Assembly: GCA_031386385.1 (NCBI GenBank)
Contig: JANNCG010000476.1
Span: forward strand, 1 to 44,472
Reading direction: 5' to 3'
DNA: 44,472 bases
Source: Myxococcales bacterium
GTDB lineage: Bacteria; Myxococcota_A; Polyangia; Polyangiales; Ga0077539
Shown here: one piece after another, positions 1 through 44,472 of the stretch
How the letters are laid out: the number at the start of each line of letters is the position of its first letter
How positions within the stretch are numbered: position 1 is the stretch's first letter
Notes under the pieces: generated by a model
What the model saw: only the letters and a program-made list of their open reading frames with translations
Databases searched by the model: none
Told to the model about the DNA's origin: nothing
Translations under genes and position numbers: made by a program

Positions 1-460
1 CCATTGGCGCAATTGCGGCACTTGGGATCGACTCGCTATTCTTAATCGCAATGATGTCTACAATTTTTTTCAATTCTGTTCGTATCACCGCAGCGTCGTT
101 TTCGCTGACTCCGAGCATTGATACTCCGAACACTGGCGCACCCAAATCATCAACGACGTCGAGTTCCGCGCTCACTGGCGCGCCATCAATCTGCCAAAGA
201 AATGAGATCGGCTCAGCACTGAGTCCCCCAAAGGCCGACCGCATCATTCCCGGACGAGCGAGCCGGATACCTGCAGACGCGAGTAACTCCGCGGTTACCT
301 CACGTCGTGGAGCATCGACCGAGACGGATCCGATCGCGAGGGCCTCCAATACGTTGGTTTTTCCGCCGCCGTTCTCGCCGATGAACACGTTGAGACGCCC
401 CAGTTCGATTGTCTGGTCAACGATGCTCTTGAAGTTTTGGATCCTAAACGACTCAATCAT
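1..460 (-). CDS. P-loop ATPase, N-terminal part only (RecF/SMC-like or OLD/AAA15-like); the gene runs off the left edge
   Basis: Absent from the ORF track because it has no stop codon in the window. The reverse complement from the ATG at 460-458 reads MIESFRIQNFKSIVDQTIELGRLNVFIGENGGGKTNVLEALAIGSV... This is an N-terminal strand plus Walker A (GENGGGKT), as in RecF/OLD/AAA15 ATPases. The listed + ORF 51..473 is its antisense shadow. Confidence 0.6.
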   Translation of the reverse strand, partial: MIESFRIQNFKSIVDQTIELGRLNVFIGENGGGKTNVLEALAIGSVSVDAPRREVTAELLASAGIRLARPGMMRSAFGGLSAEPISFLWQIDGAPVSAELDVVDDLGAPVFGVSMLGVSENDAAVIRTELKKIVDIIAIKNSESIPSAAIAPM

Positions 461-598
461 TGCACACGTTTAGGATATACCGTGACCGCCAGCGACGGTC
501 GAACCTCATCCAACGCCACGCTCAAAAAACCAACAGCGTCGCTGGACACAAAACGGGGCACGAACTGCAAACGCACACATCCATGCGAGGGGAAGCTC

Positions 599-2146
599 TC
601 ACGACGCGAGCGAAGTCCCCTTGCGTCGCCGCACCGAGAGCACCTGCATCACGCTCATCGCCACCATGCACCCCAACGGAACCAATCCCATCGCCGGTGC
701 GATCACCATGCCCACATCACCAAGATAGCTTCGCCCCACGCTGCCCGCGCAGTAAAGCACCGGCAACAGCGAAGTGAGCCCGCTCGCGATCGCTATGTGC
801 TCACCCCGCGCCTTCAACCGCTGCGCGATGGGAGCTGCTACGATCGCTCCTGCTGCCATCACGCCCAACGCGTGGACGAGAAAACTCACGTGCGTACGAA
901 TCGCGCTCAGAGACCACCCTGGCCCCACCGCCGCGTAGCCCAAAAGCGCCCCGAGAGGCACTACCCAAGCGCCAAACCACTGCCGCCCTCGCCCGAGTTT
1001 TATCGCATAAATCGCTGCTAACACCCACAGGACAGCATACGCTAACGCCCTTTTGTTGCGTGCGTTTTCTTGCTGCACACGAGCGCGCTCCCAGCGAGCC
1101 CACATTTGCGCCGACCGCCGCACTGCAGCCGCTCTCTCAACAGTCACGTCGGCCGCACCGTGCTCGCGATCAAGCACTGCGGGATGCAATGTGTGCTGGG
1201 GCCACGGGACACCGAGCGCGTTTGCCACCGTCGCGGCCATCGCTCCGCTTGACTCAAGTGACCGAGAATAAATTGTGCTCTCAAGCTCGCTCTGCTCGGT
1301 TGCCAAGCGTGACCATCGCACGCGCCTAACGGAGGGCTCTGGACCGCCGTGACCGCCCGCAGGCAAGTGACCGTGGTCCGAACCAACATAGATTGAAAGT
1401 TGTGTGCCGTCCGTTGTGTGAGCCATCAGCCCGGCGTACAACTGCCTGACGCGCTCTACGCTCGCGCGCACCTCTCGGTGATAAGGCTCGCTCGCGGATC
1501 CATGGTCGTGCCCGACACCGTCCGTCCGCGTCCAGTGAACGATGAGCAAATTGGCTCCATTTTCGTACAGTCTCAGCACCTTTGCGACGTCGTCGGCGTC
1601 AGCTCCTCGCAGTCGCGCGTCGGTGGGTCGACCCGCCAGTTCATAAAACCACTGCACCGAGTCCAGCGCCCAGGCCACAGTCCCGCCCGAGGCACGCGCG
1701 CGATCAACAAAAGTGTCTTGGCGCGAGGGTCCTACGTACGCGTTGGTTCGAATAGCGCTGATGGCTTGATCCACGCCCGTGAGGACAACGTGGTAGCCGG
1801 GGCGAGAGAGGGAGGGGGTTCCGGTGTCGAAGATGCCCGACCATGCGATGGGAAAAGGGCGCTGCTCACCCATCGCTATGCGGTCCCATGCGTCTACGGT
1901 GACACCGTCAAGAAGGATAAAAACCACGCGTCGGGATGTCCTCGCAGGGGGTGTTTCTGCCGTGTTGATGGGCTGGTCAAGCCGCACCTCGGGATCGACA
2001 TCGTTGAGCGAATCGAGCAAAAATCTGCCGACCAATCCCCCAAATATCACTGCAAAAAGCCAAGCAAAAATGAGTTTTATGCGCGCACTTAACAAACGAT
2101 CCTGTAGCAAATCTTGGGTCACGTGTAGGGGTGTGCACAAGAGCAC
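599..2146 (-). CDS. Membrane-anchored alkaline phosphatase superfamily protein (type I phosphodiesterase / nucleotide pyrophosphatase-like)
   Basis: 515-aa ORF with an N-terminal TM helix. The core carries alkaline-phosphatase-superfamily metal and nucleophile motifs (VVFILLDGVTVD, TGTPSLSRPGYHVVLTG, TDGVGHDHG, GSDHGH). Several hydrophobic helices follow at the C-terminus. Confidence 0.65.
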   Translation of the reverse strand: MLLCTPLHVTQDLLQDRLLSARIKLIFAWLFAVIFGGLVGRFLLDSLNDVDPEVRLDQPINTAETPPARTSRRVVFILLDGVTVDAWDRIAMGEQRPFPIAWSGIFDTGTPSLSRPGYHVVLTGVDQAISAIRTNAYVGPSRQDTFVDRARASGGTVAWALDSVQWFYELAGRPTDARLRGADADDVAKVLRLYENGANLLIVHWTRTDGVGHDHGSASEPYHREVRASVERVRQLYAGLMAHTTDGTQLSIYVGSDHGHLPAGGHGGPEPSVRRVRWSRLATEQSELESTIYSRSLESSGAMAATVANALGVPWPQHTLHPAVLDREHGAADVTVERAAAVRRSAQMWARWERARVQQENARNKRALAYAVLWVLAAIYAIKLGRGRQWFGAWVVPLGALLGYAAVGPGWSLSAIRTHVSFLVHALGVMAAGAIVAAPIAQRLKARGEHIAIASGLTSLLPVLYCAGSVGRSYLGDVGMVIAPAMGLVPLGCMVAMSVMQVLSVRRRKGTSLAS

Positions 2147-2222
2147 AGATGGACGTTAGCAAGGCGACAAAATCTGGGGACTGGTCCTTCAGCGAGTGTG
2201 AGTGGAGATCTGCAACACTTGA

Positions 2223-5200
2223 ATGACCAAACTAGTCTATTCTCCGGCGCAACTTACTTACGCTATGAAGCTCGCAGACCGATACATCATTGACCGACAC
2301 GTTGGCGCCGGAGGCGGAGGCGGCGTGTACCTTGTGCGTGATCGGCTCGCAGACAACGCCCCCATGGTGCTCAAGCGCTTGCTCGCGCATGCGCAGGCAG
2401 GCGTCGCTCAGTGGCTGGTCAACGAGTTTCAAGTGTTGGCGCAGCTGGACCTCCCGGCCGTGGCCCGAGTGTATGATTTTGGACTCGCTGAGGCAGACTC
2501 AGAGGACCCAGGCGGTCCATTTTTTACCCGCGAATTCATTGACGGAACTCCCCTCGACCGCGCCCTCAAAGACACGCACCCCTCGGCGACTCACCTCGCA
2601 GAGATGTTCTCTTCCGCCGCCGAAGCCCTCCGCGCGATGCATCGTTTGGGCGTGGTGCACGGGGACCTGAAGCCGGCGAACATGGTGGTTCCGGCGGATA
2701 CGAAGCCGCGGGGGCCGGTGGTGTTGATCGACTTCGGTCTCGCGCATGGCGCCTTGGGTGCAGCGGACCACGTGCGCGGAGGGACCATCGCGTTTATGCC
2801 CCCCGAGCGTCGCGAGAAGCTCTACGCCGGTGAAGCCCTCGCACCCGATCCGCGCGCGGACCTTTACGCGCTAGCAGCATCGCTGTTGGCGTGTGTTGGG
2901 ATCGAGCAGCATGATGGGCCCGTGCCACCGATGGTGAGCGCAGATCCCTTGCTGATGGCCTTGGCGGCGATCGGACGTCAGGGAGCGTCGCCCGATCCTG
3001 ACCAGCGGTTTCGAACGTGTGATGACTTTCTCGCGGCGCTGCAGAGCGCCGTGCCACATAGCTACAGTGGGAGCTTGGTGCAGTCGCGAGTGATCTTGCG
3101 ACCCGAGGGCCGCGAGGCAGAGTTGGGGCAGCTGCTTGAGCACATAGCGAGGCGTTTAGTGCGCAAATCAGGCGGCGATTCGGTGCTGCTTGTCGAGGGC
3201 GAAGAGGGCTCTGGCAAGACCACCCTGCTTCGCGAGCTGACCTGGCGCGCACAACTTCGGGGTGTCCAAGTAGTGCACATTCAAGGCGACGCGGGTGAAG
3301 GGCCAGCCAATCGCATCGCGCTCGGAGCAGAGGTTCTCTCGGGGCAGACGCTCGCCGATCGTTCGGCGGATTCCATCGCTGCGGCGTATCGAAAAGCGCT
3401 GACACAAGCGCCAGTGTTGATCATCGCCGATGACATCGATCGCGCCGATCCGTCAGTGCATGAGCTGTTGCGATCCATCGCTTTTACCTTTGATACGCAA
3501 GAGCCCTTTGTCTTGCTGGCGGCGACCGCTGATCTGTCACGGACCTCGAAGCTCGCGGCGACCGCTACGGTCACGCTAGGGCCGCTTGATGAGACCGCCG
3601 TCGCCTCACTTTGTGCGCAAATTCTCGGACCCACAGAGCCGGGAGTGGTGACCGCCGTGCGTGAGCGGACAGGCTCATTGCCGCTCGCGGTCAGCGAGAT
3701 GCTTCGTGCCCTCGCAGACACGGGGGCTGTCACCGCCGACGATGTCGCCCGCGCAGAGATCCTGCCAAAAGCCCAAGAGCTCGCGCGCAGAAGAGCGCAG
3801 AGCATGCCGCTGTCCGTGCGCCTCGCGGTCGCAAAAGCCTATGCCCTTGGTGGAACCGCCACCGCCGCACAGCTGCTCACAATGGGTGTCGAGAGCGAGC
3901 ACATCACCAACGCGCGCGTCCTTGGTGCGCTAGAGATCAAAGCCAACTCAACGCTGTCGCCGTCTAACCCGACGTTGGCGCAGGCGGTCTTAGATTCGCT
4001 CGATGACGCACAGAAGCACGCGCTCTTTGGGGCCGCGGTGACCGTGCTTCGTCAGATGGTCCCTTTGCCGCAACATGCGCTCTTGGCACAGGCAGAATTG
4101 CGTGCAAATTTGCTTACCGAAGCTGTCGCTTCTACACGCATCGCGACCGTTGAGCTCCGCAAGGCCAACATGCCCTACGCGGCCGCGCAGCTGTTGCGAG
4201 CGGTGCGAGCGAGGGTTCCGCAGTTGCTGAGCGCAGCGGATGTTCTTGAAGAGGCAGAGCTCAGTCGGGCAGCGGGAGAGCTAGCTCCTGCAGCGGAGGC
4301 CGCAGAGATCGCGTCTAAGAGCGATGATCCCTCGGTGGCACAAAAAGCGCGACAGATTCTCTGCTATGCAATGGGCCACCTGGGCAAGATCGCCGAAGCG
4401 CGAGCCATTGGTGAGCTGGGGTATGAGCAAGCGAGCAGCGCCGATGAGCGCGCGGAGTTTGCACACCACCTCGCGCGAGCTGACATGTTGGCGGGCGAAT
4501 ATGCTGCTTGTAGTGCGCGATGCCAGAGCGCGCTAAGCGAACCAATGAGCGAGCCCAACCGCGCAAAGCTCTCGTCGCTCGGCGGGTTAGCAGCAGGATG
4601 GATTGGCGACAACCAACGCGCGCAGGTGTTGCTTGAGTCTGCCTTGTCGCTGTGGGAGCAGCAAAACAATCCCCTCGAAGAGTCGAGCACGTTGGCCTAT
4701 CTGGCGATTGGTCGCGACCGCGTGGGTGACAACGAAGGCGCTCGTGCGCTGTACGAGCGTGCCCTTGAGCGCGCCCGGATTGCAGCAAATACCGCACAGA
4801 TGGCCTCAGCGCGGTTAAACCTCGGTCGGGTACTTGAGCAAATGGGAGACCTCACCGGCTCGATGGAGCACCTCACGGCGGCCGAAAAACTGGCCCGTCG
4901 CGCAGGCTCGGCGCAGGTGTCGATGGGCGCGCAGCTCAATCTAGCAAACCATCTGCTCAAAGTGGGCTCGTATGAGCGCGCACTTCAATCACTTGAGAGT
5001 GCAAAAACACTCGCACATTCGTTAGGCCTTCGTGCCCTGTATGCGCACGCTCTACAAGGGATCGCCGTCGCACAGGCGCGCTTGCAGCGGTACGACTTGG
5101 CGCTGAGTACCGCAGAAAAAGCGCAAGAAGAGTTTGTTGGGATCCACGACGATGAGGCGCTAGCGGACGCATGGCTTGACACTGCCGAGACGCTGCTTGA

Positions 5201-7247
5201 TCGCGATAGCCCTGGAGACCGCGAGCTCGCGCAAGAGCGTTTGGACCAGGCAAAATCGACGGTCGATGAGCGCAACGATTTGGTGATGACCTCACGATGG
5301 AAGTGGCTCTGTGGACGGATCGCGCTCGCTAAGAACGACAACCGCTCGGCCAATCGAATGCTCACCGATGCCATTGATGGGGCCGAGAAGGCTGGGCAGT
5401 GGGAGCTTCGCGCCAACGCCCTCGCGACCCGGGCTTCACTTCACGCGAGCACCGGAGCAGAGCTTCACGCGAAGCGGGACCGAGAGCGCGCGGTGGAAGT
5501 GCTCGAGTCGGTCTCGTCGATTTTGCCGCCAGACCTGCGCAGCGCGTTTTGGAGCGTTCCGTCTCGCGTAGCGCTTCGGGCGCCGGAGCAACCACCATCA
5601 ATTCAGCTTCAAAAACACACAGAATCTCCATTGACGTTGTCCTCGCTCTCCGCTGGACTCACCTCGCACGGAGTCACCATCAGCGCGCAGGATCGGCGGT
5701 TGGTGCTGCTCATTGAGCTGTCGCGAAGAGTCAACGAAGAGCGCACGTTGGACGGAGTGCTCGACTTGACCGCGCGATCGGCTGCGGATTTGACACTGGC
5801 AGAGAGAGCAGTCGTGTTGCTCACAGAGCCAAACGGAGCGCTCACGTTGCGCGCGATGGTGGGTGCAGCGACGGATGGGACAGAGATGTTCTCGCGCTCG
5901 ATTGCTGAGAGTGCTTTGATAGATGGCGAGGTTTTGGCCTCGCATAACGCGCAGAGCGACCGACGGTTTTCGGATTTTCAGTCCGTGCACGACCGCGCAG
6001 TGGGGGCGGTGGCTGCTGTTCCGATTCGGGTGCGGGGGCGAACGTTGGGTGTGTTGTATATCGAGAATCGTCGGCGGCAGGCGGCGTGGTCTGCGATGGA
6101 CGTCACCCTGCTTCGTGCGTTTGCTGAGCAGGCGGGTGTAGCGGTTGAGCGCGCGCAGTTGATCTCGCAGCTTGAGCTTCGAACAAGCGAGCTTGAGCAG
6201 GCCAAAACCGAGGTGCAGGCGCTGTTGGCCGAGCGAACGGCTGAGCTTGAAGACACCCGACACTCCCTTGCACGCGCAGAAGAAGCGCTTCGTTCTCGGT
6301 TTGCACCAGAAGGAATCGTCGCGACCTCTGCGGTGATGCGCAAGCTGCTCACGGTGGTTGAGCGGGTGAAGGACACCGATGTTCCGGTCGTGATTGAGGG
6401 CGAGAGCGGGACGGGCAAAGAGCTCATCGCGCGTGCGCTGCATTTTTCGGGAGCTCGCGCCCGCGGACCGTTTGTCGTGACCAACTGTGGGGCGATCCCT
6501 GAGTCACTGATGGAGAGCGAGTTGTTCGGTCACTTGAAGGGCTCTTTCACCGGCGCAGACCGAGACCGTCGAGGGCTGATCGCGTCGGCGAACAAGGGGA
6601 CGCTCATGCTGGACGAGATCGGTGATATGCCACTTAAAATGCAGGTCGAACTATTGCGCGTGTTGCAGGACAAGCGCGTGCGACCCATTGGCTCTGATCG
6701 CGAAGAGAATGTCGATGTGCGAATCGTCGCGGCGAGCAACAAGTCGCTCAAACAGCTCGTCGCGGACGGAAGGTTTCGCGAAGATTTATACTATCGCATA
6801 TCAGTTGTGACGCTGCGCGTGCCTGCGCTGCGAGAGAGGGCAGAAGAAATTCCTGCACTCGCGAGTCACTTTATCGCAAAAATTGCAGAAGAACAGGGCC
6901 TCCCCCGCAAGAAGGTCTCGCGTGAAGCCCTCGCCCGCTTGCACCGCGCGCCTTGGCCTGGAAACATCCGCCAGCTGCGGCACGTTCTCGAGAGCGCATT
7001 TGTCCTGGGTGACGGGCCAACGATCGAAGCGGAGCATCTCAACCTCGACGAGAGCAAAGAGCAAGACGTCTTGATCGCTGGCAAAGCAGGCTCGCCAACG
7101 GCTCTGCGGCGCGCCGCTGAGCGCCAAAAAATCGTCGACGCACTTGAGCAAGTGAACTGGAACAAAGTCAAAGCAGCCACCGTTTTGGGCATGCCCCGCA
7201 GAACGCTCTACCGCCGACTCAAAGACTTTGGGCTTCTCGACGAGTAG
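2223..7247 (+). CDS. Multidomain regulator: Ser/Thr protein kinase, STAND-like P-loop NTPase, TPR-like helical region, GAF, sigma54-interaction AAA+ domain, Fis-type HTH (enhancer-binding protein)
   Basis: Uninterrupted 1674-aa ORF.
- Kinase: G-loop GAGGGGGVY, Lys in VLKRL, HGDLKPAN (nt 2658-2681), DFG, PPE.
- P-loop NTPase: GEEGSGKT (nt 3198-3221) with Walker B VLIIADDID.
- Long Ala/Leu-rich TPR-like repeats at aa ~700-1100.
- GAF-like segment at aa ~1160-1310 (VPIRVRGRTLGVLYIENRR), followed by a coiled coil.
- Sigma54 AAA+: GESGTGKE (nt 6399-6422), ESELFGHLKGSFTGA (GAFTGA-type loop, nt 6540-6557), GTLMLDEIGDM, WPGNIRQL.
- C-terminal HTH: NKVKAATVLGMPRRTLYRRLK. Confidence 0.85.
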   Translation: MTKLVYSPAQLTYAMKLADRYIIDRHVGAGGGGGVYLVRDRLADNAPMVLKRLLAHAQAGVAQWLVNEFQVLAQLDLPAVARVYDFGLAEADSEDPGGPFFTREFIDGTPLDRALKDTHPSATHLAEMFSSAAEALRAMHRLGVVHGDLKPANMVVPADTKPRGPVVLIDFGLAHGALGAADHVRGGTIAFMPPERREKLYAGEALAPDPRADLYALAASLLACVGIEQHDGPVPPMVSADPLLMALAAIGRQGASPDPDQRFRTCDDFLAALQSAVPHSYSGSLVQSRVILRPEGREAELGQLLEHIARRLVRKSGGDSVLLVEGEEGSGKTTLLRELTWRAQLRGVQVVHIQGDAGEGPANRIALGAEVLSGQTLADRSADSIAAAYRKALTQAPVLIIADDIDRADPSVHELLRSIAFTFDTQEPFVLLAATADLSRTSKLAATATVTLGPLDETAVASLCAQILGPTEPGVVTAVRERTGSLPLAVSEMLRALADTGAVTADDVARAEILPKAQELARRRAQSMPLSVRLAVAKAYALGGTATAAQLLTMGVESEHITNARVLGALEIKANSTLSPSNPTLAQAVLDSLDDAQKHALFGAAVTVLRQMVPLPQHALLAQAELRANLLTEAVASTRIATVELRKANMPYAAAQLLRAVRARVPQLLSAADVLEEAELSRAAGELAPAAEAAEIASKSDDPSVAQKARQILCYAMGHLGKIAEARAIGELGYEQASSADERAEFAHHLARADMLAGEYAACSARCQSALSEPMSEPNRAKLSSLGGLAAGWIGDNQRAQVLLESALSLWEQQNNPLEESSTLAYLAIGRDRVGDNEGARALYERALERARIAANTAQMASARLNLGRVLEQMGDLTGSMEHLTAAEKLARRAGSAQVSMGAQLNLANHLLKVGSYERALQSLESAKTLAHSLGLRALYAHALQGIAVAQARLQRYDLALSTAEKAQEEFVGIHDDEALADAWLDTAETLLDRDSPGDRELAQERLDQAKSTVDERNDLVMTSRWKWLCGRIALAKNDNRSANRMLTDAIDGAEKAGQWELRANALATRASLHASTGAELHAKRDRERAVEVLESVSSILPPDLRSAFWSVPSRVALRAPEQPPSIQLQKHTESPLTLSSLSAGLTSHGVTISAQDRRLVLLIELSRRVNEERTLDGVLDLTARSAADLTLAERAVVLLTEPNGALTLRAMVGAATDGTEMFSRSIAESALIDGEVLASHNAQSDRRFSDFQSVHDRAVGAVAAVPIRVRGRTLGVLYIENRRRQAAWSAMDVTLLRAFAEQAGVAVERAQLISQLELRTSELEQAKTEVQALLAERTAELEDTRHSLARAEEALRSRFAPEGIVATSAVMRKLLTVVERVKDTDVPVVIEGESGTGKELIARALHFSGARARGPFVVTNCGAIPESLMESELFGHLKGSFTGADRDRRGLIASANKGTLMLDEIGDMPLKMQVELLRVLQDKRVRPIGSDREENVDVRIVAASNKSLKQLVADGRFREDLYYRISVVTLRVPALRERAEEIPALASHFIAKIAEEQGLPRKKVSREALARLHRAPWPGNIRQLRHVLESAFVLGDGPTIEAEHLNLDESKEQDVLIAGKAGSPTALRRAAERQKIVDALEQVNWNKVKAATVLGMPRRTLYRRLKDFGLLDE

Positions 7248-7340
7248 CTTTCACACACGCTGCTGTCTCGCGGCGCCGTCGCAGATAGCATGGTTGTGCC
7301 GAACTGTGCCGAGCCGTTCATCCCGCTTGGATCGCTGTTC

Positions 7341-7356
7341 TCGCTGACAATTTGCC
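7341..7356 (+). promoter_or_regulatory. Candidate upstream element TCGCTGACAATTTGCC (shares a CTGACAA core with 42702-42737)
   Basis: Lies in the 142-nt spacer after the EBP gene. The C of CTGACAA (7344) is 48 nt upstream of the GG of the candidate -24 element. The same 10-mer TCGCTGACAA recurs at 42702-42711. Confidence 0.3.
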
Positions 7357-7390
7357 GCTTGGGTCTCATTTTGCCACATTCTGCGAACGT

Positions 7391-7406
7391 TGGTATGCTC
7401 CCTGCA
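7391..7406 (+). promoter_or_regulatory. Candidate sigma54 (-24/-12) promoter TGGTATGCTCCCTGCA
   Basis: GG at 7392-7393 and GC at 7404-7405 have the canonical spacing of TGGCACG-N4-TTGCW. The flanking T, A5, G7, T13 and A16 match; positions 4, 6 and 12 do not. It is intergenic, directly downstream of a sigma54 activator gene. The predicted transcription start (TSS, about 7417) falls just 3' of the ATG at 7414 and 6 nt before the in-frame GTG at 7423. Confidence 0.35.
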
Positions 7407-7413
7407 GTTGCCT

Positions 7414-7809
7414 ATGCCTACCGTGATCCGTCCCACACGCCTCCTTAGTCTCGTTTGTTGTCTCGCGATGAGCGCGTGCTTGTGGCGGCCACCGATTATT
7501 CCTCCTGGAGCACGGGGGGCAGAAACGGGCGTTGACCTATCCGCACCCGATGTTAGATCTGGCGCCCTCTTTGACGCTCAGATGCCAACGCCATCCGCGG
7601 ACAGCGGAGTCACTAACGGAGGCGAAGCGTTCGATTCGTGCGACGACTACTCTAACCGCATGGATGGTGCGACTCCACCTGACGGAATGCTGCAGCTGCG
7701 AGACGGTTACGTCGCACGTTGCCTCGACTCAGATGGTGATGCAGCGACCTCGGACGCTTCTACAGCACCGATCGACGGAGCTCTCGACGCCCGACCGGAT
7801 GCCAACTAG
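7414..7809 (+). CDS. Hypothetical Asp/Ala-rich lipoprotein
   Basis: The track ORF 7390..7809 starts at a TTG that is part of the TGG promoter motif. The internal ATG (aa 9, nt 7414) gives MPTVIRPTRLLSLVCCLAMSAC, a good lipoprotein-type signal ending in Cys. A GTG at 7423 is an alternative start. No recognisable domain. Confidence 0.45.
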   Translation: MPTVIRPTRLLSLVCCLAMSACLWRPPIIPPGARGAETGVDLSAPDVRSGALFDAQMPTPSADSGVTNGGEAFDSCDDYSNRMDGATPPDGMLQLRDGYVARCLDSDGDAATSDASTAPIDGALDARPDAN

Positions 7810-7855
7810 CGAGGCTGTCGGCTCTACTCCAACTCGTGCTATCGTTCGAGAAGTC

Positions 7856-8350
7856 GTGCACCGCACTTACCTCCGTTCGATTCAGTACGTATTAGGCACC
7901 CTGACTCTCGCGGTCTCGCTTGTGGGTTGTCCGCCCGGCAGTCAGCCAGCCCGAGACGGCGGGCGTCGCTGTGCCAGCCTCGCAGAGTGCAATCCTAGCG
8001 GAGCAACATGTGGTGTGGTGACGGACTGTATCCTCGGCTTCTGCGCCAACACAACGATGACCCGCGCTTGCCCCGATGGAGCGTACCCTCCATCGGACTC
8101 ATCTTCGGGAGAGTGCCTTCAAAGCGAGGACTGCAATCCGCCAAACAGCTGTGGTCCCATCATCGCGTGCATCAATTTTAACTGTGATCGCAACGGTCCG
8201 AGAATCACGATTCCCTGCATTGACGCGGGCGAACCGATTCGCGACAGTGGACGCACTGAGATCGATGTGCAGTCCATTGACGTGCAGTCCATCGACAGTT
8301 CGCAGGATGTGTTGGTCGACCGCCCCCTTGTTACCGACACTCGCGACTAG
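7856..8350 (+). CDS. Hypothetical Cys-rich lipoprotein
   Basis: This is the 3' part of ORF 7532..8350. The first ~108 codons overlap 7414..7809 in another frame and look non-coding. An in-frame GTG at 7856 gives (M)HRTYLRSIQYVLGTLTLAVSLVGC, with a lipobox. The mature part has about 14 Cys (CASLAECNPSGATCGVVTDCILGFC...). Confidence 0.45.
   Translation: MHRTYLRSIQYVLGTLTLAVSLVGCPPGSQPARDGGRRCASLAECNPSGATCGVVTDCILGFCANTTMTRACPDGAYPPSDSSSGECLQSEDCNPPNSCGPIIACINFNCDRNGPRITIPCIDAGEPIRDSGRTEIDVQSIDVQSIDSSQDVLVDRPLVTDTRD
8261..8296 (+). repeat. Tandem 15-nt coding repeat, about 2.4 copies (IDVQS IDVQS ID)
   Basis: atcgatgtgcagtcc / attgacgtgcagtcc / atcgac inside the CDS 7856..8350. Coordinates follow from the codon index (aa 244 of ORF 7532). 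Confidence 0.8.
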
Positions 8351-8515
8351 TACCGCCCACAAGAGGTAGGGGGGATTTTAGCGCTGTATCTGAACGAGGA
8401 ACACCCCGCGCGGAAGCAAGACATCCGCGCAAGTGCCTTCGCGCAGCGCTCAGCGCCTACGGCACCGCCTCTTAAGACGCACACAAACATCCCCGTACTT
8501 CTGGCGGGCGGTACT
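8349..8515. other. Long-range 10-bp inverted repeat (AGTACCGCCC ... GGGCGGTACT) bracketing about 147 nt of a convergent intergenic spacer
   Basis: Arms lie at 8349-8358 and 8506-8515. The interior holds GC-rich local palindromes (CCGCGCGG; GCGCAAG..CTTCGCGC). The element sits between the stops of 7856..8350 (+) and 8557..11088 (-). Confidence 0.4.
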
Positions 8516-8556
8516 CGCTGCCAGGCCGCTAACCCAACCCAAGCACCGCTAACGCG

Positions 8557-11088
8557 TTAAGGACACGCCCAAGCGAGGTTATAGCCACGCAAGACGGGAG
8601 TGCTCCCGTCCATCGCTGCACGCATACGCACGGTCACCCTGATGATTTGCGCTGGAGTAACACCGGCTCCACGAAGGGCCACGCCGACGTCGTAGGGGCT
8701 TCCGTTCGGTGGCAGTGTTGCGATGGCAACCTCAGTGGCTCCCGCGAGCGCCAGAACCGTAGCGGCCGTGCGCACCGAGACGGTCATGCTCGTCCCCATG
8801 GGGACATCTGCGTTGATCGTCAGGGTTGAGGGCCGAGGATTCGCACACGTTGTGTCGTTTATCTGCGAGTAGCTGCCCTCAGGAATGGACAACCGCCGGA
8901 CGGACCCTGTGAAATCCGAATACGAGTACACTTGGTTTGGTCCCGCGTAGGTCGTGTTCATCATGGTCATTGGATCAAACCGAGCCAACGGTGCGCCCGC
9001 ACCCCAGTGTGCCAAGTACAAGCGATTGAGCCGGTCAAAGCCTAGTCCAGCTGGACCACGCAGCCCAGGGGTGGTCACCCGCGTTACGTTGGCGGCAGGG
9101 ATCGCGCCAAGCATGTGATCGGCCGCTCGCCAGCGAACAACTCGCGAGTTATTCTCTGCAGGGTCTTCGCCGGCCATGTAGATAAATCCGTCCGGACCGG
9201 CGGTGATTCCACGACCCGCATATCCGTCGATCTGGGCCGTTGTGTCGACTCGTGACCAGGTTCCACCTGCGCCGCCGACGCCCATTCCGGGCGCATAACC
9301 GAGCGCGTCGCGGCAGGCCCAGCCCGCAAACCACAGCCGTCCGCCGGCATCTGCCGCGATCCCGTACCCGTTCACACACCCGCCTCGCATCGCCAGCGGA
9401 AACGGAATCGCCGCTGAAACCACAGGCATCGGTGTAGTTGTATCAATCGACGCTGTCGCACCAGAGTCGAGCGTCCCTATCCACAGGCGGCCATCTCCGG
9501 TGACTAACGCACCATAGGGTCGCACTGGAACCGCCACCGTCACGATGGTCTCGCCAGTCGTTGGATTGAGCTTATAAAACTCAGAGCGATTATAGCTTCC
9601 AGCCCATGGATAACCCGCCGGCGCGCGCACATCGCCGCGGTCGACCGTGAGCGCTCGAAGCACCGCGTCTACCGGTCCAACGCGCGAGGTCCAAATCACA
9701 CACTCGTCCACCGGTTGCCCGATCGCGTTAGAGTACGCCAGGACGTTCATTGGCCCCGTGCTTGTGTCAATCACACCGTTCATGTTGCGATCGATACAGT
9801 TAGCCCGTGAGCCCGCGAGCTTGGTGACAGTGCCTTGAAATGCAAATCCACGGTTGGCCACATAGACATCTCCCGCTCCGTCAATTGCCACGCGAGAGGC
9901 CATGTTGCAGCCGTTGGCATGACAGCACTGCCCGCGGCACTCTCCGGCCTCAAGTCCCACGCGATACTTGGCGATCTCACGCGGAGGATCCATCGCTGCG
10001 TCCCACTTTGAGACGGTACTTTCTGCAGTATTCACGATCCAGAAATAGTTGTCCGTGTTCGCCACGACCATCCCGTCGGGGATCACGCCACCGCGCATTG
10101 GATCCTCGCGCGAGTTGTTAAACGTCCCGTCGCCAAGGGGCAATCCGCCCATTCCGCCGACGCGCTGCACGCGACACTCGCAACCGTTTGCGTCAATCCC
10201 GTCACAGTTTTCAAACCCCATCGCGCAGCCCATCAAGCGGCAAGCCCCGTTCATGCAGGCACCCGCTCCGTTAGCAAAATCACAGCGGTTTCCGCATCGT
10301 CCGCAGTTGGCAATATCGTTGCCTGTGTTGGCCTCGCAGCCGTCCATTCGGTTGGCGTTGCAGTCGGCAAAGTTGGGGTTGCACGTCATAATGCAGCTCG
10401 CCGCACCGCAGCTCGCCACCGCGTTGGCGTACGGACCACAGGCGGTCCCGCACATCCCGCAGTTGGCTGGATCGGTGTCCGTCGAAGTGCAAGATCCCAT
10501 GCAATTTGTGTGACCCATCCGACACGACGGAACACACATCCCCGTCTCGCACACCAAGCCATCGCCGCATTGGTTGCCGCACATTCCACAGTTGGCTCGG
10601 TCGCTCTGCGTATTCACACACGCGTTTGCGCACACCGTCTGTCCCATCGCGCAGGTGAGCCCACAGCGTCCCATGGAGCACGCCTGACCGGCTGCGCACT
10701 GATTGCCACACATCCCGCAGTGCGCGTTATCGGTGCGCAAATCGCGGCACACCCCGTCGCATACGGTGAAGTTCTCAGGGCACACCAACCCACAGCGTCC
10801 CATGGAGCACGTCTGTCCATCGGGGCAGCGATTTCCGCATGTTCCGCAGTTGGTGGGGTCTGTTTGAGTGCTGGCGCAGCGGCCGTTGCACAGCTCGCCT
10901 CCGTCACAACTCGGAGGGGATGGGACATCGATGACAACACCGGTGTCGACAATGACTCCGGTATCTGTGACGGCGACATCGCGACCGACATCCGGAGCAT
11001 CACCCACAATCGGGGACGCGCATGCGAACAGTAGTGACGTCCACATGAGCGCATGCAGGACCCTACACATACGAAAAACTATATTCAT
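8557..11088 (-). CDS. Large exported protein: lipoprotein-type signal, Cys-rich NCGxCG repeat array, C-terminal beta-propeller-like region
   Basis: ORF 8557..11124. The internal ATG at 11088 gives MNIVFRMCRVLHALMWTSLLFAC. aa 72-317 hold five copies of ..(N/H)CG(T/M/R)CGxxC..G..C..G.C. The C-terminal ~500 aa carry recurrent strand-like motifs (DVYVANRG, RLWIGT, RLWFAGW, FIYMAGE) suggesting a propeller fold. Confidence 0.7.
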   Translation of the reverse strand: MNIVFRMCRVLHALMWTSLLFACASPIVGDAPDVGRDVAVTDTGVIVDTGVVIDVPSPPSCDGGELCNGRCASTQTDPTNCGTCGNRCPDGQTCSMGRCGLVCPENFTVCDGVCRDLRTDNAHCGMCGNQCAAGQACSMGRCGLTCAMGQTVCANACVNTQSDRANCGMCGNQCGDGLVCETGMCVPSCRMGHTNCMGSCTSTDTDPANCGMCGTACGPYANAVASCGAASCIMTCNPNFADCNANRMDGCEANTGNDIANCGRCGNRCDFANGAGACMNGACRLMGCAMGFENCDGIDANGCECRVQRVGGMGGLPLGDGTFNNSREDPMRGGVIPDGMVVANTDNYFWIVNTAESTVSKWDAAMDPPREIAKYRVGLEAGECRGQCCHANGCNMASRVAIDGAGDVYVANRGFAFQGTVTKLAGSRANCIDRNMNGVIDTSTGPMNVLAYSNAIGQPVDECVIWTSRVGPVDAVLRALTVDRGDVRAPAGYPWAGSYNRSEFYKLNPTTGETIVTVAVPVRPYGALVTGDGRLWIGTLDSGATASIDTTTPMPVVSAAIPFPLAMRGGCVNGYGIAADAGGRLWFAGWACRDALGYAPGMGVGGAGGTWSRVDTTAQIDGYAGRGITAGPDGFIYMAGEDPAENNSRVVRWRAADHMLGAIPAANVTRVTTPGLRGPAGLGFDRLNRLYLAHWGAGAPLARFDPMTMMNTTYAGPNQVYSYSDFTGSVRRLSIPEGSYSQINDTTCANPRPSTLTINADVPMGTSMTVSVRTAATVLALAGATEVAIATLPPNGSPYDVGVALRGAGVTPAQIIRVTVRMRAAMDGSTPVLRGYNLAWACP
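10174..10911 (-). repeat. Coding Cys-rich module array; a 23-nt exact DNA repeat marks a recent ~126-nt duplication
   Basis: cccacagcgtcccatggagcacg occurs twice, about 126 nt apart (near 10662 and 10789). It encodes the two C(S)MGRCGL(V/T)C units. Confidence 0.6.
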
Positions 11089-11147
11089 AGCCCCAAGGGT
11101 ATCAACGAACGATCCGTGCTGCAAATCACCGTCTGAATTGGCACATG

Positions 11148-11624
11148 TTAACCAAAGATGGCTCGGCTAAGCTCTGTGCGCCAATGTGATGAGTCTGGCC
11201 CAGACTCAGGCCCAGATAGATAACACTCAACAAGACTGGGACCCGGGATCTTCTCTTGCGCGACAATCCACTGATCAAACGCAACCCAGGCTTGATGTAG
11301 CCCCTCGTAGGGTCCGTGGTAGATCGTCCGCGCGAGAGTGCACGGCGGCAACCGAGAAGGCTTCACTCGCCCGCTCGAAGTGACCGCTTGCTCCACCGGC
11401 ACACCAATTTCAAAGTCGAACACCATCGGATCAAGCCGGAGGTGATGCGAAAAGAATGGCCCAATCGGAGTGATCTTTTGCTCGGCCAAGACCGCGATCA
11501 ACTCTTGCCGCCCTGGTCCCATCACACTGCGAATTTGCTCGCGGGCGACGACAATGTGGATGACGGCTGTGCGCTGCTCAGCGCGCTGGATAATCTCGGG
11601 GGTGTCAATCATGGACAGATCCAT
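11148..11624 (-). CDS. GyrI-like (AraC effector-binding-type) small-molecule binding domain protein
   Basis: ORF 11148..11705, with likely starts at internal Met 11642, 11624 or 11612. The layout is typical of GyrI-like domains: IQRAEQRTAVIHIVVAREQI..., ITPIGPFFSHH, ARTIYHGPYEGLHQAWVAFDQWI, ECYLSGP..WRTEL. Confidence 0.5.
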   Translation of the reverse strand: MDLSMIDTPEIIQRAEQRTAVIHIVVAREQIRSVMGPGRQELIAVLAEQKITPIGPFFSHHLRLDPMVFDFEIGVPVEQAVTSSGRVKPSRLPPCTLARTIYHGPYEGLHQAWVAFDQWIVAQEKIPGPSLVECYLSGPESGPDSSHWRTELSRAIFG

Positions 11625-11727
11625 TGTCTCACACACAAACATGACACGTTGCGAAGCGAGTGAGTGTTCGGATAAATTCGATTTGCCCTGCAGCTCGCGT
11701 GGCAAAGAGAGTGCTAAGTCCTGAGAG

Positions 11728-12981
11728 ATGGTTCGCTACAAAACCGCATCCCGCGAGCTCCGACTCCCGGACTTACGAAACAGGGACACCGTTGTGCCGA
11801 TGGACACTCGGCGCAAAGTGCGAATCGTATCGTTGTTGGAGGTGCCTGGATGGTGGCCTGACCTTGCACGCACGCTGTGTGACGCTCAGTTGCTGCGCAG
11901 GCACCTCACGATGTTGGGCTTTGATGTCACGGTCTCGCACGCTGGGCTTGATCAGGTTCGCTGCGGATGGCCGGGGTATCGGCCTGTTCCGGATGGAAAT
12001 CTCACTCTCAAAGACCCGCGTCTGGCTGCGCTGGGACTGCAGATTCCAGGCTTCGATCTTACATTGGACCGCAACAAACCGCGCGCGTTAGAGTTGTTGC
12101 GGGATGCCGTGCGCGAAGGCATCAATACAGAAGAGCGCAGCACGATCTCGCTCACCGCAGAGCTCGCTGATGCAGCGATCCAGCGCTGGCCAGGTAGGCA
12201 GCGGCCACTCGTGTTTCGTGAACGGCTCTGGAGTCAACTTGGTTACTGTATCCGCCCGGACGAATGGTGGATTTACAATAGTGCAGGGATCCCTGCGCTC
12301 GTGGCGAGCTTGTCTCAGCACAATGAGCTCGTGATTGTTTTGGGTGCGATCCAACGAGGGTATGAGCGCGCCGCTACAATCCGCATGATCGCCGATGCAG
12401 TATTTGGTCACGATGGCACGCACTGCTGGGTCGGGACTGCACTGCCATGGCGATTTATCAAAGTACGGATCGCAGGAGGATTCAAATTTGTCGCGCCGGA
12501 GTTGTACGAGACCGCAGAGCAAGCGTTGATCGATGCCTATTCACCGGCCGCGCTGCGGTTGGGACTGCAGCTCTTGGGCACGGACCCCAGCATGTACGTG
12601 CACCGTGATTGCGATGCGCCGGCGGGCTCTGTCGAGTGGACAAAAGCGCTGAGATATTCGGTGATGGACGACGCCGAGAAGCTGGTTGTTCGAAGCGCTG
12701 CCGCGCTGCACAAAGCCAGGCAAGTGCTTGAGGCTCACTCGAGTGGGATTCTGCTGAGTGCGAGCAGCGACGGACCCGATCGGGTAAGTGTCGCGCTGAT
12801 TGATGAATTTGTGCGCCAGATCAATGAGGGGCTCCACATGCAATCCGCCTTCAACGTAGCCATGCGGACTGTGCGCGAACTAACAAACGCTTCACGGCAA
12901 CGTGACCTGCATCGACTACGACACCTCAGCGACGTGTTAATCACAATGTGCACCATCCTGGGCATCACGGCCCGCGACTAA
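11728..12981 (+). CDS. Hypothetical cytoplasmic protein, no recognisable domain
   Basis: Long 417-aa ORF with coding-like composition. Alternative start at Met25 (nt 11800). No signal peptide and no motif I can name. Confidence 0.45.
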   Translation: MVRYKTASRELRLPDLRNRDTVVPMDTRRKVRIVSLLEVPGWWPDLARTLCDAQLLRRHLTMLGFDVTVSHAGLDQVRCGWPGYRPVPDGNLTLKDPRLAALGLQIPGFDLTLDRNKPRALELLRDAVREGINTEERSTISLTAELADAAIQRWPGRQRPLVFRERLWSQLGYCIRPDEWWIYNSAGIPALVASLSQHNELVIVLGAIQRGYERAATIRMIADAVFGHDGTHCWVGTALPWRFIKVRIAGGFKFVAPELYETAEQALIDAYSPAALRLGLQLLGTDPSMYVHRDCDAPAGSVEWTKALRYSVMDDAEKLVVRSAAALHKARQVLEAHSSGILLSASSDGPDRVSVALIDEFVRQINEGLHMQSAFNVAMRTVRELTNASRQRDLHRLRHLSDVLITMCTILGITARD

Positions 12982-13540
12982 ATGAGTACGCGCCGTATCC
13001 AATGTTGAGCGAAAAAAACAGGTCCACGTTGGCGAGAGAAGTCTGGTAATCGAGGTCCGTTCGCAGCGTAAAGAGCACTCCCTGCGCGTTGTCGACACGC
13101 GCCCCTGGGTCCGCAGCAGGCCGCCCCGTGATCGCGAGAAACCCAAGCTCGAGGCTCGTGTTTATGGAATGAGAAACTGTCGCGTTGCGCACAGATCCAC
13201 TGAGGGGCGCCAACCCAACGCGCGCAGACCCTGCCCAGCCCGCGGGGGACGTGAGAACACTTCCGGTGAACCCGAAGCCAAAGTGCCCATAGTCGTCGGT
13301 CGCTCGCAAGTTGAGCTCAGGCCCCATCATCCACGCTGTGGTCGCGCTTGGAGACGACAGCTTACCGACCGCAGCGTGCAGGTTTGCTCCCGCCGCGACC
13401 ATGGTATGCCCACGCGGAGTCGCCAGGACGTTGACACCCCCGGTCGCGCCAATGACCGTCGCGCACCCACTCAACAAACAGAGAGTCCCCGTAATGATGA
13501 GGCACCAAGCCGGAGCAATCTTCGTATAAAATAGCTTCAT
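12965..13540 (-). CDS. Hypothetical lipoprotein, Gly/Ala/Thr-rich and beta-rich (possible outer-membrane protein)
   Basis: ORF 12965..13606. The internal ATG at 13540 gives MKLFYTKIAPAWCLIITGTLCLLSGC, with a lipobox. An AT-rich stretch lies directly upstream (13541-13600). Confidence 0.5.
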   Translation of the reverse strand: MKLFYTKIAPAWCLIITGTLCLLSGCATVIGATGGVNVLATPRGHTMVAAGANLHAAVGKLSSPSATTAWMMGPELNLRATDDYGHFGFGFTGSVLTSPAGWAGSARVGLAPLSGSVRNATVSHSINTSLELGFLAITGRPAADPGARVDNAQGVLFTLRTDLDYQTSLANVDLFFSLNIGYGAYSFSRGP

Positions 13541-13610
13541 TTTATCAGTGAATATCAAAAAAATACTTAACTTATTACGCTTCGATTTGAGCTCGCACCA
13601 CGCCACACCA

Positions 13611-13654
13611 CGACAGCCGATTGATCTCTCGTCGACAGCCGATCGATCTCTCGC
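13611..13654. repeat. Tandem direct repeat, 2 x 22 nt (CGACAGCCGATYGATCTCTCGY)
   Basis: gacagccgattgatctctcg (13612-13631) and gacagccgatcgatctctcg (13634-13653) differ at one position. A partial third gatctct lies at ~13667. The repeat is intergenic, 70-115 nt upstream of the lipoprotein start at 13540. Confidence 0.75.
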
Positions 13655-13679
13655 CCATTGGGAGACTGATCTCTTCTAA

Positions 13680-14861
13680 TCAGTGAGTCTCCGCAGGTGG
13701 CGTTGGAGTGCCCGGAGTCGGCGTCTGTGACGCCCCTTGTGGTGCGCTTTGGGTGTTGTTGGTTTGTTGCGTGGTGTTGTTTGGTGGAGCTCCAAGCACA
13801 GGCTCTTCGTTGTGAGCTCGTGTGTCGTCGTCGTTGACCTCGACCGAGGTGGCGGCACGCACGCGTGGACTGTCCTGCGCGACGTCATCAACGCCCTCGT
13901 CTTCGCCGCCTGAGTGCCCCGTGGGTGGCGTGGGCGTGCCTGCTGCGTGGGGTGTCGGCGGACGATCTTCGCGGCCATAAATGGGGCGCTGACCCGGCCG
14001 CGACCAGTCCACCCAGTAGGCGCTCTCGCTGCGGACATCCATGTGCACAAACACGCTTCGGGGATAGTATCCGCAGCCGGTCATCGGGATGGTCCGACAA
14101 AAATCCCTCAACAACCGATTGGGAACACCCTCAACCCGAAAGTCCATCGCGCGTCCAAAGTTGTGATTCGAATGCGCCGTCCACTGTCCTCTGCGAAAAG
14201 GCCGGTAACCCGAGATCACATGAATGCGACGTCCACCGAAGTGATCACTGACGCGGGCGAGTTTGCGTAAGAGCTCAGGGTTGATCGCGCGGGTGTTGCC
14301 ATTGTTTGACCGCAAAAAGCTTCGCATGATTCCCAAAACTCGCGGTCCCACACGGCGAAGGGCAACGCTCTGTTGCACCCCCGTGGATTCGCGAATGAGC
14401 CGCACAAACCCAGGTGCTGCGGGGATACCCCAGCGCGTGCGAAGCGGGGGGCGATATCGGCTCGTGTGCGTCGGTGGGTTGCGGGCGCCGGTCCCAGAGC
14501 TCGTGGGGGGAGTGCGCGAGCCGGTCTGTACTCGCGCGTTGGCTGCAGTCGTACCTTGGCTGGTTGACGAATTGCGGGGCGCAGGGCTGCCGCCGTACTG
14601 CCGAATGAGGTCCTCGCTCACATTCGAAGGGAGGCGTAAACGGCGGTCATGTCGGAGCAGGTAGGGCTCGTGAAGGTGGTTTGCCTCCGCTAGATCGCGG
14701 ACAGAGACGTGGAGGTTCTCAGCGATTTCACCCAGCGTTTCGCCTCGCGCAACGATGTACTCGCGTCCCTCAATGTGCTGGGCGAGGCCAACAGAACTCA
14801 CGCTCAAGACACAGCAAAGTGACAGAAGCCAGGCACACCGTTGCAGGGGTCGAGACGTCAT
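13680..14861 (-). CDS. Exported LysM-domain peptidoglycan peptidase, M15A / DUF882 (YcbK/MepK-like)
   Basis: Signal peptide (CAWLLSLCCVLSVSSVGLAQ). LysM (YIVARGETLGEIAENLHVSVRDLAEANHL). Ser/Thr/Pro linker. DUF882-type core (RIHVISGYRP...HSNHNFGRAMDFRVEGV...GCGYYPRSVFVHMDVR). Pro/Thr/Gln-rich tail. Confidence 0.75.
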   Translation of the reverse strand: MTSRPLQRCAWLLSLCCVLSVSSVGLAQHIEGREYIVARGETLGEIAENLHVSVRDLAEANHLHEPYLLRHDRRLRLPSNVSEDLIRQYGGSPAPRNSSTSQGTTAANARVQTGSRTPPTSSGTGARNPPTHTSRYRPPLRTRWGIPAAPGFVRLIRESTGVQQSVALRRVGPRVLGIMRSFLRSNNGNTRAINPELLRKLARVSDHFGGRRIHVISGYRPFRRGQWTAHSNHNFGRAMDFRVEGVPNRLLRDFCRTIPMTGCGYYPRSVFVHMDVRSESAYWVDWSRPGQRPIYGREDRPPTPHAAGTPTPPTGHSGGEDEGVDDVAQDSPRVRAATSVEVNDDDTRAHNEEPVLGAPPNNTTQQTNNTQSAPQGASQTPTPGTPTPPAETH

Positions 14862-15111
14862 TAAGCTCCAAGGGTTAGCCCCAAGAAGAGTGGTCGGTCA
14901 AGGGTTGCAGCACAGACGGCAGGGCGAGCACAGAGTGTGCTAGCGTTTGCGAAGTAGACCAGAACATTGATTCGCAGGAGTTTCCCATAACCCAAAGTTC
15001 CCCCACTTTTTTGCGACTATGACAAAGCTTTGATTCAATGGGGTCTGTACCTCTCCCCTGTGGCGATCTTGCCACTTCCGTGCGAGGTCATCCCCCTCAG
15101 CCGAGGAACGA

Positions 15112-16176
15112 ATGTCCGAAGGCAATTATCTCGTTGGTATCGACATAGGCTCTAGTGCCATCAAACTCTGTATGCTCAAAGACGTACGGGGCAAAAAGAC
15201 ACTGGTGAAGTTTGGCTACACTCCGTTGCCTCCGCAGACAATCGTCGACGGACACGTAATGAATCAGCCCGTGGTCGTTGAAGCTCTGCAAAAGATGTTC
15301 ACCGATCTCAAGATTCGCCGTCGCGAAGTGGCCATGTCTGTGCCCAGCTTTGCGGTGATCATCAAGCGCTTGACCCTGCCGCTCATGTCGACGCAAGAGC
15401 TGTCTGAGCAGATCACTTGGGAAGCTGAGCAACAGATCCCCTTCGATATCAAAGATGTGCACTTGGACTACGAAGTGCTGCGGCGTCGCCCCGACCAGGG
15501 ACAGATGGATGTCCTGTTGGTGGCCGCGAAGCGTGAAGACCTCGAAGACACGGTGGCGATCGCAAAAGAAGCGAAGCTCAAGCCCATGGTGCTCGATGTG
15601 GACGCGTTCGCCGTGCAGAATATTTTTGAAGCGAACTACGGACTGCCGCCCGAGGGCACGTTTGCGCTCATCAACGTGGGAGCGACGCTCACAAGAATCA
15701 ATATTATTGCCAACGGCGTCCCGGCTTTTACGCGTGACATCGCGAGCGGTGGGGCCACGCTGACAGAAGAGATTCAGCGCGAACTAGGCGTAAGCTTTGA
15801 AGAAGCAGAAGTGTATAAAAACGCAGCACCGGAGAGCCTCACGCGAGGCGCGATTGTGCCGTCTGAGGTTCCGAAAATTATCCGCAAGGTGGTCGAGGCG
15901 CTTGCGGGCGAAGTGCTCCGCTCGTTAGACTTTTATCTCGCCACCTCTGGTGACAAAGAGATCGGCCAGATCTTTCTCACAGGCGGAACAAGCAATCTCC
16001 CCGAGCTCGCCCAGGCCATCGAGCGCCGAGCCCACTGCAAAACCGAGCAGCTTAACCCTTTCAAAGAAATCGTCGTAGACTCGAAAGAGGTCAACACTGA
16101 CCTGCTTCGAGCGCGTGCGGCGCAGGCAACCGTGGCGCTGGGCTTGGCCTTGCGCAAAGATCGAGAGAAACGCTGA
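15112..16176 (+). CDS. pilM: Type IV pilus assembly protein PilM (actin-like ATPase fold)
   Basis: LVGIDIGSSAIKLCMLK..., DVDAFAVQNIFEANY, FALINVGATLTRINI, IFLTGGTSNLPEL. A GAGGAA Shine-Dalgarno sequence precedes the ATG. The stop overlaps the pilN start by 1 nt (TGATG). Confidence 0.9.
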   Translation: MSEGNYLVGIDIGSSAIKLCMLKDVRGKKTLVKFGYTPLPPQTIVDGHVMNQPVVVEALQKMFTDLKIRRREVAMSVPSFAVIIKRLTLPLMSTQELSEQITWEAEQQIPFDIKDVHLDYEVLRRRPDQGQMDVLLVAAKREDLEDTVAIAKEAKLKPMVLDVDAFAVQNIFEANYGLPPEGTFALINVGATLTRINIIANGVPAFTRDIASGGATLTEEIQRELGVSFEEAEVYKNAAPESLTRGAIVPSEVPKIIRKVVEALAGEVLRSLDFYLATSGDKEIGQIFLTGGTSNLPELAQAIERRAHCKTEQLNPFKEIVVDSKEVNTDLLRARAAQATVALGLALRKDREKR

Positions 16177-16832
16177 TGTTAAGAATTAACCTCGTTCCTG
16201 GTGGTCCCCTTCGTGGCAGCGGCAAATCTGGCGCCGCTGCCGGTGACACTCGGATCTTTGCCTTCGCACTCGTTGGCACACTCGTGGTCCTCGCTGCGGT
16301 GATTATCGTGTTTCACTCGACGCAGACTGACGAGCTTACCAAGGCGCGCACCGCAAACAGCCAACGCGAAGCCGCTGTTCGGACCGTTCGACTGCGTGTC
16401 GCCGATCACCCGCGCGTTCGACGCGAACTCGACGACATTCACTCGCGCCAGACAGCTATTCAGCGCTTGGAGGCCAACCGCACAGGGCCAACAGCGATGC
16501 TCATTGAAGTGTCACAGCTGCTGTCCCCGGGCGGTCGCCCAACCAACGTCGAGTCTGAGCTTGAGCGCATCCAACGAGATGATCCGTCTCGAATGTTCAA
16601 CGCGAACTGGGACTCCAAGACGATCTGGCTCTCGCAGTTCACCGAGGCCGAACACAACGTCGTGCTCGAAGGCTTTGGCCGAACGGCAGACGACGTAGCT
16701 GAATTTATGCGACGGCTCATGCTGTCGCAGTACTTCGACAACGTCACACTCGAACGCAGTGAGAGCGCTATCGAAGAGGTCACCCACCTTCAAGTGCAGC
16801 GGTTCAAGCTCACCACACACGTGAGGTACTAA
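16176..16832 (+). CDS. pilN: Type IV pilus assembly protein PilN
   Basis: Starts MLRINLVP, followed by a single TM helix and a coiled-coil/ferredoxin-like C-terminus. Positioned between pilM and pilO. Confidence 0.75.
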   Translation: MLRINLVPGGPLRGSGKSGAAAGDTRIFAFALVGTLVVLAAVIIVFHSTQTDELTKARTANSQREAAVRTVRLRVADHPRVRRELDDIHSRQTAIQRLEANRTGPTAMLIEVSQLLSPGGRPTNVESELERIQRDDPSRMFNANWDSKTIWLSQFTEAEHNVVLEGFGRTADDVAEFMRRLMLSQYFDNVTLERSESAIEEVTHLQVQRFKLTTHVRY

Positions 16833-16836
16833 CTCG

Positions 16837-17526
16837 ATGGCTCCTCCAAAAAACAAAAAAGAAGTCGCTCAGCCGTCGCTCGTCGATCAAATCACTCCGC
16901 CAGTGATGGTCGGCCTCGGAATCGGTGCGGTCGCCGCAGTCTGTGTTCTCTACTACTTTTTGGGCTATCAGCCCGTTCAAGAGTCCATCGGCAACGCGCG
17001 TCGCCAGCAGACAGAGCTTGAGACCCAACAACGAAATGCCAACCGTGACCTGCGCGCATACAACGACGATGTTGCCGAGCTCGAACGCTCACGCAACACC
17101 TCGCGTGAGCAGCAGCGCGTACTGCCCAACAACCCCGATATCCCTGGTTTTTTGCGGTCAATCCATCTCACCGCCCAGGACAATCAGCTGCAGATTCAGC
17201 TGATTCAGCCCGAGCCCGAGGTCGTCGATCAGTACTACGTCAAGGTGCCTGTTCGGGTTGAGGTGCAAGGGTCATTTCTTGAGCTCGCTCGGTACTTTCG
17301 AGCGATCGCGAATTTGCCGCGCGTGATCAACATGGAGAACATCGTGCTGAACGATCCCACCGTAGTCGACGATCGTGTGGTCTTAAAAGCACGGATGCTG
17401 GCCACAACTTTTCGCGCCCTCAACGCCGCCGAACAGCGCCGCGCTGCAGATGCTCTTGAGGCTCCCGCCAACGAACCCGCCCGAGCCGGAACACCCGGTC
17501 GCCAAAACGCAGGAGGCCGTCGATGA
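16837..17526 (+). CDS. pilO: Type IV pilus assembly protein PilO
   Basis: TM helix and coiled coil. PilO-like C-terminus (YYVKVPVRVEVQGSFLELARYFRAIANLPRVINMENIVL). 4-nt ATGA overlap with pilP. Confidence 0.75.
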   Translation: MAPPKNKKEVAQPSLVDQITPPVMVGLGIGAVAAVCVLYYFLGYQPVQESIGNARRQQTELETQQRNANRDLRAYNDDVAELERSRNTSREQQRVLPNNPDIPGFLRSIHLTAQDNQLQIQLIQPEPEVVDQYYVKVPVRVEVQGSFLELARYFRAIANLPRVINMENIVLNDPTVVDDRVVLKARMLATTFRALNAAEQRRAADALEAPANEPARAGTPGRQNAGGRR

Positions 17527-18560
17527 ACGCAAAGAACCCTAAAAACTCGCCACAGACCGTCGCCCTCGCCTTGGGCACGTGCTTCACATTTGGCCTCTTT
17601 GTCGCCTGTGGAAGTGATGCGCCCGTCGCACCCACTCGTGGGACTCCTGGTGCGACACCTCGTGTAAACCGCGCAGGAGCGGGTGGCGGTGATGGCGGTG
17701 CCGGAGCCGAAGCCGATGCGAGTGCTCCCGCATTCGTTGGCCGCACGCTGATGGATCAGGACTTCACTGAGACGGACCGGGCCAGAGATCCATTTCGGTC
17801 GTTCGCACAAGAGTGGGTGCCTCGAGATCCGCCTGTGACAAACCTGCCAACTTGTAAGCTCGACCGATTCAATTTGGATGAGCTGAGAGTTGTGGCGGTG
17901 ATCCTCGGCGCTGGCAATCCTTACGCGATGGTGATTGACACCTCGGGCAATGGAACCATCGTCCGCCGTGGCGAGTGCATCGGAAAGCCCGAGACTCAAA
18001 CAGGCGCCGCTGAGGGCTCTCGCATCCCTGTTCCGTGGGTGATCACGCGCATTGTGGGCAGCCGAGTGGCCCGCGACCGCGACAACAATCTCACTGAAAT
18101 CTCAGCAGAAGTCGTCGTCCAACGCGATGACCGGATGAACCCGTCGGCCCCGCGCGTCGAGCGAAGCCTGTCGCTGGCTCCACCGGGAGAGGGGCGCGCT
18201 CCGGCGCCGCTTGAGCCACAGTCCAATCTTCCGCTCTTGCCAGGACTCCCAGGCTCAAACGCAAACGCCTTCATGCCCGCGCTCCCTCCCGGTACGTCGC
18301 CATTTTTGCCTCCGGGTCAAAGATTGCCGCCGGGCTCTCGAACGACCGCGACCCAGCAGCAACAAGGGACCACGACGATTCAGTCGTTCACGACGATTGT
18401 TCCACCCGCGCAGGTTCAGCAACAGCCACCCGCACAGCCAACAACCGTTGTCGTGCAGCAGCAGCCCGCAGTCCAGACGATTCAACAGATTCCGGTGTCT
18501 AATCAGCCACCGCCGGTGCAAATCAACGGCGGCGGCAACGCGCTCGGACCAGGTCGGTAG
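17523..18560 (+). CDS. pilP: PilP-like pilus assembly lipoprotein with a long Pro/Gln-rich C-terminal extension
   Basis: Lipobox LFVAC (Cys29). PilP-like beta domain (FNLDELRVVAVILGAGNPYAMVIDTSGNGTIVRRGECIG). About 150 aa of P/Q/T low complexity. Gene order pilMNOP. Confidence 0.65.
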   Translation: MNAKNPKNSPQTVALALGTCFTFGLFVACGSDAPVAPTRGTPGATPRVNRAGAGGGDGGAGAEADASAPAFVGRTLMDQDFTETDRARDPFRSFAQEWVPRDPPVTNLPTCKLDRFNLDELRVVAVILGAGNPYAMVIDTSGNGTIVRRGECIGKPETQTGAAEGSRIPVPWVITRIVGSRVARDRDNNLTEISAEVVVQRDDRMNPSAPRVERSLSLAPPGEGRAPAPLEPQSNLPLLPGLPGSNANAFMPALPPGTSPFLPPGQRLPPGSRTTATQQQQGTTTIQSFTTIVPPAQVQQQPPAQPTTVVVQQQPAVQTIQQIPVSNQPPPVQINGGGNALGPGR

Positions 18561-18628
18561 AATGCTCGACTGAGCAACCTGTTCTGCGATCACTGGCTGA
18601 AAAGCCTGATAGAGTCCAACCATCAAAC

Positions 18629-18979
18629 ATGGTTGCTCACATCCTGGTCGCGGTCGTGGCCCTGCTTCACTCCTACTTTATGGTTCTCGAGATGTTCTTA
18701 TGGACCACCCCGAAGACCGCAAGATCGTTTGGGCGGACCGTTGAGCAGCAAGAGGCTTCGGCAAGTCTCGCGAAAAACCAAGGGCTCTACAACGGCTTTC
18801 TCGCCGCAGGTCTGGTGTGGAGTTATTTTGTCCCATACAGCCACGGTGTCCGTGTGTTTTTTTTGGCCTGCATCGTTGTGGCAGGACTGTACGGCGCTGC
18901 CACCGCGAGCAAGAAGATCTTGTTCGTCCAAGCGGTTCCCGCAGGGCTTGCGCTCGCGATGGTCGTTGCGGGGCTTTAG
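18629..18979 (+). CDS. DUF1304-family small membrane protein
   Basis: 116 aa with four hydrophobic helices. VALLHSYFMVLEMFLW and NQGLYNGFLAAGL are characteristic of DUF1304. Confidence 0.55.
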   Translation: MVAHILVAVVALLHSYFMVLEMFLWTTPKTARSFGRTVEQQEASASLAKNQGLYNGFLAAGLVWSYFVPYSHGVRVFFLACIVVAGLYGAATASKKILFVQAVPAGLALAMVVAGL

Positions 18980-19090
18980 TCGGTCACCTCGCCTACCTGT
19001 GAACCTCCGTGGGCAAAGCTCGATTCGACTGCGCGTACATCGTGGGCGGCCGGTGCAATAGGTAACAAAACGTGTTAGCGTCCGAGCGGT

Positions 19091-21217
19091 TTGGTGTCAG
19101 AAAATATTTCTTCGAGCAATCTTGATGATGTGACGACAGGATCTTCTGATCTTGGACGTTCGAAGACCGCGCGCTTTGAAGCGGGTCAGCCCGCTGAGAC
19201 TGACTCAACACCACCAGCAGACGACCCACGCATTGGGACCATCGTCGCGGGACGCTATCAGCTGCAGCGGTTGCTCGGCGTAGGCGGAATGGGAGCGGTC
19301 TACCTCGGCGAGCACATGACCCTGCACAAGCGCGTTGCGGTGAAGTTTTTGCGCGCAGAGTTCACACAAACCGCGGAGATTGTCACAAGATTTGAGCGCG
19401 AGGCCGTCGCAGCAGCGAAGATTGATCACCCCAACGTGGTGGCGGTCCATGACTTCGGCAAAGACGCTGACGGCAGCGCGTTTTTCGTGCTCGATTTCAT
19501 TGATGGAATCACGCTCGGTGCCCTGCTTGAGACGGAGAAAACGCTCTCGCCTGAGCGGGTCCTTGCCGTCGCAAAAGATGTGGGCGCAGCGCTAGGCGCG
19601 GCTCACAGCAAAGGCATCGTCCATCGCGATCTTAAACCGGACAACGTTGTGTTGGTTCAGCGACCGGGTGAAAGCGATCTCGCAAAGGTCATCGATTTTG
19701 GCATTGCAAAGGACAACTCGGCGTCGAGCCGCGCGGGTGAAAAAGGCGCACCGCTGACCCAAGCGGGGATGATTTTTGGCACGCCGGAGTACATGGCGCC
19801 AGAGCAAGCGCTGGGCGCGGACGTCGATCATCGGGTGGATCTTTACGCACTTGGGGTTTTGTTGTTTGAATCCCTCGCGGGGCAGCGTCCGTACATGGCC
19901 GACGACGTCGTGAGCTTGCTGGGAATGCAGCTGAGCGCAGAGATTCCAAAGATCTCGACGACCACTAACAACCCACAATATGCGATAAAACTCGACGATT
20001 TCTTTACCAAGGCACTCGCTAAACAACGCAACAACCGCTTTGACTCAGCGAGCGAGATGGTCGCCGCTTTTCAAGAGGCCCTTGAAGCCAAGCCCCCCGT
20101 TGCCAAGAGTCCGGATGCCTCTCAGTCTTCGTCAGTGACCGCGGTCACCTCAGCCGTGAGCGGTGTTCCGTCTGCATTTGCCGCGCATCGTGAGTCCATT
20201 TTGGACATCTCGCGGGTGACCGTTCACACGCTCGCGAGTGCGACGCAAGAGGCATGGAAGACCGCCTCGGCCGAGCCCACACAGCGCAAGAGAGTGCTCG
20301 GCGTTGGCGCTGCGGTGCTCGCCTTCGCCGTTTTGCTCGGGCCAGTCCGACACAAAATCGCCCACCGCGCACTTGATCCACTGCCCGAGCAAGGGACAGA
20401 CACACCGACCCACGTCGAGGTCCCTCCCAATCGATCCCACGCCGTCAATTCACTGATGGATCGAGTTCACAATCTGGTCCAACCCGCAAACAACTCAGGG
20501 ACCACACCCATCGTGACGCCCGTGGTGACGGCACGTCCATCGACCGGCAACCTCAGCGCAGATCTCGACACTTTTCGCGCAGATCCACGGATGCACGTGC
20601 TGCTTGATCGTCGCAGCCTTCAGTCAGTGCAGAGCAAGATCGACGCGCTTGAGCAGTATCGATTGACCGATACAAACCCGCTCTTGATTTACACACTCGG
20701 GACGCTTTACGCACAACAAGGTGCCCGTGGCGAGGCGCTCATGCTTGAGCGTTTTGCCGAGGCTCTCGGCGCGCGTCCAGACCTTGCCACGGATGACGAC
20801 CTAGTCGACGGCGTGTTGAGCGTCAAGATGCGCTCGCGAAGCCCCAACACACAACGCGCGGATGCCCTGCTGCACGGGCCCCTTGAGTCCGTGGCACCAC
20901 GCCGGGTGTTTGCGCGGATCGCTCGGGACCGTTCGCGACGCGAACGCGAGCGCAGTATTGCCCTTTTGACCAGAGAATTTCCAGCCTCGATTGATAGCGC
21001 TGCGATTCCGCTTATCGACCTTTATCGAGCGCGCAACTGCAATCAGCTTCGAGTGTCGGTCGAGGCCCTCTCGACCGCAGGTGACGCTCGAGCGCTCGAC
21101 ACATTGCAGACCCTCCCTCGCCCGCCAGCGCGATGCGGCTGGAGCGAGTGCAATCCGTGCCTCGGGACCTCGGTGGACGACGCGATCAGGGCAATCCAGG
21201 CGCGACAACCTCGATAG
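19091..21217 (+). CDS. Membrane-spanning Ser/Thr protein kinase with an uncharacterised extracytoplasmic C-terminal region
   Basis: GVGGMGAVYLGEH, VAVKFL, HRDLKPDNVVL, DFGIAK, GTPEYMAPE. TM helix VLGVGAAVLAFAVLLGPV. The track start is a TTG, so the exact start is uncertain. Confidence 0.85.
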   Translation: MVSENISSSNLDDVTTGSSDLGRSKTARFEAGQPAETDSTPPADDPRIGTIVAGRYQLQRLLGVGGMGAVYLGEHMTLHKRVAVKFLRAEFTQTAEIVTRFEREAVAAAKIDHPNVVAVHDFGKDADGSAFFVLDFIDGITLGALLETEKTLSPERVLAVAKDVGAALGAAHSKGIVHRDLKPDNVVLVQRPGESDLAKVIDFGIAKDNSASSRAGEKGAPLTQAGMIFGTPEYMAPEQALGADVDHRVDLYALGVLLFESLAGQRPYMADDVVSLLGMQLSAEIPKISTTTNNPQYAIKLDDFFTKALAKQRNNRFDSASEMVAAFQEALEAKPPVAKSPDASQSSSVTAVTSAVSGVPSAFAAHRESILDISRVTVHTLASATQEAWKTASAEPTQRKRVLGVGAAVLAFAVLLGPVRHKIAHRALDPLPEQGTDTPTHVEVPPNRSHAVNSLMDRVHNLVQPANNSGTTPIVTPVVTARPSTGNLSADLDTFRADPRMHVLLDRRSLQSVQSKIDALEQYRLTDTNPLLIYTLGTLYAQQGARGEALMLERFAEALGARPDLATDDDLVDGVLSVKMRSRSPNTQRADALLHGPLESVAPRRVFARIARDRSRRERERSIALLTREFPASIDSAAIPLIDLYRARNCNQLRVSVEALSTAGDARALDTLQTLPRPPARCGWSECNPCLGTSVDDAIRAIQARQPR

Positions 21218-22700
21218 CATCGGAAGCAGCCACGGACTGGCCCCCAGCAACGAGCGCAACGCGCAACCTAGAGCCTGCAGCAACGCCATCGATTCGCATG
21301 CCAACGGAGAGCTCTCCGCTGTCGGCGAGAATCCTAGAGTTCACGCCGTTGTTTGTCGTATCGCGGTCACTTCGAGCGAGGGCCGCACACCACGGCCAGC
21401 TTGTCTGCCCGCGCAGCTGCACACAAACACGCCAGGCCCCATCGAGTCGCTCAAAGCGGCGTTCGAGTGCTCCTTGGCGCCACTGCAGTGCTTGCACCGA
21501 CGCGTCGGGGGCATAGTACACACCACCGTCGCTTACCCCGATGGGTGGGTTGGTCAGCGTTTGATCGGCAATTTGCAGGACCGCAACCACCCCGAGGCTC
21601 CCCTGTTCGCGGCTCACTGCCACACGAGAGAGCGTCGGTTGGCGATCTGAGGGACGGACACTGCCACCCGCGACAAGCTGCATCGCTCGCTCGCCACAGG
21701 GGTTTGTCGCGCCTGCAAAACTCGCACAGTCACGGCACGAGCAACCATCACAGACCGGAGGCTCAACGACATCGGCGGCGCCTAGTCTCTCTCGAAGCCA
21801 CTGCTCAAGCGTCAGCTCAGTGCTGCTGTTGGGGACGCTCGCAACCCAAGCTTGATGAAATCTCTCAGCGGCAGCTCGACCCACATATCGAAAATGCCAC
21901 GGCTCATATTTGTATCCCGTTCGCGGATCGACAGCGCCGCGAAACTCTGGTCGTGCCAAGCAGTCCGACCCCACGCGGCGATAGTCAGGATGCAATGGAT
22001 ACGCGAGCACAAATCCGTGTCTCCAGCTGTTTGTTTGCAGCCAACGACCACCGGGAGAGCAACCAAAACCCTCGCGAAAAATAGTTCCCCCACGCGCCCA
22101 CGCCTGAGTGAACAGATCAATCGCGGTCCCGAGCTGGTGCTGCGAGTGCCCAGGAATCGCGCTCGCGCTCGTCGCGGGACAAAATCCCATCGCGCTTGGG
22201 GGGCGCCACGCCCATTTTGCGAACACATCACACTGCACCGAAAACCCCCTAAACGCAGAGTGCAGCAACGGTTGGTGTCCAGCGCTCCGCATCTGTTGCG
22301 TCATCGTGCCAAACGCCTCTGCAGCTTCGCGCCGAAGACACTGACGATCTGCATGTAGGCAGCTTGCAGTCGATGCAGCCTGCGCGGTCCTAGCGTCCAC
22401 TAAATCCCTGGGAAAATACTGCGGCGACAACACCCATCGCGGCGATCGATTCACCAGCGCGAGCAGATCGTCGCCGTCGACGGCTGCCACCGGGGGAGCA
22501 AAATCAATGGGAGCAACGAAGTGCCCTCCTGCGTCCGGTTGGGTGAGTCGACCGCAGTATTGCGACAATACGGCACCAGCGTCCGTGCGCAACGCGGGTA
22601 CTGGACGACGAGTTTGGTGACTCACCTGAGCCGCAGCCACGGCACCGACCACAAGAACGACGGTCACAGCAACGGACGAAGTCGCTCTCGTTTGGGACAC
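21186..22700 (-). CDS. M15B (VanY-like) D-alanyl-D-alanine carboxypeptidase family protein with a ~200-aa unknown C-terminal extension
   Basis: ORF 21186..22865. A start at the in-frame GTG 22700 (VSQTRATSSVAVTVVLVVGAVAAA, a TM/signal segment) removes the overlap with 22721. Motifs: SAFRGFSVQ, GHSQHQLGTAIDL, GFVLAYP, YEPWHFRYVG. The 3' end overlaps the convergent kinase gene by 32 nt. Confidence 0.7.
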   Translation of the reverse strand: MSQTRATSSVAVTVVLVVGAVAAAQVSHQTRRPVPALRTDAGAVLSQYCGRLTQPDAGGHFVAPIDFAPPVAAVDGDDLLALVNRSPRWVLSPQYFPRDLVDARTAQAASTASCLHADRQCLRREAAEAFGTMTQQMRSAGHQPLLHSAFRGFSVQCDVFAKWAWRPPSAMGFCPATSASAIPGHSQHQLGTAIDLFTQAWARGGTIFREGFGCSPGGRWLQTNSWRHGFVLAYPLHPDYRRVGSDCLARPEFRGAVDPRTGYKYEPWHFRYVGRAAAERFHQAWVASVPNSSTELTLEQWLRERLGAADVVEPPVCDGCSCRDCASFAGATNPCGERAMQLVAGGSVRPSDRQPTLSRVAVSREQGSLGVVAVLQIADQTLTNPPIGVSDGGVYYAPDASVQALQWRQGALERRFERLDGAWRVCVQLRGQTSWPWCAALARSDRDTTNNGVNSRILADSGELSVGMRIDGVAAGSRLRVALVAGGQSVAASDAIEVVAPGLP

Positions 22701-22720
22701 AATATCGATACAATTAGCAC

Positions 22721-25700
22721 ATGGATTGCGGCAGCAGGTACCGTTTGCACACCCCTGGACCAAAACGCGCGAGCAGCGTGTTGCACAGAGGTTTCGTTTT
22801 AGCTGCGATCGCTTTCTGCAGTGTCTCCAGTTGCGCAACCAACTCAACACGAAGCAGCCAGACAACGGGCGCTGTTCGCGGGCAGCCTCCCCGAACCATT
22901 GGCGTCACCGGATCACCGTCCACAGCCACACGGACCGCCGGCCAAACGACAGGGACCCGCATTATCGCCCTAAGCGATCTGACGGACATTGTGGTGGTAA
23001 ACCCCATTCACGCACCAGAGGTACCGCTCCGAGTATTACTTGGAAGCATTCGAGCAGAGATTGACGTCAACAACGCTGTAAGGCTGAGCAACGATCGCAC
23101 CGCAACGAGTCTGATCGCCGCGAGCGAAGCGCGCAATGGCAAGTGGGTCTTTGTCACGATGGACGGTTTAGTCGTCAGAAGCGAGTCGTTTTTGGGACCC
23201 ATTGAGCGTGCGGGAGAGAGCAACGGAGACGCCTTTCGAGTGGCTGTGGGGCGCGGCGCAATCTACTACCGTGATCGAAGGCATCAGGGGTGGCTTGCGA
23301 CCGTTGAGCATGGTGTGCGCAAGTGGCCTGACGTCGCGGTCTTGAGTGGCGCATTTCTCAGCCCCGAGCGGGGCGCATACATCGATTTTGCGGGCGATTT
23401 GTGGGTCACCAGCGACGCGGGTCGCTCCGCTCAAAAAGTATCGCTGACTCCGCAATCCGCAGACATGATCGAGATCCGCCACGATCGCTTGGAGGTCAGC
23501 ACTTCGGCTGGGCACAGATTGCTGCTGGACAACAGGACGCTTGAGCCGATCCCGGCTGCGCCTCCATTCACAAGAGAGCTCACTGCCGCCCGCCGCTGGG
23601 CGTTGCTGCAAGCAGCGCTGCTCCGGTGGCCACAATCAGTGTGGAGTTTAATCGACAACTTGCAAGGCTCTCTCGATTCTCCCTGGTTTGTTTTTGATCG
23701 AGACATCGTGCAGGTGGATCCCAACTCAGGGGCCATTCAGAGCGTCGACCGGGACGTCCTACCCAATCGCGACTGTGCGGTTCGCGCTTGGGGATCACGT
23801 TATCTCATCAACTGCCCGCCGTCTGAGCAGTCTTTTTTGTGGTCTCGAGAGGAGGGCAGGCGGTTGTTCAGCTCGCCGAGATTCAGAGAGATTTTGCTCT
23901 CAAATGATGGGCAACACGCGTTGTCAAACGAGCCCTGCGTTGAGCCCAACTACGCCATCTCGTCACGTCGCTTCGACGCCTCGAATAGCTGTGTGTGGCT
24001 CTCAAACTCGACCCGCTGGAGCCCCCTTGGAGCCGCGAGTCGATTTTCACACAGCGACGCCCTGAACGGCTCACGAGCGATCGGACAATTTCTGTCGGGA
24101 AGTCAGATGATTTTACGTATCCGAGACATCGAGTCTGGGGCATCTGATTTGCTCTCCAGCGAGCCGGGACCCGAGGGAGCGAGGCGCGAGGTCATGAGTG
24201 GACAGTTCGCAGCCGATGGCACTCCTTACGGCCTGATGGTGGCAGAGCGCACAGCGCAGACCCTAGCCGCAGAACCAAGCTTTCTCATGGCCCGGTGGCC
24301 AGACCTGCGCGCGGTGGTATCGCCCAGTCCGCTGCCCACTGGATTTCAAGCGCTCGGGATGCAAACGGCGAGCAACGGCTACGCTGTCGGAGCGACTGGC
24401 AGCGAGATTTGGCAGACACTGGATGGGGGTGCACAGTGGCAACACTTGGAGCTTCCCATTGATGGGGCGCCAGGTGCGATTGAGGTTCATGCAAACTATT
24501 CACGGCGTCAGTATCTCCCGTGCTCTCTGGACCGATGTCTATTGGGAGGATTTCTTGTCGAAGGAAGCGGACCCATCGTTCCGTTTGGCGAACGCGTCCT
24601 CGCGTCGACCACGCCGTTTGTTGTCAGCAACATGCAGCGATGGCAATCGATGCTTCGATCCGCGTATCAAGGCCGAATTTCTGGCGTCGAAACCAGACGT
24701 TTTGTCTGCACATTAGTGCGCTCGATCCCTTCAGCGGGTGGCCACCGACTTCGCGGCGCCGACATTGAGTTAGCGCTTCACGCGACCGAGACCGCGGACC
24801 ACCACATTGCGCTCTCTGGCTCGTGGACCTTCGGTGACTCGGCACCCAGTACAATGGTCCCGGGACTGGCACCGCTGCCGGTCACTGGGGCTCGCCATGC
24901 CATGCCGCCCGACACCGGCTGGACCGTGCGGTACGGAACCCGCGATTGGGTCCTCGTCGACCGCTGCGTGATCTCCGACCCACCGAGACGCTGCGACCAT
25001 CTGATCGTGTCACGAACCTCAGCGCCCACGCGTTTAGCTGTCGATGAAAACGTCACCGTTTTGGATCAAGACGACGGCGCTTTTTTAGCAGCCACCAAGA
25101 CTCGTCCTGGTGTCCACGCTTTGCTCTTCAACACGAGCGCAAACTCCGAGCAGTGCAGCGAGGTTCTCGTTCTCGTCAACGACAGCGCCTCAACGCTCGC
25201 CCGACGCCACATGAGCTGTCCGGGCATGGAACCCTTTGACGCTGCGCTCGCTATACGTGAAAATTTGCTGGGTATTATTCGACTGCAGCGCTCCGCGTTG
25301 GATTCCATTCCGAGCGCTCATGCCTTCTTTCCGCTGTTTAATGGCGCGGTTGCGGTAAACGAACCCGCCCAGCCGCTGCCATCGTTTAACGCCAACGGCA
25401 CCAGCGTGTTGAATCGAGCTACTCGCCTTCCCAATCCCCACTCACTTCTCGTATTCGGCGCTGGCGCAGGGCTATCCGCCACGGCTTCGTACTCTGAGCG
25501 TTATTATTCAGATTGGAATGGTCGAGTCGAGGCCGAGCTGGCGCCCAACGGCGACTGGACGATTCGGTCTTTGCAGTCCGCTCAGCGATCGGGTCGAGGC
25601 GGGATGGATGGTCGAGGCCCACCGCCCGTTTCGGGCGCGATCAGCGTTCACACACCAACAACGGCAGGTGCCCACGTCCTTGAGGGCACCTTTCGCGATG

Positions 25701-25741
25701 ATCGCCGAACGGTTTACGTTCAGTGCGAAGAGATGCAGTGA
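22721..25741 (+). CDS. Large hypothetical lipoprotein (1006 aa) with one or two BNR/Asp-box-like motifs
   Basis: Long ORF. Lipobox FCSVSSC; alternative starts GTG 22778 / TTG 22781 give a tighter signal peptide. WQTLDGGAQWQHL and VTSDAGRSAQ resemble Asp-box motifs. Otherwise unrecognisable. Confidence 0.55.
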   Translation: MDCGSRYRLHTPGPKRASSVLHRGFVLAAIAFCSVSSCATNSTRSSQTTGAVRGQPPRTIGVTGSPSTATRTAGQTTGTRIIALSDLTDIVVVNPIHAPEVPLRVLLGSIRAEIDVNNAVRLSNDRTATSLIAASEARNGKWVFVTMDGLVVRSESFLGPIERAGESNGDAFRVAVGRGAIYYRDRRHQGWLATVEHGVRKWPDVAVLSGAFLSPERGAYIDFAGDLWVTSDAGRSAQKVSLTPQSADMIEIRHDRLEVSTSAGHRLLLDNRTLEPIPAAPPFTRELTAARRWALLQAALLRWPQSVWSLIDNLQGSLDSPWFVFDRDIVQVDPNSGAIQSVDRDVLPNRDCAVRAWGSRYLINCPPSEQSFLWSREEGRRLFSSPRFREILLSNDGQHALSNEPCVEPNYAISSRRFDASNSCVWLSNSTRWSPLGAASRFSHSDALNGSRAIGQFLSGSQMILRIRDIESGASDLLSSEPGPEGARREVMSGQFAADGTPYGLMVAERTAQTLAAEPSFLMARWPDLRAVVSPSPLPTGFQALGMQTASNGYAVGATGSEIWQTLDGGAQWQHLELPIDGAPGAIEVHANYSRRQYLPCSLDRCLLGGFLVEGSGPIVPFGERVLASTTPFVVSNMQRWQSMLRSAYQGRISGVETRRFVCTLVRSIPSAGGHRLRGADIELALHATETADHHIALSGSWTFGDSAPSTMVPGLAPLPVTGARHAMPPDTGWTVRYGTRDWVLVDRCVISDPPRRCDHLIVSRTSAPTRLAVDENVTVLDQDDGAFLAATKTRPGVHALLFNTSANSEQCSEVLVLVNDSASTLARRHMSCPGMEPFDAALAIRENLLGIIRLQRSALDSIPSAHAFFPLFNGAVAVNEPAQPLPSFNANGTSVLNRATRLPNPHSLLVFGAGAGLSATASYSERYYSDWNGRVEAELAPNGDWTIRSLQSAQRSGRGGMDGRGPPPVSGAISVHTPTTAGAHVLEGTFRDDRRTVYVQCEEMQ

Positions 25742-25781
25742 CCCGTAGTTCATCGGCAAAACCTGATGAAGACGCTAAAAT

Positions 25782-27065
25782 TCAACTGCCACCATGCGTC
25801 GGCGTGCGCATAAAACGGATGTACTCCGCCAACTCTTTCTGCAACTCTGACGACGGGTCAATCCATTCAAGTCCCAACGCGACCCGACCGTTGTTCTCTT
25901 TTTGCCACCGAACAACTGCGTTCAACTGCACCATCTGCCCTGAGATCGGCAGCGAAAACTTGATCTGCACGATCTCGCCTGCTGGCCGCTTTGCCTTCGT
26001 GATCAACAATATCCCGCCTTCGGATACATCTTCGGACCGGCAATCTTGCGACTCTCCGTTGAGGATCAATCGAACAGGGGTTATGTACGCCGCTCTTGCG
26101 TTGCGTCGCTGTTCTGCCCCCGTCGGAGCTAGAACGGGAGACAGGGGTGGGGTCTCTTTTGGACCACCTAGTGATGGTATGGCGATGGGAGCGGCCGAAC
26201 CTTGAAGGGCAACGATTACCTCGCGGAGAGTCTGTGGCCGATCTTCTCGTTGATACGCCAGCATTTTTGCGACTAGTTTAGATAGCTCTGGATTAATATT
26301 ATGTACGAGCGTTATCAGCTCCGGTGCTACCGAGGCTAAATGCACGGACTTAAATCGCGCCATCGCGTCGTTTCCGAGTGGAAGTGCGCCAGTCAACGTC
26401 TCAAATAGTGATACACCAAACGCAAATATGTCAGAGCGTGAGTCAATCTGATCGTGGCGCGTGTGCACCTGCTCGGGCGCCATATACTCAACGGTGCCAA
26501 GCAGCTCGCCGGCGAATGTCAGTTTTCTTGTCGGTTCTTGCTGCTTCTTCGAGAGACTTGAGACTCCAAAATCAAGCAATTTTACCGCGTACTTTCCGGA
26601 CCCACTGTTGAGCGCGACAAAAATGTTTGCCGGCTTAATGTCACGGTGCACAAAGCTAATTTCGTGCAATCTTGCGAGCGTGGTCGCGAGGGGGATAAAG
26701 ATTCTCATGACCTCTTCGGGGCGCAGGCAACCGCGCGCAACGATGAGCCCGTCAAGTGGACGCCCAATCAGGTGTTCCATGACGATGTAGATGCCAAACT
26801 TCGCGCACTCACCAGCGCCCAAAATTTCAACGACGCCTTCGCCGCGTGCCATCTCCAAAAACTGAGCTTCTCTCAGAAGCCGCGCCCGAAACTCTTCGTG
26901 ATGCTTCTTCTCAGTCGGGAGCACCTTAATCACAACACGACGTTTCGTGATTGTGTGTTCGGCTTCGTAGATGTCGCTCATGCCTCCTCGCGCGAGAAGT
27001 CGTCGAATCGCATAGTACTGATCGACAAGCTCATTGTCGGTCCCACTGTCAGTCATTGCTTTCAT
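25782..27065 (-). CDS. Ser/Thr protein kinase with a C-terminal PilZ (c-di-GMP-binding) domain
   Basis: ORF 25782..27242, with the likely start at Met60 (27065) or Met63 (27056). Kinase: ARGGMSDIY, VVIKVL, HRDIKPANIFV, DFGVS, YMAPEQ. PilZ: RRNAR (RxxxR, nt 26108-26094) and DVSEGG (DxSxxG, nt 26030-26013), followed by a beta-barrel-like tail. Confidence 0.85.
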   Translation of the reverse strand: MKAMTDSGTDNELVDQYYAIRRLLARGGMSDIYEAEHTITKRRVVIKVLPTEKKHHEEFRARLLREAQFLEMARGEGVVEILGAGECAKFGIYIVMEHLIGRPLDGLIVARGCLRPEEVMRIFIPLATTLARLHEISFVHRDIKPANIFVALNSGSGKYAVKLLDFGVSSLSKKQQEPTRKLTFAGELLGTVEYMAPEQVHTRHDQIDSRSDIFAFGVSLFETLTGALPLGNDAMARFKSVHLASVAPELITLVHNINPELSKLVAKMLAYQREDRPQTLREVIVALQGSAAPIAIPSLGGPKETPPLSPVLAPTGAEQRRNARAAYITPVRLILNGESQDCRSEDVSEGGILLITKAKRPAGEIVQIKFSLPISGQMVQLNAVVRWQKENNGRVALGLEWIDPSSELQKELAEYIRFMRTPTHGGS

Positions 27066-27287
27066 CTCCGTATCGAGTTGGTTTCGGTCACTCTTCGCAT
27101 CCAGAGCGACGCGACGAACCCTATCAGAGCGAGATAGCGAGTGTCGAGCACGACAGCTTTGTCGGACCCTGGCGTCGCGGCCAACGCCAAATACCTCATT
27201 AACTTCGCCAAAGCGGCCAGTGCAAATTGTACACCGCGCCAACCATAAACTCCGATAGCATGGAGGGAGTTAGGTGGAGGCCATACC

Positions 27288-28691
27288 TTGAATCAATCTG
27301 CACGGCGGGTACTCGTCATTGACGATTCAAAGACGATTCATGCGGTATTGACCGCTTTTTTGTCTGAACGTGGCTGGGTCGTCGAGACATTCTTCGACGG
27401 CGAATCGGGAGCCTCGGCAGCTTTTCAGCAGCCGCCAGATGCAGTCATCTGTGATCAATCCATGGGTGGAATCTCGGGCATTCAACTGTGTCGGTTGCTC
27501 CGCGAAGATCCGCGGACTGCCACCATTCCAGTCGTCATTCTCACGGCAACGACCACCAAGCAGGGTCAATTTTGGGCGATGGAATCTGGCGCCAGCGGCT
27601 ATGTCGCCAAAACGGCAATCGCGACGCTCGTACCGATGATTGAGAGTTTGAAAGCAATCCCGAAACGCGTTCGGCGAACTTCTGCACCAGATACAGCACA
27701 TTTGAGCGTCTCGCAGCGACTGGGTCACCTGCTGGACTCTTCGCTCTTTGACGCGATGCTGAAGAATAAGTTTATGGCCATCGCGACGGCTTCTGACTCA
27801 ACGGCAACGCTCTTCGCAAGTGTGGCAGAGCTGCTTGCGAGTGTTCTTTCGGTTCAGTGGATCGCCCTGAGCGTGACGGGAGAACCAAAAGCGTTTTTGC
27901 TCTGCCGTCCGGGTGATCAGTCAGCAGAGCTTGAGGCACGCAGCGCATTACAGCTTGACACCAGGTCTGAACTCGAGACGACTCAAAGCGACAGGTGTGT
28001 GCTGGCTGGCCCTGAACGAACTAGAGCCGTGCGCCCGTTGGTATTTGCCGAGCAGGCAATTGGACGGCTCGTGCTTGAGCTCTCCCATGAGAATTTGTCC
28101 GCGCAGGATCATGTTGTCGTCGATATCGCAGAGCAGCAAATTCCTGTCGGATTGCAGCTTGTGAGGCTCATCGAACAAACCACAAAGCTTGCCATGACGG
28201 ATGCGCTCACAGGCATCAGCAACCGGCGATGTGGCGTCGACAACCTTGAGCGAGCGCTCTCAGCTTCATCAAGGCACGGGACTCCGCTTTGCATCGCGAT
28301 GGTTGATGTGGACCACTTTAAAAGTGTGAACGACCGCTTTGGGCATGACGGTGGCGATGTTGTCCTCAAAGCAGTCGCCTCCATTCTCTCTCGATCGATT
28401 CGGCGCTCGGATACTGTTGCTCGTTGGGGAGGTGAAGAATTCTTGCTGCTTTTTCCCCAAACCGCCAGACAAGGCACGCTTCTCGTCTGCGAACGTCTGC
28501 GACAGGTCATTGCCGGTCGGAGTCTCGATACCGCCACTGGGGCGAAGCTGACGGTGACTGCGTCAATTGGGGTCGCCGTCGCGGCCGAAAGCGACACGGC
28601 TGAATCGCTCTTACGTCGCGCTGACGATGCGCTCTATCAGGCGAAAAACTCCGGTCGAAATCGTGTCGTAGGACCGGTCGATGAGTCGTAG
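27288..28691 (+). CDS. Response-regulator receiver + GGDEF diguanylate cyclase
   Basis: REC: VLVIDDSKT, acceptor Asp in VICDQSM, VVILTA, YVAKT. Middle ~150 aa of unknown (GAF/PAS-like?) fold. GGDEF: GGEEF at nt 28428-28442, with an I-site RRSD five residues upstream. TTG start. Confidence 0.85.
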   Translation: MNQSARRVLVIDDSKTIHAVLTAFLSERGWVVETFFDGESGASAAFQQPPDAVICDQSMGGISGIQLCRLLREDPRTATIPVVILTATTTKQGQFWAMESGASGYVAKTAIATLVPMIESLKAIPKRVRRTSAPDTAHLSVSQRLGHLLDSSLFDAMLKNKFMAIATASDSTATLFASVAELLASVLSVQWIALSVTGEPKAFLLCRPGDQSAELEARSALQLDTRSELETTQSDRCVLAGPERTRAVRPLVFAEQAIGRLVLELSHENLSAQDHVVVDIAEQQIPVGLQLVRLIEQTTKLAMTDALTGISNRRCGVDNLERALSASSRHGTPLCIAMVDVDHFKSVNDRFGHDGGDVVLKAVASILSRSIRRSDTVARWGGEEFLLLFPQTARQGTLLVCERLRQVIAGRSLDTATGAKLTVTASIGVAVAAESDTAESLLRRADDALYQAKNSGRNRVVGPVDES

Positions 28692-28967
28692 TCGGCAAGA
28701 TTGATCCACCCGATGATCGCGCCATGCCACAGTCGGCGGCCGTTCAGTTCATGATTGCCGAATCTTCGAATCGTGTGATGCGGAGGCTGCTGAGTCGGAG
28801 AAATGACTGAAAAATGATTGGCCAAAGTGATCCTGAAAAATCGAAAAGCGCCGCATTGTATATCCCATCGAATTCCGTATACTCAACCAGCAACTTCACG
28901 AGTTCGGGACACTGTCAATTTAAACTGGACCATCCACCAGAACCATTAAACCAAATACCTTTTCATA

Positions 28968-30149
28968 TTGCGGGGAACTCTCATGACTCAACGATCATCG
29001 TCGGCAAAAATTTCAGGGTTGCATAGAGTCGCAGTATTGACGACGACTCCGACCAGCAGTTGGCCCAATGCAGCCGCGTTGACAGGCGAGTATGTGGTTC
29101 ACTTTGAGACACTTGAGCAACTGCAAGGACACTCAGATCCGCTGACTTGGCATCTGATCATCATGGACCATGCAATCGTCCGAGAGCGGTTCTCGATCGG
29201 TGAACTCACGAGTTTGCGCGAGTTGTTTGCCAATAGCACGCTGTTGATTCTTGAGGAAGTTGGCTCGCCCTCAGTCCCAAAAGCGGCCTCAAAACTTGGC
29301 TTCCGTACGACCATCCGTCCTACGGATGACTTAGCATTCGCGATTTTGATTCGCGACGCGCTGAGTGGCATCGGACAGAGTTTTGACGCGATCGCCGAAC
29401 CCACGTCGGTTTCTGGAGCAAGACCGACTCGCAATCCGCGACAGTCCGCGATGGATCTCGCGCTCACTATGGTGCGGATGCATTTTCAGCCCATCGTCCA
29501 GTGGAGCACACGGTCGGTGTTTGGATACGAAGCTCTCTGTCGCTGTGAGCACCCAAGTTTTCGAAATCCGCAAACGCTATTTGATGAGGCCGAAAGCCTC
29601 GATCGGTTGCAAGAACTGAGTCGGTGTGCTCGTTCGGCGACGGGCGCACTCATTGGATCGGCGCCGCTCGGCGTTAAATCATTGGTCAACATCCACGTTC
29701 GAGATCTTCTCGACGAGGAGTTGTTCAATCCCGATGGCCCCCTCGCAAAAAACCCCGCCCACGTCGTCATCGAAATTACTGAACGGGCATCGCTTCTTGA
29801 GATCCCCGACGCCCACGCGCGCATCGCTCGGCTGCGTTCGATGGGATATCGCATTGCGCTTGACGATTTAGGTGCTGGATATTCAGGACTCACGCTCGTC
29901 GGGTTGATTGAGCCTGAGATCGTGAAGATTGACATGTCGCTTGTTCGCGATATTCACCTGTCAAAAACCAGACAATTGGTCGTTCGCTCACTCTTGCGGC
30001 TCGCCGTCGACATCGGAGCCGAGACGATCTGCGAAGGCATTGAGACGCGCGAAGAGCGGGATGTCCTCATTGATCTGGGCTGCGATTTGTATCAGGGCTA
30101 TTTTTTCGGCAGACCTGCCAGCGGATTTACAGCTCCAAAGTTTGATTAG
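28968..30149 (+). CDS. EAL-domain c-di-GMP phosphodiesterase with a degenerate receiver-like N-terminal domain
   Basis: EAL at nt 29529-29537 (FGYEALCR), NIHVRDL, VIEITE, ALDDLGAGYSGL, KIDMSLVR, EGIETREE, QGYFFGRP. The catalytic set looks complete. Alternative start at Met6 (28983). Confidence 0.8.
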   Translation: MRGTLMTQRSSSAKISGLHRVAVLTTTPTSSWPNAAALTGEYVVHFETLEQLQGHSDPLTWHLIIMDHAIVRERFSIGELTSLRELFANSTLLILEEVGSPSVPKAASKLGFRTTIRPTDDLAFAILIRDALSGIGQSFDAIAEPTSVSGARPTRNPRQSAMDLALTMVRMHFQPIVQWSTRSVFGYEALCRCEHPSFRNPQTLFDEAESLDRLQELSRCARSATGALIGSAPLGVKSLVNIHVRDLLDEELFNPDGPLAKNPAHVVIEITERASLLEIPDAHARIARLRSMGYRIALDDLGAGYSGLTLVGLIEPEIVKIDMSLVRDIHLSKTRQLVVRSLLRLAVDIGAETICEGIETREERDVLIDLGCDLYQGYFFGRPASGFTAPKFD

Positions 30150-30279
30150 AGCGCTCCGTTGAGCAATTGTAAGCAACCTTCTGGCGCTCATTCGCTTGTG
30201 GCCCGACGGAGGTGCCCTCGCAAGTGAGCCCCCTTGCGCTCACCCCGCCTGCACGCGCATCCTCACGTCCTCGCAACCG

Positions 30280-31356
30280 ATGACATCTGAAGCACTCTAC
30301 CTGACCGACCTACCCGCAGTCTCTGCCGCCGCCCGATCGCGCAGCTCAGCGCTCGGACCTGAAAAATCTCTGCTAGATCGCCGTCATTTCGTCCAGCGCG
30401 CGCACCTCACGTGCCCCGCGACGCAGTGGAAGTACGTTGAATCTGCCGTGACCAAGAGCTCCGCAGATCTGGTCATGCTTGATCTCGAAGACTCGATTCC
30501 TCGTGGCGATGAAGCCGCACTCGCGACGGGTCGCAACAACGTGGTGCGTGCCTTCAGCGAGCTCAACTGGGGTGCGCGTTTGCGATACTTTCGCCCCCGA
30601 GGGACGCTGCTGGATCCGGGGCACGAAGATCTCGTTTATGTATTAAGTCGCATCGGCCAATGGGTTGAAGGAGTGACTCTGCCAAAAATCAATTCACCAG
30701 CTGAATTGCAGTCATTTGATCATACGATTTCAGCGATTGAGAAGCTCTGCGGTATCACTCATGGCACCATTAAAGTGCAGGTGTTGATCGAGTCAGTCAT
30801 CGCAGAAGAGGCCGCCTTTGCGATCGCGGGCGCGAGCGAACGGCTAAGCGCCCTCATTTTTGGCGCGTTTGACTATTGGGGATCGCTTCGGATAGCATCG
30901 GTGGCCTATCGCGTGGATCATCCCTTCGTGATGAACGCCCGCGAGCGCATCGTCAAAGCTGCGGCGAGTGTGGGCGTGCCAGCGATCGCTGAGATGACGC
31001 TAGCTTTTCCGACGCGGGACAAATCCGAGCTCGAGCGAACCGCGGCAATCACGCAGTGTCGGCTCGATTCGCAGCTCGCCAAGTCGCTCGGAATGCAGGG
31101 CAAATGGACCGGCATCCCCGCACAGACTGAGGTCGTTTTGTCAGTCTTTTCACAAGATAAACTCGTTGTGGATGGGGCTATTGCTCAAGTCCGGGCCTTC
31201 GCGCAGGCTGAGCGTAGCGGACGAGGTGCGATCATGATCGATGGTCAAATGGCCGACCGCGCAACCGACCGCGTGCAGCGCATGATCCTCGCCCATGCGC
31301 TCGCGCAGGGGATGCTAGACCCAGCGATCGCTCACGAGCTAGACATCCAGCATTAA
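30280..31356 (+). CDS. HpcH/HpaI aldolase / citrate lyase beta-subunit (CitE)-like protein
   Basis: ORF 30196..31356, with the probable start at Met29 (30280). DLVMLDLEDSIPRGDE and the overall TIM-barrel-like pattern are typical of CitE / malyl-CoA lyase-like enzymes. Confidence 0.55.
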   Translation: MTSEALYLTDLPAVSAAARSRSSALGPEKSLLDRRHFVQRAHLTCPATQWKYVESAVTKSSADLVMLDLEDSIPRGDEAALATGRNNVVRAFSELNWGARLRYFRPRGTLLDPGHEDLVYVLSRIGQWVEGVTLPKINSPAELQSFDHTISAIEKLCGITHGTIKVQVLIESVIAEEAAFAIAGASERLSALIFGAFDYWGSLRIASVAYRVDHPFVMNARERIVKAAASVGVPAIAEMTLAFPTRDKSELERTAAITQCRLDSQLAKSLGMQGKWTGIPAQTEVVLSVFSQDKLVVDGAIAQVRAFAQAERSGRGAIMIDGQMADRATDRVQRMILAHALAQGMLDPAIAHELDIQH

Positions 31357-31381
31357 GGGATAACAAAAAAACTAATATCGC

Positions 31382-32365
31382 TTACAGCCAATGGTTGTCG
31401 CGATACCAAGCGGCGCTCAGCTTGGCGCCCTCAGAGAAGTCTACCGAGGGCTTCCACTGTAAGTCGCGACGAGTTGAGTCTGTCTCAAACTCAAAGTGCT
31501 TAATCGCCAGCTCGTTGACCTTGTCCTTTGTGAACATCATCGGTTTGTTCGCAAGCCGTCCGAAGGCCTCGCTGGCTCGTGCGGCCACCCGCAAAATTCC
31601 CAACGGAATGATCGGCCGTCCCCAGGTCTCGACGTTGAGCGCGCTCGCGATCTCCGTCGCCATTTGATCAAAGCTTCGAGGCTCTCCGTCGGTCACAAAG
31701 TACACACTCCCCGATGCGACATCCGCGTCGATGGCACGGATACACGCTGCGGCGCAGTCGGGTCCATAAACAACCTCCATCGAGTCAAACCCGCCTCCCA
31801 TTTTAAAGGCAACTCCGTACGAGACCATCTGAAAAAACGCGAACATTTCTGGATCTCGCGCGCCATAGATCGCCGGTGGGCGCAGGACTGTGATCGGGAT
31901 CTTTGCGCTCAGCGCGCGTACACCCTCTTCGCCACGAAGCTTGCTTCGGCCGTACTCAGTGACGGGATTTGGAGCCGTGTCGCGTTGATGCTTTTGCCCC
32001 GGCTCGCTGGGCCCCATCAGGGCCGCTGTTGAGACCAGCACAAAGCGTTTAATGCTGGGATTGTGCTCAGCGACTGCCTCTGCAAGCGCGACCGAACCTC
32101 GGTGATTGACGGCATCAAACTCCTCGGCGTTGCGAGCTTTGACGAGCCCCGCGCAGTGAATCACCGCGTCGACGCCCTTGACCGCCGCTGGGAGCGTGTC
32201 GGCTTGATCAACGGCACCAAACGCAAGCTCGACACCGAGCTTTTCGAGGTACTTCGTGTTCGATGATTTGCGCACCAAACACCGGACCTGCTGGTTGTCA
32301 GCCAGTAGTTGTTCTGCGACGTGTGAGCCTAAAAATCCGGACGCGCCGGTGACGAGAACTTTCAT
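31382..32365 (-). CDS. NAD-dependent epimerase/dehydratase (extended SDR) family protein
   Basis: The internal ATG at 32365 gives MKVLVTGASGFLGSHV, a Rossmann GxxGxxG motif. YGRSK provides the catalytic YxxxK. This start lies 8 nt downstream of the stop of the upstream gene (32373). Confidence 0.8.
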   Translation of the reverse strand: MKVLVTGASGFLGSHVAEQLLADNQQVRCLVRKSSNTKYLEKLGVELAFGAVDQADTLPAAVKGVDAVIHCAGLVKARNAEEFDAVNHRGSVALAEAVAEHNPSIKRFVLVSTAALMGPSEPGQKHQRDTAPNPVTEYGRSKLRGEEGVRALSAKIPITVLRPPAIYGARDPEMFAFFQMVSYGVAFKMGGGFDSMEVVYGPDCAAACIRAIDADVASGSVYFVTDGEPRSFDQMATEIASALNVETWGRPIIPLGILRVAARASEAFGRLANKPMMFTKDKVNELAIKHFEFETDSTRRDLQWKPSVDFSEGAKLSAAWYRDNHWL

Positions 32366-32372
32366 CGGCTGC

Positions 32373-33503
32373 TCACAGAGCCTTTTCGTAGACGCGATAG
32401 GTTTTATATATTTTAGCACCCATCGCCTTGATTCCCACGTTGACCGGGGCGTTGTCTTCGAGAGTCCAAGACAGCTCGCCGTGAGTCATTCCGAGCTTCG
32501 CCGCGCGATCATTCATCTCGGCATAGAGCGCCACAGAAAGGGGTGCCCACTTTCGCTGATCGCGATACTTTTTTCGCACACCAAGCAGGACCAATCGCGC
32601 AGACTTGGTCCCTGAGCCCTTCAAGCGATACAAAAACTTTGCCCAGCCGAACGGAAACAAGCTTCCATTCAGATCTCGCGCCGCCTCGTTGAGGTTTGGC
32701 AACGCCACCGCGATCGCCGCTGCCTCGCCGTCAATCTCTGCCACAATGGCGATTTCTGGCCGCAAAATCAGCTTAAAGTCGGCAACGGTCTTCTTCATTT
32801 CGGGCTCTGTCATGGGGACAAAGCCCCAGTTCGAGCTCCAAGTCTCGTTGAAAATGTCCATCACGATCCGAGTGTCACGCTCCATCTCACTCATATCGAC
32901 TGAGCGGATTTTGAGCGCGGGATCTTTTAGCAGCTCAGTGTGTGCTCGACGGGCTCGCGGCGGGACCTCGCCGACAACGTAATTCCACGCGTAGAGATCT
33001 TTGATCTTTTCGAAGCCAGCGCCCTCAATGAGCTTGTGCTGATACGCGCGGTGGTGCGGCATCATGACCGACGGAGGGGTATCAAACCCGTCAATCAAAC
33101 ACCCGGTCTCTTCGTTGATGCTCAGCGACATCGGACCGCGCATTTTGGTCATCCCTTTGGACTGCAACCACTCTGCGGCGGTTTGCAACAGCGCCTGAGC
33201 AACCTCGGCGTCGTCAATCGTGTCAAAAAAGCCGAAAAATCCCACGCCGTCGTGATAGCGCTCGGTGTGCTCGCGGTCGATCTGAGCGGTACAGCGACCC
33301 ACAAGCTCGCCATTTTTCTTCGCGACGAAATAGATCGCTTCGGCGTGGAGAAAGAAAGGATTTTTCTTCGGGTGAAGCTGATCCTCAAAGAGCATTTCAA
33401 GCGGCGCAACCCAGTTGGGATCCCCCTCAAACACCCGGTACGGAACTTTGACGAACTCTTTGATGCTCTGGCCGGGTTCAATCCGGATAATCTCGACAGT
33501 CAT
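32373..33503 (-). CDS. GNAT-like N-acyltransferase family protein (~375-aa family of unknown substrate)
   Basis: The internal ATG at 33503 gives MTVEIIRIEPGQSIKEFVKVPYRVFEGDPNWVAPL... MRGPMSLSINEETGCLIDGFD and LFPFGWAKFLYRLK match a conserved family usually annotated as GNAT. This is recalled from memory, not searched. Confidence 0.45.
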   Translation of the reverse strand: MTVEIIRIEPGQSIKEFVKVPYRVFEGDPNWVAPLEMLFEDQLHPKKNPFFLHAEAIYFVAKKNGELVGRCTAQIDREHTERYHDGVGFFGFFDTIDDAEVAQALLQTAAEWLQSKGMTKMRGPMSLSINEETGCLIDGFDTPPSVMMPHHRAYQHKLIEGAGFEKIKDLYAWNYVVGEVPPRARRAHTELLKDPALKIRSVDMSEMERDTRIVMDIFNETWSSNWGFVPMTEPEMKKTVADFKLILRPEIAIVAEIDGEAAAIAVALPNLNEAARDLNGSLFPFGWAKFLYRLKGSGTKSARLVLLGVRKKYRDQRKWAPLSVALYAEMNDRAAKLGMTHGELSWTLEDNAPVNVGIKAMGAKIYKTYRVYEKAL

Positions 33504-33619
33504 GTAGGTTTTCAACGCGCCTTTTAGCTCTTTTTTGACCCAATTGTGAGCGTGTTTATGGGTCGAAACAGCACCCAATGAGCTTTGTATTAGGCTATAC
33601 TCCTCGGTCAACACACCCT

Positions 33620-34861
33620 ATGCCCGCCATGGTCTATCGCCCCAAAGCCCACAAGCTATCCCTCGCGCTGGTCCTCCTCGCAGCGGGAATTACCGTTGAG
33701 ATTCAAGCCTTTGCACAGCAAGCTGAGCCGACGATAGAGCAGCGTCGTGAAGCGGGAATGGCCTATTCTCGCGCTTCGGCGCTCAGAGCGGGCGGCCAGC
33801 ACGAACAGGCGGCGGGACTTTTTGAGACGGCGAACCGGTTAGCTCCAAGCGTTCAGGCGCTGGGCAACGCGATCAGAGAGTACCGAGAACTCCACAATCC
33901 CCAAAGCGAGATGCGAGCGGCCAACCTGTCCCTTCGTCTGTTGTCTCGGTATGGAAGTGACCCTCGCTTCGCAGAATACGCCAACCGAGTCATTCTTGAG
34001 ACCTCGCCAACGCTCGTCCGAATTGCGGTGTCGTGTGATGGATGCACCGTTGAAGCGGACGGTGCGCTGCAAAACGATGCAGAGTTTTTTGTCCAGCCCG
34101 GCGCACATACACTGACCGCACACTGGCCTGGCCCACGTGAGCGTGAGCATCGGCTTGGCAATCTCCGAGCGGGGACGTCAGAAAACGTCACGATTCTCCC
34201 AACGCCCGAGCGAGCGGTCGGACGCCCAAACAACGCGACAACAACCATCGCGGCAACCAACGGCACAAACAACGGATCGAGTAACAGCTCGAACACTACG
34301 GCGGTCTCGACTCCGGCGACCGCGTCACAGCATGTTGATACCGAGCGACCGGGCGCGGTGAACGCCAACGGCGGCGCGGTCACAGATCCGACCCACACAG
34401 CGACCGGTACTGGGACAGGCACAGGAACAGGCACTGGAAGCTCAGACGCTGGAGGCGAAGGATTTGGCAACGGGTTAGTCCAGCCTCCGCCGCCGAGCCG
34501 CGGTGGTATTCACCCTGCAATTTTTCTCACAGCGACCGCTTTGACTCTCGGCGCTGGAGGCGTATTGGTCTGGTCGGCGCTTGACGCCAACGCTGGGGTG
34601 CCAGCGTACCAAGCTGCGGCAAGTTTGAGCGGCGACAGCCAAGAGGCGTACAACGCCGCGTCGCTGCTTCTTGATGATGGCCGTGGTCGAGAACTGCGCA
34701 CGAACATCCTTATTGGCGTTACCTCGGGATTGGGTGCTATCGCAGTAGGTACATTGATTTTCACCCGCTGGAACCGAAGCGAACGAGCACCGACGACCGT
34801 CGCCCGGTTGATCCCAGGCTTTGGTCCATCCCCTACCCTCACACTTTGCGGGACATTTTAG
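33620..34861 (+). CDS. Hypothetical exported/membrane protein (TPR-like N-terminal part, Asn/Thr/Gly-rich linker, C-terminal TM helices)
   Basis: ORF 33578..34861. Met15 (33620) gives the signal-like MPAMVYRPKAHKLSLALVLLAAGITVEIQAFAQQ. Two predicted TM helices lie near the C-terminus. The 3' end overlaps the next kinase ORF by 16 nt, or is separated by 2 nt if that kinase starts at GTG 34864. Confidence 0.5.
   Translation: MPAMVYRPKAHKLSLALVLLAAGITVEIQAFAQQAEPTIEQRREAGMAYSRASALRAGGQHEQAAGLFETANRLAPSVQALGNAIREYRELHNPQSEMRAANLSLRLLSRYGSDPRFAEYANRVILETSPTLVRIAVSCDGCTVEADGALQNDAEFFVQPGAHTLTAHWPGPREREHRLGNLRAGTSENVTILPTPERAVGRPNNATTTIAATNGTNNGSSNSSNTTAVSTPATASQHVDTERPGAVNANGGAVTDPTHTATGTGTGTGTGTGSSDAGGEGFGNGLVQPPPPSRGGIHPAIFLTATALTLGAGGVLVWSALDANAGVPAYQAAASLSGDSQEAYNAASLLLDDGRGRELRTNILIGVTSGLGAIAVGTLIFTRWNRSERAPTTVARLIPGFGPSPTLTLCGTF
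34403..34438 (+). repeat. Imperfect 6-nt coding microsatellite encoding (Thr-Gly)6
   Basis: aa 276-287 of ORF 33578 read TGTGTGTGTGTG (accggt actggg acaggc acagga acaggc actgga). Confidence 0.8.
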
Positions 34862-37173
34862 CCGTGGCAAACGAAGCAACTAGTGGACAACCAGCACTCG
34901 AACGACTGGGTCGGTATGAGCTTTTAGGCGAGATCGCCTCGGGCGGGATGGCGACGGTCTTTTTGGGCCGAGTCACCGGCGCCAAGGGTTTTCAGCGCCT
35001 CGTCGCGATCAAACGTTTGCATCCTCATCTTGAGTCCGAAGACGAGTTCGTCCAAATGTTTTTGGATGAAGCGCGCCTCGCGGCACGCATTCGGCATCCC
35101 AACGTTGTCGCTACGCTCGATGTCGAAGACGACGAACATCTGTACATTGTGATGGAGTACGTCGAGGGCGACCGCGTCCTGGCATTTTTGCGACACGCGG
35201 CAAAAACCAACGAAAAGATCCCTCCCGCGATCGCGACGCGTGTTGCAATGGACACGCTCGCTGCGCTGCATGCCGCGCATGAGCTAACGGACGATGACGG
35301 CAGCGCGCTCGGTTTGGTTCACCGAGATGTGTCGCCGCAGAACATCCTGATCTCAGTGGACGGCTCGGTGAAGCTCGTCGACTTTGGGATCGCCAAGGCC
35401 ACCGCGCGACTGAGTATTACGCGAGATGGTCAACTCAAGGGCAAGATCGCGTACATGGCGCCTGAGCAAACGAAGCGCTCAGAGATCGATCGTCGTGTCG
35501 ACGTCTTCGCAATGGGGATCATCACGTGGGAGATGCTCACCGCAAAAAAACTTTTCAACGGCGAGAGCGATGTCGAGGTCCTCAATCAGCTGTTGTTTGA
35601 GCCCATCCCCCGACTTCGTGAGGTTGCGCCCTCCGTTCCGGCCTCGCTTGACTCGGTGATCGCGAGAGCACTTGAGCGAGATCCGTCGAAGCGCTTTGCC
35701 ACAGCCCTTGAGTTTTCAGATGCCCTTGAGCGTGCGAGCAAGATCTTTGGTGGCCCAGCGAACAACAAGGTCGTCGCTGCGTATTTGCAAAAAGTCTCTG
35801 GTGAAAAGCTCGCCAAAGATCGCGCACGCATTTCAGCCGGGACACCTCCGGTGCCAGAAAACGCAGGCACTCCATCGGGTGTGAAGCGGCGATCGACTGG
35901 GCAGTTTAATATCCCAAATAGCTTGCCGGGGGCTGCAATTCCGCCACCTGCGCCGGCCGCTGCACCTGCTGCGCCGATCAAAAAAGCAACGATGATGGGA
36001 CTTGGCGGACCGCCTACCGCGCGTCCATCGCCGTCGTTTGAAGCCGGTCCATCGCTGCTCGATGATGACGAGGATGTTCCGACGCAGGCCATCGTTCGAG
36101 CGGATCTTCCGCGAGCGAGCGCTGATGCAGCGATGGATGATGGTCCGACTTCGGCCGAGCCGCATAATCCTGTGGCGCACTCCATGGCAGCGATGCTTCG
36201 TGCGAGCAGCCCTGTCCTGCCCGTCGCCGAGAACCCCGCCCCATTCGAAGAGTCAACGGCTGTCGGCATGACAGCGATCAATGACGGGCCTACCGCGAAT
36301 GGTCAACCCAACCCTGTCGCGCAGGTGATTCAACCCACTGCGGTCTCTGCCCAATCTCTGGACTCTGGCTATCTGCCCAACGCGAGTCCGCGTGGTGTGA
36401 CGCAGCAACTCCCCGCAGCGAGGCCCTCGCTTCCACCCGCGCCGAGGCCGCTTGATACGCCGTTTGATGCCGGTCCTTCGGGCTCGATGTTCGCTCCACC
36501 CATCGCCGCAGCACCGCCACAGCAAGCGAAGAAAAAGTCCAACATGGGCATCTTCGCCGTCCTCTCCGTTGCGCTGCTCTGTCTTGGCGGTGCGGGTGCA
36601 CTCGTTGTTGTGAAGATGAAGAGCGACCGTGGCAACCAAAGGATCACTCACGTTGTGGCAGGGCCCAACACGGGTGAGCCGCGCGAGGTTCCGGCCGCCA
36701 ACGCAAATTCAAATCAAGGAGCCGTAGTCGCCAACCCGAACCCGCAGGTCGGCGCGACACAACCCACAGTGGGTCCCACACCTTCTAATGGCACAGCAGA
36801 GGCCATCCCCACAACTGCAACTCCAACTCTGCCGACGCCGGTCCTCGGACAGGTTCTGCCTGCGAATCCAGCCACTGCCGGTGTTCAAGCGGTCGGCAAT
36901 CTTCCAAGCGTGCCGACCCCTGCGGGCGCAACGCAAATTCCGGCTGCAAATCAGGCAGGACAACCTGCGGCAAATGTTGCTCAGCAACCCACAACCCCAG
37001 TGGTAAACCCGCCTGCGAACACGCCACCCACTCCCCCAGTTGCAGCCACACACCGCACCCCCAGCTCAGGAACTCGTCGACGCCCACCTGTCCACCGGAC
37101 GCCACGAACTTCAGGGACAGCTGCTCATCCAACGGGTAACAATCCGTTCGGTGACGACAACCCTTACCCGTAG
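34846..37173 (+). CDS. Ser/Thr protein kinase with a long Pro/Ala/Thr/Asn-rich disordered tail and one TM helix
   Basis: GEIASGGMATVFLG, VAIKRL, HRDVSPQNILI, DFGIAK, IAYMAPEQ. TM helix MGIFAVLSVALLCLGGAGALVVV. The remaining ~190 aa are low complexity. Alternative GTG start at 34864. Confidence 0.85.
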   Translation: MRDILAVANEATSGQPALERLGRYELLGEIASGGMATVFLGRVTGAKGFQRLVAIKRLHPHLESEDEFVQMFLDEARLAARIRHPNVVATLDVEDDEHLYIVMEYVEGDRVLAFLRHAAKTNEKIPPAIATRVAMDTLAALHAAHELTDDDGSALGLVHRDVSPQNILISVDGSVKLVDFGIAKATARLSITRDGQLKGKIAYMAPEQTKRSEIDRRVDVFAMGIITWEMLTAKKLFNGESDVEVLNQLLFEPIPRLREVAPSVPASLDSVIARALERDPSKRFATALEFSDALERASKIFGGPANNKVVAAYLQKVSGEKLAKDRARISAGTPPVPENAGTPSGVKRRSTGQFNIPNSLPGAAIPPPAPAAAPAAPIKKATMMGLGGPPTARPSPSFEAGPSLLDDDEDVPTQAIVRADLPRASADAAMDDGPTSAEPHNPVAHSMAAMLRASSPVLPVAENPAPFEESTAVGMTAINDGPTANGQPNPVAQVIQPTAVSAQSLDSGYLPNASPRGVTQQLPAARPSLPPAPRPLDTPFDAGPSGSMFAPPIAAAPPQQAKKKSNMGIFAVLSVALLCLGGAGALVVVKMKSDRGNQRITHVVAGPNTGEPREVPAANANSNQGAVVANPNPQVGATQPTVGPTPSNGTAEAIPTTATPTLPTPVLGQVLPANPATAGVQAVGNLPSVPTPAGATQIPAANQAGQPAANVAQQPTTPVVNPPANTPPTPPVAATHRTPSSGTRRRPPVHRTPRTSGTAAHPTGNNPFGDDNPYP

Positions 37174-37222
37174 ACGATTGCAGCAGCCGCCCAGGGTTGC
37201 TATAGCCCTGCGCTAATAACCC

Positions 37223-38167
37223 TTGTTGCTCGTTGCGCATGACTATCGCGCGGCTCGTTGTCGCACAGCGACGGCAGTCGCGATCGGAAACTTCGACGGT
37301 GTTCACCGCGGACACCAAGCATTGCTGGCGCTTGCAAAGCGTGAGGCAGCGTCGTTTGAGGGGCAGTCAGTTTTGCTCACTTTTGAGCCGCACCCCACGC
37401 GAGTGTTAGCTCCAGACCGCGCTCCGCGTCGGATCACCGGCGCAGATCGTCGCTTAGAGTTGTTTGCAGAGGCGGGTATCGATCTCGCAATCGTTCAGGG
37501 ATTTGACAGGGGATTTGCGGCGATGACTCCGGAGATTTTCGCGCGCGAGGTGCTCGGGTCCTTGCAGGCTAAAGTCGTGCTTGTTGGCGAGAATTTTCAC
37601 TTCGGAAAAGACCGCGCAGGCGACGGGCATGTGCTCCGTGAGCTCGGAAAATCCCTTGGATTTCGGACTGAAATTCTCGCGCCCGTGACCGACGGATCCA
37701 TGATGATCAGCTCGAGCGAGATTCGGGACGCTCTCTTGCATGGCGCGCTGGCGCGAGTCGCGTCGATGCTTGGACGCCACTTCGATTTTGACGGTCGCGT
37801 TGTGCACGGCGACCATCGGGCGCGGGGACTAGGATTTCCGACTGCGAATTTGCGTACAGATGTCGAAGCCCTTCCAAGCGATGGGGTTTATGCAGTGCGA
37901 GTGCAGGTGCTAAGTAGAGTCGATTCGTCAGAAAATGTTCAGTGGTACCCTGCCGTCATGAACATTGGTGTTCGTCCGACATTTACGGCTGGTCGTGCCA
38001 TTGAGGTGCATTTGCTCGGGCAGGATATGGACCTCTATGGGCAACTGTTGCGTGTCCAGTGCATCGGGCGGTTGCGCGATGAGCAGAAATTTGGTTCTGT
38101 ACCCGCACTGGTTGCTCAAATTGAAGCGGATGTGTCCGCTGCCCGAACCAAAATTGAGCAGATGTGA
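37223..38167 (+). CDS. ribF: Bifunctional riboflavin kinase / FMN adenylyltransferase
   Basis: AIGNFDGVHRGHQAL, LTFEPHP, GENFHFGKDRAG, SSSEIR, GRVVHGDHRARGLGFPTANL, MNIGVRPTF, EVHLL. TTG start in the track. Confidence 0.9.
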   Translation: MLLVAHDYRAARCRTATAVAIGNFDGVHRGHQALLALAKREAASFEGQSVLLTFEPHPTRVLAPDRAPRRITGADRRLELFAEAGIDLAIVQGFDRGFAAMTPEIFAREVLGSLQAKVVLVGENFHFGKDRAGDGHVLRELGKSLGFRTEILAPVTDGSMMISSSEIRDALLHGALARVASMLGRHFDFDGRVVHGDHRARGLGFPTANLRTDVEALPSDGVYAVRVQVLSRVDSSENVQWYPAVMNIGVRPTFTAGRAIEVHLLGQDMDLYGQLLRVQCIGRLRDEQKFGSVPALVAQIEADVSAARTKIEQM

Positions 38168-38176
38168 ACACTACCG

Positions 38177-39487
38177 ATGACGGATTCAAAAAAACGCAGC
38201 GCAACGCCCACAACGCCTCAGGACGATGAAGCTCTCGCGCGTGACGCAAGTGAGTTGCGCGCCCTGGTGGCACGTGCACGCAGACTTATTGATCGAAACG
38301 CACAAGCGTTAAGCGATTCGCAGACCGCTCAAGCCGATGGGATCGAGGACGAAGAGACGGAAGAGCCGATGACGGTTCCGATTTTCACACAAGGGAGGGC
38401 GACCCGATCGCCAGAAGAATCCCCAAGTGCGGACACCGACGAGCAAGAGCACGCGATTGATGCACTCCCGGACACGTTTTTTACAAACACCATGGGGACG
38501 CTGCTGCTCGCTCAGGGACGTGCGACGGATGCTTGTGTTGTTTTTGAGCGCGTTTTGTTGCGCGACCCCAACAACGAAGAGGCTCGGCGTGGACTAGAGC
38601 GCGCCATTGCCGCGGAAGAGAGCGCACCGACGCGACGAGAGAAGCCCACGTCGCACACACTGTTGCGCAATCGGCAGTCTCCGGTGCTTCGTCCGGCGCG
38701 TGTCGAGCCAAAACCCGCAATGCCAGCGTCACAAGAAAAAGAGCCTGACGGGCTGCTTGATCGCACCGACGCACCATGGGGCTACGACGTAGATGAGCTT
38801 CGCGCGCTTCCAGTAGATCCCAACACGATTGTCGTCTTCTGGGAGCTGCGAGCGCAGACCCTTGCCCGAGCCACCACAAGCAGCGGTCTCGGCGGAACTC
38901 TTGCCTTGCGCGTGGTGTCGATCCGCCGCAGCGAAGACGGCAGCATTTTGCGAGACGAGCGCATTGAGCGCGGAGTGGGTCGCGTCGGCGACTGGTTTGT
39001 CCACGGACTCGACGCTGGATCCACACATCAAGTAAGCCTTGGACTTGAGGGTCGAGCTGGCTTCTTGGCCATCCTCTCGACCAACCCTGTAAGCACGGCC
39101 AGAGGCGCTCCCTCTCGGACTCGTGCGGTAGTTCGCGCGCGCATCGCTCTGCCGACCCGAACCAGAGTCGCGCTCGCAGAGATGACTCGCATCGCAGAGG
39201 TTGTTGGGCCTGCCTTCATCGTTCAAGCGCTGGTCGAAGAGCGAGCCACTCGAGCGCTGCGCAATGCGACGGTGATTTCACTGCCCATTCGCGACAACGC
39301 TGCCCCCCCTGCGGTGAACGCACAGTCCTGGACAGAGCACCATGCCGTGTTTGCGGTGTCGACAACGCCCTCCGTCGCAGGCGAGCGCTCCGAGATCAAT
39401 GACTTCTCGCCGGTTGAAGAAGAGTTTTTGGGGACGCCCAGGTTGAGTGGTCATCCGTCGTCCGCTCGTCCTTCGTCTGCTCGTTAA
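38177..39487 (+). CDS. Hypothetical protein: acidic N-terminus, one TPR-like unit, DUF4912-like C-terminal domain
   Basis: TPR-like segment LLLAQGRATDACVVFERVLLRDPNNEEARRGLERA. The segment LRALPVDPNTIVVFWELR...LALRVVSIRR...WFVHGLDAGSTHQVSLG resembles DUF4912. This is recalled from memory, not searched. Confidence 0.45.
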   Translation: MTDSKKRSATPTTPQDDEALARDASELRALVARARRLIDRNAQALSDSQTAQADGIEDEETEEPMTVPIFTQGRATRSPEESPSADTDEQEHAIDALPDTFFTNTMGTLLLAQGRATDACVVFERVLLRDPNNEEARRGLERAIAAEESAPTRREKPTSHTLLRNRQSPVLRPARVEPKPAMPASQEKEPDGLLDRTDAPWGYDVDELRALPVDPNTIVVFWELRAQTLARATTSSGLGGTLALRVVSIRRSEDGSILRDERIERGVGRVGDWFVHGLDAGSTHQVSLGLEGRAGFLAILSTNPVSTARGAPSRTRAVVRARIALPTRTRVALAEMTRIAEVVGPAFIVQALVEERATRALRNATVISLPIRDNAAPPAVNAQSWTEHHAVFAVSTTPSVAGERSEINDFSPVEEEFLGTPRLSGHPSSARPSSAR

Positions 39488-39565
39488 GCGTTGAGCGTTG
39501 TGCTCTTCACAAGAACGTAGGCGAGGTTCGCAACTGTCGCCACGCGTTTAGCGATAGTCGGCGCT

Positions 39566-40165
39566 ATGCAAAGCTCAGGACTTTTACTCCGGCTTGTCGG
39601 GTGCGGCACGTCACTTTTGCTTCCAACGGTCTCTCAGGCGCAAACAGCACAGTGCGCAACAGAGCGCTCGTGGACCTCTCGGACCCTCGTTGAGCTCGTC
39701 GCTTCTCGCGCGGTGCAACGCGCTGGCCTCTCGGGCGTCGAACCAACCCGTGAGCTCGCGACTCGCGCCCGATGGTCTGCGTTGCTTCCGCGAGTGACAC
39801 TTCGGGTTGGACGGGGACTTAGCTACGGACTCAACACGACGACCAGCATGTCGACAACAGACCGCGTCAGCTCCGATGACTCCATGCACTTTGAAGTCGC
39901 TGCGACGTTTGATTTTGATCGTATGGTCTCAAGCTCAATCGAACTCGACGCGATTCGGGCAGAGACTCAGCGAACCGAGCGCCGTCGTGGACTTGAACGG
40001 GAGGTCCTTGAGACACTCACCCTATTGGAACGAGACAGAGCGCTTCGTGCACAGTGTTTACCCACTGGCTCAAACGGTGGCACAGCAACCCCAGAGATCA
40101 TTCACGCACGTCTCCGAGTTGAGTGGTGGACCAACGTTGAATGGGTCCGGCTTCAGAGCATGTAG
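39566..40165 (+). CDS. Hypothetical exported protein
   Basis: 199-aa ORF with a signal-like N-terminus (LLLRLVGCGTSLLLPTVSQAQT). No recognisable domain. Convergent with pilQ. Confidence 0.4.
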   Translation: MQSSGLLLRLVGCGTSLLLPTVSQAQTAQCATERSWTSRTLVELVASRAVQRAGLSGVEPTRELATRARWSALLPRVTLRVGRGLSYGLNTTTSMSTTDRVSSDDSMHFEVAATFDFDRMVSSSIELDAIRAETQRTERRRGLEREVLETLTLLERDRALRAQCLPTGSNGGTATPEIIHARLRVEWWTNVEWVRLQSM

Positions 40166-40330
40166 ACCTGTCGTGTGGCAGTGTCGGATGGCCGACAGGG
40201 GCTCGATTTTATTTAATAAATTCAATAGGTTCATGGACTTAGAGGGCTGTCGGACGGATCTAGTCAGGACGATGATTCTGTCTTCTAAGAGCAAGCGTGT
40301 TGGCTTGACTGGTCGGGGGGAGAAACGTCC

Positions 40331-40370
40331 GTGGCACAGTGCAAAGCTTGAGCGCTTCACAGTGTGCCAC
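40331..40370. terminator. Long imperfect hairpin in the convergent spacer; possible bidirectional terminator
   Basis: GTGGCACA (40331-40338) pairs with TGTGCCAC (40363-40370), and inner GTG/CAC and AAGC/GCTT pairs extend the stem. On the + strand it is followed by the T-rich ttagatttgtattcttgggttt. It begins ~34 nt past the pilQ stop on the - strand. Confidence 0.4.
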
Positions 40371-40403
40371 TTAGATTTGTATTCTTGGGTTTCGGGTTGT
40401 TGA

Positions 40404-42002
40404 CTAGCGACCGATAGCTTCGGCGCGGTTAACGATTCGAGGGGTCAAGAAGATCAGAAGTTCGCTGCGGGTGTCTCGGTTGCGGCGACGTTGAAAGAGC
40501 ACTCCCAAGATGGGGATGTCGCCTAGACCTGGAACCATGTTGACGTCACGACCGGTGTTGCGGGTGAAGATTCCACCGATCACCGCGGTGCGACCATCGG
40601 GGATCAAAAGATCCGTCTCGGCCTCACGCTTGATGATCGTCGGATCACCACGTGGTCCTGTGTTGACGAAGTCAGGCTCATCTCTGGTGACACGAACGTG
40701 CATTGAGACAGAACCATCGGCCGTTACGTGAGGACGCACACGGAGCTGCAGCTTGGCCTCTTGAAAGGCCGTCTGCACGCCTTGAGCGCTTACCTGCGAG
40801 TACGGAATCAACGTACCAGCGGCGATCAACGCCTCTCGATTGTCGAGTGTAAGAATTCGAGGCGAGCTTACAATTCGCACTTGGCTGTTGAGCTCAGCGG
40901 CACTCAAGCGCAAGTTGAGATTGAAGTTTCCGTTCAGCGAGCCGAGGGTCAAACCCAAAGCGCCGCCCTGACCAGTACCAACAGTTTGCGCCGGGAGGTT
41001 CACCGCGAAGTTTGGGTTCGCCACCGCATTTTGTGTTGGAGAAAGGCCCATCGTTGGAGTCATGCCGTCCGACGCACCACCCTGCAAGCCGATGGAGCTT
41101 GGAAAGGATAGACCCGTGGGATTACCGTACGCAGAACCGAAGTTGACGTCGCCGCCCCACTGGATACCCACGTCTCGGGTAAACGTACTAGCAGCCTCTA
41201 CGATGCGTGCCTCGACGAGGACCTGTGGAGTTTGTGTATCCAGCGAGCGGATCAGCCGTTCGATCTGATTCAGCACCGCAGCGGTGTCGCGTGCGATCAT
41301 CACGTTGGTGCGTTCATCCACGCTGATGGTTCCGCGTTCGGACTTCAACTCGCGTGCTCGGGGAGCAAGATCGTTTGCAAGTGCGTAGCTCACAGGAATG
41401 AGCCGCGTCTCCAATGGTTCGAGCGTTGCCAACTGACGCTGACGCTCGATCAACAGCTCACGCTCTTTATCGAGGACCGTCTGTGGTGCGACGCGAATGA
41501 TGTTTCCGTTGCGTTGCATGCCCAGGGCGCGTGCTGCGAGAATCACATCGAGCGCTTGATCCCAGGGGACGTTTCGCATGCGAATTGTCACGTTTCCGCT
41601 GACATCCTCGCTCGCAACGATGTTGACCGAGCCAACCTCAGCGAGCAAACGAAGGACGTTGTGGATATCCGCGTCGCGTAGATCAATGTCCACACGGCGA
41701 CCGGTGTACCGACGGCCACGAGCACCCGCGACTTGCAGCGGAGCGACCGACAAGAAGCCGGCCTCTTCGCTGGTGTCAGAGAGAATCGTCTCCGCTGACT
41801 CACGAGCGATCACGCGTGACGGTGGTCGCGAGGGAGGGGGCGGATCGCCGTTCTCGGGATTGGTTTGAGGGTTACGCGGAGGCTCATTCGCTTGGGAAAC
41901 CTGCGCGAGCGCAGACCCAGCTAAGAGTTGGACCGCAAAAATGCTTATCAATACTTGTAGTATGAGCGGGGGAGCGAGCTTGCGTCGCATCAGTGACCTC
42001 AT
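40404..42002 (-). CDS. pilQ: Type IV pilus secretin PilQ (short form without AMIN domains)
   Basis: Signal peptide (LISIFAVQLLAGSALAQ) and a ~60-aa Pro-rich linker. N0/secretin_N-like domain: VDIDLRDADIHNVLRLLAEVGSVNIVASEDVSGNVTIRMRNVPWDQALDVIL. ISVDERTNVMIARDT. The C-terminal secretin domain ends VPGLGDIPILGVLFQRRRNRDTRSELLIFLTPRIV. Confidence 0.85.
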   Translation of the reverse strand: MRSLMRRKLAPPLILQVLISIFAVQLLAGSALAQVSQANEPPRNPQTNPENGDPPPPSRPPSRVIARESAETILSDTSEEAGFLSVAPLQVAGARGRRYTGRRVDIDLRDADIHNVLRLLAEVGSVNIVASEDVSGNVTIRMRNVPWDQALDVILAARALGMQRNGNIIRVAPQTVLDKERELLIERQRQLATLEPLETRLIPVSYALANDLAPRARELKSERGTISVDERTNVMIARDTAAVLNQIERLIRSLDTQTPQVLVEARIVEAASTFTRDVGIQWGGDVNFGSAYGNPTGLSFPSSIGLQGGASDGMTPTMGLSPTQNAVANPNFAVNLPAQTVGTGQGGALGLTLGSLNGNFNLNLRLSAAELNSQVRIVSSPRILTLDNREALIAAGTLIPYSQVSAQGVQTAFQEAKLQLRVRPHVTADGSVSMHVRVTRDEPDFVNTGPRGDPTIIKREAETDLLIPDGRTAVIGGIFTRNTGRDVNMVPGLGDIPILGVLFQRRRNRDTRSELLIFLTPRIVNRAEAIGR

Positions 42003-42085
42003 TCATCAAAACCCAGGAATTCGGAATACGTCACCGAACCTAGAACGATGTGCCCCGAAACCGGAAGTTTTCGGCTTGCTTTGTT

Positions 42086-42661
42086 CTAACGATCTTTAAA
42101 ATCCCTGTGTTCTGGCTGAGACGCCCGTCGCTCTGCCTCTCGCGCTGCGCGCTCAAAAGCAGTCTCAAGATAGTGATCACAGGCTCGCCAAGCCGCTTGC
42201 GATCGCTCGGCATCACGTGTGCTCTGTGCTCGAATCTCTGCAGCACGCTCGGGCTCAACTCTCTGCACAAGCCGCCACAACATGCGAGGGTCCGAGCCGC
42301 TCGCTCGCATCGAGACCTCCGACGCTCCACCGTCTTCAGACGGGTGATCGATCCGTTGTTGATACTGCAGGTCAATTGCGTACGCCGAGGATGTCCCCGC
42401 GAATCGGACCGACACCTGGCGGCGCCCTTGATCCGAATGCCCCATGAGCTGGCGATCAAACGAGACCACCGCGGGCAAATCCGTGAATCCCTCCACAGAG
42501 AGCATTTCGCGCAGCTCGTTGTACGTACGGGTGGGGTCAGAGTGAAATTCCCAACCTCGCACCCGATGCATGGCGAAGGACTCAGGTGTACCGGCGCAGG
42601 TGTTCGCACAACACGGAAGGGCAATGAACAAGCAGAGGACCAACATTCGTGAGATCTTCAT
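42086..42661 (-). CDS. Hypothetical exported protein encoded immediately upstream of pilQ
   Basis: The TTG start of the track ORF 42086..42694 lies inside the TTGGCAT promoter motif. Met12 (42661) gives MKISRMLVLCLFIALPCCANTCAG, a signal peptide. No recognisable domain. An 83-nt gap separates it from pilQ on the same strand. Confidence 0.5.
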   Translation of the reverse strand: MKISRMLVLCLFIALPCCANTCAGTPESFAMHRVRGWEFHSDPTRTYNELREMLSVEGFTDLPAVVSFDRQLMGHSDQGRRQVSVRFAGTSSAYAIDLQYQQRIDHPSEDGGASEVSMRASGSDPRMLWRLVQRVEPERAAEIRAQSTRDAERSQAAWRACDHYLETAFERAAREAERRASQPEHRDFKDR

Positions 42662-42677
42662 TTCACTGCATTGAATG

Positions 42678-42693
42678 AGCAGCGAATATGCCA
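42678..42693 (-). promoter_or_regulatory. Candidate sigma54 (-24/-12) promoter TGGCATATTCGCTGCT
   Basis: The minus strand reads cTTGGCATATTCGCTGCTc. GG at 42692-42691 and GC at 42680-42679 have canonical spacing. TGGCA and TGCT match the consensus TGGCACG-N4-TTGCW. The predicted TSS (about 42667) leaves only ~6 nt of leader before the ATG at 42661. Confidence 0.45.
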
Positions 42694-42701
42694 AGACATT
42701 T

Positions 42702-42737
42702 TCGCTGACAAATGCCAGTGTGCGACAATTTTGTCAG
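42702..42737. promoter_or_regulatory. Inverted repeat CTGACAAA-N17-TTTGTCAG upstream of the candidate sigma54 promoter; the left arm is embedded in TCGCTGACAAATGCC
   Basis: Arms at 42705-42712 and 42730-42737. On the promoter (minus) strand, the distal arm reads CTGACAAA starting 45 nt upstream of the -24 GG, compared with 48 nt at 7344. A further GACAA lies at 42766-42770. Confidence 0.35.
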
Positions 42738-42807
42738 GACATTCAAGTCAGCCCTGTCGCAAATTGACAACAGGTACTGTGAAAAACTTCACACCCTCAG
42801 GATAATA

Positions 42808-43965
42808 TTACTCGCGCGTAATGCGTGCTCGCGCTTCACGAACACGACGCATCGCGTCTTCGGGGTCTGTTCCCGTGGCGATCAGGTGGCCCATCTTGCG
42901 ACCAGGTCGAGCGATTTTCTTACCGTACAAATGCAGGTTTACTCCCGGAACCTCCAGCGCCGCTTCAAATCGAGGAGGCGTTTTTTGCAGCCAAAGATCC
43001 CCCAAAAGGTTGGCGATCGCCGCCGGTCGAATGGGGTCCGTCACGCCGAGCGGCAGATCACAAACTGCCCGAACAAGCTGCGCAAACTGACTTGTCGGCG
43101 AGGCAAGCTCCGTCGCATGAAACGTGTTGTGCGGGCGGGGTGACAGCTCGTTCACGGTCAGGGAGCCGTTGCTACTGAGAAACAACTCCACAGCCAATAG
43201 CCCCTCAAGTTCAAGTGACGAAGCGAGCTCACAGCCGATCTCTGCGGCTCTCGCTGCGATCGAAGGGGCCACCGGGGCTGGTGTTACGCTCACATCAAGC
43301 ACTTGGTTGATATGCTCGTTGAGCGCTACCGGAAACACCGCCACTTGCCCAGACGGCGAACGCGCCACAAGGACGCTCAACTCTGCCTGAAGGTCAATCG
43401 CTCGCTCGATGACACAGTGATGTCCACCAAGCTCGCGCCAAGCAGTCCGTGCAGATTCAACATCTGCGCGAAGAACACGCGCTTGGCCCCGGCCGTCGTA
43501 GCCGCCTTCGCACACCTTCGCAAAAGCTCCGGCCCCCAGCGCTGGCGCGACACGGACAAACTCTTCTTCGCTCGTCGCCTCACGCCACTCGCCCACTGGA
43601 AACCCACGCGCCGCAAGCCACGCCTTTTGCCGTGCGCGGTTTTGCACCGTTCGCATCAACGCCACGCCCGGTCTCATCGGAGCGTGTTGCGCCGCAGCCT
43701 CTAAACTCGCGATGGACACCTGCTCGATTTCAAGAGTGACGACAGCGCATCTGCGAGCGAGGTATGCCGCTGCGTCGGGCTCGTCAAAGCTCGCCTCGAG
43801 AAAGCGGTCCACTACGGGACGAATGGGGCACATAGGGTCGGGATCAAGCGCGTGGACAACATAGCCGAGGGCGCGAGCTGCGACCGCCGTCATGCGGCCA
43901 AGTTGACCACCGCCAAGAATACCGATCGTTTCACCAGGGAGAATTCGAGTTCGAATGTCAGACAT
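42808..43965 (-). CDS. purK: N5-carboxyaminoimidazole ribonucleotide synthase
   Basis: GILGGGQLGRM, an ATP-grasp pattern (FAKVCEGGYDGRGQ, VIERAIDLQAELSVLVAR, ELSPRPHNT) and a C-terminal KMGH motif. Confidence 0.9.
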   Translation of the reverse strand: MSDIRTRILPGETIGILGGGQLGRMTAVAARALGYVVHALDPDPMCPIRPVVDRFLEASFDEPDAAAYLARRCAVVTLEIEQVSIASLEAAAQHAPMRPGVALMRTVQNRARQKAWLAARGFPVGEWREATSEEEFVRVAPALGAGAFAKVCEGGYDGRGQARVLRADVESARTAWRELGGHHCVIERAIDLQAELSVLVARSPSGQVAVFPVALNEHINQVLDVSVTPAPVAPSIAARAAEIGCELASSLELEGLLAVELFLSSNGSLTVNELSPRPHNTFHATELASPTSQFAQLVRAVCDLPLGVTDPIRPAAIANLLGDLWLQKTPPRFEAALEVPGVNLHLYGKKIARPGRKMGHLIATGTDPEDAMRRVREARARITRE

Positions 43966-44025
43966 AAGTGGGTGCGTGATCCTTACCTAATGGCCTTAGG
44001 CGGGGCTGTTAGCTCTGTGAATGAT

Positions 44026-44472
44026 CTACACGCTCGGGAGTTTCGTATCGCGAGCGTCTTGTGTTTTGGCCGCTCGCCAACGGACTACGTTGGCGCGGAT
44101 GTGTGGCACCGAGACTCCGACGATTTGCGCCGCGAGGATCGCTGCGTTGACGGCCCCAGGCTTACCAACTGCGAGCGTCCCGACGGGGATTCCTCCAGGC
44201 ATTTGGACAATGGACATCAGCGCGTCGACACCGTTTAACAACGTCGCGGGTATGGGCACTCCCAACACCGGAACAACCGTCTTCGCGGCCACCATTCCTG
44301 GCAAATGTGCAGCCCCGCCAGCCCCCGCGATGATCACCATCAGCCCTCGCTCAGCGGCAGTCTCCGCATAGCGAAACATCTCGTCAGGCATCCGGTGCGC
44401 CGAGACCACGTTTGCCTCAAAGGGCACAGCGAGCTCCCGCAGCACCAAACACGCATGCTGCATCCACTCCCA
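44026..44472 (-). CDS. purE: N5-carboxyaminoimidazole ribonucleotide mutase; the 5' end lies outside the window
   Basis: [52 protein letters not shown]-type motifs (here [19 protein letters not shown]). The frame stays open to the window edge (..WEWMQHA), so the listed Met at 44463 is internal. Confidence 0.85.

Follow-up and report, generated by a model that had tools for sequence, protein, structure and literature searches.

The window, that is, the whole 44,472-nt stretch of DNA that we analysed, carries a long regulator gene with a small lipoprotein gene downstream on the same strand. We begin with the regulator gene and the sequence around its start.

2223 to 7247, + strand: regulator open reading frame, 1674 codons from an ATG, without internal stop
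2235 to 2244, + strand: GTCTATTCTC block, -10-like, about 20 nt 5' of the ATG at 2265; candidate promoter element of the regulator gene

A reading made earlier from the letters alone (the sequence-only reading) had described the frame as uninterrupted, and we find it so, with the same extent. The annotated start is probably too early. The GTCTATTCTC block is kept in 4/8 loci examined (the window, L001, L002, and L015), where it lies upstream of the start codon of the orthologues, which begin MKLADRY. In the window gene, this block falls inside the first 14 codons. Residues 1–14, moreover, are not conserved (their identity is 5%, and that of the kinase domain 64%). Translation therefore probably begins at the ATG at 2265, which would give a protein of 1660 aa.

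Could so long a frame result from misassembly, or from sequencing errors that joined at least two genes? A metagenome-type contig calls for general caution, and the record of the exact protein is limited to one contig, of 44,472 bp. We nevertheless give this explanation almost no weight: 29 collinear orthologues from independent assemblies (48–83% identity) align with the regulator end to end at 97–100% coverage, which does not fit a hidden frameshift or a chimera; we also read this gene in 10 further loci, and the order of domains is conserved. Neither artefact nor frameshift, which the sequence-only reading had wished to see excluded, is indicated anywhere in the stop-free frame.

A Pfam profile search of the regulator matched Pkinase, AAA_16/AAA_22, TPR_12, GAF, Sigma54_activat, AAA_lid_14, and HTH_8, so that every module named in the sequence-only reading was recovered. 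The motifs that it had listed were located at HGDLKPAN 146–153, DFG 170–172, GEEGSGKT 326–333, Walker B LIIADD 399–404, GESGTGKE 1393–1400, and GSFTGA 1440–1445 (aa). From the N- to the C-terminus, the regulator is laid out as follows.

2265 to 3062, + strand: Hanks-type Ser/Thr kinase domain, non-RD (HGD), aa 15–280, Pfam Pkinase
3108 to 4052, + strand: STAND-type NTPase module, aa ~296–610, with P-loop alpha/beta, helical, and winged-helix-like domains
4053 to 5588, + strand: TPR-like superhelix, aa ~611–1122, roughly 22 paired helices
5589 to 5717, + strand: disordered Ser/Thr-rich linker, aa 1123–1165, pLDDT <50
5718 to 6146, + strand: GAF domain, aa ~1166–1308 (Pfam GAF aa 1176–1308, 6e-15)
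6093 to 6302, + strand: single ~70-residue helix from GAF to AAA+, aa 1291–1360
6315 to 7049, + strand: sigma-54-interaction AAA+ domain and lid, aa 1365–1609
6540 to 6557, + strand: L1 loop GSFTGA, aa 1440–1445
7110 to 7229, + strand: Fis-type helix-turn-helix, aa 1630–1669, Pfam HTH_8 1e-12

As had been proposed, a PknK-like kinase-STAND-TPR block together with a GAF domain thus sits where an NtrC/NifA-type activator has its regulatory slot. This design is not the unusually elaborate combination that it was first taken for. The set of kinase, AAA_16, TPR, GAF, sigma-54, and HTH domains is carried by more than 100 further protein clusters (90% identity) in several phyla, and among the 150 best representatives at 50% identity, 69 show the same architecture, judged by motif. 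The hosts are mostly Myxococcota, with some Planctomycetota, Acidobacteriota, Bacteroidota/Ignavibacteria, and Zixibacteria. The regulator is therefore an uncharacterised variant within the bacterial enhancer-binding proteins (EBPs), of a design that is common rather than rare in myxobacteria. The literature searched yielded no experimental or functional study of a kinase-STAND-TPR-GAF-sigma-54 fusion, in agreement with the earlier statement that no functionally characterised fusion was known.

The kinase domain contains the catalytic residues of a Hanks kinase: GAGGGGGV, K51, E68, D148, K150, N153, DFG 170–172, T188, and PPE 193–195. Pkinase matched aa 22–221 (E 4e-18; 66 bits versus a cut-off of 31.7), and the domain also matches PknB (1.7e-17) and PknG. 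The catalytic residues, including the G-loop, K51-E68, HGD-K-N, and DFG, are invariant in 29/29 orthologues, and the K/D/N/D residues are retained in 91/108 members of the wider family. HGD, the mark of a non-RD kinase, is found in 29/29 orthologues and dominates in the wider family. An activation-loop phospho-acceptor of the RD type was looked for, and the loop DFGLAHGALGAADHVRGGTIAFMPPE was found to hold no Ser/Thr besides the P+1 Thr. Because the kinase is non-RD and its loop has no Ser/Thr beyond this P+1 threonine, control of the kinase through activation-loop phosphorylation is unlikely, and the phosphorylation input that had been suggested is unlikely to take this form. Non-RD kinases that lack a loop phospho-acceptor are often constitutively competent.

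The next module has the arrangement of STAND proteins, with a P-loop NTPase first, then a helical/winged-helix arm, and a repeat sensor at the C-terminal end, as seen in the Pfam, AF2, and Foldseek results. AAA_16 and AAA_22 matched aa 296–438 with E-values of about 1e-9 to 4e-10, and each exceeds its curated cut-off (for AAA_16, 39.7 bits versus 32.6); NACHT fell just under its own (26.2 versus 26.7). The AF2 model of the STAND and TPR regions has a pLDDT of 89.7, and Foldseek ranks the STAND-TPR protein 6mfv_A (2e-11) and Avs3 8dgc (7e-10) as its top matches. TPR_12 matched three stretches of the repeat region, the helices of which were taken from DSSP of the AF2 model, and Foldseek on this region retrieved LGN/Pins, OGT, and other TPR arrays. 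The TPR-like helices had been estimated at about 400 aa; the repeat region is there, but it spans ~500 aa in the AF2 model.

The window protein has a canonical Walker A (GEEGSGKT 326–333, K332 present) and Walker B (DD 403–404). The position of K332 is an arginine in 25/29 orthologues and in most other myxobacterial members of the family. This substitution makes it doubtful that the STAND module generally works as a hydrolysing nucleotide switch, and the nucleotide-switch oligomerisation that had been suggested is doubtful for the same reason, although the window protein itself keeps the lysine. Why the P-loop lysine has given way to arginine in most myxobacterial members, though the remaining module is conserved, is a puzzle.

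Might the kinase, the STAND module, or both be non-catalytic scaffolds, serving as surfaces for dimerisation or oligomerisation or as docking sites? The arginine in most family members would fit such a role, as would the 17/108 family kinases that lack one K/D/N/D residue and the limitation of the Pfam kinase match to profile positions 2–187 of 263. Set against this, PDB kinases align up to residue ~275, the window protein keeps its canonical GxxGxGKT and Walker B DD, and a non-catalytic kinase is hard to reconcile with catalytic residues that are invariant in 29 orthologues. We consider a pure scaffold very unlikely.

The linker that follows the TPR array has an S+T content of 24%, versus 11% over the whole protein. 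It ends in a conserved motif, T1152-x-x-A-x-D-x-R-L, and T1152 is present in 29/29 orthologues. The matches of the GAF domain in the PDB are generic only. The helix that connects GAF to AAA+ corresponds to positions 127–196 of the AF2 model of aa 1165–1674, where the pLDDT is mostly about 90 or more; its mean identity among orthologues is 62%, and it is a candidate signalling helix or coiled coil.

Sigma54_activat (PF00158) matched aa 1365–1531 almost completely (4e-69, profile positions 1–167 of 168), followed by AAA_lid_14 at aa 1537–1609 (8e-22). The ATPase residues of this domain are all intact in the window protein: Walker A GESGTGKE, Walker B DE 1464–1465, R1519/R1525, and sensor II R1583. 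Walker A, D1464, and R1519 are kept in 29/29 orthologues, and E1465, R1525, and R1583 in 28/29. By sequence, the PDB matches are ZraR, NtrC1, FleQ, and PspF. The loop that contacts sigma-54 is present, as had been noted, in a minority form: 27/29 orthologues have GAFTGA, and the window is one of the 2/29 with GSFTGA. The core residues and the GAFTGA-type loop of an EBP are thus both found here. The HTH is the most conserved region among the orthologues (78%, versus 64% for the kinase and 72% for the EBP core). Residues 1157–1666 align end to end with the NifA chain 9qq6_C (4e-73), and the C-terminal 520 aa are, judging by these alignments, a complete NifA-like unit made of GAF, long helix, sigma-54 AAA+, and Fis-type HTH. 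NifA, NorR, and FhlA were rejected as identities because the regulator scores under every NCBIfam equivalog cut-off; the NifA model TIGR01817 was matched over positions 4–526 of 534, at 334.1 bits versus a cut-off of 528.85. The likeness to NifA is one of architecture only.

Three features lie just downstream of the regulator gene.

7295 to 7310, + strand: tandem direct repeat TGTGCCGAACTGTGCC (TGTGCC-N4-TGTGCC), candidate enhancer (UAS) for the HTH of the regulator
7391 to 7406, + strand: sigma-54-type -24/-12 element TGGTATGCTCCCTGCA (GG-N10-GC), overlapping a sigma-70-like reading
7414 to 7809, + strand: gene of a small, acidic, low-complexity putative lipoprotein, 131 aa from the ATG at 7414 (alternative start GTG 7423)

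The same arrangement was found near the regulator gene in 10/11 orthologous loci (49–100% protein identity), always in the order TGTGCC-N4-TGTG(C/T)C, 80–96 bp, GG-N9-TGC (GG-N10-GC), and the small acidic lipoprotein gene; L005 is an orthologous locus without it. The GG-N9-TGC element stands 80–96 bp past the repeat in 10/10 loci, at a chance expectation of about 0.03 per locus, and an alignment of seven intergenic regions has invariant columns only in the repeat and in GG..TGC. The regulator and lipoprotein genes are not adjacent in L002 and L015, where a further gene lies between them; there, the module is found with the lipoprotein gene. The TGTGCC tandem pair occurs once in the window; the first 1.32 Mb of the fetched loci contain it 8 times, including 7 occurrences at the orthologous position. 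For Fis-type HTH dimers, a tandem direct repeat is less usual than an inverted one. The lipoprotein is encoded in all 10 loci, each time with a lipobox, after which comes C-LWRPP (or C-VF..RP), and with two conserved Cys; it has no match in Pfam or NCBIfam.

An HTH_8 domain and a candidate upstream enhancer site, the repeat, to which the domain would bind, thus go together in 10/11 loci. Because the enhancer/promoter module is kept in these loci, the transcriptional output appears to be under strong selection. The conserved -24/-12 element beside the regulator gene speaks for sigma-54 dependence in vivo, and the repeat, the GG-N10-GC element, and the lipoprotein gene are likely to be the enhancer, the promoter, and the direct target of the regulator. 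Over the whole window, matches to the sigma-54 consensus are not enriched (56 versus 59.6 expected), and rpoN is not among the open reading frames of these 44 kb.

In the lineage of the window, the lipoprotein gene might instead be read by sigma-70 polymerase, with the regulator acting at the TGTGCC repeat as a sigma-54-independent repressor or classical activator, like TyrR, HupR, or VpsR. The promoter region can also be read as a good sigma-70 promoter, TTGCCA-17-TATGCT (7371–7399) with an upstream TG, both in the window and in L001. The -24 hexamer of the window is TGGTAT and not TGGCAC, so that it departs from consensus, as does GSFTGA. A sigma-54 promoter would also imply a very short mRNA leader, because the -12 element lies only 14–31 nt from the start codon in 9/10 loci (by hand from the coordinates). 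Several observations make us think this explanation unlikely. GG and GC are kept at -24/-12 spacing in the window, and the window shares its spacer, GCTCC, with L007, a locus without the sigma-70 reading. L001 has the same promoter sequence, yet its loop is the canonical GAFTGA. Lastly, GSFTGA recurs in 13 family members (a count of the loop motif), and the window protein has lost none of its ATPase residues.

Which known systems does the regulator resemble? NifA, NorR, and FhlA share the order GAF, linker, sigma-54 AAA+, and Fis HTH with its C-terminal 520 aa, and in these proteins the AAA+ domain is under intramolecular control by GAF (for NorR, PMC2941729). The regulator differs from them by an additional N-terminal kinase-STAND-TPR block of 1150 aa and by its GAF-to-AAA+ connector, a single ~70-residue helix.

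The N-terminal block resembles PknK (Rv3080c) of Mycobacterium tuberculosis, a STAND-family kinase that controls transcription because it phosphorylates, in trans, the transcription factors VirS, PrrA, and MtrA (PMC9045387). In both, a soluble Hanks kinase is followed by a STAND-family region, a likeness of architecture. Several relatives bear the JGI name "serine/threonine-protein kinase PknK", and relatives match Pfam TPR_MalT. PknK lacks a DNA-binding or sigma-54 module and works in trans, whereas the regulator carries a transcription factor in the same chain and its kinase is non-RD (HGD).

The regulator could therefore be read as mainly a PknK-like signalling kinase, a two-output hub in which phosphorylation in trans is the principal activity and the EBP part is secondary or autoregulatory. 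The conservation of the kinase domain, comparable to that of the EBP core, and its invariant catalytic residues agree with this, as does the likely constitutive competence of a kinase of this type. Elsewhere, the kinase-STAND cassette is joined to other outputs, with a GGDEF motif in L022 and P0266 and Pfam GGDEF (PF00990) in P0088, and PknK itself acts in trans on several transcription factors (PMC9045387). But the fusion to the EBP has been retained over several phyla, and a dedicated enhancer/promoter module is kept at 10/11 orthologous loci. We hold a principally kinase function to be rather improbable; it is also compatible with the explanation that we favour below.

MalT combines a P-loop NOD with a TPR/SUPR arm and couples the binding of ligand and ATP to oligomerisation and the activation of transcription (Danot et al. 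2009, cited in PMC9045387). Like MalT/LAL regulators and AfsR, the regulator has a P-loop NOD and, after it, a TPR/SUPR sensor arm, a likeness supported by the fold matches to 6mfv and Avs3. Its output is different, a sigma-54 AAA+ domain and a Fis HTH in place of LuxR or SARP on sigma-70 polymerase. Pfam found no LuxR/GerE domain in the regulator, the C-terminus being Sigma54_activat and HTH_8, which sets it apart from the MalT/LAL class. The regulator also has two different ATPase modules in one chain, and the Walker A Lys is Arg in most orthologues.

Myxococcota depend heavily on Ser/Thr kinases and on sigma-54. FHA-domain EBPs of Myxococcus xanthus reportedly tie Ser/Thr-kinase signalling to sigma-54 activators (the work of Jelsbak et al. 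in 2005). In these systems kinase and EBP are separate proteins, and an FHA domain lets the EBP recognise phospho-threonine. The regulator, by contrast, has kinase and EBP in one chain, and an FHA domain is absent (Pfam). The tandem TGTGCC repeat has a parallel in another myxobacterial EBP, Nla28, which binds imperfect direct repeats arranged in tandem upstream of sigma-54 promoters (PMC9765219). Nla28 differs in that it is a response regulator with a receiver domain, controls a large regulon, and has the half-site CT(C/G)CG(C/G)AG; at the regulator loci, there is one site per locus.

EBPs are obligatory switches of sigma-54 transcription, and they are known to be controlled by receiver domains, by single sensor domains, or by partner proteins. 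The explanation that we favour, and hold with moderate confidence, is that the regulator is a multi-input EBP that receives the kinase-STAND-TPR input in cis and has the neighbouring lipoprotein gene as its target. The HTH would bind the tandem TGTGCC-N4-TGTGCC just 3' of the regulator gene, and the AAA+ ring would open, at the expense of ATP, the sigma-54 promoter that lies about 90 bp beyond the repeat, leading to expression of the small acidic lipoprotein. The N-terminal 1150 residues would form a PknK-like cassette (non-RD Hanks kinase, STAND NTPase, and TPR) that provides regulatory input in cis. Its TPR/STAND part may sense the signal, a partner or a ligand, and set the oligomeric state, and the kinase, if catalytically competent as its residues suggest, may phosphorylate its own chain or other proteins as its substrates. 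One candidate site for phosphorylation in cis is T1152, the invariant residue where the disordered linker meets GAF. The signal would then be passed on to AAA+ by GAF and the 70-residue helix, probably through release of an inhibited dimer, and the three inputs would converge on open-complex formation.

Some features of these loci count against this explanation: the sigma-70 reading in the window and L001, the TGGTAT hexamer, GSFTGA, the direct rather than inverted repeat, and the short leader. L005, which has no module, the lack of enrichment of the sigma-54 consensus, and the lack of rpoN on the 44-kb contig count in the same direction. So does the Lys-to-Arg change of the STAND module in most orthologues, where a classical ATP-driven switch may not operate.

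A bolder version, which we offer as speculation, is that STAND/TPR oligomerisation and a constitutively competent non-RD kinase gate the assembly of the sigma-54 AAA+ ring within one chain, in an NLR-like manner. Phosphorylation of T1152 in cis would be the licence step, and the read-out would be a single-gene regulon, the adjacent acidic lipoprotein. If true, sigma-54 activators would gain a new kind of regulatory logic, and the whole family would have its first defined target.

Whichever way the signal is integrated, a eukaryote-type kinase and a STAND/TPR module occupy the control position of an EBP in at least 100 distinct clusters, mostly from Myxococcota. The family gains a testable circuit, with a 16-bp tandem repeat, a -24/-12 element, and a candidate target gene beside the regulator. 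Because this circuit is concretely defined, a simple reporter could read out kinase-dead, Walker, and GAF mutants. Cultured relatives with a kinase-EBP fusion include Polyangium jinanense and Pendulispora albinea.

The sequence-only reading had described an uninterrupted frame joining a Ser/Thr kinase, a STAND-like NTPase/TPR sensor, a GAF domain and a sigma-54 activator module. We found the ORF at 2223..7247 (+), with 1674 codons from its ATG and zero internal stops, and a Pfam search recovered every module that had been named. The motifs HGDLKPAN, DFG, GEEGSGKT, GESGTGKE and GSFTGA all sit where expected. The domains of the regulator, numbered on the 1674-codon ORF, are:

aa 15-280, Hanks-type kinase with an HGD catalytic loop
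aa 22-221, Pkinase (Pfam 4e-18)
aa 296-438, AAA_16 and AAA_22 (Pfam, both above their curated cut-offs)
three stretches, TPR_12 (Pfam)
aa 1123-1165, linker, predicted to be disordered (pLDDT < 50)
aa 1176-1308, GAF (Pfam 6e-15)
aa 1365-1531, Sigma54_activat (Pfam 4e-69)
aa 1537-1609, AAA_lid_14 (Pfam)
aa 1630-1669, HTH_8 (Pfam 1e-12)

Residues 1-14 show 5% identity in the orthologue alignment, versus 64% for the kinase, and the orthologues begin with MKLADRY. A -10-like DNA block, GTCTATTCTC (2235-2244), lies inside these first 14 codons and is kept in 4 of the 8 loci examined. These features make ATG 2265 the most likely start of the regulator, which would give a protein of 1660 aa.

With the window protein as query, a protein search found 205 relatives at E <= 1e-10, of which 28 (P0002-P0029) are orthologues of 1622-1736 aa with 48-83% identity; the query is covered over 97-100% in 25 of the 28. 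Because orthologues of this length were recovered from NCBI, JGI, ENA and Logan assemblies alike, we give a negligible chance to the idea that the long ORF was produced by an assembly artefact; judged by its orthologues, the fusion is not one. The complete set of Pkinase, AAA_16/AAA_22, TPR, GAF, Sigma54_activat and HTH_8 was present in more than 100 clusters at 90% identity, under generic source names ('sigma 54-interacting transcriptional regulator', 'PknK', 'transcriptional regulator with GAF, ATPase, and Fis domain/predicted Ser/Thr protein kinase'). Querying 1.84 billion representatives exhaustively with just the STAND-TPR region gave 218 clusters at E <= 1e-10. Among the best 150 of these 218, 100 have a length of 1400 aa or more and 69 carry both the kinase catalytic loop and the motifs of a bacterial enhancer-binding protein (EBP) under strict patterns; minor variants such as GAFSGA occur in others. 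A word-indexed search with the same region returned just 8 matches and missed known orthologues; it was uninformative and is superseded by the exhaustive search.

A scan of GTDB species representatives, a set outside which the window's own genome lies, found the complete fusion in many Myxococcota, among them Polyangium jinanense SDU13 and Pendulispora albinea, both cultured, and also in MAGs labelled Ignavibacteria, Bacteroidota, Zixibacteria and Isosphaeraceae. The source names of the protein relatives extend this list to Planctomycetota and Thermoanaerobaculia. All of the nearest relatives of the window protein come from uncultured Myxococcota/Polyangiales MAGs. The combination had been called unusually elaborate; from the cluster counts and the spread over groups it is instead the normal state of a large family, and the label falls. 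The window protein belongs to the EBP superfamily and to an architecture family that has no name but is already visible in databases.

Other outputs were also seen. A Sericytochromatia MAG (L022) joins the kinase-STAND cassette to a GGDEF motif without EBP motifs. The relative P0088 has a Pfam GGDEF domain beside Pkinase and Sigma54_activat, and P0266 has a GGDEF motif with no kinase motif detected. From these three cases, the kinase-STAND input cassette seems to be reused with differing outputs, such as a diguanylate cyclase.

The kinase is well preserved. K51, E68, H146-G-D148, K150, N153, D170-F-G, T188 and P194-E195 are invariant in all 29 sequences (the window protein and its 28 orthologues), as is the glycine-rich loop where it is aligned (25/25; the remaining four sequences start beyond the loop). 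The K/D/N/D set is retained in 91 of 108 kinase domains of the wider family, and sequence matches in the PDB include PknB (1.7e-17), PknG, PknA and StkP. The catalytic loop reads HGD, not HRD, placing the window kinase in the non-RD class; it is this distinction between RD and non-RD kinases that links an HGD loop to a lack of activation-loop control. In addition, the P+1 threonine is the sole Ser/Thr of the activation loop, DFGLAHGALGAADHVRGGTIAFMPPE. Switching of the kinase by activation-loop phosphorylation is thus unlikely.

The 60 best listed of 300 PDB sequence matches include none to the STAND-TPR block (aa about 296-1122). We modelled aa 285-1165 with AlphaFold2 from an alignment of 43 sequences (mean pLDDT 89.7, pTM 0.74); the model displays a five-stranded alpha/beta NTPase, an arm that is helical and winged-helix-like, and around 22 paired helices. 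The top Foldseek match in the PDB was 6mfv_A ('STAND protein with a tetratricopeptide repeat', 1.8e-11), followed by Avs3 (6.6e-10) and then by TPR arrays (LGN/Pins, OGT) and Cdc6. These matches of the predicted fold support the STAND assignment. We rejected an anti-phage, Avs-like reading: only the NTPase/TPR fold is shared with Avs3, and the chromosomal surroundings are of a housekeeping type.

The Walker A motif of this block (window 3198-3221, aa 326-333) is GEEGSGK(T/S) in the window protein and its three nearest relatives. The other 25 of the 29 sequences and most other myxobacterial members carry GxxGSGR(S/T), in which the lysine is replaced by arginine, and GK(S/T) is kept in the members from Bacteroidota, Ignavibacteria and Zixibacteria. 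The Walker B DD is invariant. A nucleotide switch had been proposed for this domain. A hydrolysing switch is weakened as the general mechanism of the family because the Walker-A lysine is arginine in most myxobacterial members. That the kinase, the STAND domain or both serve as non-catalytic scaffolds is, overall, very improbable: STAND could plausibly have such a role, whereas the kinase is unlikely to.

The linker has a Ser/Thr content of 24% in the window protein versus 11% overall. Its sole conserved feature is T1152-x-x-A-x-D-x-R-L at its end, where T1152 is invariant (29/29), making this residue a candidate cis-phosphorylation site.

The C-terminal part of the protein resembles NifA. Residues 1157-1666 align end to end with chain 9qq6_C, a Nif-specific regulatory protein (4.4e-73, chain residues 19-512 of 528), and with positions 4-526 of 534 of the model TIGR01817, yet they score 334 bits against a TIGR01817 cut-off of 529. 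No equivalog cut-off was reached among the NCBIfam models, and no curated NCBIfam model covers the window protein. The PDB sequence matches of the GAF domain were generic GAF domains only, none of which allowed a ligand to be assigned. In an AlphaFold2 model of aa 1165-1674 (pLDDT 88.6), a single unbroken helix of ~70 residues (aa 1291-1360) runs from the GAF domain into the AAA+ domain. The AAA+ Walker A motif, the Walker B D1464 and R1519 are kept in 29/29 sequences, and E1465, R1525 and the sensor II R1583 in 28/29. The L1 loop is GAFTGA in 27 sequences and GSFTGA in two, one of them the window protein. The HTH is the best-conserved part of the entire protein (78%).

When the window was compared with the orthologous locus L001, which encodes a 78%-identical regulator, two conserved blocks were apparent past the stop codon in an otherwise diverged intergenic region. 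They lie ahead of a gene for a small, acidic putative lipoprotein:

7295-7310, +, tandem direct repeat TGTGCC-N4-TGTG(C/T)C, found in 10 of 11 loci
7391..7406, +, GG-N10-GC element
7414..7809, +, putative lipoprotein gene

This cis-module occurs in the same order and on the regulator's strand at 10 of 11 orthologous loci, over 49-100% protein identity; it is absent from the eleventh, L005. In all ten, the GG-N10-GC element has a T preceding GC and lies 80-96 bp past the repeat (TGGTATGCTCCCTGCA in the window and L001, TGGCACGAAGTGTGCG in L002 and L015, TGGCACACTCTATGCT in L003, CGGCATGCTCCGTGCG in L007, TGGCTCGCACCGTGCA in L008, with similar elements in L086, L087 and L088). A small gene starts 14-31 nt after the element in 9 of the 10 loci (distances worked out by hand). 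Its product has a signal peptide with a lipobox, a conserved motif (C-LWRPP or C-VF..RP), a conserved pair of cysteines and a body that is acidic and of low complexity.

With both strands counted, the first 1.32 Mb of loci contain eight copies of the repeat, seven of them at the cis-module position. The repeat is unique within each of three additional loci, and the tandem TGTGCC pair occurs once only in the window. At its background frequency of 0.0017 per position, GG-N9-TGC would be expected ~0.03 times in a 17-nt distance window; it was found in 10/10 loci. In a MAFFT alignment of seven intergenic regions, the invariant columns are those of the repeat and GG..TGC alone. The promoter element was located through the comparison of orthologous loci only: a scan of the window for TGGCAC-N5-TTGC with up to 2 mismatches gave 56 matches versus 59.6 expected, showing no enrichment.

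At L002 and L015, an unrelated minus-strand gene separates the regulator from the lipoprotein gene and the module stays beside the lipoprotein gene. This arrangement indicates that the cis-module is the promoter module of the lipoprotein gene and not a 3'-end feature of the regulator. A putative enhancer ~90 bp upstream of a -24/-12 promoter is textbook EBP geometry, and the conserved HTH fits a conserved candidate site. Tandem direct repeats are reportedly used by the myxobacterial EBP Nla28 (PMC9765219). A lipoprotein target also fits the theme, argued by Francke et al. (PMC3162934), that sigma-54 governs mainly the cell exterior. The eighth repeat copy, TGTG(T/C)C-N4-TGTGCC at L015 9946 (- strand), precedes the regulator gene by about 55 bp and hints at autoregulation in that lineage; the regulator upstream regions of the other loci have single half-sites at most.

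The promoter bases of the window and L001 also fit a good sigma-70 promoter, TTGCCA-17-TATGCT with TG ahead. A sigma-54-independent action of the regulator at this promoter would suit that reading, but we consider it improbable. The sigma-70 reading is missing in other lineages, the window keeps the GG/GC positions, and the spacer GCTCC is common to the window and L007; the sigma-54 reading is favoured on these grounds, and dual or replaced promoters may exist in the window/L001 lineage. With the -12 element this near the start codon, most loci would have a leader of 2-19 nt. If sigma-54 transcription in the window began near 7417, GTG 7423 would be preferred to ATG 7414 as the lipoprotein start. 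A GTG is found at the same position in L001, and GTG starts the lipoprotein gene in 5 of 8 other loci. rpoN is absent among the ORFs of the 44-kb window; Myxococcota carry rpoN. For Sorangium So0157-2 it is mentioned in PMC3696898.

The architecture, the catalytic-residue conservation, the folds and the cis-module are results of computation. We think it fairly probable that the protein is an EBP acting via the TGTGCC repeat on the lipoprotein promoter, with kinase, STAND and GAF input. We are more confident that it is a functional EBP using this enhancer and acting on this target than we are of the kinase and STAND roles. The HTH would bind the TGTGCC repeat, and the AAA+ ring would remodel sigma-54 polymerase at the lipoprotein promoter. 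The GAF domain and the 70-residue helix may keep the AAA+ domains inactive until a signal arrives, by analogy with the NorR GAF domain and with the inactive dimers of NtrC1 and DctD, which are stabilised by a coiled coil. In NorR, the GAF domain represses the AAA+ domain (PMC2941729). The TPR/STAND block could sense a partner or ligand and control the oligomeric state, and the non-RD kinase could contribute a phosphorylation step, acting either in cis on T1152 or the linker, or on other proteins in trans. A hub with two outputs, trans-phosphorylation being its main job, is unlikely, although it is compatible with the EBP mechanism that we prefer. The nearest characterised logic is that of PknK of M. 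tuberculosis, described in PMC9045387 as a STAND-family kinase that phosphorylates transcription factors; the window protein differs in that the transcription factor is within the same chain.

Full-text literature searches, including searches for STAND-EBP links, found neither a description of a kinase-EBP fusion nor an experiment on one. Schneiker's 2007 paper on the Sorangium genome is said to mention such fusions, and a myxobacterial kinome survey reportedly noted them. A myxobacterial domain fusion as such will not surprise signalling specialists. The family size, the intact non-RD kinase, the K-to-R puzzle of the P-loop and, above all, the candidate enhancer, promoter and target turn this one into a good and directly testable system.

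The gene content gives the contig the look of a Myxococcota chromosome rich in signalling genes. Besides the regulator, the window encodes three more Ser/Thr kinases (one of them a PilZ fusion), as well as pilMNO, a secretin, and LysM-M15 and VanY peptidases. Features around the regulator are:

599-2146, -, AlkP-type phosphodiesterase homologue, divergent upstream neighbour of the regulator
8557-11124, -, 855-aa protein with Stig1-like cysteine-rich repeats (NCBIfam 'MXAN_6577-like cysteine-rich protein', 121 bits versus a cut-off of 100)
25782-27242, -, Ser/Thr kinase-PilZ fusion
27288-28691, +, receiver-GGDEF protein
28968-30149, +, EAL protein
40404-42002, -, secretin gene

The AlkP-type neighbour is syntenic in three lineages (window, L001 and L086) and not beyond. 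A DUF6923-type relative of the cysteine-rich protein is syntenic in L001. The genes at 25782-30149 form a cyclic-di-GMP-related cluster.

Three further sites were noted. A sigma-54-like element, TGGCATATTCGCTGCT (42678-42693, -), is intergenic and upstream of a small signal-peptide ORF (MKISRMLVLCLFIALPCCA...), after which comes the secretin gene; the secretin or pilus operon may be sigma-54-dependent. The second, TGGTATTCACCCTGCA (34504-34519, +), has 13/16 identity to the lipoprotein promoter element and falls within ORF 33578-34861, with the Ser/Thr kinase gene 34846-37173 about 340 bp downstream. Near it there is no TGTGCC tandem repeat, and two single minus-strand half-sites are found at 34262 and 34418. 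Finally, an inverted pair, GGCACA...TGTGCC (40333-40368), lies just past the secretin 3' end (40404) in ORF 39807-40403. It consists of the enhancer half-site hexamer arranged as a palindrome, and may form a terminator hairpin or be an unrelated site.

Follow-up and report, generated by a model that had tools for sequence, protein, structure and literature searches.

A probable accessory c-di-GMP signalling cassette with a PilZ-kinase receptor in a Polyangia-type myxobacterium

Introduction

Canonical PilZ effectors, among them YcgR, BcsA, Alg44, chemoreceptors such as Tlp1, and PixA/PixB of Myxococcus xanthus, combine a PilZ barrel bearing a DxSxxG motif with an RxxxR motif in the preceding linker, and couple ligand binding to a change in an attached or associated output. 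A long C-terminal helix has also been described for these domains (bioRxiv 10.1101/814665). The fusion of a Hanks-type kinase to PilZ is already known from M. xanthus Pkn1, the one such fusion studied experimentally, which is required for normal sporulation but whose PilZ domain lacks the conserved c-di-GMP-binding motifs (PMC8316039, PMC8844925). PlpA has PilZ motifs yet did not bind c-di-GMP in the same work, so the motifs do not guarantee binding. In the literature searched, we found no report of c-di-GMP control of a eukaryotic-like protein kinase.

The enzymes of c-di-GMP turnover also have well-described prototypes. PleD and WspR carry an N-terminal phospho-receiver and a C-terminal GGDEF domain with a GG(D/E)EF active site and, five residues before it, an RxxD I-site; between the two domains lies a second receiver-like adaptor in PleD and a coiled-coil stalk in WspR. 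REC-EAL phosphodiesterases of the PvrR and RocR types fit a receiver-like domain, a linker and a catalytically complete EAL domain into about 390 aa. Here we analyse a 44,472-nt window, the whole stretch of DNA under study, in which three adjacent genes likely constitute, as judged from sequence, a dedicated unit for writing, erasing and sensing c-di-GMP, with a Ser/Thr kinase as the likely output. What is new relative to Pkn1 is a kinase-PilZ family whose binding motifs are intact and whose genes are linked to those for c-di-GMP turnover.

Results

The kinase-PilZ gene (25782..27056, minus strand) encodes a 424-aa protein with an N-terminal kinase domain and a C-terminal PilZ domain (Pfam Pkinase, 141 bits; PilZ, 58.4 bits against a cut-off of 22.5). 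The kinase catalytic domain (26232..27011, minus strand) retains K44 within VVIKV (26922-26936), HRDIKPAN (26625-26648), DFG (26565-26573) and APE (26472-26480), all on the minus strand, and its AlphaFold model aligns to M. tuberculosis PknB with a target-normalised TM of 0.90. On the same strand, the PilZ domain (25815..26114; Pfam, model and motifs) carries RxxxR as RRNAR (26094-26108) and DxSxxG as DVSEGG (26013-26030), in agreement with the first-pass annotation, which had described an intact PilZ fused to a kinase. The structure model is confident (pLDDT 86, pTM 0.84) and predicts a canonical PilZ barrel with a long C-terminal helix (residues 403-417). We place the start at ATG 27056, which has a GGAG 9 nt upstream, is the start recorded in the protein collection for the 424-aa form and agrees with the orthologues; an alternative in-frame ATG lies upstream at 27065.

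Sequence comparison places this protein in a Myxococcota family of 420–460 aa with invariant kinase and PilZ binding residues. Across 31 kinase-PilZ proteins, gathered by a protein search without motif selection and 31–61% identical, there is no variation at the kinase residues K44, E63, H137-R138-D139, K141, N144, D162, T188 and E195 or at the PilZ residues R317, R321, S345 and G348; conservation of D343 is 90% or higher. Only this set is unbiased for motif presence; the metagenome loci considered below were retrieved with a pattern that includes part of DxSxxG, so their motif presence is partly by construction. The invariant RxxxR/DxSxxG residues and the neighbouring turnover genes distinguish the family from Pkn1 as described in the published work, despite the shared domain order and myxobacterial origin. 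The predicted output, a eukaryotic-like protein kinase, likewise separates it from the canonical PilZ effectors, which it resembles in logic.

The predicted diguanylate cyclase gene (P0121; 27288..28691, plus strand) encodes 467 aa, and Pfam assigns it Response_reg (72 bits) and GGDEF (159 bits) domains. Its REC domain (27309-27617) has D12/D13, D56, T86 and K108, and its GGDEF domain (28191-28664) contains the I-site RRSD (28401-28412) five residues ahead of the active-site motif GGEEF (28428-28442), all on the plus strand; the annotation of a GGEEF cyclase with an RRSD I-site under a receiver domain is thus upheld. R372, D375 and G381-F385 are invariant across 47 homologues. The model is again confident (pLDDT 93) and finds its best fold matches in PleD structures; against the NCBIfam PleD model the protein scores 226.7 bits, below the cut-off of 474. 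Unlike PleD and WspR, it has a divergent GAF-like middle domain (27708-28196, plus strand). In the model, residues 141–303 are ordered as two helices, two strands, a helix, three strands and a long helix, and weak GAF matches occur in 4 of the 47 family members.

The kinase-PilZ and cyclase genes diverge from a shared intergenic region (27057..27287), which measures 231 nt from ATG 27056; the previously given length of 222 nt holds only for the start at 27065. This spacer shares no conserved motif with the equivalent regions of two orthologous loci, L170 and L001, and an Rfam search of it returned no match. Downstream of the cyclase gene, an AT-rich gap of 291 nt (28692..28982, GC 0.478) separates it from the EAL gene, so that an operon is not required. 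A separate promoter or leader for the EAL gene probably lies in this gap. The gap matched no Rfam family, c-di-GMP riboswitches included. L170 and L001 have a gap of about 200–240 nt at the same place, and its sequence is not conserved.

The predicted EAL phosphodiesterase gene (28983..30149, plus strand; 388 aa; Pfam EAL, 169 bits) encodes an EAL domain (29472-30116, plus strand) in which all seven motifs of the expected catalytic set are found: EALCR (29529-29543), the N of VNIH (29685-29696), EITE (29772-29783), DDLG (29862-29873), KID (29925-29933), EGIE (30033-30044) and QGY (30093-30101), each on the plus strand. Their positions coincide with those where conservation among 23 related EAL proteins reaches 95% or more. 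The receiver-like N-terminus (about 29022-29357, plus strand) is degenerate. It can be aligned to the REC domain of REC-EAL orthologues, but the acidic pair is lost (TTT), the Thr is lost and the Lys is replaced by Arg, and Pfam Response_reg does not match it. Both EAL copies aligned from L001 show the same losses, which set these proteins apart from the PvrR and RocR types; for the L170 copy, neither a Response_reg nor a REC match is recorded.

Receptor, writer and eraser genes are therefore all present with the motifs attributed to them, and they also occur together elsewhere. The full trio is found in three further contigs (L170, L001 and L171), with different gene order and flanks. L170, at 73% (kinase), about 70% (cyclase) and 73% (EAL) identity to the window, keeps the kinase gene divergent from the cyclase gene and the EAL gene after the latter, followed by a TPR gene and rpsL-rpsG-fusA. 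L001 (61%, 51% and 52%) also has a second kinase-PilZ and EAL pair, and in L171 the order is cyclase, kinase-PilZ, EAL. Family-wide, an EAL or GGDEF gene lies within 1.5 kb of 24 of the 77 kinase-PilZ genes in a non-redundant set, and of none of 80 generic kinases taken as controls (Fisher p = 4e-9); among the 36 kinase-PilZ genes with at least 1.5 kb of sequence on both sides, 11 have such a neighbour. The Myxococcota control loci (303 kb) contained 0 EAL/GGDEF domains with detectors that were HMMs built on the focal loci, whose sensitivity in control loci may be lower. The linked EAL genes mostly encode genuine REC-EAL proteins, and a recurrent layout, seen in at least 10 loci, places a REC-EAL gene 21–96 nt upstream of a same-strand kinase-PilZ gene. 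Such close linkage is a tendency that does not hold throughout the family, since the other two thirds of kinase-PilZ genes lack a turnover gene within that distance of 1.5 kb.

Within the window, the trio is bordered by a gene for a 1006-aa protein without a family match (22721..25741, plus strand) and an HpcH/HpaI-type aldolase or lyase gene (30196..31356, plus strand), neither of which we count as part of the module. Further out, pilM, pilN, pilO and a pilP-like gene (15112..18560, plus strand) lie 7.2 kb from the trio, and pilQ (40404..42002, minus strand; TIGR02515, 426.7 bits against a cut-off of 284) lies 10.3 kb from it. Six genes are counted in the first interval, the four annotated ones being DUF1304-like, a kinase, VanY and the 1006-aa gene, and eight genes fill the second. 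The two pil groups are thus on opposite strands with unrelated genes between, including VanY, kinases, ribF, an epimerase and a GNAT. The window is collinear, at about 68–80% nucleotide identity, with a contig from a relative (ERZ12298642 scaffold_1360_c1) that has the same split between pilMNOP and pilQ and the same intervening genes. The trio is absent there: 26 nt separate the 1018-aa gene from the HpcH gene, where the window orthologues bracket the 4.4-kb trio. The nesting between pil genes proposed in the first-pass annotation is literally correct; yet the position is incidental, because a relative with otherwise gene-for-gene synteny lacks the trio. Together with the singleton status of all three proteins in 90% clusters and best database matches of only 61% (kinase-PilZ) and 59% (cyclase), this absence marks the cassette, on sequence grounds, as accessory.

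As had been noted, the window encodes no histidine kinase: no HisKA or HATPase_c domain was found in the scanned large ORFs (most ORFs of 150 aa or more, comprising every gene candidate that does not overlap another). Neither a kinase substrate nor a partner histidine kinase could be identified within the window, which encodes four further Ser/Thr kinases.

Discussion

We consider it moderately probable that these genes constitute a self-contained accessory c-di-GMP signalling cassette of a Polyangia-type myxobacterium, with a PilZ-kinase as receptor and outside the type IV pilus locus. The REC/GAF-like/GGDEF protein would make c-di-GMP, probably once a histidine kinase from another locus has phosphorylated D56 and perhaps also in response to a ligand of the GAF-like domain, and its RxxD I-site would impose feedback limitation. 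The EAL protein would hydrolyse c-di-GMP; because its receiver has decayed to a pseudo-receiver, it is probably constitutive or regulated via protein contacts. The putative receptor is the C-terminal PilZ domain of the Hanks-type kinase, whose catalytic residues are intact. By binding c-di-GMP, the linker motif RRNAR and the barrel motif DVSEGG may reposition PilZ relative to the kinase and alter kinase activity or substrate choice, so that the c-di-GMP level would be converted into Ser/Thr phosphorylation of substrates.

The proposal of a dedicated circuit with a kinase output thus survives as to the writer/eraser/receptor unit, for which recurrence, linkage and invariant residues argue, and fails as to dedication to the pilus. 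That a local circuit sits there to regulate pilus assembly, motility or exopolysaccharide seems very unlikely. [quoted passage not shown] Against this, the pil genes are 7 kb and 10 kb away beyond unrelated genes, the available flanks of the L170, L001 and L171 trios hold no pil genes, and PilM, PilN, PilO and PilQ had zero matches in the other kinase-PilZ loci (83 domain-scanned, plus L170, L171 and the gene table). The presence/absence comparison with the syntenic relative, which keeps the pil split without the trio, largely refutes the idea. Still less probable is that the genes are chance neighbours, with no functional coupling, in a genome where kinase and c-di-GMP genes abound. Ser/Thr kinases are numerous in myxobacterial genomes, as the four others in the window illustrate, and the 291-nt gap and divergent orientation mean that the three genes are not one transcript. 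Chance adjacency is, however, contradicted by conserved linkage: four contigs keep the three orthologues together although gene order and flanks vary, and turnover genes are enriched beside the family.

Another reading, which we regard as unlikely though less so than these two, is that PilZ is unresponsive to c-di-GMP or serves only for docking, or that the kinase acts upstream, phosphorylating the cyclase or the EAL pseudo-receiver on Ser/Thr to set c-di-GMP. An unresponsive or docking role is suspected for Pkn1 and PlpA, the former lacking the binding motifs and the latter failing to bind although it has them (PMC8316039, PMC8844925). The EAL receiver lacks aspartyl-phosphorylation residues in the clade of the window, L001 and L170, and no histidine kinase is nearby, so input of a different kind is conceivable; the kinase-PilZ gene also lies directly downstream of REC-EAL, with operon-like spacing, in many loci. 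Invariance of R317, R321, S345 and G348 at such low identity is nevertheless difficult to account for if no ligand is bound. Feedback and output are also compatible roles for the kinase-PilZ protein.

Kinase–PilZ fusion and its family

The first-pass annotation described three adjacent genes as a receptor, a writer and an eraser of c-di-GMP, and all three are present with the motifs it named, namely a kinase–PilZ fusion with RxxxR and DxSxxG, a cyclase with GGEEF and RRSD, and an EAL protein with its full catalytic set. The kinase–PilZ gene (25782–27056, − strand) encodes 424 amino acids, in which an N-terminal Hanks-type Ser/Thr kinase is followed by a C-terminal PilZ domain (Pfam), the domain order of Pkn1 from M. 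xanthus. The kinase scores 141 bits against Pkinase and has the catalytic residues of a Hanks-type enzyme, including K44, E63 in helix C, H137-R138-D139-K141-N144 (HRDIKPAN), D162-F-G and A-P-E195. The PilZ domain (PF07238) scores 58.4 bits against a cut-off of 22.5 and covers profile positions 1–101 of 102. Both of its motifs are intact in the fusion, RxxxR as RRNAR (26094–26108) and DxSxxG as DVSEGG (26013–26030), with 21 residues between them. An AlphaFold model of the protein (pLDDT 86, pTM 0.84) shows a kinase part that superposes on PknB in a fold search (TM 0.90), a PilZ barrel with a C-terminal helix as in canonical PilZ domains, and a low-confidence linker, ~30 residues long, with the RxxxR motif at its end. 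Searched by sequence against PDB chains, the PilZ segment had no significant match. The likely start codon is the ATG at 27056, which has GGAG 9 nt upstream, is the form on record and matches orthologues. With this start the spacer to the divergent cyclase gene measures 231 nt, so that the divergence described earlier stands and the length of 222 nt does not.

A protein search recovered about 40 full-length relatives of 404–464 aa with Pkinase and PilZ domains, the named ones annotated as Polyangiales or Myxococcota, and identity to the window protein does not exceed 61% for any protein in the database. Across 31 aligned relatives (31–61% identical to the window protein), a set that was not selected on motifs, the kinase catalytic residues and R317, R321, S345 and G348 are invariant, and D343 is at least 90% conserved. 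Judged by this alignment, the kinase–PilZ proteins form a coherent family. Duplicates of these genes, in tandem or close by, are frequent at comparison loci from other contigs or genomes (L001:3045–4358 and 7401–8672; L003:8544–11296; L145), and in one Polyangiales genome, GCA_041389885.1, four or more paralogues are spread over three contigs. At the locus of a more distant member (L088:10001–12806), the kinase–PilZ gene is followed by a REC and Pkinase fusion and then by a double-kinase gene, a neighbourhood of a different signalling type without c-di-GMP turnover genes.

Cyclase and EAL partners

The N terminus of the cyclase (27288–28691, + strand) is an intact receiver (Response_reg, 72 bits) with the acidic pair, acceptor Asp, Thr/Ser and Lys of a phospho-accepting domain (D12, D13, D56, T86 and K108). 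Beneath this receiver lies the proposed writer, in which the I-site and active site read RRSD-TVARW-GGEEF, with RxxD five residues upstream; the I-site and GGEEF residues are invariant across 47 homologues. The 160-residue middle domain has no Pfam name. In the AlphaFold model (pLDDT 93) it runs through two helices, two strands, a helix, three strands and a long helix, and weak GAF matches occur in 4/47 family members. Because of this secondary-structure order and the weak Pfam matches in relatives, we assign with moderate confidence a divergent GAF-like domain; the whole-model fold search gave only the expected kinase and PleD/WspR matches, so the assignment is drawn from structure order and the Pfam matches. 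The best overall fold matches of the cyclase are PleD structures. PleD, however, is laid out as REC, REC-like and GGDEF domains, whereas the middle domain here has the GAF-like order, and membership of the PleD family (NF007135) was rejected at 226.7 bits against an equivalog cut-off of 474. For the cyclase, identity to database proteins stays at or below 59%.

The EAL protein (28983–30149, + strand) contains the motifs EALCR, VNIH, EITE, DDLG, KID, EGIE and QGY and retains all catalytic positions with conservation of at least 95% in a set of 23 related EAL proteins, in keeping with its proposed role as eraser. Its N-terminal 160 residues have no Pfam REC match and, aligned with REC-EAL orthologues, correspond to their receiver. 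In that alignment TTT and an insertion of four residues stand in place of the acidic pair, the Thr is lost, the Lys has become Arg and only the Asp position is kept. A phospho-accepting receiver was rejected on the loss of the acidic pair, Thr and Lys, and the segment is a pseudo-receiver.

The gap between the cyclase and EAL genes (28692–28982) is 291 nt long and, with a GC of 0.478, is the most AT-rich stretch examined. Gaps of 200–240 nt occupy the same place in L170 and L001, the two loci whose gene arrangement is that of the window; the gap matched no Rfam family, and alignment with these two loci found no conserved sequence in it and no conserved motif in the divergent kinase–cyclase spacer. 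Rfam searches, c-di-GMP riboswitches included, gave no match in the trio at permissive thresholds or in the whole window at gathering thresholds, and promoter and terminator counts differed from those of shuffled controls by no more than about two standard deviations.

Linkage to c-di-GMP turnover genes

The trio recurs on other contigs. In the closest example, L170 (kinase 73%, cyclase ~70%, EAL 73% identical), the kinase gene is divergent from the cyclase and EAL genes, which are followed by a TPR gene and rpsL-rpsG-fusA. L001 (61%, 51% and 52% over full length) has the same arrangement, plus a second kinase–PilZ and EAL pair, and L171, with lower identities (37–56% by domain), has the order cyclase, kinase–PilZ, EAL. 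Partial versions occur in L002 (kinase 43%), with a GAF-GGDEF gene divergent from the kinase–PilZ gene and a REC-EAL gene 3 kb off in a phosphorelay cluster, and in L084 (kinase 47%), in which a REC-EAL gene is convergent on the kinase–PilZ gene. Gene order and flanks vary among these loci and the three partners persist, so co-occurrence of the three genes holds in L170, L001 and L171 under varied order and flanks.

To place these loci in the family as a whole, metagenome contigs were scanned with the PilZ segment of the kinase–PilZ family, and the loci were searched with HMMs for kinase, PilZ, GGDEF, EAL, REC and Pil domains. Among 77 kinase–PilZ genes, non-redundant at 90% identity and retrieved with a pattern that included part of DxSxxG, an EAL or GGDEF domain lies within 1.5 kb of 24 (16 EAL, 9 GGDEF) and within 10 kb of 29, as counted on contigs many of which are short and with GGDEF and EAL HMMs trained on the focal loci. 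Of the 36 genes whose flanks each extend 1.5 kb or more, 11 are linked to EAL or GGDEF. A scan of genome contigs with a full-length family alignment fixed on kinase motifs returned generic kinases only and was reused as a control; here the counts are 0/80 within 3 kb and 1/80 within 10 kb (Fisher p = 4e-9), and no EAL or GGDEF domain occurs in 303 kb of 19 Myxococcota-labelled control loci. The commonest arrangement, found at no fewer than 10 loci, is a REC-EAL gene, a gap of 21–96 nt and the kinase–PilZ gene on one strand, and the linked EAL proteins share one architecture of ~390 aa. Because of these linkage counts and the REC-EAL arrangement, a phosphodiesterase and a PilZ-kinase appear to be the conserved core, with the cyclase a frequent third partner. 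The family and its linkage (24/77 vs 0/80) uphold the earlier reading of a dedicated c-di-GMP module, and the part of that reading that tied it to pili fails: a relative has the syntenic pil region and no trio in it.

A further arrangement recurs near some family members. In L002:11336–13301 and in a JGI 3300059473 contig, a gene of 135–148 aa on the opposite strand directly follows the kinase–PilZ gene, and at L171:14195–15679 such a gene comes after the EAL gene that lies immediately downstream of kinase–PilZ. Next after it in all three comes a PilZ-sigma-70 fusion (336–366 aa). This arrangement, which is absent from the window, suggests a connection between c-di-GMP, kinase and sigma factor, and the PilZ-sigma-70 neighbour hints at a lead to transcriptional targets, not pili.

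Relation to the pil genes

The trio lies between pilMNOP (15112–18560, + strand) and pilQ (40404–42002, − strand; TIGR02515, 426.7 bits against a cut-off of 284), which had suggested a circuit dedicated to the pilus. The HMM search of the loci found no PilM, PilN, PilO or PilQ match at any kinase–PilZ locus other than the window. A 73,210-nt contig, ERZ12298642 scaffold_1360_c1, encodes a PilQ 93% identical to that of the window and a PilM in the 90% cluster of the window PilM. L174 and L172, the two loci taken from this contig, align collinearly with window 3094–44472 at ~68–80% nucleotide identity, and the gene order is that of the window, including pilMNOP split from an opposite-strand pilQ. 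In this relative, the counterpart of the 1006-aa gene encodes an orthologous protein of 1018 aa (43% identical) and stops 26 nt short of the HpcH gene; in the window, the corresponding genes are separated by 4454 nt that include the trio. The pil halves and all intervening genes thus occur without the trio. All three trio proteins are singleton 90% clusters, and since no database protein is closer to the kinase–PilZ or the cyclase than the 61% and 59% given above, the assembled relative appears to lack the trio altogether. A pilus-associated c-di-GMP system was rejected because linkage with pil genes is not conserved in relatives, and the trio finding is without bearing on pilus biology.

The difference between the two contigs could reflect loss of the trio in the relative or its insertion in the window. 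The trio has a G+C of 0.543 against 0.585–0.594 in its flanks, a weak sign of recent transfer; the trios of L170 and L171 match their hosts in G+C. In L001 a homologue of the 1006-aa protein is encoded two genes away from the trio, and for this reason an ancestral position beside the 1006-aa gene, followed by loss in the relative, is mildly favoured on gene order. The homologue in L001 (994 aa) is 28% identical to the 1006-aa protein, which adjoins the trio in the window (22721–25741, + strand), has no Pfam or NCBIfam match and evolves fast, at 43% identity to its syntenic orthologue vs 93% for PilQ.

The two pil halves lie ~22 kb apart on opposite strands, a split shared with the relative. 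A single old inversion with a breakpoint between pilP and pilQ is a geometric possibility; inverted-repeat pairs of 29, 23 and 19 nt (72–84% complementary) lie near the pilP and pilQ ends, but because these look like chance-level matches across the region, and no IS-type repeats were found at the ends of the split, the inversion is put no higher than that. With 532 aa and no AMIN domain, the window PilQ is short, and many Myxococcota PilQ matches have 720–770 aa with AMIN.

A candidate c-di-GMP-gated kinase

Taken with the motifs, domains and conserved linkage established here, the module reading is supported and extended to a conserved family with a phosphodiesterase as core partner and a portable cassette. 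We tentatively propose, rating it slightly below an even chance, that the ~430-aa kinase–PilZ family is a c-di-GMP-gated Hanks-type Ser/Thr kinase, a direct bridge from c-di-GMP to Ser/Thr phosphorylation, which would travel with its own phosphodiesterase (ancestrally a same-operon REC-EAL), in some lineages with a cyclase as well, as a portable three-gene cassette, and in others beside a PilZ-sigma-70 fusion. In such a scheme an unlinked histidine kinase would phosphorylate and so activate the cyclase, the EAL protein would remove c-di-GMP, and c-di-GMP would bind the PilZ linker and barrel and thereby alter kinase output. As noted in the first-pass annotation, a histidine kinase is missing from the window (no HisKA or HATPase_c in any ORF scanned); in L002 and L084, histidine kinases adjoin REC-EAL.

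In the literature searched, Pkn1 of M. xanthus is the one studied fusion of a kinase and PilZ; it matters for sporulation, and its PilZ domain has no c-di-GMP-binding motifs and is a predicted non-binder (PMC8316039, PMC8844925); it is listed among PilZ fusions in bioRxiv 10.1101/814665. Pkn1 (MXAN_1467) is a long protein with a degenerate PilZ domain, and the window protein is set apart by its intact motifs. PlpA cautions that PilZ motifs alone do not prove binding (PMC8316039). Known c-di-GMP effector targets are enzymes, transcription factors, motors and riboswitches. The literature searched, with incomplete coverage, contained no report of a c-di-GMP-regulated Hanks-type kinase and no demonstration of a eukaryotic-like kinase switched by c-di-GMP. 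The finding is of value mainly because it offers a tractable candidate for such a kinase; with intact binding residues, a dedicated eraser and sometimes a dedicated writer, the kinase–PilZ family makes a clean biochemical test case for cross-talk between c-di-GMP and Ser/Thr phosphorylation in myxobacteria.

Gene content of the window

The 44,472-nt window, itself a contig in the protein collection, has a G+C of ~59%, Ser/Thr kinases are abundant in it, and the proteins that best match its gene products come from metagenome-assembled genomes of Polyangiales or Myxococcota. Domain scans of the large ORFs (Pfam, NCBIfam) place a LysM-M15 peptidase (13680–14861, −) upstream of pilM, pilN, pilO and a pilP-like gene. 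These are followed by a small membrane protein (18629–18979, +), a kinase (19091–21217, +), VanY (21186–22865, −) and the 1006-aa gene. Beyond the trio (25782–30149, −/+/+) lie an HpcH-type lyase (30196–31356, +), an epimerase (31382–32419, −), a GNAT protein (32373–33614, −), a protein without assigned function (33578–34861, +), another kinase (34846–37173, +), ribF (37223–38167, +) and a DUF4912 gene (38177–39487, +), with purK (42808–43965, −) beyond pilQ. Near the start of the window, 2223–7247 (+) encodes a 1674-aa fusion of Ser/Thr kinase, STAND/AAA NTPase, TPR, GAF, sigma-54 activator and HTH_8 domains; giant proteins like it are encoded by the syntenic relative (1643 aa) and by a Polyangiales genome (L003).
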